Shown here piece after piece: positions 1 to 64,000 of a stretch of DNA of 64,000 nucleotides (position 1 is its first letter; each line of letters begins with the position of its first letter). This DNA comes from Jhaorihella sp. (GTDB lineage Bacteria > Pseudomonadota > Alphaproteobacteria > Rhodobacterales > Rhodobacteraceae). The notes beneath the pieces were generated by a model. That model was given only the letters and a program-made list of their open reading frames with translations, did no database searches and was not told the origin of the DNA. Both the position numbers and the translations under genes were made by a program. The stretch covers positions 21,946-85,945 of the forward strand of contig JBKEDD010000042.1 of NCBI GenBank assembly GCA_047975215.1. Reading direction: 5' to 3'.

Positions 1-545
1 ATCTCGATCTCGACACCGGCAACCGGTTCGCCATTTGCGACCACCTGGCCGCTGAAGGTGCCGCCAGCGACCACGTTGTAGGGCTTGTTGAGCGGGATGA
101 TCTCGGTCGGCAGGCCAACGGGGGTCATCCAGTCGGTCGGCAATTCGTTGCGGTTCAGGAACGCCTTGGTGATCTGCTGGATATAGATATCCTCGGATTC
201 CTCGTAGTAGGGGACCGGCACCGTCACCAGAACGTAATCGCCCGACCGCTTGACCGGAACGGCCCCCTTGAAGGCCGCCCCCGTATTTTCGCCGCCGGTG
301 AAGCCGACAGGCTCCAGGGTGCCTTTCAGGTCGGTCTTTTCTCCGTTGTGGATCATGTAGAACTCTTCGGGCAGTTCGAGGTCCATCACGTGGCCGTTTT
401 CGAACGGGTGCCAGAAGATCAGCTTGACCGGCACATCGCCGGGGGCTTCGATCATCGTTTCTGTGGTATATTCAAGCAGGAAATGCGCCTGTGCCATAGC
501 GGGAATGGCCAGCGCGGCGGTTGCTGCCAACAGCAGTTTCTTCAT
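1..545 (-). CDS. DUF4198-family periplasmic Ni/Co-uptake accessory protein (first 181 codons; 3' end lies beyond the left edge)
   Basis: Hand translation of the minus strand. ATG at 545-543 follows GGAGGG. Signal peptide MKKLLLAATAALAIPAMAQA, then HFLLEYT..FWHPFENGH. Absent from the ORF track because there is no in-window stop. Sits directly behind a B12 riboswitch. Confidence 0.6.
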   Translation of the reverse strand, partial: MKKLLLAATAALAIPAMAQAHFLLEYTTETMIEAPGDVPVKLIFWHPFENGHVMDLELPEEFYMIHNGEKTDLKGTLEPVGFTGGENTGAAFKGAVPVKRSGDYVLVTVPVPYYEESEDIYIQQITKAFLNRNELPTDWMTPVGLPTEIIPLNKPYNVVAGGTFSGQVVANGEPVAGVEIE

Positions 546-689
546 GGGTCTTCGTCCTTGTCCCTCCGTGCCAACCCCGGCACGGGTCATCGTTTGACAG
601 CGGGACATGCGACGCTAGTCGGCCGGACGGCCTATCAGGTCTGGCGCACACCCCGACGCCGTGAGATCACGCCGTTTCCAAGGGCGCGT

Positions 690-842
690 GTCCGGCAGGT
701 TTCCTGACTTGCGGGTCAAAGCGTAGAGCTGGCCTTCCCAGGTATTCCCAGTGACATATCAGCTCTGCTCGCCGCTTACAGTTGCGGGGGCAGTTGCGGC
801 TTTGGGCTGTATTAGACGACCCGCACCGCATTCCCTATTTCT
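690..842 (-). promoter_or_regulatory. Cobalamin (B12) riboswitch in the leader of the DUF4198 gene
   Basis: Minus strand reads AAUAGGGAAUGCGGUG .. GCCGCAACUGCCCCCGCAACUGUAAGCGG .. GUCACUGGGAA..CCUGGGAAGGC. The B12 box AGUCAGGAAACCUGCC is the reverse complement of 694-709. Downstream hairpin CCGUGCC-GGGGUU-GGCACGG (about 567-586) overlaps the GGAGGG SD. Confidence 0.85.
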
Positions 843-1227
843 TTCGGGCGAACCCGAAACCAGACATGCAAAACCCCTAGCAGAGACCCGGCTTCATTGT
901 AAACGCGCATTTCGCATGCCGCGGCGCAGGGTTCCGTGTTGGCCATCCTGTCGGGTGTCCAACGCGAGTACTCGGTGTTTCGAGCACTCGAAGCCGCGCA
1001 ATATCAGCTACAAGTTTCACGCTTGATGGTCATGCCGACCGAGCGCGATGCGGAAACCCGGTCTAGACCTCGGATAGGGGCGCGCGCCTCCCGCCGTCCG
1101 CTCCGGCCCCCTGCGAGGGGCGAATCTGCTCCCGCCGGCAGACCGCGGAGCAGGTTTGCGATACGCACCTTGCGAACCAAGTCACCTGGAGTTGCAACCC
1201 GACACATCAGAAACCGGCGCGAACCGG

Positions 1228-1285
1228 ATCGCGAGCGATCCTGGACCATTCCGCCGATGCAGCGAACTTCGGGTTGGCAAGGCTA
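1228..1285. repeat. Diverged third copy of the ~55-nt structured repeat (see 48159 and 53738); ends on the doeB TAG stop
   Basis: Hand alignment to 53738-53792. Shares atcgcg.gcgatcc palindrome, gat, cgaac..gggtt hairpin and terminal cta. Similarity is only about half to 60 percent outside these blocks. Confidence 0.3.
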
Positions 1286-2278
1286 TTTCACCACCTGTGC
1301 CACCACCGCCAGGCAGTCGCCCATCTGCACCAGCCCCGGCACATGGCGGGCGGTCAGGATGCCGTCGAGCGCGGCGTGACAGGGTAGCGCGGCGATGCCG
1401 CTGCGATCGGTCGGCCAGAGCCGCCCGACCGGCTGGCCTTCGCGCACCTCGGCGCCCAGATCGACCAGCGGTTCAAGCAGCCCGGGCCGCTCGGCGGTGA
1501 CGAAACAGCGTGCATCGGGCATGTCCAGCATCACCGACGGCGCGGTCTGCGGTTCACCGGAAAGTATCCCGGCGTGGATCAGCAGGTTGCGCGCGCCCCT
1601 GCGCGCGATGGCGACGCTGGCCGCGGTGGCCGTTCCGGCGCCGCCCAGTTCGGTGGTGACGAAGGTCTTGCCCTGGCTTTCGACCTCGGTGTCGAACATG
1701 CCGGCATTGTCGATTTCCAGCATTTTCATGGAATAGGGCGCGTTGAAGGCGCGCATCGCCGCCATGCAGGTGGCCTCCTGCGCCTTGTCCTCCAATACAT
1801 GCGCCGCCGCGAAGGGCAGAAAATCGAGCGTGCGGCCGCCCGAATGATAATCGAGCACGATATCGGCCAGCGGCACCAGCCGCGAGGCGATGAAATGCGC
1901 GATCTTCTGGGTCACGGTGCCGTCGGGGCGGCCGGGAAAGCTGCGGTTCATGTTGCCGCCGTCGATGGGCGAACAGCGCCGCCCCGCTGCAAAGGCCGGC
2001 AGGTTCATCATGGGCAGGATGATCACCCGGCCGGTCACGTCGTCGGGGCGCAATGTTGCGGCCAGTTCCTGCAGGGCGATCGGGCCTTCGTATTCGTCGC
2101 CGTGATTGCCCCCGCTCAGCAGCGCGGTCGGCCCCGGCCCGTTTGCGATGACGCTGATCGGGATCATCACCGCGCCCCAGGCGCTGTCGTCGCGGCTGTA
2201 GGGCAGGCGCAGAAATCCGTGGTGCGCGCCGTCGGCGTCGAGCGGTATGGTCGGGGCGATCGGGTTTTCGGTCATCAT
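1283..2278 (-). CDS. doeB: N-alpha-acetyl-L-2,4-diaminobutyrate deacetylase (AstE/AspA succinylglutamate desuccinylase fold)
   Basis: Real start is MMTENPIAP. ATGATGA overlaps the doeA stop at 2275-2278. Motif GGNHGDEYEGP. The upstream part of the 465-aa track ORF is an Arg-rich spurious extension. Context is doeA/doeX/doeC/doeD. Confidence 0.8.
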   Translation of the reverse strand: MMTENPIAPTIPLDADGAHHGFLRLPYSRDDSAWGAVMIPISVIANGPGPTALLSGGNHGDEYEGPIALQELAATLRPDDVTGRVIILPMMNLPAFAAGRRCSPIDGGNMNRSFPGRPDGTVTQKIAHFIASRLVPLADIVLDYHSGGRTLDFLPFAAAHVLEDKAQEATCMAAMRAFNAPYSMKMLEIDNAGMFDTEVESQGKTFVTTELGGAGTATAASVAIARRGARNLLIHAGILSGEPQTAPSVMLDMPDARCFVTAERPGLLEPLVDLGAEVREGQPVGRLWPTDRSGIAALPCHAALDGILTARHVPGLVQMGDCLAVVAQVVK

Positions 2279-3453
2279 TTCACGAACAGTTTGCGCGGCG
2301 TGGTGCAGAGGCACTCGTACCCGGTTTCGGTAATCAGGATCGGTTCGGTGATTTCCAGCCCGCCATCGTCGAGCCAGAGTGCGGGCATGAAATGAAAGGT
2401 CATGCCCGGCACCAGTACCGTCTTGTCGCCGCGCCGGAAGGAAATCGTGCGTTCGCCCCAGTCCGGCGGATAGCTGATGCCAATGGCATAGCCGCAGCGG
2501 CTGTCTTTTTCGAATCCGGCCCTGTTGAGCGCGGCGTTGAACGCGTTGGCGATGTCCTGCGCCTGATTGCCGGGCCTGGCCTGTTCCAGCCCGGCCTCTA
2601 TCGCGTCCAGAACGGCGGCTTCGGCGTCGAGGTATTTTTCCGGCACCTCGCCGAAGAACAGGGTGCGCGATTGCGGGCACTGATAGCGGCGATGCGCTCC
2701 GGCGATCTCGAAGAAGGTGGATTCGCCCACCTCCATCGGACGGTCATCCCATGTCAGGTGCGGGGCGGTGGCATCCATGCCCGAGGGCGCCATCGGCACG
2801 ATGGCCGGGTAGTCGCCCCAGTAGCCATGTGCGCCGCGAATACCGGCAGCGAAGATCTCGGCCACCAGATCGTTCTTGCGCATGCCGGGCTCGGCGATCT
2901 CGAGGATATGTTCGTGCATCGCCTCGACGATGGCGGCGGCGCGCAGCATGTATTCGATCTCGCGTTCGGACTTGACCGCGCGCTGCCAGTTGACCAGCCC
3001 GGTGGCATCGGCCAGCACCGCATCGGGCAATTGCCGTGTCAGAACCTGATGCGCCGTGGCGGAATAGTAGTAATTGTCCATCTCGACGCCGATCCGGGCC
3101 TCTTCCAGCTTCATTTCCTTCAGCAGTTGGGAAAGGTGCGTCATCGGGTGCTTTTCGGGGTTCTGCACATAGCTGTCGTCATAGCCGACGATACATTCGT
3201 CCTCCATGAACACGGTGCGGCGGGCGCCAAGCGCGTCCATGCCGCGCCCCCACCAGACCGGTTCGCCCTCATGCGTCAGGATCACCGCCTGAAACACATA
3301 GAAGGACCAGCCGTCATATCCCGACAACCAGGACATGTTCGAAGGGTCGCTGACGACGATGGCGTCCATCCCGCGCAGCGCCATTTCGGCGCGCGTCTTT
3401 TCGATGCGGCGCATGTATTCGCCGGTCGTGAAGTTCGCCTCGTATGTCGTCAC
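2275..3453 (-). CDS. doeA: Ectoine hydrolase (M24 creatinase/Xaa-Pro peptidase fold)
   Basis: 392 aa. GTG start preceded by AAGGA. N-terminal creatinase-like domain plus a C-terminal pita-bread domain. Translationally coupled to doeB. Confidence 0.8.
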   Translation of the reverse strand: MTTYEANFTTGEYMRRIEKTRAEMALRGMDAIVVSDPSNMSWLSGYDGWSFYVFQAVILTHEGEPVWWGRGMDALGARRTVFMEDECIVGYDDSYVQNPEKHPMTHLSQLLKEMKLEEARIGVEMDNYYYSATAHQVLTRQLPDAVLADATGLVNWQRAVKSEREIEYMLRAAAIVEAMHEHILEIAEPGMRKNDLVAEIFAAGIRGAHGYWGDYPAIVPMAPSGMDATAPHLTWDDRPMEVGESTFFEIAGAHRRYQCPQSRTLFFGEVPEKYLDAEAAVLDAIEAGLEQARPGNQAQDIANAFNAALNRAGFEKDSRCGYAIGISYPPDWGERTISFRRGDKTVLVPGMTFHFMPALWLDDGGLEITEPILITETGYECLCTTPRKLFVK

Positions 3454-3667
3454 GGCCGCATCCTTTCGTGTTCGGCCGGCGGGCGTCGCGCGCCGGCCGG
3501 CTTTCCGCCGCCAGTCGCGGGGTGGTCGGTTTGTCCTTTGTAATCATGTGCCTGACCGGCCCGCTTGGACGATCGCGGCATCCGGCGGTCCGGCGGCGAC
3601 ATAATGCGGCGCGCCGCGATCGGCGGCACAATTGACACCCTGGGCGGGTGCGCGCATCACTTGGCCC

Positions 3668-4150
3668 ATGGGCTTTGTCAAACTCGACCGGCGCGATATC
3701 GCCATCCTGTCGGTGCTGGGCACCGAGGGGCGGATCTCCAAGACCGCGCTGGCCGGGCGCGTCGGGCTGGGCGCAAGCGCCTGCTGGGACAGGCTGCAAC
3801 GGCTTGAGGATGCCGGGGTCGTCACCGGCTATCGCGCCGAAGTGGCGCTGCGGCGCATCGCGCCCCATGTCACCGTGTTCGTGCAGGTCGAACTGGGCAG
3901 CCACCGCGCCGAGGCGTTTCGCATCTTCGAGGCCGCGATCGGTCTGCATGACGAGATCGTCGGCGCCTGGGCGCTGGGCGGCGGGTTCGACTACCTGTTG
4001 CAGGTGGTCACGCGCGATATCGACAGCTATCAGCGGCTGATGGATGCCCTTCTCGAACAGAAGGTGGGGCTGGCGCGGTATTTCAGCTATGTCGTGACCA
4101 AGCCGGTGAAATCGGGGCCCCTGCCGCTTGGGCTGCTGCTGGAGGAATAG
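3668..4150 (+). CDS. doeX: Lrp/AsnC-family transcriptional regulator of the ectoine-degradation genes
   Basis: MGFVKLDRRDIAILSVLGTEGRISKTALAGRVGLGASACWDRLQRLEDAGVV is a classic AsnC HTH, followed by a RAM domain. Divergent from doeAB. Confidence 0.8.
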   Translation: MGFVKLDRRDIAILSVLGTEGRISKTALAGRVGLGASACWDRLQRLEDAGVVTGYRAEVALRRIAPHVTVFVQVELGSHRAEAFRIFEAAIGLHDEIVGAWALGGGFDYLLQVVTRDIDSYQRLMDALLEQKVGLARYFSYVVTKPVKSGPLPLGLLLEE

Positions 4151-4227
4151 GGGCGGGCGCAGATCGAAACGCTTTGCGCTGTGTCGGGAAAACGGATCGT
4201 GGTGCCATCCGGTCCCGGAAATCCGCC

Positions 4228-4245
4228 GCGCATTTGTGCGCATTT
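4228..4245. promoter_or_regulatory. Direct repeat GCGCATTT x2 with 10-nt phasing, flanked by GGAAAT/ATTTCC, upstream of doeC
   Basis: gcgcattt at 4228-4235 and 4238-4245. Inverted GGAAAT 4217-4222 / ATTTCC 4242-4247. Lies in the doeX-doeC spacer. Candidate regulator site only. Confidence 0.25.
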
Positions 4246-4320
4246 CCGAGGTTTTGCCGCCGCGCCTCGCGTTAGGGATCAGGTAGCCGACAGCCGAGAA
4301 CCCGACGAAAGGCCCGGACC

Positions 4321-5805
4321 ATGTTGCAGGCAGACAGCAGACCCGTCCGCGGGTTTCCCGATCTCGAATGCCCCGAACTCGCCCGGGGCTTTGCCTATGT
4401 CGGCGGCGCCTGGGTCGCGGGTGCGCGCCGGGCCAGCCTGAGCGTGACCGATCCGGCCACCGGCGCCACGCTCGGCGAGGTTACCCGCCTCGACGCCGCC
4501 GACGCTGTCGCGGCGCTCGAGGCCGCGCATGGCGCCTGGGGGGCATGGGCCGCCATGCTGCCCCAGGATCGCGGCGCGATCCTGCGCCGCTGGTTCGAAC
4601 TGATGCGTGAGCATCGCGAGGATCTGGCCCGCATCATGACCGCCGAACAGGGCAAGCCGATTTCGGAAGCGCGCGGCGAGATCGACTATGCCGCGTCCTT
4701 TCTGGAGTTCTACGCCGAAGAGGCGCGGCGCCCGAATATCGAAGGCATCACCTCGCACCTGCCCGATGCCGAGGTCGAGCTGTGGCGCGAACCGGTGGGG
4801 GTGGCGGCACTGGTCACGCCGTGGAACTTTCCGTCGGCGATGCTGACCCGCAAGGCCGGGGCGGCGCTGGCGGCGGGCTGCACCGTGCTGGCGCATCCGG
4901 CCTCGCAAACTCCGTATTCGGCGCTGGCGCTGGCCGAACTGGGCGAACGTGCCGGCCTGCCCGCGGGGGTGTTCAATGTGGTGACGGGCAATGCGTCGGA
5001 AATCGTTGGTGCCTGGATGGGCGACGCCCGCGTGCGCGCGGTGTCCTTCACCGGTTCGACACCGGTCGGCCGGATGCTCTACGCCCGGGGCGCGGACACG
5101 ATCAAGCGGCTGGTGCTGGAACTGGGCGGGCACGCGCCGTTCCTGGTATTCGGGGATGCTGACATGGATCGGGCGGTGGAGGAGGCGATCAAGGCGAAAT
5201 TCGCCACCTCGGGGCAGGATTGCCTGGGCGCCAACAGGTTCCTGGTTGCGCGCGAGGTTCATGACGGGTTCTGCGCCCGCTTTGCCCGGGCCGCGGCGGC
5301 GCTGAGCGTGGGTGCGGGCGCGGACGATCCCGATATCGGGCCGCTGATGAACGAAGGCGCCGTGGCCAAGCAGGAAGACCATGTAAGGGATGCGCTGGAT
5401 CGCGGCGCGCGGCTTCTGTACGGCGGCGCGCGTCACGAGGCCGGGCCGCTGTTCTACCAGCCCACGGTTCTGGCCGATGTTCCGTGGGATGCCAGGATCA
5501 TGCACGAGGAAACCTTCGGACCGGTCGCGGCCATCGCCGCGTTCGATACCGAGGATGAGGCCATAACGCGCGCCAACGACACCGAATACGGGCTGGTGGC
5601 CTATCTGCACACGCAGGATCCGCGCCGCATCTACCGCGCCAGCCGCGCGTTGCGCTTTGGCATGGTGGCGGTAAACCGTACCAAGGTGACGGGGGCGCCG
5701 ATCCCGTTCGGCGGCATGAAACAGTCGGGTCTGGGGCGCGAAGGCTCGCGGCTGGGGCTGGAGGCATTCACCGAAGTCAAGTACGTCTGCCGCGACTGGG
5801 CCTGA
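4321..5805 (+). CDS. doeC: NAD(P)-dependent aldehyde dehydrogenase (succinate/aspartate-semialdehyde dehydrogenase type)
   Basis: 494 aa ALDH with VTPWNFP, ELGG and catalytic Cys region GQDCLGANR. Position between doeX and the aminotransferase. Confidence 0.75.
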   Translation: MLQADSRPVRGFPDLECPELARGFAYVGGAWVAGARRASLSVTDPATGATLGEVTRLDAADAVAALEAAHGAWGAWAAMLPQDRGAILRRWFELMREHREDLARIMTAEQGKPISEARGEIDYAASFLEFYAEEARRPNIEGITSHLPDAEVELWREPVGVAALVTPWNFPSAMLTRKAGAALAAGCTVLAHPASQTPYSALALAELGERAGLPAGVFNVVTGNASEIVGAWMGDARVRAVSFTGSTPVGRMLYARGADTIKRLVLELGGHAPFLVFGDADMDRAVEEAIKAKFATSGQDCLGANRFLVAREVHDGFCARFARAAAALSVGAGADDPDIGPLMNEGAVAKQEDHVRDALDRGARLLYGGARHEAGPLFYQPTVLADVPWDARIMHEETFGPVAAIAAFDTEDEAITRANDTEYGLVAYLHTQDPRRIYRASRALRFGMVAVNRTKVTGAPIPFGGMKQSGLGREGSRLGLEAFTEVKYVCRDWA

Positions 5806-5931
5806 GCGATAGGCAGGGCGGGAATAATCTCGCCGAGATTTTTCGTCCGGGACTTGTTGTCAATTCCTGGACCGCCGGAACAGAGCGAAGGCGGGGCCGA
5901 TGGGCCGGACCGCCGCAGGAAAGGAAAGAAC

Positions 5932-7302
5932 ATGCGCAAGAACGACATGCTGGAACAATGGGATCGCGAGAATTTCTTTCATCCCTCGACGCATTTGGCG
6001 GAATTTGCCCGTGGCAACGCCCCGCACCGGGTGATCGCGGGTGCCGAGGGGTGTCATATCACCGACCGCGAGGGAATGCGGCTGCTGGACGGGTTCGCCG
6101 GGCTCTACTGCGTAAACGTGGGCTACGGGCGCAGCGAGATCGCCGAGGCGATTGCCGAGCAGGCGCGCGAACTGGCCTATTATCACGCCTATGTCGGCCA
6201 TGGCACCGAGGCGTCGATCACCCTTGCCAGGATGATTCTGGAGCGCGCGCCCAAGGGCATGAGCAAGGTCTATTTCGGGCTGTCGGGGTCGGATGCCAAC
6301 GAAACCAACGTCAAGCTGGTCTGGTATTACAACAATATCCTCGGGCGCCCCGAAAAGAAGAAGATCATCAGCCGCTGGCGCGGCTATCACGGCTCGGGGC
6401 TCGTCACCGGTTCGCTGACCGGGCTCGAGCTGTTTCATCGCAAGTTCGACCTGCCGCTGGCGCAGGTGATCCATACCGATGCGCCCTATTATTATCGTCG
6501 CGACGATGCCGGCATGAGCGAAGAGGCATTCACCGCGCATCTGGCGGGCGAACTGGAGGCGCTGATCGCGCGCGAGGGCGCGGATACGATCGCCGCCTTC
6601 ATCGGCGAGCCCGTGCTGGGCACGGGGGGCATCGTGCCGCCGCCGGCCGGCTACTGGACGGCGATCCAGGAGGTGCTGGCGCGTCATGACATCCTGCTGA
6701 TCGCCGACGAGGTGGTGACCGGCTTCGGGCGGCTGGGCAGCATGTTCGGGTCGGATCACTACGGGATCAGGCCCGATCTCATCACCATCGCCAAGGGACT
6801 GACCAGTGCCTATGCGCCGCTGTCGGGTTCGATCGTGGGCGAGAGGATGTGGAAGGTGCTGGAGCAGGGCACCGACGAGAACGGGCCGATCGGTCACGGC
6901 TGGACCTATTCGGCGCATCCCGTCGGCGCGGCGGCCGGGGTCGCGAACCTCAGGCTGCTTGACGATCTGGACCTGATCGCCAATGCCGCAAAGACGGGCG
7001 CCTATCTGAACGCACAGATGCGGGCCGCGCTGGAAGATCACGCCAATGTCGGCGAGGTGCGCGGCGAAGGGATGCTCTGTGCCGTCGAACTGGTCGAGGA
7101 CCGGGACGGGCGCGCGTTTTTCGATCCGGCGCGAAAGGTGGGGGCGCAGGTCTCGGCGGCGATGGCCGAACGAGGGGTGATTGCGCGGGCGATGCCGCAG
7201 GGCGACATCATCGGCTTCGCGCCGCCGTTCTGTCTTACGCGGGCCGAGGCCGATACCTTGGTGGCGACGACGGTGGAGGCATTGCGGGCGGTTCTGGGCT
7301 GA
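5932..7302 (+). CDS. doeD: Class-III PLP aminotransferase (diaminobutyrate / omega-amino acid transaminase)
   Basis: Start [11 protein letters not shown] follows GGAAAGGAAAG. Motifs SGSDANE and [11 protein letters not shown]. The track ORF starts 78 nt earlier without an SD. Confidence 0.75.
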
Positions 7303-7331
7303 GCGCGGCGGCGGCTTGCATTTATAAGTAA

Positions 7332-7346
7332 CACATATTATATGTG
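7332..7346. promoter_or_regulatory. Perfect 15-bp palindrome CACATAT-T-ATATGTG in an AT-rich patch; likely MarR operator/promoter
   Basis: Read directly, 27 nt upstream of the marR ATG. It is the only AT-rich stretch in this spacer. Confidence 0.5.
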
Positions 7347-7372
7347 ATGCTTAGTTATTGCGGAGCCGTGCC

Positions 7373-7843
7373 ATGCAATCGCCCATCGACGCTGACACCA
7401 CGTCGTTTCTGATCCTCGATATCGCGCGCCTGCTGCGCGCCGAGTTCGAGCGGCGGGTTTGCGATGCCGCCCTTGGCGTGACGCCGGGTGAGGCGCGCAC
7501 ACTGGCGGCCGTGGCAAGGGCCGGACCGCTGCGCCAGCACGACCTGGCCGACCTGACCGGGCTTGGTGCGATGAGCGTCACGGCCTTTCTGGACCGGCTG
7601 GAAAAGGCCGGTCTGATCCTGCGCGAGGCCGATCCCGGCGACCGCCGGGCCAAGCTTGTGCGCGTGACCGCGGATGCCGCGCCCTTGCTGGCACAGCTTA
7701 GGCGTATCGGCGACGAGGTGCGCGCGATCACCCGTGGCGATATTCCGGCCGAGGACTGGGACCGTTTCCGCGACCTGCTGAAAGTGGCTCGCGACAACCA
7801 TTTGGAGGCCCGCCGGGATCAGCGCGCAACGGGTGCCGCATGA
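7373..7843 (+). CDS. MarR-family transcriptional regulator
   Basis: LTPGEARTLAAV..LRQHDLADLTG..LDRLEKAGLILREADPGDRRAKLVRVT is the MarR wHTH signature. ATGA overlaps the MFS gene. Confidence 0.85.
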   Translation: MQSPIDADTTSFLILDIARLLRAEFERRVCDAALGVTPGEARTLAAVARAGPLRQHDLADLTGLGAMSVTAFLDRLEKAGLILREADPGDRRAKLVRVTADAAPLLAQLRRIGDEVRAITRGDIPAEDWDRFRDLLKVARDNHLEARRDQRATGAA

Positions 7844-9123
7844 GCGTGGCCGACATGAACGGCGTGCCACGCCCTCGCATGTCCGCCCGCCGTGTCAGCC
7901 TGATCGGCGCGCTGTTCATCGCCACGGGGCCGATCGCGATGGCGCTTTATACCCCGGCGATGACCGAGGTGGTGTCTGCCTTCGACACTTCCAACGGCAT
8001 GGTCAAGCTGACGCTGACGCTGTATTTCGCGGGGTTCGCGACCGCCCAGCTGATCGCCGGGCCGCTGTCGGACGCGCTGGGGCGGCGGCCGGTGATCGTC
8101 GCCTTCATGGCGATATTCGTCGCTGCCAGCCTGCTGGCGCTGATCGCGCCCAACATCGAGACGCTAATGTCTGCTCGGTTCGTTCAGGGCGTTGGCGCCA
8201 GTGCCGGGGTGGCGATCTCGCGCGCCGTGGTGCGCGACCTGTTCGAGGGCGACGAGTCCTCGCGCATCATGAACCTGATGGGGATCATCCTGGCCGTGGC
8301 GCCCGCACTGTCCCCGACGCTTGGGGGCCTGATCGTGACTCATGCCGGCTGGCGGGCGGTGTTTGCCGTCATGACGCTGTTCGGGGCGGTGGTGATCGCG
8401 GTGACGCTGTTGGGCCTGCGCGAGACCGTGACGCCCGACCGCAGCCGCCTGAACCTGCGCGCCCTGGGGCGGTCCTATGTCACGCTGGCCACCAACCGGC
8501 ATTTCGTCACCACCACGCTGACCATCGCCGGGGCGATCGGCGCGATCTATGCGCAGGCGACTATCCTGCCTTTCATCCTGATGCAGCGGTTGGGTCTGAG
8601 CCCGACCGCGTTCGGGATAGGGATGCTGATGCAATCGGGAAGCTTTCTTGCCGGGTCGCTGGCCTTCCGCCAGTTGATGAAACGTCGCAGCGCCTACCGG
8701 CTGGTGACGCCCGGGCTGGTGTTCATCGCCCTCGGCAGCGTCGCGATGCTGACGCTGCTGACGGGTGAGACCAGCTTCCTTCGGGTGATGGGTCCGGTGG
8801 CGGTCTATACGTTCGGTATCGCTTTCGTGATGCCGGCGATGACCACCGCCGCGCTGGCGCCGTTCCCGCGCATCGCTGGCGCGGCGTCGTCGCTGATGGG
8901 ATTTGCGCAGATGGGGGCCGGGCTTCTGGTTGGGACGCTGGCGGCGCTGTTCGCCGACCCGGTGGTTGCGCTGGCGGTACTGATCCCGATAATGGGCACG
9001 CTGGCCTGTCTGTCCTATGTCGTTTACCGCACGCATCCGCACCTGGCCGAGCCCGAACCGCGGCGCGGTGCCATCAGCGGCCCGCCCGCCGGCCGCTCCA
9101 TGATGCCCACGGACACCGATTGA
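7840..9123 (+). CDS. MFS drug-efflux transporter, Bcr/CflA subfamily
   Basis: 427 aa, about 12 TM segments. Motif GPLSDALGRRPV (MFS motif A). Coupled to marR. Confidence 0.8.
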   Translation: MSVADMNGVPRPRMSARRVSLIGALFIATGPIAMALYTPAMTEVVSAFDTSNGMVKLTLTLYFAGFATAQLIAGPLSDALGRRPVIVAFMAIFVAASLLALIAPNIETLMSARFVQGVGASAGVAISRAVVRDLFEGDESSRIMNLMGIILAVAPALSPTLGGLIVTHAGWRAVFAVMTLFGAVVIAVTLLGLRETVTPDRSRLNLRALGRSYVTLATNRHFVTTTLTIAGAIGAIYAQATILPFILMQRLGLSPTAFGIGMLMQSGSFLAGSLAFRQLMKRRSAYRLVTPGLVFIALGSVAMLTLLTGETSFLRVMGPVAVYTFGIAFVMPAMTTAALAPFPRIAGAASSLMGFAQMGAGLLVGTLAALFADPVVALAVLIPIMGTLACLSYVVYRTHPHLAEPEPRRGAISGPPAGRSMMPTDTD

Positions 9124-9177
9124 CCGCCAAGTTCAGCGGTGCATGATGCCGCGACGACGACAGGAAAGCCCCGAGCC

Positions 9178-10317
9178 ATGAAAAAGCGCATATTCATCGT
9201 TGTTGTTCTGCTGGCGGCACTGGCCGCCGGAATCGTCGGTTTCGACCGGTTCCGCGGCCGGATGATTTCGGACTTCTTTGCCAACCGGCAGATCCTGCCG
9301 GTTACGGCGCCGGTCTATGAGGTCAAGCCGCTGGACTGGACGCCGGTGGTGTCCGCCATCGGCACCGTCGATGCGGCGAATGGCGTCGAACTGACGGTCG
9401 AGGCGGCCGGCATCATCCGGGATCTGAACTTTGCGGCCAACGATGCGATAAAGAAGAACACGTTGCTGGTAAGGCTGGACGACGCGGTTCAGGAGGCCGA
9501 CCTGGAGGCGCAGCGCACCCAGGCGCGGCTGGACCAGCAGGCGCTTGAGCGGACCCGCGAGTTGCAGGGCCGGGGGATCAGGTCGGGCGTTTCGCTGGAC
9601 GAGGCCGAGGCGCAGGCCGAAACCTCAAGGGCACAGGTGGCCAAGCTTCAGGCGGTACTTGAAACCAAGCGCGTCTATGCCCCGTTCGACGGTACCATCG
9701 GCATTCCGCGCGTCGATGCGGGCAGCTATGTGGCGCCGGGTACCATCATCGCGACCTTGCAGGATCTCGACAGGCTCTATGTCGATTTCAAGGTGCCCGA
9801 ACAGCAGCTTGGCCTGCTGTCCATCGGTCAGGAGGTGCGGGTCTGGGCCGAGGATGGCGCGACCCCCCTGATGGGGCGGATCGCGGGTATCGACCCCAGA
9901 ATCGACCCCGCCACGCGGCTCGGCCTTGTCCGTGCCAAGGTCGGCGCCACGCAAACGGGCGGCGCTGAGACCGAGGACAAGCAGGCACCGCTGATCCCCG
10001 GCCAGTTCGTGCAGGTCGCGGCGCAGCTCTCGATGCAGGCCGGCGTTCTGGCGGTGCCTCAGACCGCCGTCGTCACCAGCCTTTACGGTGACCATGTCTT
10101 TGTCGTGCGCCCGGCCAAGGATGATGCGGACAAGCAGGTGGCGCGGCAGGCATTCGTGACCACCGGGCGCCGGTCCGGCGAGATGGTCGAGATCGTCAAG
10201 GGCCTTGAGGCGGGCGACATGGTGGTGATCGCCGGGCAGAACCGCCTGTCCAACGGCACGCCGGTCATGCCTGACAATTCGGTCGCGCCGCTTGAGGGCG
10301 AGGCGGTCGGCGAATGA
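9178..10317 (+). CDS. RND efflux periplasmic adaptor (membrane fusion protein)
   Basis: MKKRIFIVVVLLAALAAG anchor, coiled-coil region and beta-barrel tail. ATGA overlaps the RND pump. ATG 9178 follows GGAAAG. Confidence 0.85.
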   Translation: MKKRIFIVVVLLAALAAGIVGFDRFRGRMISDFFANRQILPVTAPVYEVKPLDWTPVVSAIGTVDAANGVELTVEAAGIIRDLNFAANDAIKKNTLLVRLDDAVQEADLEAQRTQARLDQQALERTRELQGRGIRSGVSLDEAEAQAETSRAQVAKLQAVLETKRVYAPFDGTIGIPRVDAGSYVAPGTIIATLQDLDRLYVDFKVPEQQLGLLSIGQEVRVWAEDGATPLMGRIAGIDPRIDPATRLGLVRAKVGATQTGGAETEDKQAPLIPGQFVQVAAQLSMQAGVLAVPQTAVVTSLYGDHVFVVRPAKDDADKQVARQAFVTTGRRSGEMVEIVKGLEAGDMVVIAGQNRLSNGTPVMPDNSVAPLEGEAVGE

Positions 10318-13300
10318 GCGTTTCGGACATCTTCATCCGCCGTCCGGTGCTGTCCACGGTGCTGGGCGCGCTGATCCTGCTTCTGGGGTTTCAGGGCCTG
10401 TTCGACCTTCCGGTGCGCGAGTACCCGGAAGTCGAGGAAACGGTGATCACCGTCACCACCGTCTATCCCGGCGCCAGCGCCGAACTGATCCAGGGCTTTA
10501 TCAGCGCGCCAATCTCAAGCGCCGTCTCGACGACCGAGAACATCGACTATGTCAGCGCCACCAGCCGGCCCTCGGCCAGCGTCGTGACCGTGCGAATGAA
10601 GCTGGGCGCCAACCCGGACGTTGCCCTGACCGAAGTCATGTCCAAGGTCCAGCAGGTGCGCGGGCGGCTGCCGCAGGATGCCGAGGATCCGACCATCGTC
10701 AAGGGTACCGGGAGCAGTTTTGCCACCATGTACCTGGCGATGCAGAACCCGAACATGACATCCGAACAACTGACCGAATATATCGACCGGGTGATCCGCC
10801 CGCGCATGTCCACCATCGAGGGGGTGGCCGAGATTCAGATCATGGGCGGGTCGGAATATTCCATGCGGGTCTGGGTCGATCCGGTGAAACTGGCGTCGCG
10901 CGGGGTCACGGCGGGCGAACTGATGGCGGCGATCAACGCCTCGAACTTCCTGGCCGCGCCGGGCCGGACGGAAAACCTCTATGTCGCCTATCCGGTCTCG
11001 CTCCGTTCGACCTTGCAGACGCCCGAGGCGTTCGGGGCACTGCCGCTCAGATCGACGGGCGACGGCGTGGTCCGGCTGCGCGATGTGGCGCGGGTGGAAC
11101 TGGCCGCCGCCAGCACCGACACCATCGTCAACTTCAACGGCCAGCGCGGCGTATTCGTCGCCGTGTTCCCGACGCCCTCGGCAAACCCTCTGAGCACCGC
11201 CAGCGCCGTGATGGAGGAATTGCCGGCGATCCGCGACGGCCTGCCCGAGGGCATGACGCTGACGCTGATATATGACGCCACCGAGGCGATCAGCGCCTCG
11301 ATCGACGAGGTGTTCAAGACCATCGCCGAGGCGGTCGGCATCGTGGTGCTGGTGATCCTGCTGTTTCTGGGCTCTCTGCGCTCGGTCCTGATGCCTATCG
11401 TCACCATCCCGCTGTCGCTGATCGGGGTTGGCTTCGTGCTGTTCATGCTGGGCTATTCGATCAACCTGCTGACGCTGCTGGCTATGGTGCTGGCCATCGG
11501 TCTGGTGGTCGACGACGCCATCGTCGTGGTGGAGAACATCCACCGCCATATCGAGGACGGGATGAGCCCGAAACAGGCGGCGTTCCGGGGCATGTCCGAG
11601 ATCACCGGCCCGGTGATCGCCATGACCATCACCCTGGCGGCGGTGTTCACACCGCTTCTGTTCACCGGCGGGCTGACCGGCGCGCTGTTTTCCGAGTTTG
11701 CCATGACGCTGGCCGGCGCGGTGGTGATTTCGGGCATAGTGGCGCTGACCATCACGCCGATGATGTCCGCCCGGCTGCTCAGGAAGGGTGGGCACAGCCG
11801 GTTCCAGAAGGTGGTGGACAGCGGCTTTGAGCGGCTGGCGGGCTGGTACGAACGGCGCGTGCGCTCGTCGCTGGATTACCGGCCGGTCACGTTGCTGCTG
11901 GTGGCCGGGCTGGCCGGGCTGACGGGGTTCATGTTCCTGCACACGTCAAGCGAACTGGCCCCGGAGGAGGATCGCGGGGCGCTGTTTTCCATCGTCAACG
12001 CGCCCAGCTATGCCACGGTCGAGTATTCCCAGCTCTATTCTGAGCAGATGCGCGCGCTGACCAGGGATATCCCCGAGCTCGAGGCGAATTTCTCCATCGT
12101 CGGCATGGGCGGGCAGACCAATTCGGCCATCGCGCTCTGGGCGTTCAAGGACTGGTCCGAGCGCGACCGCTCGCAAAAGCAGTTGCAGACCGATATCCAG
12201 AACCGGCTGGCGACGGTTTCGGGCGTGGAGCCGCTGGTGTTCGCGCCGCCCTCGCTGCCGGGCGCGGGCGGCGGGTTGCCGATCTCGGTGGTGATCCAGT
12301 CGACGGGCAGCCCCGACCGGGTGGCCGAGGTCAGCGAGGAAATCAAGCGCAGGGCCGAGGCCACGGGGCAATTCATCGTCGTGCAGAATTCGCTTTCGTT
12401 CGACCAGCAGCAGGTGGTGGTGACGATCGACCGCGACCGCGCCGCGGCGCTGAACCTGTCGGTGCGCGATATTGCCAGCACGCTGGGCCTGCTGGTGAGC
12501 GAAGGTGCCATCGCGCAGTTTGACCGCGAAAGCAACAGCTATGACATCATCGTGCAGGTGCCCCGGCGGTTCCGCAACAACCCCGAGATGCTGGGCGAGT
12601 TCTTCGTGCGCTCGGTCAGCGGCGACATGGTGCCGCTGTCGGCGGTCGTGAACATCTCGACCGACGTGACCGCCACCGCCATCGAACAGTTCGACCAGCT
12701 CAATTCCTCGACCGTTTCGGCGCTGCCGATGCCCGGCGTGACCACCGGCACGGGGTTGCAGACCATCGTCGATATCGCCCGCGAGGAATTGCGCGACGGG
12801 TTCTTCATCGACTATACCGGCCAGTCGCGCCTTGAGGTCGAGGAGGGCAACACCATCGCCATCGCCTTCGCCCTGGCGCTGACGGTGATCTATCTGGTTC
12901 TGGCCGCCCAGTTCGAAAGCTTCCGCGATCCCTTCGTCATCATGATGACGGTGCCGCTGTCGATGTTCGGGGCGATGGTGCCGCTGTTCTTCGGGCTTTC
13001 GACGCTCAACATCTATACCCAGGTCGGGCTGATCACGCTGATCGGGCTGATTACGAAGCATGGTATCCTGATGGTCGAATTCGCCAACCAGCAGCGCCGC
13101 GAACACGGGCTGGACCGGGCCGCGGCGATCACCGCGGCGGCCCGGACCCGGCTGCGCCCGATCCTGATGACCACGGCGGCGATGGGTCTGGGGGTGGTGC
13201 CGCTGATCCTGGCCAGCGGTGCCGGGGCGGCGGCGCGGTTCTCGATGGGCCTGGTGATCTTCTCGGGTATCATGGTGGGCACGCTGTTCACCCTGTTCGT

Positions 13301-13385
13301 GGTGCCGATGTTCTATACCTATATCGCACGCCGCGACCTGGCGGCCGAAACCGACGACGACCGCCCGCCGGCCGCGGCGCGCTGA
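10314..13385 (+). CDS. RND-family multidrug efflux permease (AcrB/AcrD/AcrF type)
   Basis: 1023 aa. MSVSDIFIRRPVLSTVL N-terminus. Two large periplasmic loops and 12 TM segments. Confidence 0.9.
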   Translation: MSVSDIFIRRPVLSTVLGALILLLGFQGLFDLPVREYPEVEETVITVTTVYPGASAELIQGFISAPISSAVSTTENIDYVSATSRPSASVVTVRMKLGANPDVALTEVMSKVQQVRGRLPQDAEDPTIVKGTGSSFATMYLAMQNPNMTSEQLTEYIDRVIRPRMSTIEGVAEIQIMGGSEYSMRVWVDPVKLASRGVTAGELMAAINASNFLAAPGRTENLYVAYPVSLRSTLQTPEAFGALPLRSTGDGVVRLRDVARVELAAASTDTIVNFNGQRGVFVAVFPTPSANPLSTASAVMEELPAIRDGLPEGMTLTLIYDATEAISASIDEVFKTIAEAVGIVVLVILLFLGSLRSVLMPIVTIPLSLIGVGFVLFMLGYSINLLTLLAMVLAIGLVVDDAIVVVENIHRHIEDGMSPKQAAFRGMSEITGPVIAMTITLAAVFTPLLFTGGLTGALFSEFAMTLAGAVVISGIVALTITPMMSARLLRKGGHSRFQKVVDSGFERLAGWYERRVRSSLDYRPVTLLLVAGLAGLTGFMFLHTSSELAPEEDRGALFSIVNAPSYATVEYSQLYSEQMRALTRDIPELEANFSIVGMGGQTNSAIALWAFKDWSERDRSQKQLQTDIQNRLATVSGVEPLVFAPPSLPGAGGGLPISVVIQSTGSPDRVAEVSEEIKRRAEATGQFIVVQNSLSFDQQQVVVTIDRDRAAALNLSVRDIASTLGLLVSEGAIAQFDRESNSYDIIVQVPRRFRNNPEMLGEFFVRSVSGDMVPLSAVVNISTDVTATAIEQFDQLNSSTVSALPMPGVTTGTGLQTIVDIAREELRDGFFIDYTGQSRLEVEEGNTIAIAFALALTVIYLVLAAQFESFRDPFVIMMTVPLSMFGAMVPLFFGLSTLNIYTQVGLITLIGLITKHGILMVEFANQQRREHGLDRAAAITAAARTRLRPILMTTAAMGLGVVPLILASGAGAAARFSMGLVIFSGIMVGTLFTLFVVPMFYTYIARRDLAAETDDDRPPAAAR

Positions 13386-13687
13386 ACGCGCCCGGCCGTC
13401 AGGGGCGCGCGGGCCCGTTCAGGTCCACCGCCACCTTCGCGCTCAGGCTTTGCAGGCTGAGATGCAAGGGCCGGGTCGCGTAGTGCGGATTGTGGGCATG
13501 GGTGGCGCCCTCCTTGGACATGAACCGATAGTTACGGGTAGTTGCGGGCCGCCTTCAGCAGGCGCGGGATGCGAACGAACGGTTCTTCGCAGGCGCGAAG
13601 GATTTTCTTGCGATACCGAATATGTTTGATAACCATCAATATACGGAGCGGCGTCGCACGCGCGACGTGGCATTGGGAGGAGAGAAC

Positions 13688-14707
13688 ATGAAGAAGTATC
13701 AAATCGCGCTTGGCGCGGTTCTGGCGTTGCTGATTCCGGTCGCCGGGCAGGCCCAGGATGTCACGCTGCGCCTGTCGCATTGGGTGCCGGCGGGCATCGC
13801 ACCGGCCAAGAAGGGGATCGAACCCTGGGCCAAATCCGTCGAGGAGGCATCCGGCGGCAGTATCGCGATCCAGATCTTTCCGGCCCAGCAACTTGGCAAG
13901 GCGCCCGATCACTATGACATGGCCAAGCAGGGCATCGTCGATTTCGCCTGGATCAACCCGGGCTATACCGCCGGCCGCTTTCCGATCTACGGGCTGACCG
14001 AAGTGCCGTTCATGGTTGACGATTCGGTCGCCGGCGCCAAGGCGATCCATGAATGGTACGCAGAATACGGCGCGAGCCAGGAAATGGGTGACGTCAAGGT
14101 ATGCTTCATCCATCCGCACGGGCCGGGTGCGCTGCATTCCAAGGTCAAGATCACCAGACCCGAAGAGGTCGCGGGCAAGAATGTCCGACCCGCCCACGCC
14201 ACCATGGCCCGGTTCGTCAGCCTTCTGGGCGGCGGCCCGGTGCAGGTGCCCGCCCCGGAAGTGCGCGAGGCGCTGTCGCGCGGCACCGCCGAGGCCGTCA
14301 CCTTCCCCTGGGGGTCGATGTACGATTTCAAGCTGACCGACGAGGTTCAGCAGCACCTCGATATGCCGTTCTACATGTCGGCGCAGGCGCTGGTGATGAA
14401 CCTGGCCAGCTATGACGGACTGTCGGACGCCAACAAGGCGGTGATCGACGCCCATTGCACGCCGGAATGGTCGGCCAGGGTGTCGCAGGGCTGGTTCGAG
14501 GACGACATGGCGGCGCGCGACAAGCTGATCGCCGACCCCGAACAGATCCTGAATGTACCCACCGATGAAGAGGTTGCTTCCTGGCGCAAGGCGGCCGAAC
14601 CGCTGATCGGCGAATGGCGCGAAAACGTCGCGGCGAAGGGCGGCGACCCCGATGCCATACTCGATGGCTACATCAAGGCGCTGGAAGCCAACGACGCCCG
14701 CTACTGA
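13688..14707 (+). CDS. TRAP transporter solute-binding protein (DctP family)
   Basis: MKKYQIALGAVLALLIPVAGQAQD signal peptide. GGGAGGAGAG SD. Followed by DctQ and DctM. Confidence 0.85.
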   Translation: MKKYQIALGAVLALLIPVAGQAQDVTLRLSHWVPAGIAPAKKGIEPWAKSVEEASGGSIAIQIFPAQQLGKAPDHYDMAKQGIVDFAWINPGYTAGRFPIYGLTEVPFMVDDSVAGAKAIHEWYAEYGASQEMGDVKVCFIHPHGPGALHSKVKITRPEEVAGKNVRPAHATMARFVSLLGGGPVQVPAPEVREALSRGTAEAVTFPWGSMYDFKLTDEVQQHLDMPFYMSAQALVMNLASYDGLSDANKAVIDAHCTPEWSARVSQGWFEDDMAARDKLIADPEQILNVPTDEEVASWRKAAEPLIGEWRENVAAKGGDPDAILDGYIKALEANDARY

Positions 14708-14761
14708 CACCGGTTCCGTGCGGGGCCTTGGCCCCGCGCGGCGCCTGCGGGGACAGCGAAG

Positions 14762-15310
14762 ATGCCCTATTCCCAAGACTACAGACCGGCGGTCGAGCGC
14801 GCCATCCTGACGATCGAACGGGTCGCCGGGGTCATGCTCGGGGTCGCCACCCTGCTGATCGTGATCTCCGCCGTCGGCCGCTACGGTTTCGCACGGCCGC
14901 TGCCCGACGCGTTCGACCTGTCGCGGCTGATCCTTGGCATCGCCATTGCCTGGGGCTTTGCCAGCCTTGGCTATCACGGCAGCCATATCAAGGTCGACCT
15001 GCTGGCCCATGGCCTGCCATTGCTGCTGCTCAGGGCGATGAATGCCTTTGCCTGGGCGGTGCTGCTGGGCTTCACCGCGCTGTTGTGCTGGAAGATCGGC
15101 GAACGGGTGCAAAGCGCGGTCTCTGGCGGCGACGTGACGATGGATTTGCGCCTGCCGCACTGGGTGTTCTTTCTGGCGATCTGGCTGGGCATCCTCGCGG
15201 CGCTGTTCACCACCGGCTTGCGCCTGTGGCTTATCGCGGCGCGCGGCCGGGGCCTGGGCGAATACGACGGAATCGAGACCCGCCTGGGCGAACCGGGCAA
15301 ACCGCGATGA
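14762..15310 (+). CDS. TRAP transporter small permease (DctQ)
   Basis: 182 aa, 4 TM segments. ATGA overlaps the DctM start at 15307. Confidence 0.8.
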   Translation: MPYSQDYRPAVERAILTIERVAGVMLGVATLLIVISAVGRYGFARPLPDAFDLSRLILGIAIAWGFASLGYHGSHIKVDLLAHGLPLLLLRAMNAFAWAVLLGFTALLCWKIGERVQSAVSGGDVTMDLRLPHWVFFLAIWLGILAALFTTGLRLWLIAARGRGLGEYDGIETRLGEPGKPR

Positions 15311-16599
15311 GCAACGGACTGATTGCCGGCGGCGGCTTTGCCATCCTGTTCGCGCTGATGATTCTGCGGGTGCCGATAGGGGTGGCCATGGGGCTGGTCG
15401 GGATCGGCGGGTTCGGCGCGGTGGTCGGTTTCGGGCCGGCGCTGAACCTGCTGGCGCAATCGCCGATCAGCACCATGACCGATTTCAACCTCACGCTGAT
15501 TCCGTTCTTCGTTCTGATGGGGGTACTGGCGACCAATTCGGGCATGTCCAGGGAACTGTTCGCGGCCGGACGTGCCTGGATGGGGGGCTTGCGCGGTGGG
15601 CTGGGGCTGGCCTCGGTCGGGGCCTGCGCCGGGTTCGCGGCGATCTGCGGGTCATCGGTGGCCACGGCGGCGACGATGACCAAGATCGCCTATCCCGAGA
15701 TGCGCAATGCCGGTTATCCCGACGATGCCGCAACCGGCATCATCGCGGCGGGGGGTACGCTTGGCATCCTGATCCCGCCATCGGTGGTGCTGGCGGTCTA
15801 TGGCTTCATCACCGAACAGGATATCGGCGTGCTGTTCATCGCCGGAGTCGTTCCCGGCATCCTGGCGGTAATCATGTACATGCTGACGGTGCGCATCTGG
15901 TATGCGCGCGTCCTGCCCGCCGGCGACCGTTTCGACCTCGGGGCCGCCATCGCTTCGCTGCGCGGGGTCTGGGCGGTGGGGCTGCTGTTCGTGGCCGTGA
16001 TCGTGTCGATCTACCTTGGCGTGGTGACAGCGACCGAGGCTGCCGCCGCCGGTGCCTTCCTGACCGCGATCATCGGGCTTGCGCGCGGGCGGCTGTCGGT
16101 GGGCGGTCTGCTGGACTGCCTGGTCGAGGCGCTGCGCACGTCGGTCGCCATCTATGTCGTTCTGATCGGAGCGACGCTGTTCGGCTATTTCCTGGCCGTG
16201 ACCCAGGTGCCCCAGGAACTGACGCAATACCTGCTGGGGCTGGGGGCGGGAAAATACGGGACGCTGGTTCTCATCATGGTGATGTTCCTGATCATGGGCT
16301 GTTTTCTGGATGCCATGGCGATGATCATCCTGATGGTACCCATCGTGTTCCCGGTCGTTCTCGAACTCGGGTTCGATCCGATCTGGTTCGGCGTCATCAT
16401 CGTGATGACGGTCGAGCTTGGCCTGATCACGCCGCCGGTGGGGATGAACGTGTTCGTGATAAACTCCATCGCCAGCCGGGTCAGCCTGCCGACCATCTTT
16501 CGCGGCGTTCTGCCTTTCGTCTGTGTCGATGTACTGCGGCTGGTTATCCTGATCGCATTCCCGGCGCTGGTTCTGTTCCTGCCCTCGGGGATGCACTGA
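15307..16599 (+). CDS. TRAP transporter large permease (DctM)
   Basis: Real start is MSNGLIAGGGFAILFALMILRVPIG, inside the 661-aa track ORF. About 430 aa and polytopic. Confidence 0.85.
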   Translation: MSNGLIAGGGFAILFALMILRVPIGVAMGLVGIGGFGAVVGFGPALNLLAQSPISTMTDFNLTLIPFFVLMGVLATNSGMSRELFAAGRAWMGGLRGGLGLASVGACAGFAAICGSSVATAATMTKIAYPEMRNAGYPDDAATGIIAAGGTLGILIPPSVVLAVYGFITEQDIGVLFIAGVVPGILAVIMYMLTVRIWYARVLPAGDRFDLGAAIASLRGVWAVGLLFVAVIVSIYLGVVTATEAAAAGAFLTAIIGLARGRLSVGGLLDCLVEALRTSVAIYVVLIGATLFGYFLAVTQVPQELTQYLLGLGAGKYGTLVLIMVMFLIMGCFLDAMAMIILMVPIVFPVVLELGFDPIWFGVIIVMTVELGLITPPVGMNVFVINSIASRVSLPTIFRGVLPFVCVDVLRLVILIAFPALVLFLPSGMH

Positions 16600-16601
16600 G
16601 G

Positions 16602-16838
16602 ATGCCGGGGAATCTGCATCAGCGCGGGCAGGTGATCGAGCCCGACGACCCGTTGCGCCGGGTGTTCCTGACCGGGGCCGGGCAGCACCGGACCGCCCTG
16701 CTGGAACGCGAGGTGAACGCGCATGAGGCGGCGATGATGTGCAGATTCAGCAAGGCCGAGCGCGACCGGCTGCTGGGGCGGCTCGATGACAACTTGCGCG
16801 CGGCGCTGGTTGGCCGGGAAAGGCGCGAAGCGCCGTGA
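16602..16838 (+). pseudogene. C-terminal fragment of a MarR-family regulator (wing + dimerisation helix only)
   Basis: RGQVIEPDDPLRRVFLTGAGQHRTALLE..FSKAERDRLLGRLDD matches the MarR wing/alpha-5/6 pattern. No HTH half is present. Starts 3 nt after the dctM stop. Confidence 0.4.
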
Positions 16839-17178
16839 AATTCCGAACCCAATGGGACATTCCTGCGCCGGAAGCGCGCGATACCAGCCCGTGTTTCCGA
16901 TTGAAGGGCGTGGATCCTGACAACGCTCGAGGGCGCGTTGGGGAGAACATCGCAAACCCGCTGCCTTTCGTTTCAATCGACGGACCAAAGAGGGGCAGGT
17001 CACGATCCGCACAAGAAACACGATGAAGAAGTTGCAAACCGACCTGCTTGCGCCCGGATTGCGGCCTTGCCGCGGCGTGCCGGTTGGGCGCGGGCGTTCG
17101 CCCCATGCCGGGGCGTGCGCATCTGCCCATTGGTTTTGCCGCTGCGCCATGGCATGAGTCGCGCCGGGGAGGGACAGG

Positions 17179-17676
17179 ATGCGAACGACATATCTATCGC
17201 TGGCACGGTTGCTGGACCGGCTGGCCTGGGTGCTTTGCCTTTTCACCGCCGCGATCCTGACCATGATCGTGCTCGCGGTCGTGGTACTGCGCTACGGGTT
17301 CGGTGTCGGCTTTATCGAGTTGCAGGACAGCGCCACCTATGCCTTCGCGGTGCTGGTGATCTTTTCCGTGCCGGTCTGTCTTGCGCGCGACGGGCATGTG
17401 CGGGTCGAGGTGATATCGGAGCGGCTGCCGCCCGGCTATCGGCGCTGGGCGGATATCGCGGCGTTGGTGTTGTTCCTGATCCCGATGTTCGGGGTGCTGA
17501 TCTGGGCCTGGTGGCCGCAGATGGTCTATGCCTGGTCGATTCGCGAGGCGTCGCTGGAAACCGGCGGGCTGGGGGGGCTCTATCTGGTCAAGACAGCGTT
17601 GCCGGTCGCGGCGGCGCTGACCATCGTGCAGGGGCTGGCCGCCGTTCTGAAGGGGGCACCCGATGACGCCGCATGA
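17179..17676 (+). CDS. TRAP transporter small permease (DctQ-like), second system
   Basis: 165 aa, 4 TM segments. GGGGAGGGACAGG SD. Overlaps the following DctM. Confidence 0.8.
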   Translation: MRTTYLSLARLLDRLAWVLCLFTAAILTMIVLAVVVLRYGFGVGFIELQDSATYAFAVLVIFSVPVCLARDGHVRVEVISERLPPGYRRWADIAALVLFLIPMFGVLIWAWWPQMVYAWSIREASLETGGLGGLYLVKTALPVAAALTIVQGLAAVLKGAPDDAA

Positions 17677-19195
17677 GATTTTCCTGATCGTCCTGATCGG
17701 AGGCCTGTTTGCCGGCATCCTCAGCGGCATTCCCGCGATGCTGGCGATTGCGGGCGTACCATTGGTGACGGCCGTTCTGGCCAGCCTGATGGGCCAGTTC
17801 GACCTGTCGTTCCTTGGCTTTTTCCCGGCCCGCGTATGGGGGGTGATGACCAACACGCTCTTGATGGCGGTGCCGCTGTTCGTGCTGATGGGCGTGCTGC
17901 TCGAACGCTCCGGGCTGGCCGAACGGATGCTGGGGGTTCTGTCGCGCATGCTGGGGGGCAGCCCGCGCGGTATCACGCTGTCGGTGCTTGTGTTCTCGAC
18001 CCTGATCGTCGCCTCCACCGGGATCATCGGCGCAACCGTGGTGATGCTGGTGCTGATCAGCCTGCCGGCGATGCTGGAAGCCGGGGTGAAACCGCGCCTG
18101 GCCTCGGGCGTGATCTGCGCCAGCGGCACGCTGGGGCAGATCATTCCGCCGTCGATCCTGCTGGTGCTGCTGGGCGACCAGATCGGCAATACCTATCTGG
18201 AGGCACAGCAGAAGGCGGGGAACTTCGCGATCCAGCCGGTTTCCGTCGGCGACCTGTTCGCGGGGGCGCTGATTCCCGGGCTGATCCTCGTCTGCCTGTA
18301 TGCCGCGTTCATCGCCGTTGCGCTGCGCCCGGGCGCGGGGCGCGCAAAGCCGCGGCGCGAGGCAGTACCCATGGGCGAGATCCTGTCCACCTTCCTGCCG
18401 CCCATCGGGCTGATCCTGGCCGTTCTGGGTTCGATCCTCGCCGGTGTCGCCACCACGACCGAGGCGGCGGGCGTCGGAGCGGTGGGCGCGCTGTTGCTGG
18501 CAGGTTACATGAGCGGACGGCCCGGACCGGGGCGGCCGCTGATCCTGGCCGCCGCCGTTGCCGCGCTGGTCTTTGTCGTGCTGCGCGCCGCCGGAGCCGG
18601 GCACGGCCCGGCCGCCAACGCCGTGGGCGCGTTCGCGGCGCTGCTGATCGCGTCGGGCACGCTGGCGGCGGGCTGGCGGGTGGCGCGGGGCGGCGTTCTG
18701 GTCAGCGCGCTGACCGAAACGGCGCGCATCTCGGGTATGGTGTTCGGTATTGTCATTGCCGCCTCGATGCTTTCCCTGGTTTTCCGCGGCTTTGGCGGCG
18801 ATCACACCGTCGCGCAGCTGCTTGCGGACGTTCCTGGCGGGACCACCGGCGCGCTGGCGCTGGTCATGGCGGTGGTGTTCGTTCTCGGCTTCATGCTGGA
18901 GGCGGTCGAGATCATCTATATCGTGGTGCCGCTTCTGGGGCCGCCGATCCTGGGTACCGACATCTCTCCGGTCTGGTTCGGCGTATTGTTGGCGATGAAC
19001 CTGCAAACCTCGTTCCTGACGCCGCCTTTCGGTTTCGCGCTGTTCTATTTCCGCTCGGTGGCGCCGAAATCCATTGCCACGGCCGATATTTATTTCGGGG
19101 TGATACCATTCGTCTGCTTGCAGGTTGCAGCACTTGGTATTCTGATGGCACTACCGGAGCTTGCAACATGGCTGCCGGAACAGATGTTCAGATGA
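17663..19195 (+). CDS. TRAP transporter large permease (long DctM type), second system
   Basis: 510 aa polytopic protein. Gene order Q-M-P. Confidence 0.85.
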   Translation: MTPHEIFLIVLIGGLFAGILSGIPAMLAIAGVPLVTAVLASLMGQFDLSFLGFFPARVWGVMTNTLLMAVPLFVLMGVLLERSGLAERMLGVLSRMLGGSPRGITLSVLVFSTLIVASTGIIGATVVMLVLISLPAMLEAGVKPRLASGVICASGTLGQIIPPSILLVLLGDQIGNTYLEAQQKAGNFAIQPVSVGDLFAGALIPGLILVCLYAAFIAVALRPGAGRAKPRREAVPMGEILSTFLPPIGLILAVLGSILAGVATTTEAAGVGAVGALLLAGYMSGRPGPGRPLILAAAVAALVFVVLRAAGAGHGPAANAVGAFAALLIASGTLAAGWRVARGGVLVSALTETARISGMVFGIVIAASMLSLVFRGFGGDHTVAQLLADVPGGTTGALALVMAVVFVLGFMLEAVEIIYIVVPLLGPPILGTDISPVWFGVLLAMNLQTSFLTPPFGFALFYFRSVAPKSIATADIYFGVIPFVCLQVAALGILMALPELATWLPEQMFR

Positions 19196-19211
19196 ACGGG
19201 GAGACTGACCT

Positions 19212-20279
19212 ATGGAACGCAGAAAATTCCTTACCGCCGGCTTGGGGGCAACCGCCGGCATTGCCGCGCTGGCCGCACCGGCCGTGGCACAGGGCAAGAT
19301 CGAATGGAACCTGGCCACCGCCTTTCCAAAGAACGCGCCGGGGGTGGGCACCAATGTCACCAACTTCGCCGAAAAGGTCGGCGCCATGTCCGATGGCCGG
19401 CTGACGCTTACTGTCTATGGCGGCGGCGAACTGGTGCCGCCCTTCGCGGTCGAAGATGCGATCCAGCAGGGCAACATACCCGTGGGCCACGGGCCGACCT
19501 ATTACGCCGCCGGCAAGAACGCCGCGCTGCACTGGTTCACCGCGGTACCCTTCGGGATGACCTCGAACGAACATTTCGCATGGCTGAAATACGGCGGCGG
19601 GCAGGAAATCTGGGACGACATCTATGCCCAGCGTGGATTGCTGCCGTTCTATTCGGGCAACTCCAACACACAGTCGGGCGGCTGGTTCAAGAACCGCATC
19701 GAAAGTGTCGAGGATCTCAAGGGTCTGAACATGCGCATCGCCGGTCTGGGCGGCGAGATCATGCGCAAGCTGGGCACCAACGCGGTGCTGATGCCCCCGC
19801 CCGAGATCTTCACCGCGTTCCAGTCGGGTGCCATCGACGCCGCCGAATGGGTCGGGCCGATGCTGGACCAGGCGTTCGGACTGCAGAAGATTACCAAGCT
19901 GTGCTATCTGCCGGCGCTGACCGAACCCGGCGCGGGCCTCGCCATCGTCTTCAACAAGGACGCCTTCGAGGGGCTGCCTGCCGATCTTCAGGCGATCTGC
20001 ATGAATGCCGCCCATGCCGCGGCATTGGAGAGCCACGCGCAGTTCGATTATTTCAACGCCCGTGCTATGGCGGCACTGAAGGCCGACGGCGTCGAGTTTC
20101 TGGCCTTCCCCGACGACGTGGTTGTGGCCATGCGCGATGCCTGGGGCGAGGTCCAGGACGAACTGACCGCCGCCAATCCAGATGTGGCGCGGGTACGCGA
20201 AAGCTATGACGCCTACCTGGCCGAAGCCCGCGACTATGCAGCGGCGATGACCCTGCCCATGCTGGCGGGGCGCGGCTGA
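19212..20279 (+). CDS. TRAP transporter solute-binding protein with Tat-like signal
   Basis: MERRKFLTAGLGATAGIAALAAPAVAQG twin-Arg-like leader, followed by a DctP-type fold. Confidence 0.8.
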   Translation: MERRKFLTAGLGATAGIAALAAPAVAQGKIEWNLATAFPKNAPGVGTNVTNFAEKVGAMSDGRLTLTVYGGGELVPPFAVEDAIQQGNIPVGHGPTYYAAGKNAALHWFTAVPFGMTSNEHFAWLKYGGGQEIWDDIYAQRGLLPFYSGNSNTQSGGWFKNRIESVEDLKGLNMRIAGLGGEIMRKLGTNAVLMPPPEIFTAFQSGAIDAAEWVGPMLDQAFGLQKITKLCYLPALTEPGAGLAIVFNKDAFEGLPADLQAICMNAAHAAALESHAQFDYFNARAMAALKADGVEFLAFPDDVVVAMRDAWGEVQDELTAANPDVARVRESYDAYLAEARDYAAAMTLPMLAGRG

Positions 20280-20286
20280 TACCCGT

Positions 20287-20314
20287 GCGGCGCCCGTCCG
20301 CGGGCGGGCGCCGC
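20287..20314. terminator. GC-rich hairpin between convergent genes
   Basis: gcggcgcccg / cgggcgccgc arms. No clear U-tract. Confidence 0.35.
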
Positions 20315-20420
20315 AAGCCGGGGACTGGCAAAGCCTCCGGGTCAAGCCGGTCGGTCTTGCCGGGTCGTCAGGCGCCGAGACCCTGTGCCGTGTTCACCGT
20401 CGCGGACGCCGGGATGCGGC

Positions 20421-22865
20421 TCAGCCCTTCACCCGCTCCATCGCGGGGTCGTAGAGCGGTGCGAGCGTGACCTCGCAGGGTACGCGCTCGCTTGCCACTT
20501 CCAGTTCGTATCGCCCGCCCAGCACGAAATCGCGGTCCACGCCGTCGGGGTTGCGCACATAGCCCATGCCGATCGACTTGCCGATGCTGTGGCCGTATCC
20601 GGCCGAACTCAGCCAGCCCACGCGCCGGCCGTCGCGATAGATGGTTTCGCGCCCCGACAGGATCACCGAGGCATCGGCGGTGAAAGTGGCCAGCATCTTG
20701 TTCACCCCCGAAGCGCGCTGCGCGGCGACCGCCTCGCGGCCCCTGAAGGGAGTGTTCTTCTTCAGCTTGACGGCCCAGCCCAGCCCCGCCTCGTCCGGGG
20801 TGTGGTCGGGGCCGATATCGGCCGCCCAGGCGCGATAGCCCTTTTCCAGCCGCAGCGTCTCGATGGCGCGGTATCCGGCGTTGCGCAGCCCGTGCGCCGC
20901 CCCCGCCCGGTGCAGCGCGCCGTAGACGGTGGCGGCGTATTCCACCGGCAGGTGCAACTCCCAGCCCAGTTCGCCGACATAGGTGATGCGCAGGGCGCGC
21001 ACCGGGCAGCCGGCGATGCCGATGGTGCGCGCGGTGGCGAAGGGGAACGCGGCGTCGGACACATCCGCCCGCGTCACCGCGGCCAGGATGTCGCGCGCCT
21101 TCGGCCCCATGAGCGAGAGCGTGGACCAGGCCGAGGTCGCGTCGAACAGCTGTGCGTTCAGGCCGTCGGGTATGTTGCGCGCGATCCAGTCGAAATCGTG
21201 CGTGGCGAAACCGGTGCCGGTGACGATGTAGTATTCGTCCTCGGCGATGCGCACGGCGGTCAGGTCGCATTCGATGCCGCCGTGATCGTTCAGCATCTGG
21301 GTATAGGTGATCCGGCCCACCGGGCCGGCCACGTCGTTGGCGGCGATCCAGCCAAGCGCGGCCTCGGCGTCGGAGCCCTTCAGCACGAACTTGGCAAACG
21401 ATGTTTGGTCGATCAGCACCGCCGCCTCGCGGGCGGCGCGGTGTTCGCGGCCGACCGCATCGTGCCAGTTGGGGCGCTCGAACGTGTAGATGTCGCGCTG
21501 TTGTTCGCCCGCGCCCGTGTCGGCGAACCAGTTCGGCCGCTCCCAGCCCAGTTTCTCGCCGAACACCGCGCCGTCGGCCTTCAGCAGATCGTAGAGCGGT
21601 GACTTGCGGCAGGGGCGTGCGCTGTCGTGTTCCTCGGACGGCCAGGCCATGGTGTAATGCTTGCCGTAGGCCTCGACGGTGCGGGTGCGGATCCAGTCGT
21701 CGTCGAAATGCGGGCGGCCGAAACGGCGGATGTCGGCGGGCCACAGATCGAAGGGCGGTTCGCCCTTGGCCACCCATTCGGCCAGCGCCATGCCGGCGCC
21801 GCCGCCGGCCGCGATGCCGAAGGCGTTGAAGCCCGCCCCGACGAAGAAATTGCGCAGCTCGGGCGCCTCGCCAAGGATGAAGTTGCCATCGGGCGTGAAG
21901 CTTTCCGGCCCGTTGGTCAGTTGCTTGATGCCGGCGGTCTGCAACGCCGGAACCCGGCCCAGCGAAAGTTCCATGATCTGTTCGAAATGGTCGAAATCGC
22001 TGTCCAGCAACGTGTAGTGAAAGCCCCGCGGGATGCCGTTCACCGCCCAGGGCTTCGGGTTGGGCTCGTAGCCGCCCATGACCAGCCCGCCGACCTCTTC
22101 CTTGTAATAGGTCAGCCGGTCAGGATCGCGCAGTGTCGGCAGGCCGGGGCTCACGCCGTCTATGGGTTCGGTCAGCATGTACTGATGTTCCATCGATACC
22201 AGCGGTACGTTGACGCCCACGGTACTGGCGAAGGCGCGAGTCCACTGGCCGCAGCAGGCGATCACCACCGGGGTTTCGATCCGGCCGCGTTCGGTTTGCA
22301 CGCCCCGGATGACGCCCTTGTCCACCTCGACCGACAGCACCTTGGTATCCTCGAAGATTCGCGCCCCGCCCATGCGGGCGCCGCGCGCCAGCGCCTGGGT
22401 GATGTCGGACGGGTTGGCCTGGCCGTCGGTGGGCAGAAAGGCGGCGCCGACCACGTCGTCGATTTGCATCAGGGGCCAGAGTTCCTGCGCCTCGCGCGGA
22501 GTCAGAAGCTGCATGTCCAGCCCGAAGGAATGCGCCGTGGTGGCCTGGCGCTTGACCTCGGTCCAGCGTTCGGCGTTGCAGGCCAGGCGCAGCCCGCCAT
22601 TCATCTTCCAGCCGGTTCCAAGGCCGGTTTCCGCCTCCAGCCGGTTGTAGAGATCGACGGAATAGCCCAGAAGCTGCGTGATGTTGGCGTTCGAGCGCAA
22701 CTGTCCGACCAGCCCGGCGGCGTGGAAGGTGGTGCCCGAGGTCAGTTTCTTGCGTTCGAGCAGGACCACATCCCAGCCCAGCCGGCTGAGGTGATAGGCG
22801 GTCGAACAGCCGACTATGCCGCCGCCCACGATGACCGCACGCGCGGTGTTGGGAAAATCGCTCAT
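20421..22865 (-). CDS. FAD-dependent N-demethylating dehydrogenase with C-terminal GcvT/folate domain (dimethylglycine/sarcosine dehydrogenase family), copy 1
   Basis: Start MSDFPNTARAVIVGGGIVGCSTAYHL follows GGAAGGAA. 814 aa. Stop/start TGATG overlaps the kinase gene. The 918-aa track ORF has a spurious N-terminal extension. Confidence 0.85.
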   Translation of the reverse strand: MSDFPNTARAVIVGGGIVGCSTAYHLSRLGWDVVLLERKKLTSGTTFHAAGLVGQLRSNANITQLLGYSVDLYNRLEAETGLGTGWKMNGGLRLACNAERWTEVKRQATTAHSFGLDMQLLTPREAQELWPLMQIDDVVGAAFLPTDGQANPSDITQALARGARMGGARIFEDTKVLSVEVDKGVIRGVQTERGRIETPVVIACCGQWTRAFASTVGVNVPLVSMEHQYMLTEPIDGVSPGLPTLRDPDRLTYYKEEVGGLVMGGYEPNPKPWAVNGIPRGFHYTLLDSDFDHFEQIMELSLGRVPALQTAGIKQLTNGPESFTPDGNFILGEAPELRNFFVGAGFNAFGIAAGGGAGMALAEWVAKGEPPFDLWPADIRRFGRPHFDDDWIRTRTVEAYGKHYTMAWPSEEHDSARPCRKSPLYDLLKADGAVFGEKLGWERPNWFADTGAGEQQRDIYTFERPNWHDAVGREHRAAREAAVLIDQTSFAKFVLKGSDAEAALGWIAANDVAGPVGRITYTQMLNDHGGIECDLTAVRIAEDEYYIVTGTGFATHDFDWIARNIPDGLNAQLFDATSAWSTLSLMGPKARDILAAVTRADVSDAAFPFATARTIGIAGCPVRALRITYVGELGWELHLPVEYAATVYGALHRAGAAHGLRNAGYRAIETLRLEKGYRAWAADIGPDHTPDEAGLGWAVKLKKNTPFRGREAVAAQRASGVNKMLATFTADASVILSGRETIYRDGRRVGWLSSAGYGHSIGKSIGMGYVRNPDGVDRDFVLGGRYELEVASERVPCEVTLAPLYDPAMERVKG

Positions 22866-23758
22866 CACGGTTCCTTCCGGTTCTGGTAGCCGCGCAGCGC
22901 CCGGCCGTAGCGTTCGAGGTTCTCGGCGGTATAGGCGGCATAGTCGAAGTCGATCTGTGAAGTGATCTCGGAGACCATGCTCCACATGGTTTCGCGCAGC
23001 AGCGAGGCGCATTTCATGGCGCCATAGCTGGCCATCAGCGCCGCGTCGGGGCAGGTGCCGAAATAGCGTTCCAGCATGGCCCGCTCGGCCTCGGGGGGCA
23101 GGCCGCAATTGGTGGCCAGCCCGCCAAGGTCGAACAGCGGCGAGTTGATGCCGCCATATTCCCAGTCGATCAGCCACAGCCGCCCGTCGCCGCGCAATAT
23201 GTTGGCAGGCAGCAGGTCGTTATGGCCCAGAACCGGCGTCACCGGACCCACGACGCGTTCCAGTGTGGCGGCCTGCTCCATCAGCGCCGGCAGCGCGGCG
23301 GCATGGCGCGAGCCGCGTTCGTGCAGGAAACCGGCATAGTCGCGCACGACGTGAAACACCCAGAAACTCAGCACCGGGCCGCGCAGCCGCATTGTTACGT
23401 CGCGATGCGCGCTTGCCACCAGATCGACCGCGGCGAAAAGCGTCGCCTCGTCGTGCAGGTCGGATTCGCCCAGCGGTTCGGCGGGGACGAACTCCAGCAC
23501 CAGCGCGCCCGGCTCGGCGTAGTGGACGGCGGGCGAGACACCGGCCGCCGCCGCCGCGCGACTGATCGACAGTTCGTTGAACCGCATCACGCCATGTTCC
23601 GGAATATCCTCGCCCAGGCGCACGACGTATTTGCGGCCCCCGTCGCTGAGCGTGAGGTTTATGTTGGTAATGCCGCCGTCCAGTGCCGCGATGTCGTGGG
23701 GATCGCGCCAGCACGGCAGCGCGCGCGCCCGCGCCATGGCCCGGTCGAGCGCCGTCAT
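22865..23758 (-). CDS. Choline/ethanolamine-kinase-fold phosphotransferase (APH superfamily), copy 1
   Basis: Start MTALDRAMARA with ATGA overlap of the permease stop. Brenner motif HNDLLPANIL and LIDWEYGG. 297 aa. Confidence 0.75.
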   Translation of the reverse strand: MTALDRAMARARALPCWRDPHDIAALDGGITNINLTLSDGGRKYVVRLGEDIPEHGVMRFNELSISRAAAAAGVSPAVHYAEPGALVLEFVPAEPLGESDLHDEATLFAAVDLVASAHRDVTMRLRGPVLSFWVFHVVRDYAGFLHERGSRHAAALPALMEQAATLERVVGPVTPVLGHNDLLPANILRGDGRLWLIDWEYGGINSPLFDLGGLATNCGLPPEAERAMLERYFGTCPDAALMASYGAMKCASLLRETMWSMVSEITSQIDFDYAAYTAENLERYGRALRGYQNRKEP

Positions 23759-25764
23759 TGTCCCACCCCCAGCCGGTGTTGCGACGCCCGCGCCAGCGCC
23801 GTCAGGATGCGGTCGGATATGATGGCGATGAAGGCAACGGACAGCCCGGCGACGATGCCCGCCCCGGTATTGGCCTTGGTCAGCGCGATATAGACCTCCT
23901 GCCCCAGATCGCGGGTGCCCACCAGCGCGGTGATGACCAGCATCGACAGTGCCAGCATGATGGTCTGGTTGAGCCCCAGAAGCAGCGAGGGCGCGGCCAG
24001 CGGCAGCTTGATGCGCATCAGCAACTGGCGTTCGGTGCAGCCCGACACGCGCCCCGCCTCGATCACCTCGGGTTCTATCGAGCGGATGCCATGTGCGGCA
24101 TAACGCACAGCCGGGGCCAGCGCATAAAGCACCACGGCAATCATCGCCGAGAAATCGCCAACCCGGAACAGCATCACCACCGGGATCAGGTAGACGAAAC
24201 TGGGCAGCGTCTGGAGCGTGTCGATCAGCGCGCCGATCACGGTGTTGGCCCGTGCGTTCTGACCCGCCCAGATGCCCAGCGGAATACCGATGGCACTGGC
24301 GATCAGCACCGAGACTGTAATCAGGTAGACGGTGATCATCGCCTTGGCCCACAGCCCGTTGGCGGCGATGAACAGCGTCATCAGCGCCGCCATCAGCGCC
24401 AGTTTCCAGCCGCCCACGCGGCCGGCCGCGAGGGTGATGGCGATAATGCCCCAGGCCCAGGGGATGCCGGTAAAAAAGCGTTTGACCGGCAGCAGCAGCC
24501 AGGTCAGCAGCGCGGTCTTGATCGCCTCGAGCGTGTTGAAGAAGTTGACGTTGATCCACTCCATCGCCTCGGTCCAGATCGGCCCGGTGGTGATGGTCAG
24601 TTGTTCGGGATACAGCCGGAAACCGGGGATAGCGGCGCCCAGGGCGGTGGTCGCGACCGCAAGCGCAGCGACCGATGTAAACAGCGGATGGCGCCGGTGA
24701 AGCGGCAGCGCCGGATCGGGCCGGGCGCGGACCTTGCGGATGGCAAAGGCCTGGCTGACGCGGTCCAGCGCGATGGCCATGACGACGATGGCCAGCCCCG
24801 CCTCGACCCCGCCGCCGATATCGAGCCGTCTGAGCGCGGTAAGCACGTCATAACCAAGCCCGCCCGCGCCGATCATCGAGGCGATGATGACCATGTTGAG
24901 CGACAGCATGATGACCTGATTGACCCCCACCATGAGCGAGGGCATGGCGGTGGGCACCAGCACCTTCCACAAGAGTTGCCGCCGCTTGCAGCCCATCATG
25001 CGCCCGGCCTCGATCACGTCTTCGGGCACCGAATGCAGCGCCACGGTCGAGACCCGCACCATCGGCGGCATGGCATAGATCACCGTCGCCACCAGCGCCG
25101 AGACCGGACCAAAACCGAACAGGAACAGGATCGGCACGAGGTAAGCGAATACCGGCACCGTCTGCATCAGATCCAGCAGCGGGCGCAGGGTGCGTTCGAA
25201 CCACGGGTGACGGTAGGACACGATACCCAGGGCCAGCCCCCCGGCCACCCCGATGGGCACGGCGATGAGAACCGAAGCCAGCGTGACCATGGCGCTGGCC
25301 CATTGCCCGAACACTGCAAGATAGGCGAAACACCCCGCCGCCAGAAACGCCAGCGCCCGGTTCCTGGCATACCAGGCAAGGGCGGCGATGATCGCGATCA
25401 CCGCGATCCAGGACAGCGACGGCGCCACCTCGACCGCCTGCTGGCCCTGCCCGAGCACGAAGCCGTCGATCAGCAGGGCGCGCACCAGGTCGTAGGGCGC
25501 CTCGATCACCGCCGAGACAAAGCGCGTGAAATCGCGGAAGGTGAACAACCCGAAGGTTGCGTCCTCGACCAGCCAGGCCATGAAGCCGGAAATCCACTGA
25601 TCCACCGGCACCGTCAGGCTGGCCGGAAAGCGGACGATCCAGCGCGCATCCAGCGCCTTGTAAAGCTGGAACGACCAGGTCGAAAGCGCCCAGGTCAGCG
25701 CGAACAATCCCAGCCAGAACGGCCGCGACCCGCCGAACAGCCCCCGCAACAGCGCCGGTTTCAT
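23755..25764 (-). CDS. ProW/OpuAB-type ABC permease, tandem-fused double domain
   Basis: 669 aa with two BPD-transporter domains (..MQTVPVFAYLVPILFLFG.. and ..LQTLPSFVYLIPVVMLF..). ATGA overlaps the ATPase stop. Confidence 0.85.
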   Translation of the reverse strand: MKPALLRGLFGGSRPFWLGLFALTWALSTWSFQLYKALDARWIVRFPASLTVPVDQWISGFMAWLVEDATFGLFTFRDFTRFVSAVIEAPYDLVRALLIDGFVLGQGQQAVEVAPSLSWIAVIAIIAALAWYARNRALAFLAAGCFAYLAVFGQWASAMVTLASVLIAVPIGVAGGLALGIVSYRHPWFERTLRPLLDLMQTVPVFAYLVPILFLFGFGPVSALVATVIYAMPPMVRVSTVALHSVPEDVIEAGRMMGCKRRQLLWKVLVPTAMPSLMVGVNQVIMLSLNMVIIASMIGAGGLGYDVLTALRRLDIGGGVEAGLAIVVMAIALDRVSQAFAIRKVRARPDPALPLHRRHPLFTSVAALAVATTALGAAIPGFRLYPEQLTITTGPIWTEAMEWINVNFFNTLEAIKTALLTWLLLPVKRFFTGIPWAWGIIAITLAAGRVGGWKLALMAALMTLFIAANGLWAKAMITVYLITVSVLIASAIGIPLGIWAGQNARANTVIGALIDTLQTLPSFVYLIPVVMLFRVGDFSAMIAVVLYALAPAVRYAAHGIRSIEPEVIEAGRVSGCTERQLLMRIKLPLAAPSLLLGLNQTIMLALSMLVITALVGTRDLGQEVYIALTKANTGAGIVAGLSVAFIAIISDRILTALARASQHRLGVGQ

Positions 25765-26795
25765 CGTGCCTCCCGCCCGATCATCACGTCGATGGCGGCG
25801 GCTATGTCGACCGTGCCCACCGGCGCGCCGCGCTCGTCCAGCACCCGGAAGGGGCGACGATCGGAATCGAGCGTGCGCACCGCGTCGGCCACCACCAGCG
25901 TACCGGCCACCTCGCCGGCGTAATCGCCCTCGGGCACGCCGGGCGACATGATGGTGGAAAGCCGCGTGACCTTGGCGCGGGGAATGTGACGGGTGAATTC
26001 CTGAACGTAGTCGGTGGCCGGGTTAAGCACCAGTTCTTCCGGCGTCGCGGTCTGCACGATTGCGCCGTCCTTCATCACCGCGATACGGTCGGCCAGCCGG
26101 ATTGCCTCGTCGAAATCGTGGGTGATGAACACGATGGTTTTGCGCAGCATGGATTGCAGGCGCATGAACTCGTCCTGCATCTCGCGCCGGATCAGCGGAT
26201 CGAGCGCGCTGAAGGGTTCGTCGAGAAACCACAGGTCGGGTTCGGCCACCAGCGAACGCGCGATGCCGACGCGCTGCTGCTGGCCGCCCGAAAGCTGGCG
26301 CGGATAGTAATCCTCGCGCCCCGCAAGGCCGACCAGTTCGACCATCTCGCGGGCGCGGCCCTCGCGGGTGCGGCGCGCCACGCCCTGCACCTCAAGCGGG
26401 AAGGCGGCGTTTTCCAGCACCGTCAGATGCGGCAGCAGCGCGAAATGCTGGAACACCATGCCCATCTTCTTGCGCCGCAGTTCGATCAGATCGCGCTCCG
26501 AGATGCCCAGCATGTCGCGGCCCTCGAAATTGATCGCCCCTGCGGTCGGTTCGATCAGCCGCGACAGACAGCGCACCAGCGTCGACTTGCCCGACCCCGA
26601 CAACCCCATGATGACGAAGATCTCGCCCTCGCCAATATGTACATCGGCATCGCGTACCGCCCCGATCATGCCCGAGCCCTCGAAATCGGATTCCGAGGGG
26701 GCGCCGCCGTGACGGTCGAGAAACCGCCGCGGATCGGCGCCATAGATCTTCCAGACGCCGCGGCAATCCAGTTTGACGGGACGCTCCATCCTCAC
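25761..26795 (-). CDS. ProV/OpuAA-type ABC ATPase with C-terminal CBS region
   Basis: Walker A GLSGSGKST, signature LSGGQQQRV, Walker B LWFLDEP. The start may be GTG 26795 or ATG 26789. Confidence 0.85.
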   Translation of the reverse strand: MRMERPVKLDCRGVWKIYGADPRRFLDRHGGAPSESDFEGSGMIGAVRDADVHIGEGEIFVIMGLSGSGKSTLVRCLSRLIEPTAGAINFEGRDMLGISERDLIELRRKKMGMVFQHFALLPHLTVLENAAFPLEVQGVARRTREGRAREMVELVGLAGREDYYPRQLSGGQQQRVGIARSLVAEPDLWFLDEPFSALDPLIRREMQDEFMRLQSMLRKTIVFITHDFDEAIRLADRIAVMKDGAIVQTATPEELVLNPATDYVQEFTRHIPRAKVTRLSTIMSPGVPEGDYAGEVAGTLVVADAVRTLDSDRRPFRVLDERGAPVGTVDIAAAIDVMIGREAR

Positions 26796-26911
26796 CTCGG
26801 TCGGTTTGCGGGTTGGTATCTCGGGCCGGTTCGGCGGTCGGTTTGGCGGTCGGTTCCGGGCGCCGGTGCGCCGGATTGCGGCCGGGGCGGATCAGCCGCC
26901 CCGGCGTGCGC

Positions 26912-27853
26912 CTACTCGATCCAGGCGGACCAGGTGTCCTTGTTGTTGGCCATCCACTCGGCCACCACGTCCTCGATGCTCTGGCCGTCCAGATCGACCT
27001 TTCCGACCATGGTACCCATGTCGGCGTTGGAGATGTTGAACGCCTCGATCGACTTGACGGCCCCCGGCCACTTGTCCGCGACACCGGACCAGGCCACCTT
27101 CCAGATCGGTCCGGTCGGCTTGCCGCAATCGTAGGCCATGTCTGGGTTTATTCCCTGGGACGGATCGTCATAGCATTCGGTGGAATAGGGCGGGAATTCG
27201 ACGAAGGAGCCCTCGTATTTCGACGTCGACCAGTGCGGGCTGTAGATCCACAACACGATCGGCGCCTTGCGCTGATAGGCCGATTCCAGTTCCGCGAACA
27301 GGGCGGCGTCGGTGCCGGCATGAACCACCTCGAAATCCAGCCCCAGCGATTCGACGCGCTCCTCGTCGAACCCGCCCCACGTCACGGGACCGCCCAGATA
27401 CCGGCCCAGCGGCGCGGTTTCGGGGGTTGAGAACTCCTGCGCGCAGTCGTTCAGCGCCTGCCAGTCGGGCAGGCCGGGGCAGACCTCTTCCATATAGGCC
27501 GGGTACCACCAGTCCTCGATCGCCTGCATCCCGGTCGAGCCGAGATTGACGACATTGCCGGTGTTCGTGGCCTCGTCCATCGCCTCGCGGCCCGTGGTCT
27601 CCCAGATCTCCATCGCGACATGCAGATCGCCGGTCTTCAGCCCCGCGAACTGCGCGATATAGTCGGCCTGCACATATTCCACGTTGTAGCCAGCCTGTTT
27701 GAGCACCTCACCCATGATCGTCGTGGTCACGATCTGGCCGGTCCAGTCATGCGTCGTCAGCTTGATCGGGTCGAGCGATTCGACATCCGACCATGCGGCG
27801 CCCGCGGCGAACGCGGACAGGACCGCGGTGGAAATCAGGAAATTCGTTCTCAT
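26912..27853 (-). CDS. Quaternary-amine (glycine betaine/choline/TMAO-type) ABC substrate-binding protein
   Basis: 313 aa with signal peptide MRTNFLISTAVLSAFAAGAAWS. OpuAC/ProX-like with aromatic-rich WW/Y residues. GGGAGG SD. Confidence 0.75.
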   Translation of the reverse strand: MRTNFLISTAVLSAFAAGAAWSDVESLDPIKLTTHDWTGQIVTTTIMGEVLKQAGYNVEYVQADYIAQFAGLKTGDLHVAMEIWETTGREAMDEATNTGNVVNLGSTGMQAIEDWWYPAYMEEVCPGLPDWQALNDCAQEFSTPETAPLGRYLGGPVTWGGFDEERVESLGLDFEVVHAGTDAALFAELESAYQRKAPIVLWIYSPHWSTSKYEGSFVEFPPYSTECYDDPSQGINPDMAYDCGKPTGPIWKVAWSGVADKWPGAVKSIEAFNISNADMGTMVGKVDLDGQSIEDVVAEWMANNKDTWSAWIE

Positions 27854-27978
27854 GGTTCAGCCTCCCAGCCAGTCTTGGTTTTGCCTTGGTTCTGCGCTAG
27901 ATTTCAGCGGCGCCGGCCGCACCCGGAGCCGCGGATCCTGTCGTGATTTTGCGTAGCAGGGTTTGGCAAAAACCAACA

Positions 27979-28013
27979 AAAAGCAACATAAAATTTCCGA
28001 TAATGTTGCTTTT
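27979..28013. promoter_or_regulatory. Inverted repeat AAAAGCAACAT-N13-ATGTTGCTTTT in the SBP/DeoR divergent promoter region
   Basis: Perfect 11-bp arms read directly. The same CAACAT-N13-ATGTTG core recurs at 33108-33132. Confidence 0.5.
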
Positions 28014-28098
28014 CCTATAGAAAGCTATGGATTTCCGTGCGGTTTGGTGCCTTACTTGGCCGAAACCGGATCAGAACCGCAAAGGCCGGCCCGACCAG

Positions 28099-28875
28099 AT
28101 GGATACGCGTTCGAACCATCGCCAGCGCGAGATCGTTGAGCAACTGCACCGCTCGGGCGGGTCGATGCGCATTCAGGCCCTAGCCCGCGCGCTGAGCGTC
28201 ACCGAAGAGACCGTGCGCCGCAACCTGCGCAGTCTTGCCGATGGCGGCATTGTCGAGCGGATGCATGGCGGCGCGCGGCTGGTCGCGCCCGACAGCACGG
28301 CCGAGCCCAACTTTCAGGCCCGGTTCCGCGAGAATCCGGCGGCCAAACAGCGCATCGCGCGCCACGTCGCCGCGATGCTGCCCGACGAAGCGTCGCTGTT
28401 TCTGGATATCGGCAGCACCACGGCGCATATCGCCGACGCGCTTTGCGATCATCGACGGCTGGTGGTCGTCACCAATTCCGTCTATGTTGCCTACCGACTG
28501 GCCAGCCGCAATGAAAACCGCGTGTTCATGGCCGGGGGAGAGTTGCGCGCCCATGACGGTGGCGCTTTCGGGGCGGACGCGATGGGCTTTGCGGCCAATT
28601 TCAACACCGATTTCGCGGTGCTGTCCTCGGCCGGGATCACCGTCAATGGGTTCGGGTTGTTCGATCTGGAAGAGGCGCAGTTCTCGCGGTTGATCATGAA
28701 ACAGGCGGCAACCCGGATCATGGCGGCGGATTCCAGCAAGTTCGGCCGCGAGGCGCCGGTTGCCATCGGCGAGCCCGAACAGGTCGATTATCTGGTCTGT
28801 GACCGCGCCCCGCCGCCCGAGATCGCGGCAGCCGCCTCCGGGTGGGGTACGCAAATCCGGGTGACGGCAGAGTGA
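28099..28875 (+). CDS. DeoR/GlpR-family transcriptional regulator
   Basis: HRQREIVEQLHRSGGSMRIQALARALSVTEETVRRNLRSL HTH plus a DeoR C-terminal sensor domain. The track ORF starts at 28027; ATG 28099 gives the usual N-terminus. Confidence 0.8.
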   Translation: MDTRSNHRQREIVEQLHRSGGSMRIQALARALSVTEETVRRNLRSLADGGIVERMHGGARLVAPDSTAEPNFQARFRENPAAKQRIARHVAAMLPDEASLFLDIGSTTAHIADALCDHRRLVVVTNSVYVAYRLASRNENRVFMAGGELRAHDGGAFGADAMGFAANFNTDFAVLSSAGITVNGFGLFDLEEAQFSRLIMKQAATRIMAADSSKFGREAPVAIGEPEQVDYLVCDRAPPPEIAAAASGWGTQIRVTAE

Positions 28876-29645
28876 TGAGCATCGCAGCGATCCGCGACAC
28901 GGCGACCGCAATCGCCAGATCAGCCGGAGAGGTGGCCATGGCGCATTTCCGCACGCCGCTGCAGATCGACGCCAAGGCCGACGAAAGCCCGGTGACGCGC
29001 GCCGACCGCGAGACCGAGGCGCATATCCGCGCCGCCCTGGCCCGCGAATTTCCCGGCCACGGGATCCTGGGCGAGGAATATGGCGTCAGCGGGTCGCTGG
29101 AGGGCGATACCTGGGTGATCGACCCGATCGACGGCACCCGTTCGTTTATCACCGGCAATCCGCTGTTCGGGCTGCTGATGGCCTATCTTTCGGGCGGCGT
29201 GCCGCGCCTGGGGCTGGTCCATATGCCGGCACTGGGGGAAACCTATATTGGCGCAAGCGGCCTGGGGGCGGCGCGCAACGGTGTGCGCATCCGCTGCCGG
29301 GATACGGCGTCGCTCGATCATGCTTCGGTCTACATCAACGAAGCCGAGCGGGTGCGCACCATGGACGGCCCGCTGTTTGACCGGTTGTGCGGCATCGGCC
29401 GGACCCGGCGAATGAGCTATGACTGCTACCCCTATGCGCTGCTGGCGTCGGGCCAGATCGACGCGGTGGTCGATTGCGGGCTTGAGCCTTACGACTATCT
29501 GCCGCTGGTCGGTCTGATCGAGGCCGCGGGCGGGGTCATCACCGACTGGCAGGGCGGGGCGCTGACCCTGCGTTCCGACGGACGCGTAGCCGCGGCGGCG
29601 ACAAGGGCGCTGCACGGGGCGCTGCTTGAGGTTCTTGGCGGCTGA
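28875..29645 (+). CDS. Inositol-monophosphatase-family phosphatase (HisN-like)
   Basis: Motifs LGEE and WVIDPIDGTRSF. TGATG overlaps the DeoR stop. Confidence 0.75.
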   Translation: MSIAAIRDTATAIARSAGEVAMAHFRTPLQIDAKADESPVTRADRETEAHIRAALAREFPGHGILGEEYGVSGSLEGDTWVIDPIDGTRSFITGNPLFGLLMAYLSGGVPRLGLVHMPALGETYIGASGLGAARNGVRIRCRDTASLDHASVYINEAERVRTMDGPLFDRLCGIGRTRRMSYDCYPYALLASGQIDAVVDCGLEPYDYLPLVGLIEAAGGVITDWQGGALTLRSDGRVAAAATRALHGALLEVLGG

Positions 29646-29687
29646 TCTCCGGCGTGTCTGCGGCCGTGGCACGGTTTGCCCGGCCCC

Positions 29688-30617
29688 TCACCCCGCCCTG
29701 ACGGCGGCGACGTGGCCTGCAAAGGCGGGATCGTTCATCAACGCCTTGCAGCGGTCGAATCGTGTCGTGGCGTAGGCCCAGAAATCCTCGGCCGGGTTGG
29801 CATCGGCGTGCTGGATCAGGCCCCAGAGCGTCCAGAGCAGATCGCACATCGCCTTGTAGATCACCACGCGCCCGGTTTCGGCCGGGTCGGGTTCGCGCCC
29901 GAAATAACCGCGCAGCAGCTCGGCTTCGGCGGTGGCGTCCATGCCCGCCTCGACCGACAGGTCGCCCACGTCCCACAAGGGATCGTTCATGCCGGAATAT
30001 TCCCAATCGACGATCCACATGGTCTTGCCGTCATCCAGGAAATTCTCGCACAAGGGGTCGCAATGGCAGGGCGCAAGCGGGGCCGGATTGGTCGCCAGCG
30101 CCTCTTTCACCGGCTCGGCGGCGCGAACGATGTCGTGATAGCCCTGCGGAAGGGTCGCGTCCTTGCCCGAGAGAAGATCAAGATAGTTTTCGATCATCGA
30201 AAACAGCTCGAACCGGAAGTCGAAGGTTTCGCCCGACGCGTGCAGCCGCGCCAGCGCCCGCCCGGCGCGGCCCGCAGCGCCGGGCCGCGCGGCAAACAGA
30301 TCCGGCGTCATGGTCACGATCCCGTCGATGGCGCGCGTTATCATGACGCCCTGGGCGGCGTTGGCCCACAGCACCTCGGGCGATACCCCGGCGCGGTGGG
30401 CGGCCTGCGCATTGGCCAGTTCGACGGCGCGGTCGATATAGGTTTCGGTGCCCTCGCCGGGGATGCGCACGACCACCCGATGCTGGCCGGTATCGACCAT
30501 GTGCACCAGATTGGTCAGCCCGCCGAACCGTGTCACCGTGCAATTGTTGCGCGCGACGCCCTCGAATCCGGGCGCGTTGCGCAATGCGGCGAGAACGGTA
30601 TCGGTGTGCTCGGACAT
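29688..30617 (-). CDS. Choline/ethanolamine-kinase-fold phosphotransferase (APH superfamily), copy 2
   Basis: 309 aa. HCDPLCENFL and IVDWEYSGMNDP motifs. Strong AAGGAGGG SD overlaps the upstream dehydrogenase stop. Confidence 0.75.
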   Translation of the reverse strand: MSEHTDTVLAALRNAPGFEGVARNNCTVTRFGGLTNLVHMVDTGQHRVVVRIPGEGTETYIDRAVELANAQAAHRAGVSPEVLWANAAQGVMITRAIDGIVTMTPDLFAARPGAAGRAGRALARLHASGETFDFRFELFSMIENYLDLLSGKDATLPQGYHDIVRAAEPVKEALATNPAPLAPCHCDPLCENFLDDGKTMWIVDWEYSGMNDPLWDVGDLSVEAGMDATAEAELLRGYFGREPDPAETGRVVIYKAMCDLLWTLWGLIQHADANPAEDFWAYATTRFDRCKALMNDPAFAGHVAAVRAG

Positions 30618-30627
30618 GTGCCCTCCT

Positions 30628-33051
30628 TCAGGATTTCAGCCGTTGGTTCTGCGGGTCGTAAAGCGGGCCCTCGACGCGGGTCACGGGGTGGCGTTCGCCG
30701 AATACCTCGATCTCGAAATCGCCCTCGTCCCAGTATTGGCGGTCAAGATAGCCCAGCACGATGGTCTGCCCGACGGTGTGGCCAAAGCCCGCCGACGCGG
30801 CCAGCGACACCACCGCGCCATCCTTCAGGATGGTTTCGCCGCCGAACAGCGGCAGGCTTGCGGGCGTGACAAAGGTGCAAAGCCGCCGCGCCGGGCCTTG
30901 TGCCTTCTGCGCCTCCAGCACGCTGCGGCCGATGAAATCGCCCCCCGATCGCAGATGCACGCGAAAGCCCAGCCCCGCCTCGATCGGCGTGTAATCGGGC
31001 GAGATGTCGGCCGACCAGTAGAGATAGCCCTTTTCGAGCCGCAGCGAATCGATGGCGCGATAGCCGACATCGCGGATGCCGGCGCCTTGCCCGGCCCCGT
31101 GCAGCAGGTGGTAGACATGGGCGCCGAATTCGGTGGGCACATGCAATTCCCAGCCCAGTTCGCCGACGTATCCGATGCGCACCGCGCGCACCGGCGCGCA
31201 GCCGATGGTGATCTCGCGCGCCGTGGCGAAGGGAAAGGCGGCGTTCGATACATCTTCTTCGCAGACCGCGGCCAAAACTTCGCGCGCTTTCGGACCGCAC
31301 AGGTTGATGACCGCCCGCGCCGATGTGACCTCGATCAGATGCACGCTGCCATCTTTGGGCATGTGCCGCCTTATCCAGTCGGAATCATGGGTGCCGAAAC
31401 CCGCTCCGGTGACGAGGTAGAAATGTTGCGCGCCCAGCCGCGTTATCGTCACGTCGCATTCGATCCCGCCGTTTTCGTTGCACAGTTGCGCATAGATCAC
31501 CGATCCGGCGGGCCGGTCCATGTTGCAGGCCGCCAGCCGTTGCAGCAGCGCCAGCGCGCCGGGGCCGACGATTTCGAACTTGGCGAAACTGGTCTGGTCG
31601 ATCAGCGCCGCGCCTTCGCGCACGGCGCGGTGTTCGGCAGCGGCAAACTCGTGCCAGCCGGGATCGACAAAGCCCAGCCGGTCCTCGGCCGGAACGCCCT
31701 TGGGGGCGAACCACAACGGCCGTTCCCAGCCGTTCTTTGACCCCATGACCGCGCCGCGTTCCTTCAGGATCGCGTGCAGGGGCGAGAGGCGCAGATCGCG
31801 CGCACTTTCATATTCCTGGCCGGGATAGCGCATCTTGTAGTGATAGGCGTAATGCTCGACGGCGCGCGGATACATGAAGGCGCGGCTGCCGTGATGGGGG
31901 CCGAAACGGCGCACGTCCAGCGGCCACAGGTCAAGCCCGGGGCGGCCCCGGGTGATCCATTCCGCGATCATCTCGCCCGCGCCACCACCGGCGGCGATGC
32001 CGTAAAGGAACCCGGTCGCCAGCATCAGGTTGTCAAAGCCCGGCGCCCAGCCCATCACGAAATCGCCATCGGCCGAATAGGGGATCGGGCCGTTAATGAC
32101 CTGCCTTATGCCGACCTCGTTCAGCACCGGCGTTACCTGTGCCGCCAGTTCGGCCAGCGGCGCGAACCGTTCCATGTTGTCGGGCAGAAGCTGGCGGGCG
32201 AAATCGCCCGGGATGCCGCGCTCGCCAAAGGCGCGGGTGTCGTCCTCGTACCCGCCCAGCACCAGCCGCCCGCCGGCGTCGGGCTTGTAATAGACCAGCC
32301 GTTCGGGATCGCGCAGCGTCGGCAGGGTGCGCACCAGGTCGGGGTCGGGCAGGGGTTCTGTCACGATATACTGGTGTTCGACCGCGCAGGCCGGAACCCT
32401 GAGGCCCAGCTTCGCGCCCAGTTCGCGGCTCCACATGCCGGCGGCCAGAACAACGGTTTCGGCCTCCCAGTCGCCGTCGTCGGTCATCACCCGTGCGATG
32501 CGCCCGTCGCGCACGTCGAAATCCGTGACCCGCGCACCCTGGCGAATTTGCGCGCCGTGCAGCCGCGCGCCGGCGGCCAGCGCCTGGCACAACCCCGCCG
32601 GATCGACATGGCCGTCCGAGGGGATGAAGGCGGCGCCGGCAAGGCCGGTCGCGTCGATATAGGGAAACAGCGCCTTGGCCTCGGCGGCCGAGATCACCTG
32701 CATCTCAAGCCCGAAACTGCGCGCCATCGTGGCCAGGCGTTTCGCTTCGAGCAGCCGTTCGGGCGTGGCGGCCAGCCGCAGGCTTCCGACCTTTCTCCAG
32801 TCGAAATCAAGCCCGGTTTCCGGCCCCAGCCGGTCATAGAGCGCCACCGAGCGTTGCAGCATCCGCGTGGTGTTGCGCGAGGATCGCAACTGTCCCACCA
32901 GCCCGGCGGCGTGCCAGGTCGCGCCTTCGGTCAGTGCCGATTTCTCCAGCAGCACAACATCGGATTCGCCGTTGCGTGCCAGATGATAGGCGGTGGCGCA
33001 GCCGATGATGCCGCCGCCGATGATCAGATGCCGCGCGCTGTGGGTGGTCAT
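30628..33051 (-). CDS. FAD-dependent N-demethylating dehydrogenase with GcvT/folate domain, copy 2
   Basis: ATG start MTTHSARHLIIGGGIIGCATAYHL; the track starts at GTG 33078. 807 aa. Clear paralogue of 20421-22865. Confidence 0.85.
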   Translation of the reverse strand: MTTHSARHLIIGGGIIGCATAYHLARNGESDVVLLEKSALTEGATWHAAGLVGQLRSSRNTTRMLQRSVALYDRLGPETGLDFDWRKVGSLRLAATPERLLEAKRLATMARSFGLEMQVISAAEAKALFPYIDATGLAGAAFIPSDGHVDPAGLCQALAAGARLHGAQIRQGARVTDFDVRDGRIARVMTDDGDWEAETVVLAAGMWSRELGAKLGLRVPACAVEHQYIVTEPLPDPDLVRTLPTLRDPERLVYYKPDAGGRLVLGGYEDDTRAFGERGIPGDFARQLLPDNMERFAPLAELAAQVTPVLNEVGIRQVINGPIPYSADGDFVMGWAPGFDNLMLATGFLYGIAAGGGAGEMIAEWITRGRPGLDLWPLDVRRFGPHHGSRAFMYPRAVEHYAYHYKMRYPGQEYESARDLRLSPLHAILKERGAVMGSKNGWERPLWFAPKGVPAEDRLGFVDPGWHEFAAAEHRAVREGAALIDQTSFAKFEIVGPGALALLQRLAACNMDRPAGSVIYAQLCNENGGIECDVTITRLGAQHFYLVTGAGFGTHDSDWIRRHMPKDGSVHLIEVTSARAVINLCGPKAREVLAAVCEEDVSNAAFPFATAREITIGCAPVRAVRIGYVGELGWELHVPTEFGAHVYHLLHGAGQGAGIRDVGYRAIDSLRLEKGYLYWSADISPDYTPIEAGLGFRVHLRSGGDFIGRSVLEAQKAQGPARRLCTFVTPASLPLFGGETILKDGAVVSLAASAGFGHTVGQTIVLGYLDRQYWDEGDFEIEVFGERHPVTRVEGPLYDPQNQRLKS

Positions 33052-33107
33052 CGCCGTCGTCCCCCGGGAAATTGCCACTGGCTATTTCAGGTAGACTGAC
33101 AGAAACC

Positions 33108-33133
33108 CAACATTATGCCAAAAGAAATGTTGC
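33108..33133. promoter_or_regulatory. Inverted repeat CAACAT-N13-ATGTTGC upstream of dehydrogenase copy 2
   Basis: Read directly, 57-82 nt upstream of ATG 33051. Same core and spacing as 27983-28009. Confidence 0.5.
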
Positions 33134-33294
33134 TAAATGTGGGATTTCGCGGGGATTGGCGGATTCAATGTGGCTTTATCCGGAAGTTTTATGCGTGCCG
33201 CGTACTACGCCGGCCCTTTCGGACAGCCGCATCACCGCCCGGCGCGGCCCGCCCGGCGCGGCCCGGGGCGGGTGCCGCGCCGGGCTCGCCCCGC

Positions 33295-33705
33295 TCAGTC
33301 CAGCGATATCCGCCCCTTGCGGTCGTGGATGATGGCGTCGACTTCTATTTCGACCATCAGGCCGGGGGTGGTCAGGCCGGCCTCGACCCCGGTCAGGACC
33401 GGTTCGATGCCCTGGAACACCTCGCCGTGCCGGCGGATGAAACCGCCCGCATCGCGCATGTCGGTGACGAAGGCGCGGGTTCTGACCACATGGCGCATCT
33501 TGGCGCCGGCCTCTTTCAGCAGATCTTCGATCTTGTCGAAGATGAACACCGTCTGTTCATAGATGTCGAACGGGGCATAGACCTTGCCGTTGGACTGCAT
33601 GGAGGTCAGACCCGCGACGAACACGAAAGGGCCGACCCGCTTGACGCGGCTGTAGGATCCGGCTTTTTCGAACCGTCCGCCGCCTGATATGGTTTTTATC
33701 GTCAT
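33295..33705 (-). CDS. RidA/YjgF-family reactive-imine deaminase
   Basis: 136 aa. GPFVFVAG..R.FVTDM..pattern of the YjgF/RutC fold. Last gene of the operon. Confidence 0.8.
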   Translation of the reverse strand: MTIKTISGGGRFEKAGSYSRVKRVGPFVFVAGLTSMQSNGKVYAPFDIYEQTVFIFDKIEDLLKEAGAKMRHVVRTRAFVTDMRDAGGFIRRHGEVFQGIEPVLTGVEAGLTTPGLMVEIEVDAIIHDRKGRISLD

Positions 33706-33748
33706 GTGAAGTGCGAATGCCTTTCATGTTGATGAGCGCGTTGAAGTG

Positions 33749-35050
33749 TCAGCGGGCACGTGCCCTGTCGTCGCGCCGGTCCGCGATCCGGTAAAGCTGA
33801 TGCGCGAAGGGCAGGAACCACGGCGTCTTGCGGTACCAGAACCGGGTTTCCAGCGTGGTTTCGGTGAACGCCGTCGCGCCGGCCGGGTCGTCCATCATCA
33901 GCAGCGCCGCCTTGTGGCCCAGATAGGGTGCCATGGCGTTGCCGCTGCCGGAATAGCCCATCGCGTGCCAGATTCCGTCCAGCCGGCCGATATGGGGCAT
34001 GAACGAAAAGGTGAATCCGGTCTGGCCGGTCCAGCTGTGGGTGAGCTTCAGCGTTCTCGTTTGTGGAAAAATTTCTCCGAGCAACCCGTGCAGTACCCGG
34101 GCCGAGCGCGCGAGCGATACCCTGTTCATGGCCGCCCGCCCGCCCAGCACCAGCCGCCTGCCGTCCGGCGACAGCCGGAAATAGCAGTGCCGGTTGCGGG
34201 TTTCCACGCACATGCGCCGCCCCGGCATCAGGTCGTCGGCCATGCCCTCGGGCAGTTCCTCGGTCGCGATCAGAAAGCTCGACACCGGGATCATGCGGCG
34301 TTTCAGGTTCGGGAAATCCGGCGTGGTATAGCCGTTCGTGGCCATCAGTACCGCCGCGGCGCGGATTTCTCCCCTGGCGGTGGTCACAACGAATCCCGAA
34401 CCGGCGGGGCGAACATCGCGTACCGCCGTCTGCCCGAACACCCGTGCGCCGGCGCTTCGGGCGGCCTGCAATATGCCGGTCATGTACTTGCCCGGATGCA
34501 GGCCGCCGTGATCGTGCAGCAGCATGCCGCCGCTATACAGGCCCGATCCTATTTCCGCGCGCTGGCGTTCGGGGGGCACCATGTCGATATTGACCGCCAC
34601 CAGCTTGCGCAGATCGTCCAGCCCGCGGGCGGTTGCGTCGTATTCGGCCCGGTTCCACTGACCGCGGAACCGGCCATACTGGTGATAGTCGCACTCGATG
34701 CCTTCGTCGCGGATGCGCGACACCGCGAATGCAAGCGAATCGACATGCGATTCGACCAGCAGGCGCTGCGCGGTTTCCGCCCCGTATTTTTCAGCCATCT
34801 GTTCGGGCGACAAACGGTAGCCGCCGCCGATCATTCCGCCATTGCGCGTGCTTGCGCCCCAGCCCGGATCTTGTGCGTCAAGCGCGACCACGTCCTTGCC
34901 GGCCCGGGCCAGCGTCAGCGCCGCCGAGCAGCCGGTAAGCCCGGCCCCGACGATCACGACATCGCATTCGGCGGGTAGTTCGGGGGGCGGATCGGCGGGC
35001 CGGTCCCGGAACGGCGCGACGTCCTCCCACCAATAGGGATCGGGTTTCAT
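33749..35050 (-). CDS. FAD-dependent amine oxidoreductase (DAO fold, gamma-glutamylputrescine-oxidase-like)
   Basis: 433 aa. CDVVIVGAGLTGCSAAL dinucleotide-binding motif. Confidence 0.75.
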   Translation of the reverse strand: MKPDPYWWEDVAPFRDRPADPPPELPAECDVVIVGAGLTGCSAALTLARAGKDVVALDAQDPGWGASTRNGGMIGGGYRLSPEQMAEKYGAETAQRLLVESHVDSLAFAVSRIRDEGIECDYHQYGRFRGQWNRAEYDATARGLDDLRKLVAVNIDMVPPERQRAEIGSGLYSGGMLLHDHGGLHPGKYMTGILQAARSAGARVFGQTAVRDVRPAGSGFVVTTARGEIRAAAVLMATNGYTTPDFPNLKRRMIPVSSFLIATEELPEGMADDLMPGRRMCVETRNRHCYFRLSPDGRRLVLGGRAAMNRVSLARSARVLHGLLGEIFPQTRTLKLTHSWTGQTGFTFSFMPHIGRLDGIWHAMGYSGSGNAMAPYLGHKAALLMMDDPAGATAFTETTLETRFWYRKTPWFLPFAHQLYRIADRRDDRARAR

Positions 35051-35091
35051 GATGGTCCTGTCACTATATGCCGGCCGGGCCGGCTTCGGCT

Positions 35092-36501
35092 CTACTTGGC
35101 AATGCTCATGACCTGTATCTGGGTGTACTCATCCAGCCCTTCCTGGGATTGCTCGACACCCAGGCCCGAGGACTTGAACCCGGCCATTGGAATGTGCGGC
35201 CCGATATTGACGCACTGGTTCACCCAGACTGTGCCGCTCTGGATTTTCGACGCAATCTTGGTTGCCTTGCGTTCATCCCTGGACCAGACCGAACCGCCAA
35301 GCCCGTAATCCAGACCGTTGGCCTTTCTGGTGACGGATTTGGCGCTGGAGAACTTGATCACCGGCAGGATCGGGCCGAACTGTTCGAGATCGACGATATC
35401 GTCGCCATCCTTGACGTCGCGCACGATCACGGGGTTGACGAAATAGCCCTTCCGGCCCTTGACGACGCCGCCGCACAGGACCTTGCCATCCTTCTTGGCG
35501 CTCTTGATCAGGGCCTTGACCTTCTGGTACTGCGCCTTGTTCTGGATCGGGCCCATGGTCGCGCCCTGATGCATCCCGTCATCGACCACGGCCTGTTTGG
35601 CCAGCCGGACCAGTTCGTCGCAGAATTCGTCATGAATGTCCTTGTGGACATAGACCCGCTTGACCGCCATGCAGACCTGCCCGGCATTCATGAAGGCGCC
35701 GTTGAATATCTTGGCGGCGGTATCCTTCACATCCACGTCGGGCAGGATGATGGCCGGATCGTTGCCGCCCAGTTCGAGCGTCAGGCGCTTCACAGTGCCG
35801 GCCGCCGACGCCATGATCTTCTTGCCGGTCTCGGTCGAGCCGGTAAAGCTGACCTTGGCGACATCGGGGTGACTTGTCAGCACCTCGCCCAGGTCGTTTT
35901 CGTCCGTCACAGCGTTGATGACCCCGGCGGGAACGAAATCGTTGCACAGTTCCAGTATCCTGAGGATGGTCAGCGGCGTCGTCGGGGCGGGCTTGAGGAC
36001 GATGGTGTTGCCGGCCACCAGCGCCGGGCCGATCTTCCAGAACGGTACCAGCACGGGAAAGTTCCAGGGGCAGATGCCGGCCACCACGCCCAGCGGCACA
36101 CGACGAACCTCGATCTGGAAGGTTTCGTCGTCCTGTACCGTCCGGCCCCGTGGCTCAAGCGTCGCGTAGTGGCGCAGATAGCCTTCGGTCCAGGCCATTT
36201 CGCCCATCGATTCCGGCAGCGGCTTGCCCTGTTCCTTGGTCATCAACCGGGCCAGCATCTCGGCGTTGTTGGCGATCACGTCGGCGATTTTCGCCACGAC
36301 CGCCTGACGCTCGGACAGCGGTGTGGCGGCCCAGTCCGGAAATGCCGCCTTGGCCGCGGCGACCGCGTTGTCGATATCCTTGGGCGTGCCCTTGGGTACC
36401 CTCGCGAAGGTTTTTTCATCGGCCGGGTTGATAACGGCGATGGTCTTGCCCTTGGTGTCCTTTCCGACGAGTTTGCCGCCGATGAGCATTTTCTGAAACA
36501 T
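35092..36501 (-). CDS. NAD(P)-dependent aldehyde dehydrogenase
   Basis: 469 aa. CPWNFP, LELGGND and GQVCMAVKR catalytic Cys. AGGAGAG SD. Lys-rich compared with its neighbours. Confidence 0.85.
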   Translation of the reverse strand: MFQKMLIGGKLVGKDTKGKTIAVINPADEKTFARVPKGTPKDIDNAVAAAKAAFPDWAATPLSERQAVVAKIADVIANNAEMLARLMTKEQGKPLPESMGEMAWTEGYLRHYATLEPRGRTVQDDETFQIEVRRVPLGVVAGICPWNFPVLVPFWKIGPALVAGNTIVLKPAPTTPLTILRILELCNDFVPAGVINAVTDENDLGEVLTSHPDVAKVSFTGSTETGKKIMASAAGTVKRLTLELGGNDPAIILPDVDVKDTAAKIFNGAFMNAGQVCMAVKRVYVHKDIHDEFCDELVRLAKQAVVDDGMHQGATMGPIQNKAQYQKVKALIKSAKKDGKVLCGGVVKGRKGYFVNPVIVRDVKDGDDIVDLEQFGPILPVIKFSSAKSVTRKANGLDYGLGGSVWSRDERKATKIASKIQSGTVWVNQCVNIGPHIPMAGFKSSGLGVEQSQEGLDEYTQIQVMSIAK

Positions 36502-36545
36502 GTTTCTCTCCTGTTGGTGTCGCCATGCGGCGGCGCGGCCCCTTG

Positions 36546-37985
36546 TCAGGCCTTTCGCGCGGTGTTCCAGTCGAACGGGCGGTCGATTCCGGCCATCTTG
36601 ACGCCGGTAAATGCCGATGCCTCGAAGGACAGCGCCCGCAGATCCTCGGTTTCCAGGTTGTGCACCGAGGACTTGCCGCAGGCCTTGGCCAGCGCGGTGA
36701 TTTCCATCGTCATGGCGGTCAGGAACCGCGCCACGCGCTCGGCGCCGGCGGCGACGCTCATGCGCTTTTCAAGCTCCGCGTCCTGGGTCGCGATCCCCAT
36801 CGGGCACAGGCCCGTGTGGCAGTGATGGCAGGCCCCCGGGCTGGTCCCAAGCTTCTGGTAATCCTCCAGATATTGCGGTGCGTTGCAGCCAAGCGCAATC
36901 ATCGCGGCGTTGCCGATCATCACCGCATCGGCGCCCAGGGCAAGCGCCTTGGCGACATCGGTGCCGGTGCGGATGCCGCCCGCCGCGACCAGCGTCACCT
37001 TGCCCGTCATGCCGGCCTCGTCCAGCGCCTCGCGGGCCGCCGGGATCGCCGACATGGTCGGGATGCCGGTATGATTGAGAAGCATTTCCGGCGATGCTCC
37101 GGTGCCGCCCTCGGCGCCGTCGACAACCACGACATCGGCGCCCGCCTTGGCGGCGACGGCCACGTCGAACCGCGGCCGGGTCGCGCCCATCTTGATGAAG
37201 ATCGGCACCTGATAGTTGGTCGCGATGCGCAATTCCTCGATCTTGACGGCAAGGTCGTCGGCGCCCAGCCAGTCCGGATGGCGGATGGTGGAGCGTTGAT
37301 CGACGCCTTCGGGCAGGGTGCGCATCTTCGAGATTCGCGGGCTGACCTTCATGCCCAGCAACAACCCGCCGGTGCCCGGCTTGGCGCCTTGCCCGACCAC
37401 CAGTTCCAGCCCATCGGCACGGCGCAGATGGTCCAGATCGAGGCCGTAGCGCGCCGGGCTCATCTGATAGACCAGTTTTTTCGAGGCGGCGCGCTCTTCC
37501 TCCAGCATCCCGCCTTCGCCGGTGCAGGTCATGCTACCCGCTTTCGAGGCGCCGTGACCCAGCGATTCCTTGGCATTGGCCGACAGCGCGCCGAACGACA
37601 TCGAGGCGATGTAGATCGGGATATCAAGTTCGATCGGCTTTTCGACCAGCCCGCGGCCGCCGCCCAGAACCGTCCTGGTCTCGCATTTCTCGCGATAGCC
37701 TTCCAGCGGCAGGCGCGTCATCGTCGCGGGCACGAAGGTCAGGTCGTCGAATGTCGGCAGCCGCTTGTTGAAGCTGTTCCAGCCCCGCACCTGATAGCGG
37801 CCAAGCTGGGCCAGCGCGTGAACTTCCGATATCGCCTCGGGGGTCCAGCGCGTCGATCCGCCCCTGTCGTAGGACGCGGGAACCCCGGCCGGGCGGCCCT
37901 CTATCGCGGCCTCGCCGAAGGCAACCTGTTCCTCGGTCGCTTCCTCGAACGGATAGACATAGGGGGGTTTTATATCATCAGCCAT
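36546..37985 (-). CDS. Glutamate-synthase FMN/Fe-S domain protein (GltB2 / N-methylglutamate synthase subunit C-like)
   Basis: 479 aa. GEGGM, GAKPGTGG and CHTGLCP motifs. Overlaps the upstream gene by 16 nt. Confidence 0.8.
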   Translation of the reverse strand: MADDIKPPYVYPFEEATEEQVAFGEAAIEGRPAGVPASYDRGGSTRWTPEAISEVHALAQLGRYQVRGWNSFNKRLPTFDDLTFVPATMTRLPLEGYREKCETRTVLGGGRGLVEKPIELDIPIYIASMSFGALSANAKESLGHGASKAGSMTCTGEGGMLEEERAASKKLVYQMSPARYGLDLDHLRRADGLELVVGQGAKPGTGGLLLGMKVSPRISKMRTLPEGVDQRSTIRHPDWLGADDLAVKIEELRIATNYQVPIFIKMGATRPRFDVAVAAKAGADVVVVDGAEGGTGASPEMLLNHTGIPTMSAIPAAREALDEAGMTGKVTLVAAGGIRTGTDVAKALALGADAVMIGNAAMIALGCNAPQYLEDYQKLGTSPGACHHCHTGLCPMGIATQDAELEKRMSVAAGAERVARFLTAMTMEITALAKACGKSSVHNLETEDLRALSFEASAFTGVKMAGIDRPFDWNTARKA

Positions 37986-38677
37986 GCTTTTGCGTCCCTG
38001 CTTTCAAAATACCAAAGGCGCTGACCGGCGATGATGCGGCGCCAGTCGCGCGACGTGTCCTTGAGGCCGAGAGGGTCGAGAATGGCATCCACCTCGGCGA
38101 CCTGTTCGGCGCTCGGTTCGGTGACGACGGCATCGACGCCGAGATCCTGAACATCGCCCGTCACCCAGACCTCGCCCTCCCAGAGCGCATCGGCGCAACT
38201 GCCGCCGGCGCCGCCCAGCGCGATGATCTTGCCGCCATGCGCCATGAAGCCGGACTGATATCCGATCTTGCCCTCGACGATTATGTTGCCGTCCTTCATG
38301 GCAACGCCGACGCGCGGTCCGCAATCGCCCTTGACGTGGATTGTGCCGCCCAGCATCGCGGCACCCACCGACATGCCGGCATAGCCGCCAACGGTGACAT
38401 GTCCGCCGCTCATCGCCTCGCCGCAGCCCCAGCCGGCGTTGCGTTCGATCTCGATGCGCGCTCCGGTGTTCAGACCGCCGCAGTAATAGCCGACCGAGCC
38501 TTCGAATCGGACCTTGCAGCCCGGCGGCAGCCCGACGCCAAGGTTGTGGCGCGACAGCGTGTTGGTGACGAGGATCGACTTGCCGGCACTCGCTGCCTCG
38601 AGGATCTCCATGTGAACTTCACGGACCGGGCGCTTGCCCACCTCGATGACGACCTCGTTGGTGACGACCTCGTTCAT
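37970..38677 (-). CDS. GXGXG-motif glutamate-synthase C-terminal-domain protein (subunit B-like)
   Basis: 235 aa with repeated G.G.G beta-helix strings (GSVGYYCGG, GGHVTVGGYAG, GGTIHVKG). Confidence 0.8.
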   Translation of the reverse strand: MNEVVTNEVVIEVGKRPVREVHMEILEAASAGKSILVTNTLSRHNLGVGLPPGCKVRFEGSVGYYCGGLNTGARIEIERNAGWGCGEAMSGGHVTVGGYAGMSVGAAMLGGTIHVKGDCGPRVGVAMKDGNIIVEGKIGYQSGFMAHGGKIIALGGAGGSCADALWEGEVWVTGDVQDLGVDAVVTEPSAEQVAEVDAILDPLGLKDTSRDWRRIIAGQRLWYFESRDAKAWLMI

Positions 38678-39621
38678 GCCGCTTCCCTCCGGTTGCCGAC
38701 GCCCCAGATGCCCTGCTGGGCCGGACCGTCGTAGTTGAGAATCGCGATGTCGTCGTCTTCCAAGACCCGGCGCACCGACTGTTCCTCGGTCGCTGCCGCG
38801 ATCTCGCCGTTTCGGTTGACCACGACCAGCGGCTTCATGGCGAACCGGTCCTTGGCAAAGCCGATCTGGTCGGGCATCGAGATCATGAAGGTGAAAACCC
38901 CGTCAATTTCCCGGATCGAACGGGTCAGGGCCTGGTCCATGCTCAGACCTTCCTTCATCCGGTCCGATACCCAGACGGCGATCAGTTCGCTGTCGTTATA
39001 GGTCAGGAACCGGTAGCCCTTGTGTTCCAGCCGGTTGCGCCAGGAATAGTAATCGGTGATCTGGCCGTTGTGCACGATGGCGACATCCGGAAAGGGGCGC
39101 GCCCAGAACGGGTGGCTGGCATTTGGCCGCACGTCGGACTCGGTGGCCAGCCGGGCATGGCCCAGACCGTGCGTGCCGATCATGTCGCGCACGCCATGCT
39201 TGTCGGCGACCTCGTAGGCGCCGCCGGTATCCTTGATGATTTCAAGCGACCGGCCTACCGACAGCATTTCGAGCCGCGTGCAGATTTCGTCCGCGTCCGC
39301 CGTCCAGCGCGCCAGATCGTCGGGTTCGGTGATCGTCATGCGCACCGAATAGTGGCTGGAGCGGCCGTTGTCCCAGGTCGGTTCGTCGATGAAGTCGCCG
39401 CCATGCTCCTTCAGGATGGCGCGAAACTCGTCGAGATCGCGCCCGAGCATGTCGCGATCGAACCCCATGGCCCGAACGATGTAGCCGTTGTCACGGGGTA
39501 CACCGTAGATGGCAAACCCGGTCGAATCCGCGCCCCTGTGTTCCTGCGCATCCATCAGCTCGACCAGATCGCGCCCGACCTGACCCGGCGCGTTCAGTAT
39601 TCTACCAGCAATTCCGCACAT
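38674..39621 (-). CDS. Class-II (Ntn) glutamine-amidotransferase-like protein (subunit A-like)
   Basis: MCGIAG N-terminal nucleophile. 315 aa. ATGA overlaps the next gene. Confidence 0.8.
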   Translation of the reverse strand: MCGIAGRILNAPGQVGRDLVELMDAQEHRGADSTGFAIYGVPRDNGYIVRAMGFDRDMLGRDLDEFRAILKEHGGDFIDEPTWDNGRSSHYSVRMTITEPDDLARWTADADEICTRLEMLSVGRSLEIIKDTGGAYEVADKHGVRDMIGTHGLGHARLATESDVRPNASHPFWARPFPDVAIVHNGQITDYYSWRNRLEHKGYRFLTYNDSELIAVWVSDRMKEGLSMDQALTRSIREIDGVFTFMISMPDQIGFAKDRFAMKPLVVVNRNGEIAAATEEQSVRRVLEDDDIAILNYDGPAQQGIWGVGNRREAA

Positions 39622-39646
39622 GGCGTCCCTTTCGAAATCAACGAGT

Positions 39647-39662
39647 ATACTGTATACAGTAT
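39647..39662. promoter_or_regulatory. Perfect 16-bp palindrome ATACTGTATACAGTAT (GntR-type operator) between the operon and gntR
   Basis: Read directly. Matches the GT-N-AC style of FadR/GntR boxes. Lies 26 nt upstream of the amidotransferase start. Confidence 0.55.
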
Positions 39663-39754
39663 TTTGTACGTTTCAACCGTTAAGAGATCGCGCCGCCATA
39701 TTCGTCTTTTCGACATGGCCTGAATAGGATAGCCATCCGGCGCAGGAGGCCCCG

Positions 39755-40417
39755 ATGCCCTTCAAACCACTGTCTCAGCCGCGCGTGCGCCTTGCCGATC
39801 AGGTCTATGACCAGATCATGCAGGCGATTCGCGACGGCTCGATTTCGCCGGACGACCGGATCGTCCAGGAAAAGCTGGCCGAGGAATTCGAGATCAGCCG
39901 CACGCCGATCCGCGAGGCCCTGTTCCGGATGGAGCAGGAAGGCATCCTGGTCGTCGCCGGGCGCGGCGGTTTCCGGATCCGGCGCCTCGAACAGGGCGAG
40001 ATCGCCGAACTCTACGGTGCCCGCGCCTCAATCGAGGGGTTCGCCGCGCGGCTGCTGGCCGAGTCGGGCGATGCGCAGACCTGTGAACGCCTGCGCCGGC
40101 AGATCACCGCAGCCGAAGACCTGAAGGTAAACACCGTAGAGGCCTATTTCGACGCCAACATGTCGATCCACCGCGCCTTCGTGCAGGCCACTGGCAACCG
40201 CTTTTTGCTGGAGTTCTTCGACAACATCTGGAACCGGGGTTCCTCGTTCACGCTGTTCGCCTCGATCCGCGGCGCGGATCTGTCGAAATCGCTGGGCGAT
40301 CACCTGGGCCTTGTGGATGCCATCGAGACCGGCAACGGATCGGCGGCTGCCGAAAAGATGATCGCGCATATCTATGACGGCGAGAAATTGCAGATGAAGG
40401 GCATGGACCTCGCCTGA
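39755..40417 (+). CDS. GntR-family regulator (FadR/FCD subfamily)
   Basis: 220 aa. LAEEFEISRTPIREAL HTH plus an FCD C-terminal domain. AGGAGG SD. Confidence 0.85.
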   Translation: MPFKPLSQPRVRLADQVYDQIMQAIRDGSISPDDRIVQEKLAEEFEISRTPIREALFRMEQEGILVVAGRGGFRIRRLEQGEIAELYGARASIEGFAARLLAESGDAQTCERLRRQITAAEDLKVNTVEAYFDANMSIHRAFVQATGNRFLLEFFDNIWNRGSSFTLFASIRGADLSKSLGDHLGLVDAIETGNGSAAAEKMIAHIYDGEKLQMKGMDLA

Positions 40418-40442
40418 ACCCCGACCCGGAAGGATGACGCAT

Positions 40443-41966
40443 ATGTACGAGCGCAACCATCTCGCCGCGCGCCTGCGCAAGGCCAGCATCGGGTTCGAGG
40501 ATGCGCCGTTCCTGCACGACCGGCAGACCGGGGAAACGGTGACATATGGCGACTTCTTCGCCAATGCCGAGAGAATGGCGGCGGTTCTCGCCGCTGCGGG
40601 GGTATGCCCCGGTGACCGGGTCGCGGTGCAGGCGCCCAAGACGCGGGCGATGCTGGAACTCTATGTTGGCACGGTCATGGCCGGGGGCGTCTTCCTGCCG
40701 CTGAACCCGGCCTATACCGGGGCCGAACTTGCCTATTTCCTGAACGATGCCGAACCGCGCCTGCTGGTCTGCGATCCCGGCAGGCGCGACACGCTCGGGC
40801 CGGTCGCCGAACAGGCCGGGGTCGCCGAGATCCTGACCATCGCCGCCGACGAGGGCGGCAGCCTGACCGCGCGGCGCGACCGTGCCGATCCGGGGTTTAC
40901 GGTGGTGGAACGCGGCCCCGACGATCTGGCCGCGATCCTTTACACCTCGGGCACCACGGGGCGGTCGAAAGGCGCGATGCTGACACATGACGCACTGGCT
41001 TCGAACTCGCAAACGCTCAGGGACTGCTGGCGCTTTGGCCGCGACGACGTGCTGATCCACGCCTTGCCGATCTTTCACACGCACGGGTTGTTCGTGGCCA
41101 CCAATATCGCGCTGATGTCGGGGTCGTCCTGCATCTTCCTTTCCGGGTTCGATGCCCGGACCGTTCTTGATTGCATGCCCCAAGCCACCGCGCTGATGGG
41201 GGTGCCCACCTTCTATGTGCGGCTACTTGAACTGGACGGGCTGGCGCGGGCTGCCGGGGGCATGCGCCTGTTCGTCTCCGGCTCGGCGCCGCTTCTGGCT
41301 GAAACCCACGACCGCTGGCGCAAGGTGACGGGCCATGCCATCCTTGAACGCTATGGCATGACCGAAACCAACATGAACACGTCCAACCCCTATGACGGCG
41401 AGCGGCGCGCCGGCACCGTCGGCTTCCCGCTGCCGGGGGTCGAACTCGTCGTGACCGACCCGGACACCGGCGCCGAACGGGAGCGGGGCGAGATCGGGGT
41501 TATCGAGGTGCGCGGGCCGAACGTGTTCGCCGGCTACTGGCGGATGCCCGAAAAGACCCGCGAAGAACTGCGCGAGAACGGCTTTTTCATCACCGGCGAT
41601 CTGGGCCGGATCGACGGCGACGGGTATGTCCATATCGTCGGGCGCGGCAAGGATCTTATCATCACCGGCGGCTATAACGTCTACCCCAAGGAGGTCGAAC
41701 TGCTGATCGACGACTTGCCCGGGGTGCGCGAAAGTGCCGTGATCGGCGTGCCGCATCCTGATTTCGGCGAAGCCGTGGTTGCCGTTGTGGTGCCCGAAAC
41801 GGGCGCCGCGCCGACGCCCGAACAGGTCATGGCCGGCATCGAAGCCGACCTGGCGCGCTTCAAACAGCCCAAACGCGTGTTCATCGTCGATGAACTGGTG
41901 CGCAACACCATGGGCAAGGTTCAGAAGAACGTGCTGCGCGAACGTTATCGCGCGGTCTTCGCCTGA
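40443..41966 (+). CDS. matB: Malonyl-CoA synthetase-like AMP-forming acyl-CoA ligase
   Basis: N-terminus and DRVAVQ..K...L.LY......G.V.LPLN.AYT..EL.YF..DAEPRL.VCDP resemble rhizobial MatB. AMP motif YTSGTTGRSKG. ATG 40443 is better spaced from GGAAGG than 40434. Confidence 0.65.
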   Translation: MYERNHLAARLRKASIGFEDAPFLHDRQTGETVTYGDFFANAERMAAVLAAAGVCPGDRVAVQAPKTRAMLELYVGTVMAGGVFLPLNPAYTGAELAYFLNDAEPRLLVCDPGRRDTLGPVAEQAGVAEILTIAADEGGSLTARRDRADPGFTVVERGPDDLAAILYTSGTTGRSKGAMLTHDALASNSQTLRDCWRFGRDDVLIHALPIFHTHGLFVATNIALMSGSSCIFLSGFDARTVLDCMPQATALMGVPTFYVRLLELDGLARAAGGMRLFVSGSAPLLAETHDRWRKVTGHAILERYGMTETNMNTSNPYDGERRAGTVGFPLPGVELVVTDPDTGAERERGEIGVIEVRGPNVFAGYWRMPEKTREELRENGFFITGDLGRIDGDGYVHIVGRGKDLIITGGYNVYPKEVELLIDDLPGVRESAVIGVPHPDFGEAVVAVVVPETGAAPTPEQVMAGIEADLARFKQPKRVFIVDELVRNTMGKVQKNVLRERYRAVFA

Positions 41967-41968
41967 GC

Positions 41969-41990
41969 GCCCGGCCACGGGGGGCCGGGC
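41969..41990. terminator. Hairpin GCCCGGCC-N6-GGCCGGGC between convergent matB and the ALDH7 gene
   Basis: Read directly. The spacer is only 29 nt. Confidence 0.45.
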
Positions 41991-41995
41991 CAGTT

Positions 41996-43504
41996 TCAGA
42001 TATCGAAGGATACCCCCTGCGCCAGCGGCAGTTCGGTGGAATAGTTCACCGTGTTGGTTGCCCGGCGCATATACCCCTTCCACGCGTCCGAGCCGGATTC
42101 GCGCCCGCCGCCGGTTTCCTTCTCACCGCCGAACGCGCCGCCGATTTCGGCGCCCGAGGTGCCGATATTGACGTTGGTGATGCCGCAGTCGGACCCCGAG
42201 GCACCCATGAAGCGTTCGGCCTCGCGCATGTCGAGCGTGAAGATCGACGCCGACAGCCCGGCACCGACGGCGTTGTGCATCTCGATCGCCTGCTCCAGCG
42301 TGTCGTATTTCATGACATAGAGGATCGGCGCGAAGGTCTCCTCGCAGACTATGCCGTCCTGCGCCGGCATCTCGGCCAGGGCGGGACGCGCGTACCAGGC
42401 GTTTTCGTCACCGGTCATGACGCGCTCGCCGCCGGTAATCGTGCCGCCCTGCTTTCGTGCCGAATCCAGCGCCGATTGCATCGCGTCAAAGGCGGGTTTA
42501 TCGATCAGCGGCCCGACCAGAAAGTCGCCCTCAAGCGGATTGCCGACCCGGACCGAGCCGTAGGCGCGGCGCAGCGGCTCGACCACCTCGTCATAGATGC
42601 TGCGATGCACGATCAGGCGGCGCATCGAGGTGCATCGCTGGCCGGCGGTGCCCATGGCGCCGAAGGCGACGGCGCGCACCGTCATGCCGATATCGGCCGA
42701 CGGGCAGACGATGCCGGCGTTGTTGCCGCCCAGTTCGAGGATCGACCGGGCAAAGCGGGCGGCCAGTTTCGGCGCCACGGCGCGCCCCATGCGGGTCGAG
42801 CCGGTGGCCGACAGCAGCGCCACGTCGCGGTGTTCGACCAGGCATTCGCCCAGTTCCGGCCCGCCGACCAGCACCGAAACGAGGTTCTCGGGCGCGTCGC
42901 CGAACCGGTCCAGCGCGCGTTGCAGCACCGCCATCGTCGCCAGCGCGGTCAGCGGCGTCTTTTCCGACGGTTTCCAGATCACCGGGTTGCCGCAGACCAG
43001 CGCCAGGGCGGCGTTCCACGAGAATACGGCAACGGGAAAGTTGAACGCGGTGATGACACCGACCACACCCAGCGGATGCCATTGTTCCATCATCCGGTGG
43101 CCCGGGCGTTCGGTGGCGATGGTCAGCCCGTATAGCTGGCGCGACAGGCCGACGGCAAAGTCGCATATGTCGATCATCTCCTGTACCTCGCCGGCGCCTT
43201 CCGACGGGATCTTGCCCACTTCGAGCGAGACCAGCCGGCCCAGATCGTCCTTGGCGGCGCGCAGTTCCTCGCCGAACAGGCGGATCAGCTCGCCGCGCCG
43301 CGGCGCCGGCACCTCGCGCCAAAGCGCGAACGCCTTGCGGGCGCGGCCGATGGCGTCTTCGGCGTCGGCCACGCCGTGGCGCTCAAGGCGCGCGATCTCG
43401 GTTCCGGTCAGCGGCGATTCGACGCAAAGATCGCCCCCCGTCAGCGATTGGGGCGCCACGCCCAGGCGTTTCAGCACGTCGCGGGTCTGGTCTGCTATGG
43501 TCAT
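41996..43504 (-). CDS. amaB: ALDH7-type aldehyde dehydrogenase (L-piperidine-6-carboxylate / alpha-aminoadipic semialdehyde dehydrogenase-like)
   Basis: Start MTIADQTRDVLKRLGV. EVQEMIDICDFAVGLSRQLYG block typical of ALDH7. The track ORF carries a 27-aa upstream extension. Confidence 0.65.
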   Translation of the reverse strand: MTIADQTRDVLKRLGVAPQSLTGGDLCVESPLTGTEIARLERHGVADAEDAIGRARKAFALWREVPAPRRGELIRLFGEELRAAKDDLGRLVSLEVGKIPSEGAGEVQEMIDICDFAVGLSRQLYGLTIATERPGHRMMEQWHPLGVVGVITAFNFPVAVFSWNAALALVCGNPVIWKPSEKTPLTALATMAVLQRALDRFGDAPENLVSVLVGGPELGECLVEHRDVALLSATGSTRMGRAVAPKLAARFARSILELGGNNAGIVCPSADIGMTVRAVAFGAMGTAGQRCTSMRRLIVHRSIYDEVVEPLRRAYGSVRVGNPLEGDFLVGPLIDKPAFDAMQSALDSARKQGGTITGGERVMTGDENAWYARPALAEMPAQDGIVCEETFAPILYVMKYDTLEQAIEMHNAVGAGLSASIFTLDMREAERFMGASGSDCGITNVNIGTSGAEIGGAFGGEKETGGGRESGSDAWKGYMRRATNTVNYSTELPLAQGVSFDI

Positions 43505-43534
43505 CCTGTCGGTCTCCGGCCTTGGAAATTCGCG

Positions 43535-43586
43535 CTTGGGCATGGCGTGGCGGGTCGATTCCCGTATTTCGCGCGCCATGCCCAAG
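43535..43586. promoter_or_regulatory. 13-bp perfect inverted repeat CTTGGGCATGGCG-N26-CGCCATGCCCAAG upstream of amaB
   Basis: Read directly. Located between the lysR stop and the amaB start. Confidence 0.3.
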
Positions 43587-43642
43587 ACTAGGCCAGGACC
43601 GGGTTTTGCCGAAATGTTCTTTCGGCAGGCTCAGATGCAGGA

Positions 43643-44569
43643 TCAGAATGAAGGCGTATCCGAGGCCTCGGCATCCCCGCTGCCCGGGATCAGCGACTTC
43701 ATCCAGTCCGCGAAGACCTGCGCGCCGGGCGATGCGGTCGCGCTGCCGGTGACGATATAATAGCTGTTGACGGTCTGCATGCGCCGGTCGTCAAGCTGAA
43801 TCAGCGTCCCCTCCGCCAGTTCCTGTTCGATCAGATAGGACGGCAGCAGAGCCGCGCCCAACCCGTGCACAGCCCCGGCGATGATCATCGTGAACTGATC
43901 GAAGACCTGGCCGGCAAAGACCTGGTCGCGGTCCAGACCGCAAGCGCCGAACCAGTCGCTCCAGGCGAAGGGACGGGTTTCGAGATGCAGAAGCGGCGCA
44001 CGGGCCAGGGTGTCGGGGCCGGTTATGCCGTGTACGCGGGCAAACCCGGGCGCGGCGACGGCAAGAAGGGTTTCGTCGCAAAGATGGCGCATCTGCGCGC
44101 CGGGCCAGTCGCGCTGGCCGAAATGGATGGCCATGTCGAACCGTTCCTCGGCCAGGTCGAACGGCGCCGTGCGGGCCGACAGGCTGATGCGGATGTCGGG
44201 CTGGCGGCGGGCGAAGTCGGGCAGGCGCGGAATCAGCCAGCGGCTGGCGAAGGTCGGCAACACGGCGACCCGCAGCGCGCCGCCCTGATCGCCTGCCGTT
44301 ATCGCCCGGAACACCGTCTGGCGCAGGCGTTCGAGGTCGGTTGCAAGCTGTCCCGCCAGATCGCGCCCGGCCCTGTTCAGCACGACCCGCCGGCCAGCGC
44401 GGTGGAACAGATCGGTACCCACGATGCGTTCCAGTTCGCGCACCTGACGGCTGATGGCGCTCTGGCTCAGGTGCAATTCCTCACCGGCCAGGGTAAAGCT
44501 CTCGTGGCGCGCGGCCGCTTCAAAGCTGCGCAGGACGGCGTGGGAAGGCAGGTGGCGCCTGGGGGTCAT
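43643..44569 (-). CDS. LysR-family transcriptional regulator (GcvA-like)
   Basis: 308 aa. LRSFEAAARHESFTLAGEELHLSQSAISRQVRELE HTH. Confidence 0.85.
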   Translation of the reverse strand: MTPRRHLPSHAVLRSFEAAARHESFTLAGEELHLSQSAISRQVRELERIVGTDLFHRAGRRVVLNRAGRDLAGQLATDLERLRQTVFRAITAGDQGGALRVAVLPTFASRWLIPRLPDFARRQPDIRISLSARTAPFDLAEERFDMAIHFGQRDWPGAQMRHLCDETLLAVAAPGFARVHGITGPDTLARAPLLHLETRPFAWSDWFGACGLDRDQVFAGQVFDQFTMIIAGAVHGLGAALLPSYLIEQELAEGTLIQLDDRRMQTVNSYYIVTGSATASPGAQVFADWMKSLIPGSGDAEASDTPSF

Positions 44570-44815
44570 GGCGGCGGTGTCCGTTCGGCTCGGGTAGGGC
44601 TTTCATGCCTTTTAGTCATTTGAGTGTCCGAAATCCACGCTTAACCCGGGCCGGATTGTGCGTAAGACACGGCGTTGGAGACCGCGCCCGAAACGGCGCC
44701 CGACCGCAATCGCGTGCAGGGTCGCTTTTGGGCCCACGCTGCGCGCGGGGTCTTGCGGGCGGTGCGCGCAGCGGATCAACTGGGCGGCAAGCGGGCCGAA
44801 GGGAAGGATACGGGA

Positions 44816-47035
44816 ATGGACCGGGCCGACGTGGTTCACGACAACTTTCTGCGCCGTGTCGGCGCGGGCGATTTTCCCGCCCCGGCCAGCGCGCGGCGCG
44901 CCGCCGATGCCGGGCTTGGCCCGGCGGCCCTCGCGGGCCTGTTTCTTGCCCAGTCGCAAAGCCGCCACCTCGACCGGCACGCGCGAAAGCTCCAGGCGCG
45001 CGGCCAGGCGTTCTATACCATCGGATCGTCGGGCCACGAGGGCAACGCCGCGGTCGCGGCGGCGCTGCGCCCGACAGATCCGGCGTTTCTGCACTACCGC
45101 AGCGGTGCATTTCAGGTCGCCCGCGCGGCGCAGGTTCCGGGCCAGACCCCGGTCTGGGACATGGCGCTGAGCTTCGCATCCTCGTCCGAAGACCCGATCT
45201 CGGGGGGGCGGCACAAGGTTCTCGGCTCCAAGGCGCTGAACATTCCGCCGCAGACCTCGACCATCGCCAGCCACCTGCCCAAGGCCGTCGGTGTCGCGCA
45301 TTCGCTGGGGCTGGCGCGGCGCAACCGGCCCGAACACATGGAATGGCCAGAAGATTCGGTGGTGCTGGCCAGTTTCGGCGATGCCTCGCTGAACCACTCC
45401 ACCACCCAGGGCGCGCTGAACAGCGCCGGCTGGACCGCCTGGCAAAGCGTGCCGCTGCCGCTGATCTTCCTGTGCGAGGACAACGGCATCGGCATTTCCA
45501 CCAAGTCGCCGCGCGGGTGGGTCGCTGCCAATGCGATGCACCGCCCCGGACTGCGCTATTTCGCCTGCAACGGTGTCGACGCGGTCGACACCTATGCCTG
45601 CGCCCGCGAGGTTGCCGACTGGGTGCGCCTCCAGCGCAAGCCGGCATTCCTGCACATGGGCTGCGTGCGCCTTTACGGCCATGCCGGCGCCGATGTGCAG
45701 ACCGCCTATCTGTCGCGCGAGGAGGTCGAGGCAAACGAGGCCGACGACCCGCTTTTGCACAGCGCGCGGCGCCTGGTTGAGGAGGCCGGGCTGAGTGCCG
45801 GCGAGGTTCTGGAGATCTACACCCAGACCGATGCCCGCGTGGGCGCCGTCGCCGAACAGGCGATTGCCCGCCCCCGGCTGGAAACCGCCGCCGGGGTTAT
45901 GGCCTCGATCGTGCCCCCGGCCCGCAAGGCCGCCACCGGCAACGGCCCGGCGCCGGGCGTGCGCGCGGCCGCGTTCGGCGCCGCCGATATGCGCGCCGCG
46001 GGCGAACCCCAGCACATGGCGAAACTGATCAACTTCGCCATGACCGATCTGATGCTCGAAATCCCCGAACTGGTCATGATGGGCGAGGACGTGGGCCGCA
46101 AGGGCGGGGTCTATGGCGTGACGCAGAAACTGCACGCCCGGTTCGGCCCGGCCCGCATGATCGACACGCTGCTTGACGAACAATCGATCCTCGGCCTGGC
46201 TATCGGCATGGCGCAGAACGGGTTCCTGCCGATGCCCGAGATCCAGTTCCTTGCCTATCTGCACAATGCCGAGGACCAGCTGCGCGGCGAGGCAGCGACG
46301 CTGCCGTTCTTTTCGAACGGGCAATACGCCAACCCGATGGTGCTGCGCATCGCCGGACTGGGCTATCAGCGCGGCTTTGGCGGGCATTTCCATAACGACA
46401 ATTCACTGGCGGTGCTGCGCGACATTCCGGGGCTGATGATCGCCTGCCCCTCGAACGGGCGCGATGCGGTGCTGATGCTGCGCGAGGCGGTGCGCCTGGC
46501 GCGCGAGGAACAGCGCATCGTGGCGATGGTCGAGCCCATCGCGCTTTACATGACGCGCGATCTGCACGAACCGGGCGACGGCGGCTGGATGCATCTCTAT
46601 CCGCAACCCGGCGAGGCGGCGCCGATAGCTCCCGGCGATGTCGGCGTGACCGGGTCGGGTACGGATCTGGCCATCGTGACCTATGGTAACGGCGTTTACC
46701 TGTCGCGCCAGGCGCGGCGCGCGCTGCGCGAGGCGCACGGTCTGGATGTACGCATCGTCGATATGCGCTGGCTGGCGCCCTTGCCGGCCGGGGCGATCCT
46801 TGCGGCACTGGAAGGCTGCGGCGCGGTTCTGGTGGTCGATGAATGCCGCCGCACCGGATCGCAAAGCGAGGCGCTGATGACGATGCTGGCTGAAAGCGGC
46901 ATCGCCCGTTGCGCCCGCGTCACCGCCGAGGACAGTTTCATCGCCACAGGTCCGGCCTATGCCGCGACGCTGCCTTCGGTGGCGGGCATCACGCAGGCGG
47001 CGGTGGCGCTGATCGGCGGGGAGGGTGCGCGATGA
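44816..47035 (+). CDS. Fused TPP-dependent 2-oxoacid dehydrogenase E1 alpha-beta protein
   Basis: N-terminal half is E1-alpha-like (GDASLNHS..EDNGIGIS). C-terminal half is a transketolase-like pyrimidine-binding plus C-terminal domain. Start MDRADVV follows GGAAGGA. No E2 or E3 gene nearby. Confidence 0.75.
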   Translation: MDRADVVHDNFLRRVGAGDFPAPASARRAADAGLGPAALAGLFLAQSQSRHLDRHARKLQARGQAFYTIGSSGHEGNAAVAAALRPTDPAFLHYRSGAFQVARAAQVPGQTPVWDMALSFASSSEDPISGGRHKVLGSKALNIPPQTSTIASHLPKAVGVAHSLGLARRNRPEHMEWPEDSVVLASFGDASLNHSTTQGALNSAGWTAWQSVPLPLIFLCEDNGIGISTKSPRGWVAANAMHRPGLRYFACNGVDAVDTYACAREVADWVRLQRKPAFLHMGCVRLYGHAGADVQTAYLSREEVEANEADDPLLHSARRLVEEAGLSAGEVLEIYTQTDARVGAVAEQAIARPRLETAAGVMASIVPPARKAATGNGPAPGVRAAAFGAADMRAAGEPQHMAKLINFAMTDLMLEIPELVMMGEDVGRKGGVYGVTQKLHARFGPARMIDTLLDEQSILGLAIGMAQNGFLPMPEIQFLAYLHNAEDQLRGEAATLPFFSNGQYANPMVLRIAGLGYQRGFGGHFHNDNSLAVLRDIPGLMIACPSNGRDAVLMLREAVRLAREEQRIVAMVEPIALYMTRDLHEPGDGGWMHLYPQPGEAAPIAPGDVGVTGSGTDLAIVTYGNGVYLSRQARRALREAHGLDVRIVDMRWLAPLPAGAILAALEGCGAVLVVDECRRTGSQSEALMTMLAESGIARCARVTAEDSFIATGPAYAATLPSVAGITQAAVALIGGEGAR

Positions 47036-48060
47036 CCCGCAGGCGCGCCCTGGTGATCGCCCCCGGGCGGGGCACCTACAACAAGGAAGAGCTTGGCTAT
47101 CTCGCACGCCATCACGGCGCGCGGGGCGACATGCTGGCCCGGTTCGACGCGCTGCGGCGGCAGGCCGGGCAGGCGGGTGTCAGCGAACTGGACGGGGCGG
47201 CACGGTTTACCGTGTCGCGCTACAGCCGGGGCGACAACGCCTCGGCGCTGATCCATGCCTGCGCGGTGGCCGATTTCGACGCCATCGACCGCGATGCCTA
47301 TGACATCGTCGCCGTGACCGGCAATTCGATGGGCTGGTACGTCGCGCTGGCCTGCGGCGGCGCGCTGGATGAGGCGGGCGGGTTCACGCTGACCAACACC
47401 ATGGGCACGCTGATGCAGCAGGCGCTGATCGGCGGGCAGATGATCTATCCCTTCGTCGATGCGGACTGGCGCGAGATTCCGGGCCGGCGGGATGAAATCC
47501 TGACCCTGATCGAACGCACCGAGGGCTTGTATCTGTCCATCATGCTGGGCGGCATGCTGGTTCTGGCCGGAAACGAGGCTGCGCTGGATCATGCCGAGCG
47601 GCAATTGCCCCGGGTACAGGAGCGGTTTCCGATGCGGCTGGCAAATCATGCCGCGTTTCACACGCCGTTGCAGGGGCCGGTCTCGGACCGCGGCAAGGCG
47701 GCGCTGCCCCTTGCGATGTTCCGCGCGCCAGAACTGGCGCTGATCGACGGGCGCGGACAGATCTGGTGGCGCCATGCCACCGACCCCGAAGCCCTTCGCG
47801 ACTACACGCTGGGCCATCAGGTGGTCGCGCCCTACGATTTCACCGGAGCCGTGCGCACGGGGCTGCGCGAATTCGCCCCCGATGTCGTCATCGTGCTGGG
47901 GCCGGGGCGCACGCTGGGCGGGGCCGTCGTGCAATCGCTGATCGGCTGCGGCTGGCAGGGGCTGGAGGGCAAGGCCGATTTCCAGGCCCGCAACCGGGAT
48001 CGGCCAATGATCCTGTCCATGGGCGTGGACGAGCAGCGCGAACAGGTCGTGGCCGGCTGA
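47032..48060 (+). CDS. FabD-like acyltransferase (malonyl-CoA:ACP transacylase fold)
   Basis: ATGA overlaps the E1 stop. GNSMGWY nucleophile-elbow (GxSxG) and a downstream H in ANHAAFHTP. Confidence 0.65.
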   Translation: MTRRRALVIAPGRGTYNKEELGYLARHHGARGDMLARFDALRRQAGQAGVSELDGAARFTVSRYSRGDNASALIHACAVADFDAIDRDAYDIVAVTGNSMGWYVALACGGALDEAGGFTLTNTMGTLMQQALIGGQMIYPFVDADWREIPGRRDEILTLIERTEGLYLSIMLGGMLVLAGNEAALDHAERQLPRVQERFPMRLANHAAFHTPLQGPVSDRGKAALPLAMFRAPELALIDGRGQIWWRHATDPEALRDYTLGHQVVAPYDFTGAVRTGLREFAPDVVIVLGPGRTLGGAVVQSLIGCGWQGLEGKADFQARNRDRPMILSMGVDEQREQVVAG

Positions 48061-48158
48061 CAGGTAGCCGCCCCGGTGGCGCGGACCCGCAATTCGATAC
48101 ATCGAAATCCGGGCACGACCGAGGTTCGCGCCCGGCCCCGAGGGTGGGCGCGGACCTG

Positions 48159-48215
48159 ATCGCGGGACGATCCGGGGGCAATTGATAGATATTGCGAACT
48201 CTGGATTCGGGTGAC
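48159..48215. repeat. ~55-nt structured repeat, copy A (left boundary of the accessory segment)
   Basis: Exact 14-mer cgatccgggggcaa and exact 10-mer ttcgggtgac, with the same order and 38-nt offset as 53738-53792. About four-fifths identical overall by hand alignment. Confidence 0.6.
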
Positions 48216-48262
48216 CGGGGCGAAGGACTGCGCGTTCCGGCCCGGACAAGGGGCGCCCGGTA

Positions 48263-48291
48263 TTGCCATATGGCAGCATGTGCATTATATA
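48263..48291 (+). promoter_or_regulatory. Promoter TTGCCA-N17-TATATA with embedded 12-bp palindrome TGCCATATGGCA (antitoxin operator)
   Basis: Palindrome at 48264-48275 overlaps the -35. AAGGAG SD precedes ATG 48311. Confidence 0.55.
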
Positions 48292-48310
48292 GTGCCATAA
48301 GGAGAGTCCC

Positions 48311-48721
48311 ATGTCGCTGCAACCGCTTGAAACCAGTGCGCAGGATTTCGACGCCGATCCGATCACCGATGCGGAAGGCGCTGCCATGTTGCGCGCCGTC
48401 CTCACGCTGTTTGGCAAATGGGACATCACCGACGAACAGGCTGCGACGCTTCTGGATCTGGGGCTGCGGACCTATCGGCGCTGGAAGACCGGACAGCCCG
48501 GGCGGCTCGACCGCGATACCAGGGCGCGGCTGTCCAACATCCTTGGTATCCACAAGGCGTTGCGCATTCTCTTTAGCGAACCGCGCCGCGCCTATGCCTG
48601 GGTCAAGGCGCCAAACGCTGCGTTCGCGGGCGAAACCGCGCTTGCGATCATGCTGCGGGGCGAACTGACCGATCTCATGCGGGTGCGCCGCTATCTCGAC
48701 GCCGAGCGCGGCGCCTGGTGA
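48311..48721 (+). CDS. Xre-like antitoxin with DUF2384 (ParS/MbcA-type)
   Basis: 136 aa. The C-terminal ..AFAGETALAIMLRGELTDLMRVRRYLDAERG pattern is typical of RES-system antitoxins. GTGA overlaps the toxin. Confidence 0.75.
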   Translation: MSLQPLETSAQDFDADPITDAEGAAMLRAVLTLFGKWDITDEQAATLLDLGLRTYRRWKTGQPGRLDRDTRARLSNILGIHKALRILFSEPRRAYAWVKAPNAAFAGETALAIMLRGELTDLMRVRRYLDAERGAW

Positions 48722-49428
48722 TCTCGCCCCGCGCCGTTCCCGTCACGCACCTGCACTGGCAACGCGGCGTCCGCATTATCCGCAGCGTGCATCCCCCTAT
48801 CGACCTGTTCGAGGATATCGCCGACCCCGAAGACTGGCCGCTGCTGATCGCTGCCGAGCAGAAGACGAACCCGCGGCTGATGGAGAGTATCGGCAATCTT
48901 GACCTGATCCCGCCCGCGCGCCGCGTCGCGGGGCCGGGGGCAAGCTTTCTGATGGCGCCGTTCACGCATACCAGCCCGGACCGCCCGAGCCGGTTTTCCG
49001 ATGGCCGTCTGGGGGTTCTGTATGTCGCAGCCGATTTCGAGACGGCGGTGCATGAAACCATACACCATCACGCGCGATTCATGGCCGCGACCGAGCAACC
49101 GCCGGGCTGGACATCGCAATTTCGCGAACTGGCGATCGAGGTTCAGGCCCCTTTGCATGACATCCGGGGGCTGGGCAGGGAGGTGCGGCATCTGCTTGAT
49201 CCGGACGACTACGCCGCCGCGCAGGACTTTGGGGCAAGGCTCAGGGCGGCGGGCGGTCAGGGTATCGTCTATCCCAGCGTGCGCGCGCCCGGCGATTGCG
49301 CCGGGCTGTTCTTTCCCGATCTGGCGCGCAACCCGGTACAGCGCCGGCATCTGGATTATCACTGGAACGGCACTTCGGTCGATCTGGTGCGCGACCAGGC
49401 AACCCGCGAGGTGTTTCGCGTGGTATGA
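48718..49428 (+). CDS. RES-domain toxin (NAD+-degrading ParT/MbcT type)
   Basis: 236 aa with spaced R (RFSDG), E (FETAVHE) and S (YPSVR) residues. Confidence 0.75.
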   Translation: MISPRAVPVTHLHWQRGVRIIRSVHPPIDLFEDIADPEDWPLLIAAEQKTNPRLMESIGNLDLIPPARRVAGPGASFLMAPFTHTSPDRPSRFSDGRLGVLYVAADFETAVHETIHHHARFMAATEQPPGWTSQFRELAIEVQAPLHDIRGLGREVRHLLDPDDYAAAQDFGARLRAAGGQGIVYPSVRAPGDCAGLFFPDLARNPVQRRHLDYHWNGTSVDLVRDQATREVFRVV

Positions 49429-49502
49429 GGCGGTCGTGGCGCGACCCCGGCGTTGTGCCGCCCCGGGCTCGGGCGGGCGCGAGAAAAACGCAGCCACGCA
49501 TC

Positions 49503-49533
49503 TTGACCTTCCAGTGAGTGGAAGGCCTATCTG
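49503..49533 (+). promoter_or_regulatory. CueR/MerR-type promoter: TTGACC-19 bp-TATCTG with dyad CCTTCCA-N5-TGGAAGG
   Basis: Read directly upstream of copA. The 19-bp spacer and the dyad centred in it are the MerR-family hallmark. Confidence 0.8.
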
Positions 49534-49562
49534 AGGGTGATCCGTCAGAAGGGGGCCGCACC

Positions 49563-52091
49563 ATGGCGCAGAACCAGCACATGAACGTTTCGGTCGAAGG
49601 CATGTCCTGCGCGTCCTGCGTTGGGCGGGTGGAACGGGCGGTGGCGGCCGTGCCGGGCGCCGAAAACGTCTCGGTGAACCTGCCGGGCGAAACCGTGCAG
49701 TTCGACCTGGCGGACGGGGGCGATATCGCCCATGTCGTGTCGGCACTTGCGCGCGCGGGCTATCCCGCGCGCATCGGGAGCGCGATTCTCAACATATCGT
49801 CGATGTCCTGCGCCTCTTGCGTCGGGCGGGTCGACCGGGCGCTGGCGGCGGTTCCGGGCGTTGTCGGGGTCAATGTCAACCTGGCTGCGGAAACCGCGAC
49901 CGTCAGCTTCCTGGAAGGTGCTCTCGGCGTGTCCGACCTGATCGCGGCGGCATCTGCCGCGGGCTATCCTGCCGACCCGGTGCATGATGCATCGGGCGAA
50001 GACCGCGACGCCCGCAAGGAAAGCGAGGCGCGCGATCTGGCGCGGCGCGCGGCTCTGGCCGCGGCAATGGCCATGCCCGTGTTCGTGATAGAGATGGGTG
50101 CGCATGTGATACCGGGCATGCACGACCTGATCGCGGCAACGATCGGACGGCAGACAAGCTGGCTGATCCAGTTCATCCTGACGACAGGGGTTCTGGCCGG
50201 TCCGGGCCGGACCTTCTTTGCCAGGGGCATTCCGGCGCTTCTGCGCGGCGCACCCGACATGAACAGCCTCGTCGCGCTGGGTACGGGCGCGGCCTGGGTG
50301 TTCTCCGTCGTCGCCACCTTCCTGCCGGGGCTGTTGCCCGAGGGTACACGCGCGGTTTATTTCGAGGCCGCGGCGGTGATCGTCGTGCTGATCCTGCTGG
50401 GCCGCTGGATGGAGGCGCGGGCCAAGGGCCGTACCGGGGCGGCAATACGCAAGCTGCTGGGTTTGCAGGCCCGGACCGCCCGGGTCATTCGCGACGGCGA
50501 GGTTCTGGAAGTGGCTATCGACGCCCTTCGCGTCGGCGATCTGCTGCAGGTGCGCCCCGGCGAACGCATCGCCGTCGATGGCGAGGTGACGGACGGGCAA
50601 AGCCATGTGGATGAAAGCATGATCACGGGCGAGCCCGTGCCGGTAGCCAAGTCGCCGGGCGATCCGGTCACAGGCGGGACGGTCAACGGGGCCGGGGGCT
50701 TCAGGTTCCGCGCTACACGGGTCGGGGCTGACACGACATTGTCGCAGATCATCCGCATGGTGCAGCAGGCGCAGGGATCCAAGCTGCCGATCCAGGGGCT
50801 TGTGGACCGCATCACCCTTTGGTTTGTGCCGGCCGTGATGGCGGCGGCGGCCCTAACCGTGTTCGTGTGGCTGGCGTTCGGACCGCCCCCGGCGCTGTCC
50901 TTTGCGCTGGTGGCGGGCGTTTCGGTGCTGATTATCGCCTGCCCCTGCGCCATGGGCTTGGCTACGCCGACCTCGATCATGGTCGGTACCGGACGGGCCG
51001 CTGAAATGGGCGTGCTGTTCCGCAAGGGTGACGCGCTGCAGCGATTGGCCGGCGTCGACGTCGTGGCTCTGGACAAGACCGGCACCCTTACCGAGGGTCG
51101 GCCAGAGCTGAGCGAACTGGTGCTGGCAGAGGGTTTCGACAGGGCCGAAGTGCTGGCGCTGGTGGCGGCGGTCGAGACGCAATCGGAGCATCCCATCGGC
51201 GCCGCGGTGGTGCGTGCGGCCCGCGCCGAGGGGATCGCCCTCGACCGGGTCGAGAGCTTCCGCTCGATCACCGGGCTGGGTGTCTCTGCCCGGGTGGGCG
51301 GGCACGAGGTTCTGGTCGGTGCCGACAGGCTGATGGCGCGCGAAGGGCTGGACACTGGCGCGCTGTCAAGGCGCGAACGCGAACTGGCGCGCGGCGGGCA
51401 TACCGCGCTGTTTGCCGCGGTCGACGGACGCGTCGCGGCGGTGATCGCGGTTGCGGATCGGGTGAAACCGTCCAGCGCGGCGGCAGTCCGGGCGCTTCAC
51501 GACAGGGGACTCAGGGTCGCGATGATCACCGGCGACAAGCCCGAGACAGCCGAAACGATCGCGGCCGAAACGGGTATCGATCATGTCATCGCCGGCGTAT
51601 TGCCCGAAGGCAAGGTTGCCGCGCTGGACGAACTGCGCGAGGGCGGCAGGTGCGTCGCCTTCGTCGGCGACGGGATCAACGACGCCCCCGCGCTGGCCCA
51701 CGCCGACGTCGGCATTGCCATCGGAACCGGTACTGATGTGGCCATCGAAAGCGCCGATGTCGTGCTGATGTCGGGCGACCTGCGCGGCGTGGTGAACGCC
51801 TGTCAGGTCTCGGCCGGAACCATGCGCAATATCCGGCAGAACCTGTTCTGGGCTTTCGGCTACAACGTGGCGCTCATCCCGGTGGCGGCAGGGGTGCTCT
51901 ACCCGGCGTTCGGGGTGCTTCTGTCCCCCGTTCTCGCCGCCGGTGCGATGGCGCTGTCTTCGGTGTTCGTGTTGTCCAATGCGCTGCGTCTGCGCCGGAT
52001 CGCCCCGGCGATGGATGAAACCGCGATGCCGCCCGCCGCTTTTGCGCAAAGCGCGCCGCCGCTTTCGGCGACGGCGAAACAAGGAGGATAG
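49563..52091 (+). CDS. copA: Cu(I)-translocating P1B-type ATPase with two N-terminal HMA domains
   Basis: Two [10 protein letters not shown] motifs, [18 protein letters not shown]. Start [13 protein letters not shown] follows AAGGGGG. Confidence 0.9.
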
Positions 52092-52094
52092 GGA

Positions 52095-52514
52095 ATGAAT
52101 ATCGGAGATGTCGCCGGCCTGTCGGGCCTTCCGGCCAAGACCATCCGCTATTACGAGGATATCGGCCTGATCCATCCCCGGCGCAGCGGCAATGGCTACC
52201 GCAGCTTTGGGCAGGACGACCTGCACAAGCTGGTTTTCCTGGGTCGCGCCCGGTCGCTGGGTTTCAGCATCGCGGATTGCCGCGATCTGCTGATGCTGTA
52301 CGAGGATACCGGCCGCGCCAGCGCCGACGTGAAACGGATCGCCCGCCAGCATCTCGACCGGATCGACCGCAAGATCGAGGAACTGACCGATATGCGCGCA
52401 ACGCTTGCGCATCTGGTGCAGGCCTGCGCGGGCGACAACCGGCCCGATTGCCCGATTCTGGCCGACCTGGCCGCATCACGCCCGGACAAGGGCAAACCGC
52501 GTCAAAGGCCGTAG
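52095..52514 (+). CDS. cueR: MerR-family Cu(I)-responsive regulator
   Basis: MNIGDVAGLSGLPAKTIRYYEDIGL HTH. C-terminal C..DNRPDC metal loop. Confidence 0.85.
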   Translation: MNIGDVAGLSGLPAKTIRYYEDIGLIHPRRSGNGYRSFGQDDLHKLVFLGRARSLGFSIADCRDLLMLYEDTGRASADVKRIARQHLDRIDRKIEELTDMRATLAHLVQACAGDNRPDCPILADLAASRPDKGKPRQRP

Positions 52515-52576
52515 CGCGACACCGCGATCATGGCCCGGCTCCGACCGCAGGGGAGGCGATCCACCCGGCGGCGCCG

Positions 52577-53203
52577 TCAGCCGTCGCGCAGACGCATCGA
52601 CCTGAACACGAACATCAGAATCAGCATCAGGAAGAACAGCCCGAACACGTCACCGATCAGGAATGCGAAATAGTCGACCGGACCGCTGCCCAGGGCGGCG
52701 TTTATCAGAACGCCGTTCAAGATGGAGATCGCCACGCCTGCCGCCATCACGCATGCCCAGCAGGGTGGGCGGTCGGGCCGCGGAAAGATGTCGCGTCCGA
52801 CCAGCGCCAGCGCATGAAACGTGACCGGCCCGACGGTCAGGGCGATCGCCGACGAGACAAGCTGTTCGGGGCCGAACGCGTCGCCACCGTAAACGAAGGC
52901 GCTGCCGATGAGCGTGCCCGGCAGAAGGGCCGGAACCGCGCGCCAGCCCAGCAGCCAGGCGGCCAGCACGCGCACCCCGTGGGGCAGGAACAGCAGGCTG
53001 GCGCGGCTGGGAAACTCCGGGAAGAAACTGTGCTGGACAGGGGATACGATCAGGATCGTGGCAAAGAACGCCAACAAAAACACACCCGAGGCCGCAAGGG
53101 TCTCGACCAGGATCTGCGGGACCGAACGGATTGGATCGGCCAAGCCCTGCCTCAGCCGTCCCGTCGATTCACGACGTAAAGACCGCGCGTCCGATTCCTG
53201 CAA
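52577..53203 (-). CDS. Hypothetical integral membrane protein (5-6 TM segments)
   Basis: Hydrophobic segments throughout. The track start is TTG 53203, overlapping the wHTH gene by 52 nt. An alternative TTG at 53143 lies 8 nt after the wHTH stop. No family recognised. Confidence 0.5.
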   Translation of the reverse strand: MQESDARSLRRESTGRLRQGLADPIRSVPQILVETLAASGVFLLAFFATILIVSPVQHSFFPEFPSRASLLFLPHGVRVLAAWLLGWRAVPALLPGTLIGSAFVYGGDAFGPEQLVSSAIALTVGPVTFHALALVGRDIFPRPDRPPCWACVMAAGVAISILNGVLINAALGSGPVDYFAFLIGDVFGLFFLMLILMFVFRSMRLRDG

Positions 53204-53445
53204 TGGGAAAGGTAGCCCTTTTCGACAAGCGACCTGAGCGCGCGAAAGAAGGTCGGGCGGGAAATATCCGTTACCAGAGTGTGCCTCATCAGACCCGTGG
53301 TCTGAATGTTATCCTCGGACTTCGCGATGTCGCTGGCAGCATAGAACACGTCGCGCTCGGCCGATGAAAGTTCTTGCAGACCCATGGCCCGTTCCATTCC
53401 CAACAACAGCTTGCGCAGTTCGGCAAGCTTCGAAATCTCCGGCAT
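53152..53445 (-). CDS. Small winged-helix (MarR/ArsR-like) DNA-binding protein
   Basis: 97 aa. ..ISRPTFFRALRSLVEKGYL.. recognition helix. Own promoter TTGCCA-N17-TAAGAT (reverse complement of 53476-53504) and GGAGA SD. More A/T-rich than the surroundings. Confidence 0.6.
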   Translation of the reverse strand: MPEISKLAELRKLLLGMERAMGLQELSSAERDVFYAASDIAKSEDNIQTTGLMRHTLVTDISRPTFFRALRSLVEKGYLSHCRNRTRGLYVVNRRDG

Positions 53446-53557
53446 AGATCGGTCTCCACGATGCGTGTGCGGTGCATCTTACGCGTTCAGGCGGGTGCTG
53501 GCAACAATCGGGGAATAGTATCGTCTTGACACTATTTGGAATTGGCCTAGGCTCCGA

Positions 53558-53650
53558 ATCGGACCGGTCGTTACATGCATGAGTAGTCGCGGCCGGCCCT
53601 GTCGTTCGGTACTGGCACGGCGCCCACCCCCGGGTGTCGTGCCATTTTCG
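53558..53650 (+). ncRNA. Candidate small RNA (orphan promoter-terminator unit)
   Basis: CTTGACA (53525-53531), 16-17 nt spacer, then TAGGCT (53548-53553). Hairpin GGCACG..CACCC-CC-GGGTG..CGTGCC at 53614-53643 is followed by ATTTTCG. No ORF beyond 3 codons. Confidence 0.35.
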
Positions 53651-53737
53651 CGCCATGCGCCCCGCAGGCCGTCACGGGTCTGGCAGCGCCGCCCGGTCTT
53701 CTGATCCGAAGTTTTCCAAGACGACCGATGCCCCCGC

Positions 53738-53792
53738 ATCGCGGCGATCCGGGGGCAACTGACTGATGGTACGAACCTTGGGTTCGGGTGAC
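53738..53792. repeat. ~55-nt structured repeat, copy B (right boundary of the accessory segment; ends on the pckA TAG stop)
   Basis: See copy A. Contains palindrome ATCGC-G-GCGAT and hairpin CGAACC-TTG-GGTTCG. The last nucleotide is the first base of cta (the pckA stop, reverse complement). Confidence 0.6.
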
Positions 53793-55390
53793 TAGCCGAT
53801 GGCGATGGCCTTCACGTCCTCGTCGATATGGGGAACGTACTGTTCGAAATTGTCGGCAAACATCTGCACCAGCTTGGCCGCCTGGGCGTCATAGGCATTC
53901 TGGTCGTCCCATGTGCGCCGCGGGTCCAGCAACACCTCGGCCACGCCTTCGACCGACACCGGCACGTCGAAACCGAAATTCGGATCGCGGCGGAATTCGG
54001 TTTCGGCAAGCGATCCGTCAAGTGCCGCGGTCAGCAATACGCGCGTCGCCTTGATCGGCATCCGGCTGCCTGTGCCATAGGCGCCGCCGGTCCAGCCGGT
54101 ATTGCCCAGCCAGCAGGTAGCCCCGTGCTGGGCGATCTTGTCGCGCAGCAGGTTGCCGTAGACCTCGGGACGGCGGGGCATGAACGGGGCCCCGAAACAG
54201 GTGGAAAACGTCGGTTCCGGCTCGGTCACGCCGCGTTCGGTACCGGCGACCTTGGAAGTGAAGCCGGACAGGAAGTGATACATCGCCTGCGCCGGGGTAA
54301 GCCGTGCAATGGGCGGCAGCACACCGAATGCGTCGCAGGTCAGCATGATGACGTTCTTGGGGTGTCCGCCCAGCGCCGTGGCCGAGGCGTTCGAGATATA
54401 GTGCAGCGGATAGGCGCAACGCATGTTCGCGGTCAGCGAATCGTCCTCGAAATCCAGTTCGAAGGTTTCCTTGTCGAACACCATGTTCTCGATCACGGTG
54501 GCGAACTTGCTGGTGGTTGCGAAGATCTCGGGCTCGGCCTCGGGCGAAAGGCTGATGGTCTTGGCATAGCAGCCGCCTTCGAAGTTGAAGGTGCCCCGGT
54601 CGGACCAGCCATGTTCGTCATCGCCGATCAGCGTGCGGGCGGGATCGGCCGAAAGCGTCGTCTTGCCGGTGCCCGACAGGCCGAAGAAGATCGCGGTATC
54701 GACCGGGTTGCCGGTGGCGTGGTTGGCCGAACAGTGCATGGGCATGACACCCTTTTCCGGCAACAGGTAGTTCAGCAGCGTGAACACCGATTTCTTGTTT
54801 TCGCCGGCATATTCGGTGCCCCCGATCAGGATCAGCCTGGCATCGAAGTTCAGCGCGATCACCGTGTCCGACCGACAGTCGTGGCGTTTCGGGTCGGCCT
54901 TGAAGCCGGGGCAGTTGATGATGGTGAAATCGGCCACGAAATCGTTCAGATCCTCGCGGTCGGGCCGGCGCAGCAGATGGCGGATGAACAGGGCGTGCCA
55001 GGCGAGTTCGGTGACCATGCGGACATTGATCGCGTGCGCCGGATCGGCGCCGCCGACCAGATCCTGTACGAAATAGTCGCGCCCCTTCATGTGTTCCAGC
55101 ATGTCGGCATGCAGCGCGGCAAAGCCCGCGGGCGACATTGCCGCGTTGTTTTCCCACCAGATGCTGTCTGCGACGCTCTCCGTGCGCACTACATGCTTGT
55201 CCTTGGGCGACCTGCCCGTGAACCTGCCGGTGGTCACCAGCAAGGCGCCGCCGTTACCCAATGTGCCTTCGCCGCGCTTCAGCGCCGCTTCGACCAGGGC
55301 CGGCTCCTCAAGGTTGTAGCAGACATCGCCCAGCCCCCCGATGCCCTGATCTTCAAGGCGGAACTGCGGGTTGACCCTTCCGTGTGTCAT
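53792..55390 (-). CDS. pckA: Phosphoenolpyruvate carboxykinase (ATP)
   Basis: 532 aa. [11 protein letters not shown] kinase-1a motif. AGGAGA SD. Confidence 0.95.
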
Positions 55391-55520
55391 TTTTTCGTCT
55401 CCTGGGGGCGGCGTCGCGCGTCGCGTTTTCGTCCATCATGCCCGTCAGTGACCTACGTCCCGGCAGATGCACAGGGTCTTAGCACGGCAAATTAGTGCGT
55501 GAACAGAAAGGTTTGGGCAG

Positions 55521-55553
55521 TTAGCGCAACCACGGCAAGGTTTAGCGCAACCA
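55521..55553. promoter_or_regulatory. Direct repeat TTAGCGCAACCA x2 with 21-nt phasing in the pckA-chvI intergenic region
   Basis: Exact 12-mers at 55521-55532 and 55542-55553. A second pair, GATTCGCA, lies at 55658-55665 and 55676-55683. Confidence 0.35.
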
Positions 55554-55748
55554 TCTTTTGCGACGGTCGTGTGCGGGCTGGCGGGGTGTTTCCAACCGTG
55601 ACCAAATTCAAACATCGCTAAGATATTTTTGCCTAGATCCCCTGTGAACGGGCGGGTGATTCGCAGTTAAGGATTGATTCGCAACACCAAAAAAGCGATG
55701 AATGAGAGAAAAAGCAGGCAGCAACGAGTAGTATAGGGGCATTTTCAG

Positions 55749-56450
55749 ATGTCGAAAATCGCATTGGTGGACGATGACAGGAATATCCTGACATCGGTTT
55801 CCATGACGCTCGAAGCCGAAGGCTTCGAGGTCGAAACATATAACGATGGTCAGGCCGCGCTCGACGCCTTCAACAAGAAACTGCCGGACATGGCGGTGCT
55901 GGACATCAAGATGCCGCGGATGGACGGCATGGACCTGTTGCAGCGTCTGCGCCAGAAAACCCAGATGCCGGTGATCTTCCTGACCTCCAAGGATGACGAG
56001 ATCGACGAGGTGCTGGGTCTGCGCATGGGGGCTGACGATTATGTCAAGAAACCGTTCTCGCAGCGGCTTCTTGTCGAACGCATCCGTGCGCTGTTGTGCC
56101 GCCAGGAGGCGGTGGCAGGTGATGCCGCCGGTACCGGCCCCGAAACCAAGCTGATGGAGCGCGGACACCTGCGCATGGACCCGTTGCGCCATTCGGTCAG
56201 CTGGAAAGGCCAGGATGTTTCTCTAACCGTGACCGAGTTCCTGCTCTTGCAGGCCCTGGCGCAACGGCCCGGTTTCGTCAAAAGCCGCGATCAGTTGATG
56301 GACGTGGCCTATGACGACCAGGTCTATGTCGACGACCGCACCATCGACAGCCATATCAAGCGTCTGCGCAAGAAGATGCGTACCGTGGACGACGAGTTCT
56401 CGGCGATCGAAACGCTTTATGGTATCGGCTACAGGTACAACGAGGAATAG
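55749..56450 (+). CDS. chvI: OmpR-family response regulator
   Basis: 233 aa. [16 protein letters not shown] receiver plus a winged-helix output domain. Followed by the ChvG-type kinase. Confidence 0.9.
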
Positions 56451-56481
56451 GCCCCGGATACGCCGGGACGAGAGGAACACA

Positions 56482-58185
56482 TTGCGCGACACGGGGATTT
56501 CTCAATCCAGCCGGAATGACGACGTGGTGCTGGGCGACGACTGGGTCGTGCCGGAATACACCGCCGGTCAGGAAATGCAGGCGCAGCGGGCGCGGCGCGG
56601 CTTTTTTTCGCTGCGCGGCTCACCGCTGACCCGAAAAATCATCACCTTCAACCTGATCGCCCTGGCGATACTGGTCGCGGGTATCCTGTACCTGAACAAT
56701 TCGCGCGACAGCCTGGTGCAGCAGCGCGCCATTGCTCTCGTGGCCGAGGCGCGGCTGGTTGCCAACGTGTTCGCCGTGCAGCTGCCATCCCGCGGACCGG
56801 TCAATCTGGCCACCGGCGACGGCATCGACGTGACCGCGACGCTTGACGCGCTGGATCTGCGCCGCGGCGTCGAGGTTCTGGTATTCGACACCGCCGGAAC
56901 CCTGATCGGTCAGACCGAAGGCGTCGATGCGGACGCCTCCGGCCGCGGCGGCGAGACCGGGCGCCGCACGATCATCAGCGACGGCCTGTCGGCGCTGTGG
57001 AACGCCATTTCCGGGCTGGTATCGCCTGAGCCGGCGGAACCGCCGCCAACGCTCGAAACCCGGATGCGCACGATGGTACCCGCCGTCGTCAGCAGCGGTA
57101 CGACCTTCGAAACCGGGCTGGATACCAGGGGCGGCGCGGTGTTCTCGGCCGCGACGCCGATACTGCATGACGGCGCGCCGGTCGGTGTTGTCGCGGTGGC
57201 CAGCCCGTCGGGCGAGATCGACGCGCTGGTCCGCGCCGAACGCGAAAGAGTGCTGGAGATGTTCGTGATCGCGCTGCTCGTGTCGATCGGCCTCAGCCTG
57301 GTTCTGGCTTCGACCATCGCCAATCCGCTGGCCGATCTGGCGGCCGCCGCCGAACTGGGTCGCGACCGCAACGCAAGGCGCGTCAACCCGGGCCGGATCC
57401 GCATCCCCGACCTGAGCGCGCGCCCCGACGAGATCGGCCGTCTGAGCCGGGCCCTGAGGGGCATGGTCTCGGCGCTGTACAACCGGATCGACGGCAACGA
57501 ACAGTTCGCGGCCGATGTCGCCCACGAGATCAAGAACCCGCTGGCGAGCCTGCAATCGGCCGTCGGTACGCTGCGCATGATCAAGCGCGACGATCAGCGC
57601 GAAAAACTGATGGACGTGATCGAACATGACGTGCGCCGCCTCGACCGGCTGGTAAGCGACATCTCCAACGCGTCGCGTCTGGATGCCGAACTGGTCAAGG
57701 AAGAGGAGGAAACCTTCGACCTGCTGAGCATGCTGCGAAACCTGAACCAGTACCTGGGCGAGGACGCGCGCGACAAGGGCATCGACTTCATCACCGACCT
57801 TCCCGCCGATCCGATCATGTTCGACGGGCTCGAAGCGCGTCTGGCGCAGGTTTTCGTCAACCTGATCACCAACGCGATTTCCTTTTGCGAGGACGGCGAC
57901 GCGATCCGTGTCTGGGCCCGCAAGCGGCAGAACCGTGTTCTAATCGTGGTCGAGGATACCGGGCCGGGCATACCCGAAGAGGCGTTGAGCAAGATCTTCA
58001 AACGTTTCTATTCGCAGCGCCCGGACGAACATTTCGGCAATAATTCCGGCCTTGGGTTGGCCATCAGCAAACAGATCGTCGAGGCGCATGGCGGGGTGAT
58101 ATGGGCCGAGAACATCCGCCCGACCGAAGCCGACGTCACGTCCGATCCGCTGGGCGCCCGCTTTGTCGTGGGCCTGCCCGTCTGA
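56482..58185 (+). CDS. chvG: Sensor histidine kinase ChvG/ExoS type
   Basis: TTG start after GAGAGGAA, or ATG 56575. Two TM segments flank a periplasmic domain, then HAMP, H-box AHEIKNPL and an ATPase domain. The track start 56311 overlaps chvI. Confidence 0.85.
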   Translation: MRDTGISQSSRNDDVVLGDDWVVPEYTAGQEMQAQRARRGFFSLRGSPLTRKIITFNLIALAILVAGILYLNNSRDSLVQQRAIALVAEARLVANVFAVQLPSRGPVNLATGDGIDVTATLDALDLRRGVEVLVFDTAGTLIGQTEGVDADASGRGGETGRRTIISDGLSALWNAISGLVSPEPAEPPPTLETRMRTMVPAVVSSGTTFETGLDTRGGAVFSAATPILHDGAPVGVVAVASPSGEIDALVRAERERVLEMFVIALLVSIGLSLVLASTIANPLADLAAAAELGRDRNARRVNPGRIRIPDLSARPDEIGRLSRALRGMVSALYNRIDGNEQFAADVAHEIKNPLASLQSAVGTLRMIKRDDQREKLMDVIEHDVRRLDRLVSDISNASRLDAELVKEEEETFDLLSMLRNLNQYLGEDARDKGIDFITDLPADPIMFDGLEARLAQVFVNLITNAISFCEDGDAIRVWARKRQNRVLIVVEDTGPGIPEEALSKIFKRFYSQRPDEHFGNNSGLGLAISKQIVEAHGGVIWAENIRPTEADVTSDPLGARFVVGLPV

Positions 58186-58189
58186 GCCG

Positions 58190-58645
58190 ATGACCGGCCC
58201 GTCCGACGCCTCGGGCGAGGGTTGCTGCCCGGCAATCGTGCATGCCAGTTGCGTGGCTCTCGACGGTCGCGCGCTGCTGATCGCGGGCGCATCGGGCAGC
58301 GGCAAATCGGCGCTGGCGCTGGCGCTTATGGGGCTGGGCGCGGCGCTGGTGGCGGATGACCGTGTGCAACTGGTATGCCGGAACGGGCGGCTTCTGGCCG
58401 ATGCCCCGCCGCCGATCCGCGGCCTGATCGAGGCTCGCGGCGTGGGCCTGCTTCCGGCGCACCCGGCCGGGCTGACTCCGGTTGTGGCGGTGGTCGATCT
58501 GGACAGTGAAGAAACCGAGCGCCTGCCGCCGCCGCGCCAGACCGTGCTGCTGGGGGTGGCGTTGCCTCAATTTCGCAAGGTCGGGGCTGCGCATTTCCCA
58601 CCCGCCCTGATACAGTATCTGAAGGCAGGACGGCAGGACGCATGA
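58190..58645 (+). CDS. hprK: Truncated HPr kinase/phosphorylase (C-terminal domain only, alphaproteobacterial type)
   Basis: P-loop GASGSGKS. About 150 aa. Classical position after chvG. Confidence 0.8.
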
Positions 58646-59541
58646 CCGATACGCGAGAGGATGACAGGGCGACGCGGCTGGTGCTCGTGACCGGGCCGTC
58701 CGGCGCTGGCCGGTCGAGTGCGATCCATGTGCTCGAGGATCTGGGTTTCGAGGCGATCGACAACTTGCCGCTGCGGCTGCTGCCCCGGCTGCTGGACGGG
58801 CCGGCATCGCCCCGTCCCCTGGCGCTGGGCGTCGACACGCGCAACCGCGATTTCTCCACCGCCGCACTGCTCGATCTGATCGACAGGCTGGCGGCGGACC
58901 CGAAGATCGAACTGACGCTGCTGTATCTCGATTGCCGGGCGGACACCCTGTTGCAGCGATTCTCGGAAACCCGCCGCCGGCATCCGCTGGCGCCGTCCGA
59001 AAGCCCCGGCATCGGCGTGCGCCGCGAGTTGAGCCTGCTGGCGCCGATACGCGACCGCGCCGACACCCTGGTCGATACCAGCGACCTGAACGTGCATCAG
59101 CTGCGCGACGAGATCGAACGCTGGTTCGCGCCGCCGGGCGGGCGGCAACTGGCGCTGTCGGTGCAGTCGTTTTCCTACAGGCGCGGGTTGCCGCGCGGCA
59201 TCGACATGGTGTTCGACTGCCGGTTCCTGTCGAACCCGCACTGGCAGCCCGACCTGCGCGGGCTGGACGGGCGCAATGCCGGGGTCGCCGCCCATGTGGC
59301 TGCCGATCCGAGGTTCGCGCCGTTCTTTGCGCAGGTGACGGAACTGATGCGTCTTCTCCTGCCGGCGTTCCTCGCCGAGGGCAAGGCGCACCTGTCGATC
59401 GCATTCGGCTGCACGGGCGGGCAGCACCGCTCGGTCGCCCTCGCCGAGGCGCTGGCCAAAGCCCTTGCGGAGAACGGTCAGCAGGTGTCTATAAGGCACC
59501 GCGAACTGGAAGGCGGCAGAACGGGTAAGGGGCCGGGGTGA
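58642..59541 (+). CDS. rapZ: RNase adapter / P-loop NTPase RapZ (YhbJ)
   Basis: [25 protein letters not shown]-terminus and C-terminal [10 protein letters not shown] motif. Confidence 0.9.
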
Positions 59542-59948
59542 TCGGGATCGTGATCGTGGCGCATGGCGGACTGGCCAGGGAATACCTGGCGGCGACGGAG
59601 CATGTGGTCGGCAAGCAGCCGGGCTTGATGGCCATTGCCATCGAAGCCGACCACGACCGCCATGCCAAGCAGCAGGAGATCATCGCCGCGGCGGATGCGG
59701 TCGATACCGGCGACGGCGTCGTGGTCGTGACGGACCTGTTCGGCGGATCGCCCTCAAACCTCAGCCTGCGGGCCTGCGCGCAGCCGAACCGGCGCATTCT
59801 TTACGGTGCCAACCTGCCGATGCTGATCAAGCTGGCGAAAAGCCGCCACCTGCCCGTGGGCGAGGCAGTACGCAGTGCGATGGAAGCCGGCCGCAAGTAT
59901 ATCAACGCTCAGAATGTCGGCTCCTCGCGGATGCCCGGCGCGGATTGA
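59538..59948 (+). CDS. manX: PTS EIIA component, mannose family
   Basis: [13 protein letters not shown] with the phosphorylatable His. 136 aa. GTGA overlaps rapZ. Confidence 0.85.
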
Positions 59949-59955
59949 CAGGCAG

Positions 59956-60234
59956 ATGACCACGATGATCCAGCGACGTTTGAAGATCGTGAACGAAAAG
60001 GGCCTGCATGCCCGCGCCTCGGCCAAACTGGTCGAGGTGGTCGAAGGTTTCGACGCGAATGCCGAGGTTTCGCGCGACGGCTTGTCGGCGTCCGGGGACA
60101 GTATTATGGGTCTGCTGATGCTGGCGGCGGCCCGCGGCACGACGATCGACATCGAAACTTCCGGGCCAGACGCCGAGGCGCTGGCCGACGCGCTCGAGGC
60201 GCTGGTGGCCGACAGGTTCGGCGAAGACGACTGA
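59956..60234 (+). CDS. ptsH: Phosphocarrier protein HPr/NPr
   Basis: IVNEKGLHARASAKL (His-15 region) and GDSIMGLLML (Ser-46 region). 92 aa. Confidence 0.9.
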   Translation: MTTMIQRRLKIVNEKGLHARASAKLVEVVEGFDANAEVSRDGLSASGDSIMGLLMLAAARGTTIDIETSGPDAEALADALEALVADRFGEDD

Positions 60235-60248
60235 AGGCACGGCCAGAG

Positions 60249-61178
60249 GTGGCGCAGGAACCGGAAAGGGCGACATTGGCGCAAACCACGCAAGAGGGCG
60301 ATACGGGCATCGGCAAGGATGATGCCCGGCCGCAAACCGGCGAGATCTACGACCGGCGTACGCTGACCTATGCCAATTCCTTCGACGATGCGTGGACCTC
60401 GTTTGCGATCAAGGCGATCGAATGGTGCACCGGCAAGCTGACCATCCTGCGCATGGTCTCGAAATTCGAAAGGACGAACGCCGTCTATCGCGGCCAGAAA
60501 TTCTGGCGTGGCGCGCTGGACACGATGGGCATCGACCTGCTGACCCCGCCCGAACAGTTGGCCAACATCCCGAAAACCGGCCCGGTCGTGGTGGTTGCCA
60601 ACCACCCGCATGGCATGGTCGACGGCATGATCCTGGCCGATCTGATCGGTCGGGTGCGCGAGGACTATCGCATTCTCACGCGCTCGGTTCTGACCGGGCT
60701 CGACGAGGCGGCGACCTCGTTCATGATTCCGGTGCCGTTTCCCCATGACCCCGAGGCGCAGCGCAAGATGGTGGACATGCGCGCCAACGCGATGGCGCAT
60801 CTTGCTAAGGGCGGCGTCGTGGCGCTGTTTCCGTCCGGCGTCGTGATGTCGGCGGACAGCTGGTCGGGCCCGCCGGTCGAGCGTGAATGGAACGTGTTCA
60901 CCGCCAAGATGATCCGCCGTTCCGGCGCGAAGGTGGTGCCGGTTTTCTTTCCCGGGCGCAATTCGCGCGCCTATCAGATCGCCTGCCGGATATCGCCCGT
61001 ACTGCGCCAGGGCCTGCTGCTGCACGAGATCGTGCGGTCCTGCAACAAGCCTCAGGCGCCGGTTATCGGCGCCCCCCTGAGTGCGCGGCAGATGGCCCCG
61101 CTCGAGGCCGATCCGCGCGGTTTCATGGCCTGGCTGCGGGAACATACGCTGGCACTGGCCGATACGCAGCGGGACTGA
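60249..61178 (+). CDS. Lysophospholipid (PlsC-type) acyltransferase family protein
   Basis: HPHGMVD (HX4D) and FPSG motifs. GTG start is uncertain. Confidence 0.65.
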   Translation: MAQEPERATLAQTTQEGDTGIGKDDARPQTGEIYDRRTLTYANSFDDAWTSFAIKAIEWCTGKLTILRMVSKFERTNAVYRGQKFWRGALDTMGIDLLTPPEQLANIPKTGPVVVVANHPHGMVDGMILADLIGRVREDYRILTRSVLTGLDEAATSFMIPVPFPHDPEAQRKMVDMRANAMAHLAKGGVVALFPSGVVMSADSWSGPPVEREWNVFTAKMIRRSGAKVVPVFFPGRNSRAYQIACRISPVLRQGLLLHEIVRSCNKPQAPVIGAPLSARQMAPLEADPRGFMAWLREHTLALADTQRD

Positions 61179-61182
61179 AGGC

Positions 61183-61206
61183 CCGGGAATTATCGAAAAT
61201 TCCCGG
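61183..61206 (+). terminator. Hairpin CCGGGAATT-N6-AATTCCCGG followed by a T-rich stretch
   Basis: Read directly, 5 nt after the acyltransferase stop. Confidence 0.55.
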
Positions 61207-61228
61207 CCAACTTTCTTCGAAGAAATCT

Positions 61229-61267
61229 GGCCGGGTCCAGGTGGCCGGGTCCAGGTGGCCGGCCAGG
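61229..61267. repeat. Tandem 14-nt repeat GGCCGGGTCCAGGT x2 plus a partial third unit
   Basis: Exact units at 61229-61242 and 61243-61256, followed by ggccggccagg. Abuts the hbd stop. Confidence 0.7.
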
Positions 61268-62143
61268 TTACCGGGTCGGTACCGGCTCTTCGCCGCGATA
61301 GTCGTAAAATCCGCGGCCGGTCTTGCGACCCAGCCAGCCGGCCTCGACATACTTGGTCAGGAGCGGGCAGGGGCGGTACTTGGTATCGGCCAGCCCGTCA
61401 TGCAGCACGTTCATGATTGCAAGGCAGGTATCCAGCCCGATGAAATCGGCCAGTTCCAGCGGCCCCATCGGGTGCTTGGCGCCAAGCTTCATCGACTGGT
61501 CGATGGATTTCACGTTGCCGACGCCCTCGTAAAGCGTATAGACCGCCTCGTTGATCATCGGCATCAGGATGCGGTTGACGATGAAGCCGGGGAAATCCTC
61601 GGCCGACGCGGCGGTTTTTCCCAGCCGCTCGACCACGCCCAGACAGGCATTGTAGGTAACTTCGTCGGTCGCGATGCCGCGGATCAGTTCGACAAGCTGC
61701 ATCACCGGCACGGGGTTCATGAAATGGAACCCCATGAATCGTTCGGGCCGGTCGGTACGGCTGGCCAGCCGCGTGATCGAGATCGAAGAGGTGTTCGAGG
61801 TCAGGATGGTTTCCGGCTTCAGATGCGGCTGGAGATCCTCGAAGATCGCCTGCTTGATGCTTTCGCGTTCGGTCGCGGCCTCGATCACCAGGTCGGCGGC
61901 GCCGATATCGGGCAACTTCAGCGTGGTGGTGATGCGCGCCAGCGCCGACTTCATGTCGGTATCGGAGATCTTGCCGCGCGTTGCCTGGCGCGACAGGTTG
62001 CTGCCGATTGATGACATTGCGCTGTCGAGCGCCTGCTGGCTGACATCGGACATCACCACATCGTAGCCGGCAACGGCCATCACATGGGCGATACCGTTGC
62101 CCATCTGCCCGGCGCCGATCACGCCGATTTTCCGTATGTCCAT
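61268..62143 (-). CDS. hbd: 3-hydroxybutyryl-CoA dehydrogenase
   Basis: Start [19 protein letters not shown]. 291 aa. The upstream part of the track ORF is spurious. Confidence 0.9.
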
Positions 62144-62301
62144 CCTGTCCGCCTTTCGTCTGGTTGTGCGCACCATACCGACGCGCCGTTGCCCGGGGAA
62201 GGGGCAGCGGCGGCGACAAATTGCTGCAAATGCGAAGATTAGCGGATTGGCAAGAAATGCAAGGCCATTCTGGCGCCGGGTGAGAGAAACAGGTGGGTGA
62301 A

Positions 62302-63114
62302 ATGAGTTACGAATCGCCGGGCGCGGGCACGTCTGTCGCATTGTCCTGCCGCTATGGTGCGTCGCGGTTGCCGGTGCGGGGGCCGCGACGGCCGCTCGAC
62401 CGGCCCTACTGGGCGTTTCTGGGCGGCAGCGAAACCTTCGGCAAATACGTCGCGCATCCGTTTCCGGATCTGGTGGAAACCGGGTCGGGGCGGATCTGCG
62501 TCAACCTGGGCTGTGTCAATGCCGGGCTGGACGCCTTTGCCAACGATCCTGACACGTTGCGTATCGCGCAGGCGGCGGGCCGGGCGGTGATCCAGCTTCC
62601 GGGGGCGCAGAACCTGTCGAACCGGTTCTACCGGGTGCATCCGCGCCGCAACGATCGCTTCCTGACGGCCTCGCCGATGCTGACGGCGATCTATCGCGAG
62701 GTGGACTTTACCGAGTTCCACTTCGTGCGGCACATGCTGGGCGCGCTCCACGACCGCTCGCCCGACCGGTTCGCGCTGGTGCGCAGTGAACTGGAACAGG
62801 CCTGGCAGGCGCGGATGCGGCTTCTGCTGCGCGCCATCGGCGGGCGGGCGGTTCTGCTGTGGCTGCGCTATGGCGACGAGGGCGGTGGCGACCTAGGGTC
62901 GCGGCCGATGTTCGTCACGAGCCCGATGGTCGAGGCGCTGCGCCCGGACGTGGCCGATATCGTCGAGGTCGCGGTCCGGCCCGCCGGCGAAAGCGGCGAA
63001 CTGGGTGACATGGCGTTCGGTGCGATGCAGGCCCCGGCGGCCGCGCATCTGATAGGTCCCGCGACGCATCGCGATGTTGCCGGCCAACTGTTGCGGGTCC
63101 TGCGCCCGTCCTGA
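62302..63114 (+). CDS. Conserved hypothetical protein (DUF6473-like, Rhodobacterales)
   Basis: 270 aa. The family call is from memory of the ..[14 protein letters not shown].. type N-terminus. Function unknown. Confidence 0.5.
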
Positions 63115-63120
63115 CACGAG

Positions 63121-63150
63121 AAAGGCCCGCCAGGTATCGGGCGGGCCTTT
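63121..63150. terminator. Bidirectional terminator AAAGGCCCGCC-loop-GGCGGGCCTTT
   Basis: 11-bp stem flanked by A and T runs, between convergent genes. Confidence 0.7.
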
Positions 63151-63189
63151 GCCATTCCTGCGGGGCGCGGGGCTATGCCCGCCCCCGGA

Positions 63190-64000
63190 TCAGAGCTTTT
63201 CGATCAGTTCCGGCACGGCCGAAAACAGATCGGCGACCAGGCCGAAATCGGCAACCTGGAAGATGGGCGCCTCCTCGTCCTTGTTGATGGCCACGATGAT
63301 CTTGCTGTCCTTCATGCCGGCGAGGTGCTGGATCGCGCCGGAAATGCCGACGGCGATATACAGGTCGGGCGCCACCACCTTTCCGGTCTGTCCGACCTGC
63401 CAGTCGTTCGGCGCATAGCCCGAATCGACCGCCGCACGCGATGCTCCGACGGCGGCGCCCAGCTTGTCGGCCAGTTTCTCGATCAGTTCGAAGTTCTCCT
63501 CCGATCCGACGCCGCGGCCGCCCGAAACGACGACGCCGGCGCTTGTCAGTTCCGGACGGTCGCTGGCCGCGACCCTGTCCTCGACCCATTCCGACAGCCC
63601 GGGATTATCCGCCGCCGACACGGTTTCGACCGATGCCGCGCCGCCGGTTCCCGCGGCGTCGAAGGTCGAGGTGCGGATCGTCACGACCTTCGTTGCATCC
63701 GAGGATTTCACCGTCTGAACCGCGTTTCCGGCATAGATCGGGCGTTCGAACGTGTCCGCATCGACGACGCCGGAAACGTCCGAGATCACCATCACGTCAA
63801 GAAGCGCGGCCACCCTCGGCATCACGTTCTTGGCGTCGGTGGTGGCGGGCGCGACGATATGCGTGTAATCGCCGGCAAGGCTCACGATCAGGGCGGCGGT
63901 GCTTTCGGCCAGCCGGTGCCCCAACGAGGGGTCTTCGGCGACCAGCACCCTGGACACACCGTCGATCTTCGCGGCGGCTTCGCCGGCGGCGGCGGCAGAG
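63190..64000 (-). CDS. etfA: Electron-transfer flavoprotein alpha subunit (C-terminal about 270 codons; 5' end beyond the right edge)
   Basis: ..[53 protein letters not shown].. FAD-binding signature. The reading frame stays open to the window end. Confidence 0.9.

Follow-up and report, generated by a model that had tools for sequence, protein, structure and literature searches.

The window analyzed here, a 64-kb stretch of DNA (64,000 nucleotides) from Jhaorihella sp., carries a cluster of nine genes that encode an ABC importer, two choline-kinase-like enzymes (K1 and K2), two large dehydrogenases (DH1 and DH2), a DeoR-family regulator, and an IMPase-family phosphatase (Table 1). All nine genes, with the domains, motifs, and stop/start overlaps that an earlier note had described, were recovered at the same positions by Pfam searches and by direct reading of the sequence. 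In operon 1, the permease stop overlaps the K1 start (ATGA) and the K1 stop overlaps the DH1 start (TGATG). In operon 2, an AGGAGG is found 4 nt upstream of the K2 ATG, immediately 3′ of the DH2 stop codon, as expected from the Shine-Dalgarno sequence previously placed there. The proposed translational coupling of the regulator and phosphatase genes was also confirmed by a TGATG overlap, which makes ATG 28875, rather than GTG 28842, the most likely start of the phosphatase. The helix-turn-helix of the regulator begins at residue 32 of the long open reading frame (ORF), and its orthologues are approximately 260 residues long; its true start is probably ATG 28099. Neighbors of the cluster in the window include RidA, FAD oxidoreductase, and ALDH genes and an Mgs-like trio.

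Table 1. Genes and candidate operator sites of the cluster, in window coordinates.
Feature	Coordinates	Strand	Description
DH1	20421..22865	-	814 aa; Pfam DAO + FAO_M + GCV_T + GCV_T_C; last in operon 1
K1	22865..23758	-	297 aa; Pfam Choline_kinase/APH; Brenner motif HNDLLPAN (HNDLLPANIL) + IDWEY
Fused double ProW/ChoW-type ABC permease	23755..25764	-	669 aa; two BPD_transp_1 stretches
ProV-type ABC ATPase	25761..26795	-	344 aa; TIGR01186 proV subfamily, 338 bits, above cut-off
TmoX-like periplasmic binding protein	26912..27853	-	Pfam OpuAC; heads operon 1
Candidate operator, CAACAT-N13-ATGTTG	27984..28008	.	Divergent promoter region between the binding-protein and DeoR genes
DeoR/GlpR-family regulator	28027..28875	+	Pfam HTH_DeoR + DeoRC
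HisN-like IMPase-family phosphatase	28875..29645 (ORF 28842-29645)	+	Pfam Inositol_P
K2	29688..30617	-	309 aa; choline-kinase-like; HCDPLCENFL + VDWEY
DH2	30628..33078	-	816 aa; Pfam DAO + FAO_M + GCV_T + GCV_T_C; heads operon 2
Candidate operator, second copy, CAACAT-N13-ATGTTG	33108..33132	.	Upstream of DH2

The synteny of kinase and dehydrogenase genes, on which the earlier interpretation depended, was conserved in related genomes. A dehydrogenase gene followed K1 within 120 bp in 58 of the 73 related loci with room for one, and a dehydrogenase gene preceded K2 in 29 of 31. Both this adjacency and the entire cluster, a conserved unit in marine bacteria, occurred in dozens of genomes from different families, the whole nine-gene set being found again in Roseobacters, Stappiaceae, Hwanghaeella, Rhizobiaceae, and Granulosicoccus, and the gene arrangement is well beyond chance. 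Minimal modules were also found: a Ruegeria plasmid carries just DeoR-DH2-K2, and Marinibacterium has just K1-DH1. The latter pair is situated immediately downstream of tmm and tdm in both Marinibacterium and Salipiger, the start of K1 overlapping the stop of tdm. Clustering of all neighboring ORFs revealed no other gene family recurring beside the cluster in more than nine loci, and none of betA, betB, betaine demethylase, licC, or pcs was recurrent next to it. The two kinase-dehydrogenase modules had been called duplicated, a misleading overstatement: K1 and K2 share 26% identity and DH1 and DH2 share 48%, which indicates old paralogous modules and no recent duplication.

The palindrome CAACAT-N13-ATGTTG matched twice in the window (0.09 matches expected), once in each of the two promoter regions. 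When a relaxed version of the motif was used, 900 kb of related loci gave 17 hits, of which 16 fell within 300 bp upstream of DH2 or the binding-protein gene. Since the palindrome is confined to both promoters, the cluster looks like one DeoR regulon, and the palindrome is a candidate DeoR operator. The best NCBIfam match of the regulator was of the GlpR type and scored under the model's cut-off. Effectors of DeoR-family regulators are mostly phosphate esters.

We then compared the kinases with LicA, in which the residues binding the head group and hydroxyl of choline are known (PMC4364537). K2 scored 389 bits against an uncharacterized Mesorhizobium loti protein (PDB 3DXQ) and 102 bits against the LicA choline kinase. 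All 120 members of the K2 family examined kept seven of the eight LicA residues that form the choline pocket (T29, D176, Y197, E213, W251, W254, and Y268), the eighth (V178) being replaced by Leu, and the LicA catalytic residues that were checked were kept as well. In the K1 family, LicA Glu213 is invariably replaced by Asn and Trp251 by Glu. These pockets suggest a choline-like alcohol as the kinase substrate. Relatives of K1 with about 65% identity are solitary genes in housekeeping contexts in other genomes, so K1 may act on a widespread metabolite and not on one reserved for catabolism. The top NCBIfam model for both kinases was GntI, an N-hydroxy kinase (133 and 153 bits, under the cut-off). 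In some records, the kinases are labeled “LPS biosynthesis choline kinase.”

DH1 and DH2 are 36 to 39% identical to rat DMGDH (36% across the FAD domain for DH1). Catalytic and folate residues are kept in both, including His48 (covalent flavin), His225, Tyr259, and Asp552 of DMGO. The two dehydrogenases also have a common signature, in which four invariant basic residues (R57, K87, R250, and R380) are gained and a His of the dimethylglycine enzymes is replaced. This signature is missing from DMGDH, DMGO, and a third bacterial paralogue, which adjoins the cluster in one related locus (L053) and is 44% identical to rat DMGDH. By these residue patterns, DH1 and DH2 are a subfamily of their own, predicted to be active enzymes but not canonical DMGDH; a tie between the extra basic residues and phosphate binding is suggestive only. 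To our knowledge, all substrates of the dimethylglycine dehydrogenase family bear an anionic group (dimethylglycine, sarcosine, and 4-methylaminobutyrate). Flavin dehydrogenases of this kind oxidize tertiary and secondary amines and not quaternary ones.

The best solved relative of the binding protein was TmoX in complex with TMAO (4XZ6; 252 bits). W55, W102, E131, and W177 of the TmoX pocket are kept, whereas F106, F220, and W222, conserved by true TmoX proteins (PMC8918994), are replaced by Gly, Trp, and Tyr, respectively. The 24 orthologues share this pattern of kept residues, and nearly all of them have the three replacements. Judging from these positions, the binding protein is a TmoX relative that keeps the aromatic cage and the Glu in an enlarged pocket, and its ligand would be a methylated ammonium compound with an oxygen. 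Its scores against the ProX and ChoX models were approximately 40 bits (cut-offs of 215 and 379, respectively), and the permease gave two matches, to choline and ProW permease models. The ProU- and choline-type matches of the transporter, a domain architecture identical to that of DMGDH and SARDH, and the choline kinase label in records would all agree with a cluster that encodes nothing new, i.e., ordinary dimethylglycine/sarcosine dehydrogenases of glycine betaine catabolism, an importer of betaine or choline, and choline kinases for phosphatidylcholine or surface phosphocholine co-located only through a choline regulon. We consider this very improbable. Kinase and dehydrogenase genes show translational coupling, and they move together as pairs without the transporter; the choline and betaine genes listed above do not recur beside the cluster; and the binding protein, far under the ProX and ChoX cut-offs, is related to TmoX instead. 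In addition, DH1 and DH2 are farther from mammalian DMGDH than the third paralogue is, and neither a DeoR regulator nor a HisN-like phosphatase has a role in the glycine betaine route.

The phosphatase matched the HisN model at 237.5 bits, short of its cut-off of 275, and its solved relatives include histidinol-phosphatases. HisN hydrolyzes an amino-alcohol phosphate. In four related loci (L010, L012, L013, and L018), genes for a GS-like protein, an ALDH, an Fe-ADH, and an amidohydrolase are found directly 3′ of DH1, a set of the type described for the gamma-glutamyl ethanolamine pathway (PMC10132767), and an orthologous ALDH gene follows DH1 in three others (L003, L007, and L008). No gamma-glutamyl ethanolamine genes adjoin the cluster in the window. 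These downstream genes point to ethanolamine as the product and, together with the pocket residues, suggest that the substrate is a choline-like amino alcohol whose nitrogen is tertiary or secondary, N,N-dimethyl- and N-methyl-ethanolamine being the likeliest. The same phosphorylation-dependent demethylation could act on a different compound, either some other amino alcohol with N-methyl groups (for instance, N-methylated aminopropanol or serinol) or an N-hydroxy compound, e.g., N,N-dimethylhydroxylamine, which Tmm makes from dimethylamine and whose O-phosphate would be dimethylglycine-like in shape. Although the GntI match of both kinases, the N-oxide bound by the closest solved relative of the binding protein, and the position of K1-DH1 directly 3′ of tmm and tdm in two genera fit such a compound, we regard it as unlikely. 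The GntI match is far under the model cut-off, K2 combines the catalytic Asp with the LicA cage in a geometry that would suit O-C-C-N spacing, and ethanolamine-pathway-like genes follow DH1 in several genomes. A hydroxylamine route would moreover end in a toxic product, and the cluster has no detoxifying gene.

The probable function of the cluster is the degradation of N-methylated ethanolamines in the form of their phosphate esters. We have middling confidence in the complete scheme, in which the nine genes would form one inducible catabolic regulon. N,N-Dimethyl- or N-methyl-ethanolamine would be brought in by the TmoX-like ABC importer and phosphorylated on its hydroxyl by both choline-kinase-family enzymes, K2, with its choline-type aromatic cage, taking the more methylated species and K1, with its altered pocket, the less methylated one. 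The phosphate would supply the anionic group borne by known substrates of the dehydrogenase family. DH2 and DH1 would then strip the N-methyl groups stepwise, the flavin oxidizing the amine and the methyl carbon passing to THF as 5,10-methylene-THF. The HisN-like phosphatase would convert the end product, phosphoethanolamine, to ethanolamine for known pathways, such as that of the gamma-glutamyl-like genes downstream in several genomes. The DeoR repressor would sit on the shared palindrome at both promoters until released by a phosphorylated intermediate. This order of import, phosphorylation, THF-dependent demethylation of the phospho-ester, and dephosphorylation is the most economical reading and has a biochemical precedent in an anaerobe (PMC12155760).

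Some points weigh against the scheme. One ATP per molecule would be spent and then lost to the phosphatase, a cost that would be lower if the phosphate were recycled or phosphoethanolamine were used directly, and the need for two very different kinases is not accounted for by the chemistry alone. Furthermore, the K2 pocket suits choline, a quaternary amine that a flavin dehydrogenase cannot use; should K2 be a genuine choline kinase, the scheme would be short of one further enzyme. The linkage of kinase and dehydrogenase implies a shared pathway only and leaves the order of action unfixed. The dehydrogenases might instead demethylate free N-methylated amino alcohols, with the kinases phosphorylating the products (e.g., ethanolamine to phosphoethanolamine) for lipids or a later lyase step and the phosphatase balancing the pool. 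The solitary housekeeping relatives of K1 agree with a general kinase of the ethanolamine type, and the K1 pocket, minus one Trp and plus a Glu, fits a less methylated amine. However, the choline cage kept in K2 suits a methylated substrate and not a demethylated product, every characterized substrate of the dehydrogenase family is anionic, and invariant basic residues were gained, not lost, in DH1 and DH2. Nor would a product kinase have to exist as two versions, one coupled to each dehydrogenase. We find this reversed order quite improbable.

The interpretation in the earlier note, with phosphorylation before demethylation as the proposed order, is supported in part: the conserved linkage, the shared palindrome, the DeoR type of the regulator, the HisN-like phosphatase, and the separate dehydrogenase subfamily agree with it, and the word “duplicated” has to be dropped. 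The note had allowed for a published pathway that already assigns these orthologues; no publication or curated family model doing so was found. Likewise, our search returned no published description of such a cluster, the nearest analogue being the phosphocholine route of Eubacterium limosum, which depends on cobalamin. If true, the route would be one so far undescribed in aerobic bacteria.

Among known systems, DMGDH, sarcosine dehydrogenase, and dimethylglycine oxidase (PDB 4PAA, 5L46, and 1PJ5) have the same four-domain architecture as DH1 and DH2 and the same covalent-flavin His, His/Tyr catalytic dyad, and folate-site Asp, and the same chemistry is expected, in which the amine is oxidized and its methyl carbon is handed to THF. 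However, identity is 30 to 39%, their substrates are carboxylates whereas a phosphate ester is predicted for DH1 and DH2, and the DH1 and DH2 genes are kinase-coupled. The cluster phosphatase has the fold and metal-binding motifs of HisN (IMPase superfamily), its best family match, and would share its substrate class but is encoded with DeoR in a catabolic cluster instead of among his genes. The phosphoethanolamine N-methyltransferase route of plants, nematodes, and Plasmodium is biosynthetic and SAM-dependent. It passes through the same intermediates (phosphoethanolamine and its phospho-monomethyl- and phospho-dimethyl-ethanolamine forms) in the opposite direction with unrelated enzymes, and the cluster would mirror it in the catabolic direction, short of phosphocholine. 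LicA (PDB 4R77) serves cell wall phosphocholine synthesis from the lic operon, whereas K2, of which 3DXQ is an orthologue, is coupled to a demethylase, and K1 departs from LicA in two residues of the pocket. Ruegeria pomeroyi and SAR11 take up TMAO through the ABC importer TmoXWV, which resembles the cluster importer in its ProU-type ATPase and permease, in three of the four cage Trp residues (the fourth being Tyr), and in the Glu that hydrogen bonds the ligand oxygen. It differs at the three substituted pocket positions and in its gene partners, which in the cluster are mostly kinases and demethylases, with Tmm/Tdm neighbors in few loci. In E. limosum, MthK/MthB/MthC/MthA follow the same logic: their genes are co-localized, a dedicated kinase phosphorylates the amino alcohol, the phospho-base is N-demethylated, and the methyl group passes to THF (PMC12155760). 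Phosphorylation of choline is required there before demethylation by the methyltransferase, for which the authors gave an “acidic handle” rationale equal to the one invoked here (PMC12155760). Nevertheless, its MttB-family methyltransferase, corrinoid protein, and serine-kinase-like kinase are unrelated to the flavoenzymes and choline-kinase-fold kinases described here. The E. limosum route takes a single methyl group off a quaternary amine and ends at dimethylaminoethanol (PMC12155760), whereas DH1 and DH2 would be limited to tertiary and secondary amines. It is also anaerobic and cobalamin-dependent (PMC12155760), whereas the route of the present cluster would be aerobic and FAD-dependent.

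ORF listing together with Pfam and NCBIfam scans bore out the nine genes (20421-33078) described in an earlier note made from the sequence alone. Both kinase motifs quoted there were seen in the translations, and the junctions it reported could be read from the sequence: the permease and K1 genes overlap by ATGA, the genes for K1 and its partner dehydrogenase DH1 by TGATG, and the stop codon of the second dehydrogenase, DH2, is followed by AGGAGG, four bases and the ATG of the second kinase, K2. The DeoR and phosphatase genes are likewise coupled by a TGATG overlap, which sets the phosphatase start at ATG 28875 and not at GTG 28842. Two kinase-dehydrogenase modules are thus present, but the description of them as duplicated did not hold, since K1 and K2 share 26% identity and DH1 and DH2 48%; on these values, K1-DH1 and DH2-K2 are best regarded as two old, distinct modules. 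G+C content is about 65% across the window, and the cluster shows no compositional break. K1 and K2 have identical counterparts in a metagenome-assembled genome of Jhaorihella sp. (Rhodobacteraceae).

Genes of the cluster and their positions in the window
Feature	Position	Strand	Unit
OpuAC-type binding protein	26912-27853	-	operon 1
ProV-type ATPase	25761-26795	-	operon 1
Fused double ProW-type permease	23755-25764	-	operon 1
Kinase K1	22865-23758	-	operon 1
Dehydrogenase DH1	20421-22865	-	operon 1
DeoR regulator	28027-28875	+	
IMPase-family phosphatase	start ATG 28875	+	coupled to DeoR gene
Dehydrogenase DH2	30628-33078	-	operon 2
Kinase K2	29688-30617	-	operon 2

Adjacency of kinase and dehydrogenase in relatives had been proposed in the earlier note as a check. 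The cluster is widespread: a search for K1 relatives in one genome per bacterial and archaeal species gave at least 568 stretches. All window proteins were compared by tblastn with the best 80 of these loci. The pairing proved tightly conserved in this set: of the 73 loci with room for a dehydrogenase downstream of K1, 58 have one no more than 120 bp away, and K2 is immediately preceded by one in 29 of 31. The order DH2-K2-(IMPase, DeoR)-binding protein-ATPase-permease-K1-DH1 recurs in Roseobacters, Roseibium and Stappia, Hwanghaeella, Rhizobiaceae MAGs, Amaricoccus and Granulosicoccus, with DH1 shifted to the opposite end of the cluster in Roseibium aggregatum. When neighboring ORFs of the 80 loci were clustered, only the nine families were widely common, the next commonest occurring in 9 loci. 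Partial modules also exist, i.e., DeoR-DH2-K2 without the rest of the cluster on a Ruegeria plasmid, binding protein-ATPase-permease-K1-DH1 with a DeoR gene and a nearby K2 gene on a Shinella plasmid, and K1-DH1 alone in Marinibacterium, so the kinase-dehydrogenase pair is the minimal conserved unit. Three loci of MAGs labeled uncultured Flavobacteriaceae (L003 and L053) or Mesoflavibacter (L069) carry a cluster of alphaproteobacterial type; judged by gene order and protein identities to those of the window, L003 resembles Hwanghaeella and L069 resembles Pacificispira (L073), and the taxonomic labels of the three are probably wrong.

Both kinases carry the Brenner motif HxDxxxxN and (I/V)DWEY and belong to the choline/ethanolamine kinase family (PF01633). 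K2 is an orthologue of PDB 3DXQ (389 bits), an uncharacterized structural-genomics protein from Mesorhizobium loti, and matches the pneumococcal choline kinase LicA with 102 bits. In LicA, Tyr197, Trp251, Trp254, Tyr268, and Val178 surround the ammonium group of choline with Glu213 at the rim, and Thr29 and Asp176 contact its hydroxyl (PMC4364537). We aligned this pocket in 120 K2-family and 120 K1-family proteins. In the K2 family, Tyr197, Glu213, Trp251, Trp254, Tyr268, Thr29, and Asp176 are kept in all 120 sequences, and Val178 is replaced by Leu; K2 thus retains a LicA-type pocket, which suggests that it phosphorylates a richly methylated amino alcohol resembling choline. All 120 K1-family proteins have Asn for Glu213 and Glu for Trp251, and K1, lacking the LicA-type pocket, should therefore not be filed as a choline kinase. 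Its pocket suggests a head group that is related yet distinct, plausibly with fewer methyl groups. In some ten of the 80 loci (including L082, L083, and L084), a K1-like kinase stands alone, 61 to 66% identical and with the same Asn/Glu signature. Two of these were looked up; their neighbors are an SBP_bac_5 and a SOUL-domain gene, in surroundings that are unrelated and look like housekeeping. The stand-alone enzymes may act on a common metabolite.

Neither kinase reaches any curated NCBIfam equivalog cut-off. The best model for both is the guanitoxin N-hydroxy kinase GntI (NF041256), a match relevant to the rival in which the same phosphorylate-and-demethylate logic serves another N-methylated alcohol or an N-hydroxy compound; with scores of 133 (K1) and 153 bits (K2), both fall under half of the 357-bit cut-off and outside the GntI family. 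A homoserine-kinase-type role (homoserine betaine from betaine lipids) was dropped, as no ThrB-type model matched K1 or K2.

DH1 and DH2 each combine a DAO FAD domain bearing GxGxxG, an FAO_M linker, and GCV_T and GCV_T_C domains in one chain of about 810 residues, the full architecture of the dimethylglycine dehydrogenase (DMGDH) family. Alignments to 1PJ5 and 4P9S showed that the key residues of dimethylglycine oxidase (DMGO) are kept as well, i.e., the covalent-flavin His48, the His225/Tyr259 dyad, and the folate-site Asp552. The reading of His225 and Asp552 covers the two window proteins; His48 and Tyr259 were counted over 39 DH1 and 21 DH2 sequences, where they are kept in all 39 and in at least 19, respectively. 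With architecture and residues retained, both enzymes should perform flavin-dependent amine oxidation with carbon transfer to tetrahydrofolate (THF). Which amine they oxidize bears on the rival of ordinary dimethylglycine and sarcosine catabolism with unrelated kinases. DH1 and DH2 are each other's nearest relatives, and their FAD domains are 36 to 39% identical to that of rat DMGDH, versus 44% for a third paralogue that two genomes carry next to the cluster. They also share a signature (R57, S58, T63, W86, K87, S113, T244, R250, K255, F329, A352/A353, R380, and H386) that never varies among the 39 DH1 and 21 DH2 sequences and sets them apart from DMGDH of rat and human, from DMGO, and from the third paralogue; A352/A353 corresponds to His in dimethylglycine enzymes. 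Identity and signature together argue indirectly against dimethylglycine or sarcosine as the substrate, and the added basic residues would fit a phosphate group without proving one. Three of the signature positions presumably fall in the three substrate-site segments of the superfamily, which in the structure of monomeric sarcosine oxidase lie after the flavinylated His, on the strand with the catalytic Tyr, and at the C-terminal glycine-rich motif. The third paralogue, convergent to DH1 (L053, 13857-16277; L059, 13856-16276) and without the signature, may be the genuine dimethylglycine or sarcosine dehydrogenase in these two genomes.

Flavin-dependent oxidation needs a lone pair that a quaternary amine lacks, and phosphocholine was rejected as a dehydrogenase substrate on these chemical grounds; choline would accordingly enter only after a first demethylation outside the cluster. 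In the Shinella sp. HZN7 plasmid (L088), a gene for a formaldehyde-sensitive FrmR-type repressor (9912-10184) directly follows the DH1 orthologue, consistent with formaldehyde release under limiting THF. Electron-transfer flavoprotein is the usual electron acceptor of DMGDH-type dehydrogenases; its alpha-subunit gene at the window edge (63190-63957) is probably housekeeping.

The closest solved relative of the binding protein is 4XZ6 (252 bits), the trimethylamine N-oxide (TMAO)-binding protein TmoX of Ruegeria pomeroyi with TMAO bound. The TmoX pocket comprises Trp55, Trp102, Phe106, Glu131, Trp177, Phe220, and Trp222 (PMC8918994). Four of these seven residues are kept (Trp55, Trp102, Glu131, and Trp177), and Phe106 is replaced by Gly, Phe220 by Trp, and Trp222 by Tyr in 23 to 24 of 24 orthologues, which makes the protein a TmoX relative with a different pocket rather than a TmoX. 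It is neither a ProX nor a ChoX, scoring 41 and 40 bits against NCBIfam cut-offs of 215 and 379. These residues point to a methylated ammonium ligand that carries an oxygen function and exceeds TMAO somewhat in size. Ordinary betaine catabolism was rejected as the main reading given the gene coupling, the TmoX-like binding protein, and the status of the dehydrogenases as a subfamily.

The regulator contains HTH_DeoR and a DeoRC sensor domain, placing it in the DeoR/GlpR family by Pfam, and lies below every NCBIfam equivalog cut-off. DeoR-family regulators typically answer to phosphate esters. The palindrome CAACAT-N13-ATGTTG occurs once between the binding-protein and DeoR genes and once upstream of DH2; with one mismatch allowed, these are the sole matches in the 64-kb window, where 0.09 are expected. 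In relatives, the relaxed form CAACA-N15-TGTTG has 17 matches in 900 kb. In eleven genomes, 16 of these precede DH2 or binding-protein genes by no more than 300 bp; in some relatives, the palindrome could not be detected. We take the palindrome as a candidate operator of the DeoR protein, and the two operons as probably one regulon. A scan for promoters and terminators gave no promoter-like sites and fewer terminator-like sites than in shuffled sequences. The phosphatase is a member of the IMPase superfamily closest to HisN; at 237.5 bits against the 275-bit cut-off of TIGR02067, it falls outside HisN proper and is a HisN-like paralogue. HisN itself hydrolyzes an amino-alcohol phosphate.

Taken with the gene neighborhoods, these residue patterns are the basis for the substrate, the order of steps, and the phosphatase and repressor roles in the reading we prefer, to which we give about even chances: the cluster would import N,N-dimethyl- and N-methyl-ethanolamine, phosphorylate and demethylate them as phospho-bases, and then dephosphorylate the product. 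K2 would act on the dimethyl and K1 on the monomethyl compound, DH1 and DH2 would demethylate the phospho-bases stepwise, the phosphatase would convert phosphoethanolamine to ethanolamine, and one of the phospho-esters would be the signal for the DeoR repressor. Three rivals share the remaining probability: a variant of this pathway in which the kinases act after demethylation, the same logic serving another N-methylated alcohol or an N-hydroxy compound, and ordinary dimethylglycine and sarcosine catabolism with unrelated kinases. Phosphorylation first would give the kinase a chemical purpose, namely, to place on the alcohol the anionic handle that the dehydrogenase family requires. N-methylated aminoethylphosphonates were dropped as substrates, as they would need no kinase.

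The genes beyond DH1 were compared between loci. The Cognatishimia maritima operon continues with an FGase-family amidohydrolase, a glutamine synthetase (GS)-like gene, an aldehyde dehydrogenase (ALDH), an iron alcohol dehydrogenase (Fe-ADH), and a HAD hydrolase; Aliiroseovarius and Marinibacterium have the same GS-like, ALDH, and Fe-ADH genes after DH1, and Hwanghaeella has the orthologous ALDH there. The gamma-glutamyl ethanolamine pathway demonstrated in Phaeobacter and Chromohalobacter uses enzymes of these kinds, a likeness at the level of type (PMC10132767). In Marinibacterium and Salipiger, K1-DH1 directly follows tmm (trimethylamine monooxygenase) and tdm (TMAO demethylase) within a methylated-amine island. 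In Marinibacterium sp. SX1 (L085, 6308-17216) and four further loci (L013, L015, L033, and L036), the pair lies between tmm-tdm and the GS-like/ALDH/Fe-ADH set, with the tdm stop overlapping the K1 start, and K2, DH2, the transporter, and the IMPase gene are absent from such loci. This arrangement suggests either a shared methylated-amine island or Tmm and Tdm replacing the first demethylation step.

In the window, six minus-strand genes directly upstream of DH2 (33295-39621) encode a RidA-family protein, a 433-residue FAD oxidoreductase that partly matches models for pipecolate oxidase and aminophosphonate oxidoreductase, an ALDH resembling aminobutyraldehyde dehydrogenase, and a GATase/GXGXG/GltB-like trio similar to N-methylglutamate synthase MgsABC. 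They could form another amine-catabolic operon, possibly one handling the product of the cluster. The adjacency was found in the window and the closest relative only (L002, in which RidA adjoins DH2 and the remaining genes lie beyond the locus). Convergent to DH1 on the plus strand (13622-20279) are two TRAP transporter systems, DctP and DctQ followed by a second DctQ, DctM, and DctP; in Phaeobacter, a TRAP system (EtoX) imports ethanolamine. Thirteen kilobases from the cluster (2275-7302) lie genes for a creatinase/prolidase-type M24 peptidase, an AsnC regulator, an ALDH, and a class-III aminotransferase, a fold that includes ethanolamine-phosphate phospho-lyases. The genes at 39755-43585 appear to form unrelated catabolic units: in one, a malonyl-CoA synthase gene accompanies a GntR regulator; in the other, a LysR regulator is joined by an L-piperidine-6-carboxylate dehydrogenase that scores above its equivalog cut-off.

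The components all come from known superfamilies, and K1, the binding protein, the phosphatase, and, with respect to GntI, both kinases fall outside the named families. The nine genes and their orthologues bear only generic names, such as "FAD-dependent oxidoreductase," "choline/ethanolamine kinase family protein," and "phosphotransferase" in RefSeq, NCBIfam release 20 holds no specific model for them, and full-text literature searches found no description of the cluster, although one could exist in a subscription journal. On these grounds, we regard the cluster as an uncharacterized pathway that is widespread; the one precedent for its logic is recent and non-homologous. That it constitutes an undescribed aerobic "phosphobase demethylation" pathway of marine and some soil Alphaproteobacteria, with dedicated kinases for N,N-dimethyl- and N-methyl-ethanolamine and a new DMGDH-like flavoenzyme subfamily feeding methyl groups into the folate pool, we hold at slightly below even chances.

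Methylated amines and lipid head groups are major marine currencies of carbon, nitrogen, and one-carbon units. N,N-dimethyl- and N-methyl-ethanolamine are derived from lipid head groups and are also left at the end of anaerobic choline demethylation; to our knowledge, they lie outside the known choline-betaine-dimethylglycine-sarcosine, trimethylamine and TMAO, and gamma-glutamyl ethanolamine routes. If the pathway is real, methylated ethanolamines would join the marine one-carbon and nitrogen source pool, with marker genes for the new flux in metagenomes; four enzyme families and a TmoX-like transporter would gain new substrate specificities, and the solved structure 3DXQ would gain a function.

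In the cobalamin-dependent route of Eubacterium limosum, MthK must phosphorylate choline before MthB demethylates it, and Krzycki and colleagues made the same anionic-handle argument for it (PMC12155760). The Mth parts (MttB-family methyltransferase, corrinoid protein, and corrinoid:THF methyltransferase) are found neither among the nine genes nor among their recurrent neighbors, so the E. limosum system is an analogue and not a homologue. If the proposal holds, phosphorylating first and then demethylating would have evolved a second time, independently, and the proposed pathway would be the catabolic mirror of phosphoethanolamine methylation in plants and Plasmodium.

Follow-up and report, generated by a model that had tools for sequence, protein, structure and literature searches.

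The minus strand between positions 33295 and 39621 of the window (the whole 64-kb stretch of a marine Rhodobacteraceae genome analyzed here) carries six intact, tightly packed genes. We give about an even chance to their being a catabolic operon under GntR control that serves a primary amine of at least two carbons and follows the N-methylglutamate pathway in its plan. Such a larger primary amine is probably degraded by way of an N-alkylglutamate, with an aldehyde and then an acid as products. The first three genes encode a trio of subunits (A, B and C) that is a widespread cousin of the methylamine (N-methylglutamate) pathway, and that in other bacteria is found beside the MIC2 microcompartment.

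Organization and control of the operon

From 5′ to 3′ in the operon, the ORF calls on the window give A, B, C, an aldehyde dehydrogenase (ALDH), a DAO-fold oxidase and a Rid protein. Overlaps of 4 nt (A and B, 38674–38677) and 16 nt (B and C, 37970–37985) join the trio genes, and relatives' loci have identical ones. The remaining spacers (C-ALDH, ALDH-oxidase and oxidase-Rid) are 44, 41 and 43 nt. The ORF coordinates bear out the six packed minus-strand genes and both overlaps of the initial annotation. Its block end at 39662 is noncoding and is the end of a palindrome (39647–39662) in the promoter region. Directly 3′ of the Rid stop codon is a GC-rich stem-loop (33238–33294, minus strand; MFE −54 kcal/mol), followed by ~110 bp of higher AT content and then the next gene. 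The operon may end at this stem-loop; its z is only −1.64 versus shuffles, so that the stem-loop alone is not significant.

The palindrome, ATACTGTATACAGTAT, is perfect over 16 bp (39647–39662, on neither strand in particular) and is the presumed operator of a divergent GntR/FCD (FadR-type) regulator (39755–40417, plus strand) with GntR and FCD domains. This protein presumably regulates the six-gene operon via the palindrome. The window contains one copy, where shuffles predict 0 even with 3 mismatches allowed. Across ~25 clade loci from four bacterial families the palindrome recurs with 0–2 mismatches, 36–65 bp upstream of the A start codon, and it was absent from the canonical mgsABC loci when sought there. 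In essentially all loci of the clade a regulator orthologue (48–83% identity) sits beside the trio, and only in L016 is it not divergent. A sigma-70-like promoter match (TTGAAA-16-TACAGT, 39649–39676, minus strand), a match to the consensus only, places its −10 element inside the palindrome. With 2 such matches found in the region and 2.0 expected, it is weak alone; what sets it apart is that it overlies the conserved operator.

A malonyl-CoA synthase of the MatB family (40434–41966, plus strand; NF005702, 789 bits versus a cut-off of 558) starts 16 nt past the GntR stop codon; it probably shares a transcript with the regulator. Whether it belongs to the amine system is uncertain. An amidase, a malonyl-CoA decarboxylase and MatB adjoin the GntR gene in the relative L005, and the other relatives do not have them.

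The A-B-C trio and its clade

The trio was initially described as an Ntn amidotransferase-like protein, a GXGXG protein and an FMN/Fe-S glutamate synthase (GltS) domain protein, and a domain search confirmed this content. Subunit A (38674–39621, minus strand, 315 aa; GATase_6/7) starts with MCGIAG and is a class-II (Ntn) glutamine-amidotransferase-like protein of the GlxB/MgsA type. It retains the full set of catalytic motifs (Cys1 in MCGIAG, RGxDS, R-ATES, HNG and NDSE), which predicts a competent hydrolase of gamma-glutamyl amides. Subunit B (37970–38677, minus strand, 235 aa) is a GXGXG protein like the GltS C-terminal domain (PF01493, 49 bits). Subunit C (36546–37985, minus strand, 479 aa) contains the FMN-binding GltS domain (PF01645 Glu_synthase, 327 bits), preceded by a clade-specific N-terminal extension of ~40 aa. 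Its four-cysteine motif, GC...C-HH-C-HTGL-C-P, is kept across the clade and is gone from the MgsC of Paracoccus aminophilus and Methylobacterium.

Identities inside the clade are 66–87% for A and 70–91% for B, and each of the best 120 database clusters is at least 84% identical to C. To the methylotroph MgsA and MgsB, A and B are about 29–35% identical (A, 29–32% to MgsA of P. aminophilus and A. caldus; B, 33–35% to canonical MgsB). For C, identity to the MgsC encoded at three reference loci (P. aminophilus pAMI6, Methylobacterium bullatum and A. caldus) is 54–56%. All three loci have glnT/gmaS; sarcosine-oxidase-type mgd genes are annotated in those of P. aminophilus and A. caldus, the latter having folD/purU as well. 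An NJ tree puts the window's C inside a tight clade apart from methylotroph MgsC, with an actinobacterial GS-plus-BMC locus as sister. The trio is thus a clearly distinct paralogue, not an orthologue, of methylotroph MgsABC. The distinction from bona fide MgsABC on which the initial annotation depended held in this comparison.

This separation bears on the reading of the trio as a genuine methylamine N-methylglutamate synthase, in which a single-chain, THF-dependent DMGDH-like flavoprotein (30628–33078) would replace MgdABCD by demethylation. That gene lies 216 bp downstream of Rid, and its DAO, FAO_M and GCV_T domains suit N-demethylation with C1 capture. Some sources call clade members "methylamine-glutamate N-methyltransferase subunit C", and a coral Ruegeria study scored such extra copies as gmaS/mgsABC. 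We nevertheless find the reading improbable. Besides the separate clade, the DMGDH-like gene is unlinked to the trio in every close relative, forms a conserved unit of its own together with a choline-kinase-like gene and a DeoR regulator, and has no copy of ATACTGTATACAGTAT before it. A C1 unit borne on THF would also have no use for an ALDH, acyl-CoA ligases or an aldehyde-type microcompartment. It is highly improbable that the trio acts as an assimilatory glutamate synthase of the split archaeal kind (glutamine + 2-oxoglutarate to glutamate), with unrelated passengers downstream, even though it contains each of the three domains of the GltS large subunit, and the Ntn cysteine, FMN domain and Fe-S cysteines are all in place. 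The window has no GltD-like or other electron-donor subunit, the trio of every relative sits in a catabolic cluster under a GntR repressor-type regulator, and what lies downstream are conserved partners rather than passengers.

The clade (C at least 84% identical) spans Rhodobacteraceae, Thiotrichaceae, Granulosicoccaceae and Hyphomicrobiales, and has two kinds of back end, counted on the 23 loci with enough flanking sequence. In the microcompartment type (12 loci), an MSOX/MTOX-like oxidase and a GS-like ligase are followed by MIC2 shell proteins, an ALDH of the acetylating type, an MDH-like protein and Rid. This type also includes a 399-aa full-length homologue of the opine dehydrogenase CENDH (PDB 1bg6; E = 5e-13) and, in some relatives, a class-I GATase. 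The shell-free type (L005, L091, L092, L093 from Sulfitobacter sp. JB4-11, L094 and, in part, L018) has a GS-like gene, a PRK12583 fatty-acid CoA ligase, ALDH469, an MbcS/acetate-CoA-ligase-like enzyme, DAO430 and sometimes Rid, along with a Peripla_BP_6 ABC transporter. Both CoA ligases of the full shell-free cluster are of the short-chain monocarboxylate class. We infer that both back ends make an acyl-CoA from an aldehyde, one by an acylating ALDH in a shell and the other by an ALDH plus a ligase. The full cluster comprises 8–10 genes (A-B-C, GS-like, CoA ligase, ALDH, CoA ligase, oxidase, Rid and transporter). The window carries a trimmed shell-free type, which has lost both CoA ligases, the GS-like ligase and the transporter.

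In the whole 64-kb window, tblastn found no GS-like/GlnT/PuuA, PuuD, GltD, SoxB/D/A-type Mgd subunit or BMC shell protein; the sole matches to the partner queries were partial domain similarities to the oxidase and two DMGDH-like genes. The initially reported absence of gmaS and mgdABCD therefore holds for the entire window. The idea of a system built without a gamma-glutamyl-amide synthetase does not, as a GS-like gene adjoins the trio in 17/23 informative clade loci, all closest relatives included. By this comparison, the missing gmaS is a lineage-specific loss and no design feature. Among 24 informative loci (the 23 plus the window), ALDH directly follows C only in the window. This arrangement, with the ligases and transporter missing, could suggest a decaying remnant that has had no working pathway since the GS-like ligase, CoA ligases and transporter were lost. 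We think this quite improbable given six intact ORFs, a perfect operator and purifying selection on all six genes (dN/dS = 0.03–0.13 versus L005 and L091), though at dS ~1–1.6 a function lost very recently would escape dN/dS.

Downstream enzymes and a possible route

The ALDH (35092–36501, minus strand, 469 aa; Aldedh, 517 bits) is NAD(P)-dependent and non-acylating. Its best NCBIfam matches (aminobutyraldehyde, betaine-aldehyde and phenylacetaldehyde dehydrogenases) all fall under their cut-offs, and it is 76% identical to the ALDH at the same position in L005 and L091. The oxidase (33749–35050, minus strand, 433 aa; DAO, 204 bits) is a PuuB-family FAD-dependent amine oxidoreductase, with 75–80% identity to the same-position gene in L005 and L091 and 50% in the gammaproteobacterial L018. 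The earlier label "PuuB-like" is sound (34% identity to E. coli PuuB over 370 aa, E = 2e-53). The last gene encodes a Rid (YjgF/L-PSP) protein (33295–33705, minus strand, 136 aa; Ribonuc_L-PSP PF01042, 74 bits; best PDB match 3i7t). It shares 91–93% identity with its counterparts in L005 and L091, and 60% with the Rid closing the MIC2 microcompartment locus of R. pomeroyi. The 2-iminoacid deaminase activity of Rid proteins needs an arginine, which is a leucine in this arginine-less subfamily. Without the catalytic Arg, and at 45.7 bits versus the TIGR00004 cut-off of 106, the protein is of the Rid family and not a canonical RidA; its residues do not support the initial name "RidA imine deaminase". 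The linkage of these genes to the trio is seen elsewhere, with all three in L005, L091 and L094 and ALDH plus oxidase in L092 and L093.

Clade-wide, the trio is always coupled to secondary-amine-oxidizing and aldehyde-handling enzymes, which supports the N-alkylglutamate idea in outline. A-B-C would place the amine nitrogen onto C2 of glutamate/2-oxoglutarate at the FMN subunit, giving an N-alkyl-L-glutamate. The amine could arrive at C free, or via a gamma-glutamyl-alkylamide cut by the Cys1 amidotransferase subunit; the amide-forming GS-like ligase would be encoded elsewhere in the genome or dispensed with. The PuuB-family flavoprotein would then oxidize the N-alkyl C-N bond to an imine, yielding glutamate and an aldehyde, Rid may work on that imine, and the ALDH would convert the aldehyde to an acid. 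Each chemical step, like the substrate class, is deduced from gene content. Short or branched alkylamines are favored by the two short-chain acyl-CoA ligases and LIV-type transporter of the full-length relatives. In P. putida, canonical mgsABC alone converted free methylamine to N-methylglutamate, with a yield 2.5-fold below that reached with gmaS (PMC6237917), so a trio without a GS-like partner is plausible. Of the initial proposal of an N-alkylglutamate route for an amine of at least two carbons, the gene partners in the clade are as predicted; "without gmaS" as a design feature is not.

Several observations count against this model. The arginine-less Rid argues against the imine-deaminase step, and the model gives no account of the retained four-cysteine motif in C, nor of an electron donor, for which the six-gene block has no candidate. 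The literature searched documents no N-alkylglutamates besides N-methylglutamate. Short of the GS-like ligase, CoA ligases and transporter, the window may hold an incomplete pathway or one put to another use. The malonyl-CoA synthase next to the operon is a hint of a dicarboxylate product, e.g., from beta-alanine, a poor fit to a simple alkylamine.

PuuB acts on the primary amine of a gamma-glutamylated diamine, not on a secondary amine, and so the oxidase could act on a gamma-glutamyl intermediate instead. A Puu/Pau-type gamma-glutamylation route for a diamine, polyamine or amino alcohol is unlikely, though less so than the other alternatives. A GS-like ligase encoded elsewhere would gamma-glutamylate one amino group, the PuuB-like oxidase and ALDH would turn the free end into an acid, and A-B-C would replace PuuD, cleaving the gamma-glutamyl amide and handing on the amino acid. 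The oxidase is a true PuuB homologue and A has an intact glutaminase-type site. The ALDH is closest to the aminobutyraldehyde dehydrogenase subfamily, albeit under the cut-off, and is only 32% identical to PuuC. The relatives' GS-like protein is equally near PuuA (30%) and GlnT/GmaS (31%), and the class-I GATase of some microcompartment-type relatives has PuuD's fold, a likeness by fold class only. The malonyl-CoA synthase would fit 1,3-diaminopropane or beta-alanine going through malonate semialdehyde to malonate. However, this reading gives no reason why plain amide hydrolysis should need an FMN/Fe-S GltS domain and a GXGXG subunit, and the two monocarboxylate CoA ligases of the full cluster, and the opine-dehydrogenase homologue and MSOX/MTOX-like oxidase of the microcompartment type, are left unaccounted for.

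Comparison with known systems

One of the closest known systems is the N-methylglutamate pathway (GmaS, MgsABC and MgdABCD) of methylotrophs such as Methylobacterium extorquens DM4, Methyloversatilis universalis FAM5 and P. aminophilus. The three-subunit A-B-C order and domain families are shared, as is, in most trio relatives, a GS-like gamma-glutamyl-amide synthetase partner, which the window lacks. Unlike that pathway, the clade has its own GntR regulator and operator, a C subunit set apart from the MgsC of P. aminophilus and Methylobacterium by its extension and Fe-S cysteines, and, in place of MgdABCD and folD/purU, a monomeric flavoprotein, ALDH(s), and CoA ligases or a microcompartment. 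The Puu/Pau pathway for putrescine and other polyamines (E. coli PuuABCD) is resembled in the ALDH followed by a PuuB-family oxidase in the window, and in the GS-like ligase and, in some, class-I GATase of relatives. Puu has no counterpart of the GltS-like trio, the window has no PuuA or PuuD, and the full cluster has monocarboxylate CoA ligases in place of a GABA aminotransferase.

The ipu isopropylamine-utilization cluster of Pseudomonas sp. KIE171, for a non-methyl alkylamine, reportedly groups a GS-like gamma-glutamyl-alkylamide synthetase (IpuC) with an amidotransferase-like IpuA, a GXGXG-like IpuB and an ALDH. Unlike the trio, it reportedly has no FMN GltS-domain subunit; a P450 is said to hydroxylate the gamma-glutamyl amide, which is then hydrolyzed.

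The MIC2 microcompartment is catalogued with 22 loci of unknown function (Sutter et al., 2021, PMC8217296, Supplementary Data 2). The description given there (AldDh, a pfam02866 LDH/MDH with an N-terminal extension, a 6PGDH-superfamily protein and a pfam00120 GS) matches the relatives' loci, and the catalogue text searched has 0 hits for pfam01645 and pfam01493 of the GltS-like trio. Such loci are flanked or closed by orthologues of the window's trio, regulator and Rid; the window differs in having no shell proteins, a cytosolic ALDH and a different oxidase. Opine dehydrogenases and MSOX/MTOX oxidases cleave N-substituted amino acids. Unlike the microcompartment-type loci, where homologues of both (CENDH, PDB 1bg6, for the former) partner the trio, the window has a PuuB-family oxidase in that place, and such cleavage is the reaction that we propose here.

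The operon and its regulation

The six tightly packed minus-strand genes described in the initial annotation are present in the window (G+C ~65 %), and Pfam and NCBIfam agree on every domain that it named. Subunit A (38674-39621; 315 aa, starting MCGIAG) carries a GATase_6/7 domain, subunit B (37970-38677) a GXGXG domain and subunit C (36546-37985) a Glu_synthase domain (PF01645, 327 bits). They are followed on the same strand by an aldehyde dehydrogenase (ALDH; 35092-36501), a DAO-fold flavoprotein oxidase (33749-35050) and a Rid-family protein (33295-33705; PF01042, 74 bits). The A-B overlap is 4 nt and the B-C overlap 16 nt; the three later genes are set off by gaps of 44, 41 and 43 nt. Codon-position G+C of all six ORFs follows the pattern of real genes. 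In the trio, whose genes are adjacent and in the order A-B-C, the amidotransferase, GXGXG and FMN domains of GltS each have a homologue encoded as its own polypeptide, and subunit A has intact glutaminase motifs, among them the Ntn cysteine of MCGIAG. The N-terminus of B (38630-38677) starts MNEVVTNEVVIEVG, with an apparent 5-residue tandem duplication (NEVVT/NEVVI); relatives read MSDVVIEVG. A dead remnant is unlikely, as the six genes and their regulator are under strong purifying selection (dN/dS 0.03-0.13 against the related loci L005 and L091, with dS ~1-1.6).

Two of the downstream genes had been given functional names. The "PuuB-like" oxidase is a real homologue of E. coli PuuB, with 34 % identity across a 370-aa alignment (E = 2e-53); its score against the pipecolate oxidase AmaA is sub-threshold (167 bits, cut-off 600). 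The "RidA imine deaminase" is a Rid-family protein: it has the YjgF/L-PSP fold (PF01042), but lacks the catalytic arginine (Arg105 in Salmonella numbering) and scores 45.7 bits against TIGR00004, where the cut-off is 106. A leucine aligns with the PAR arginine of 2csl, and all Rid proteins of the clade (loci with a C subunit at least 84 % identical to that of the window) read PVL or PVM there. With leucine at the catalytic position, a role in 2-iminoacid deamination cannot be assumed. The closest solved structure is 3i7t.

The end coordinate first assigned to the block, 39662, closes a perfect 16-bp palindrome, the presumed operator ATACTGTATACAGTAT (39647-39662), and not a gene. The palindrome lies in a 133-bp intergenic region, overlapped by a promoter-like match, next to a divergent regulator with GntR and FCD domains (39755-40417, plus strand). 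ATACTGTATACAGTAT recurs with 0-2 mismatches 36-65 bp upstream of the A start codon at ~25 loci from four bacterial families. Its 12-bp core, ACTGTATACAGT, is found once per locus in almost all clade loci and in none of the canonical mgsABC loci, which marks out a regulon distinct from that of the methylamine genes. Within the window the palindrome is unique even at three mismatches (0 expected by chance), which argues that the DMGDH-like flavoprotein gene downstream of the operon is outside the regulon. A 216-bp gap separates the Rid gene from the next gene. The hairpin after Rid is GC-rich and not significant against shuffles (z = -1.64), and terminator and promoter scans gave no significant result. 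Two microcompartment-type loci have a second operator core just downstream of Rid (L016, 20525-20536; L019, 12970-12981). This copy presumably controls a following operon, possibly a transporter. The conserved operator and its GntR regulator provide a handle for finding the inducer.

Relationship of the trio to MgsABC and its neighbors in the window

A scan of one genome per species for relatives of subunit C returned two populations. The first comprises ~20 loci with C 84-96 % identical, from Rhodobacteraceae, Thiotrichaceae/Thiolinea, Granulosicoccaceae and Hyphomicrobiales. A large further group matches at 50-62 % and mostly has a glutamine-synthetase-like (GS-like) gene directly upstream of A-B-C, the canonical gmaS-mgsABC order. 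The plasmid collection contained no clade member, all 255 protein-level matches being below 60 % identity; at the DNA level only an unrelated AmaB-type ALDH and the kinase/DMGDH-like pair described below matched. As reference MgsABC we used the loci of Paracoccus aminophilus JCM 7686 (pAMI6), Methylobacterium bullatum and Acidithiobacillus caldus, proxies for the genetically verified DM4 and FAM5 systems. The P. aminophilus and A. caldus loci are textbook N-methylglutamate clusters, with glnT and sarcosine-oxidase-type subunits and, in A. caldus, also folD and purU.

The window proteins are 54-56 % (C) and 29-35 % (A and B) identical to these references. In a neighbor-joining tree of C, rooted on the FMN domain of E. 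coli GltB and built without support values, the window falls within a tight, long-stemmed clade apart from the methylotroph sequences; the sister of this clade is an actinobacterial locus with a GS-like gene and shell proteins. Further marks of the clade are an N-terminal extension of ~40 aa on C and four retained cysteines (GC...C-HH-C-HTGL-C-P) aligned with the Fe-S ligands of GltB. Given the separate clade, its specific C features and the low identity, the trio does not cluster tightly with verified MgsABC. That it is a distinct, presumably non-methylamine paralogue is much more secure than the N-alkylglutamate scheme discussed below. Among the canonical enzymes, the MgsC proteins of the alphaproteobacterial methylotrophs P. 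aminophilus and M. bullatum have all four GltS-aligned cysteines replaced (GDNDP...YDDWHEGKDP), and the gmaS-linked ones of A. caldus and actinobacteria keep them, as does the window clade. The cofactor content of N-methylglutamate synthases probably differs between lineages.

If the trio were nevertheless a true methylamine enzyme, it might be served by the adjacent DMGDH-like protein (30628-33078). We consider this unlikely in view of the phylogeny, the synteny and the missing operator at the DMGDH-like gene. That gene and its choline-kinase neighbor were rejected as operon members: elsewhere they form an independent conserved unit, in the window they have no copy of the operator, and in relatives they are unlinked to the trio. 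Two paralogous pairs of this kind lie on the minus strand of the window (20427-23677 and 29688-33078), each combining a gene that resembles choline/ethanolamine kinases with one for a DMGDH-like flavoprotein (DAO, FAO_M, GCV_T). Identity between the two copies is 49 % for the flavoproteins and 26 % for the kinases. The stretch separating the pairs (23755-27853, 28027-29645) encodes an ABC transporter of the OpuAC type, with binding protein, ATPase and fused permease, as well as a member of the inositol-monophosphatase family and a DeoR regulator. On an Alisedimentitalea plasmid the kinase, the DMGDH-like gene and DeoR are again found as a unit. The gene set suggests a pathway for an amino alcohol that is both N-methylated and phosphorylated; we know of no characterized example. 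Upstream of it is a plus-strand run of TRAP-transporter genes (14614-20279), namely a DctM-domain protein (14614-16599) and a DctQ, DctM and DctP set (17179-20279), with no link to the operon seen.

On the other side, 16 nt separate the end of the GntR gene from a malonyl-CoA synthase gene of the MatB family (40434-41966, plus strand; 789 bits), and the two probably share a transcript. In L005, the closest relative, an amidase, a malonyl-CoA decarboxylase and MatB adjoin the GntR gene in the opposite orientation (3238-7530). Together these genes keep beta-alanine-type substrates open. The next minus-strand pair (41996-44569), AmaB and a LysR regulator, was rejected as part of the system. AmaB exceeds the cut-off of the L-piperidine-6-carboxylate dehydrogenase model NF050084 (794 bits, cut-off 730), so that the pair reads as a lysine/pipecolate module.

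Clade loci and the microcompartment link

The main new information comes from what the trio is attached to elsewhere. Besides the window, 23 clade loci had enough flanking sequence to be counted (from L001-L023, L033 and L091-L096); the near-identical L002 and L003 were counted within L001, four contigs too short downstream of C were excluded, and genes were called as longest ORFs. Twelve of the 23 are of a microcompartment type. A divergent GntR gene, A-B-C and sometimes a class-I GATase come first; next are an opposite-strand flavoprotein similar to MSOX/N-methyltryptophan oxidase, a GS-like ligase and, last, a microcompartment operon. The latter encodes BMC-P, BMC-H, a 399-aa protein, an acetylating-type ALDH, BMC-T, an N-terminally extended MDH-like protein and a Rid protein 60 % identical to that of the window. 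Five further loci (L005, L091, L092, L094 and, from the isolate Sulfitobacter sp. JB4-11, L093), together with a gammaproteobacterial variant (L018), are shell-free. Here the order is GntR, A-B-C, a GS-like ligase, a PRK12583-type fatty-acid CoA ligase, a 469-aa ALDH (76 % identical to that of the window), a second CoA ligase closest to MbcS/acetate-CoA ligase, a 430-aa DAO protein (75-80 % identical to the window oxidase), Rid in three of the five, and a Peripla_BP_6 ABC transporter. The remaining five (L006, L007, L008, L015 and L096) show the regulator and trio with no back end within reach. The ALDH, oxidase and Rid genes of the proposed block are therefore syntenic with the trio in the shell-free relatives; an ALDH directly after C occurs in the window and in none of the 23.

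The initial annotation also remarked on the absence of gmaS and mgdABCD, which is true of the entire 64-kb window. Searches with tblastn across it found no GS-like ligase (GlnT, GmaS or PuuA type) and no PuuD or GltD homologue; nor does it contain SoxB/D/A-type Mgd subunits, a folD or purU partner, microcompartment shell proteins (BMC-H, BMC-T, BMC-P) or an acylating-ALDH homologue. Relatives carry a GS-like gene (~31 % identical to GlnT) and never mgdABCD. By C, the nearest relatives of the window are L005 (96 %) and the database proteins P0002, P0003 and P0005-P0007 (91-94 %), and a GS-like gene is shown in the same cluster as the trio for P0003, P0005 and P0006; the contigs of P0002 and P0007 agree in length with ones that gave GS-like matches. 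The simplest history is therefore that the window lineage lost the GS-like gene, both CoA ligases and the transporter. The lack of gmaS in the window is a derived state. NCBI has a C protein identical to that of the window under the name of a Jhaorihella sp. MAG (Rhodobacteraceae), and an 11-kb Logan contig of the MAG shows the genes arranged as in the window. With the GS-like protein of L005 as query, none of the best 120 protein-database matches, few of which are named, was named Jhaorihella.

The microcompartment-type loci match MIC2 of the bacterial microcompartment catalogue. The catalogue text on MIC2 gives 22 loci with no known function and no recognized aldehyde-generating enzyme, labels the 399-aa protein only as "6PGDH-like superfamily", and makes no mention of a GltS-like trio (PMC8217296). 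In a Ruegeria pomeroyi strain the 399-aa protein (L001, 15500-16699) shows homology to the opine dehydrogenase CENDH along its entire length (PDB 1bg6, E = 5e-13) and is a candidate for the signature enzyme of MIC2. For a microcompartment listed without one, this is a concrete, testable hypothesis: the opine-dehydrogenase-like enzyme would cleave an N-substituted glutamate to release an aldehyde inside the shell. The literature searched, on MIC2, roseobacter microcompartments, mgsABC-like systems and N-alkylglutamates, described no function for MIC2. Upstream of GntR in L001 and L096 (~1-7540), carried by R. pomeroyi strains and Falsiphaeobacter marinintestinus, are a LIV/amide-type ABC transporter, a GerE regulator and two dimethylformamidase-like genes, one a DMF_alpha-permease fusion and the other DMFA2_C. 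With these genes ahead of the trio, the amine may derive from N-substituted amides.

A proposed N-alkylglutamate route and known systems

The N-methylglutamate pathway begins with a GS-like enzyme that forms gamma-glutamylmethylamide. MgsABC (EC 2.1.1.21) converts the amide or free methylamine to N-methylglutamate (glutamate + methylamine -> N-methylglutamate + NH3), and a THF-linked four-subunit dehydrogenase removes the methyl group. When mgsABC is expressed alone, methylamine still yields N-methylglutamate, in a 2.5-fold smaller amount than when gmaS is present (PMC6237917). For the window we infer a related sequence in which A-B-C would convert an amine to an N-alkylglutamate, the oxidase would turn this into glutamate and an aldehyde, and the ALDH would oxidize the aldehyde to an acid; any gamma-glutamyl donor required would come from elsewhere. 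Oxidation of an N-alkyl group larger than methyl would give a free aldehyde, which THF could not capture. Taken as a whole, this scheme seems to us evenly poised between right and wrong.

The clade partners predicted to act on amine C-N bonds belong to three families, the MSOX/MTOX-like oxidase, the opine-dehydrogenase homologue and the PuuB-family oxidase. MSOX/MTOX-like oxidases and opine dehydrogenases both cleave N-substituted amino acids. The aldehyde would be disposed of either by an acylating ALDH in a protein shell or by a soluble ALDH and then short-chain acyl-CoA ligases. These partners are what an N-alkylglutamate route for alkyl groups larger than methyl needs, and the strongest argument for the scheme is that both back ends would reach acyl-CoA by non-homologous means. 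Our guess at the substrates, loosely drawn from the LIV-type transporter and the families of the CoA ligases, is short or branched alkylamines. The most serious rival is a pathway like Puu/Pau, in which the oxidase substrate would be a gamma-glutamylated di- or polyamine, with the trio in place of PuuD. The PuuB homology of the oxidase favors it, and genes of both other kinds, putative PuuA-type ligases and PuuD-type hydrolases, occur in some relatives. It leaves the FMN/Fe-S subunit, the CoA ligases and the opine-dehydrogenase homologue unexplained, and we think it rather improbable.

Tentatively, the N-alkylglutamate reading can be extended to the whole clade as a general route for non-methyl primary amines, one that might be the missing aldehyde-generating front end of MIC2. 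A GS-like ligase would form a gamma-glutamyl-alkylamide, A-B-C would convert this to the N-alkylglutamate, and a secondary-amine oxidase or opine-type dehydrogenase would release glutamate and aldehyde. The window would then be a minimal form, free of shell and ligases, that acts directly on the free amine. In the literature searched we found no description of this trio clade, or of any N-alkylglutamate besides N-methylglutamate. The interest lies in the exposure of the clade and its tie to MIC2 more than in the window's own block. Automatic annotation names the clade genes mgsABC or "glutamate synthase family", and in marine studies they enter the count of methylamine genes. Should the clade act on other amines, inferences on methylated-amine cycling by Roseobacter-type bacteria would be partly wrong. 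Experiments are feasible because there are cultured carriers (Sulfitobacter sp. JB4-11, Falsiruegeria mediterranea M17, Lentibacter algarum, Ruegeria profundi and some R. pomeroyi strains). The trio might also serve biocatalytically to make N-alkylated glutamates.

With GltS/GOGAT the trio shares the Ntn cysteine, the FMN domain and the Fe-S cluster cysteines. A split assimilatory GltS is unlikely, however, as the window has no GltD homologue and the context in all relatives is catabolic and GntR-controlled. With the Puu/Pau pathway the operon shares a homologue of PuuB, the gamma-glutamyl-amine oxidase; PuuA and PuuD have no tblastn match in the window. The shell genes and acylating ALDH of MIC2 adjoin orthologous trios in the 12 microcompartment-type loci, but are missing from the window. 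MgsABC has the same three-polypeptide A-B-C architecture, yet the window trio appears not to be orthologous to that of methylamine-utilizing methylotrophs, and their linkage to gmaS, mgdABCD and C1-folate genes is absent around it. The trio system is best filed as a variant of the N-methylglutamate-type pathway, with the window as a reduced member.
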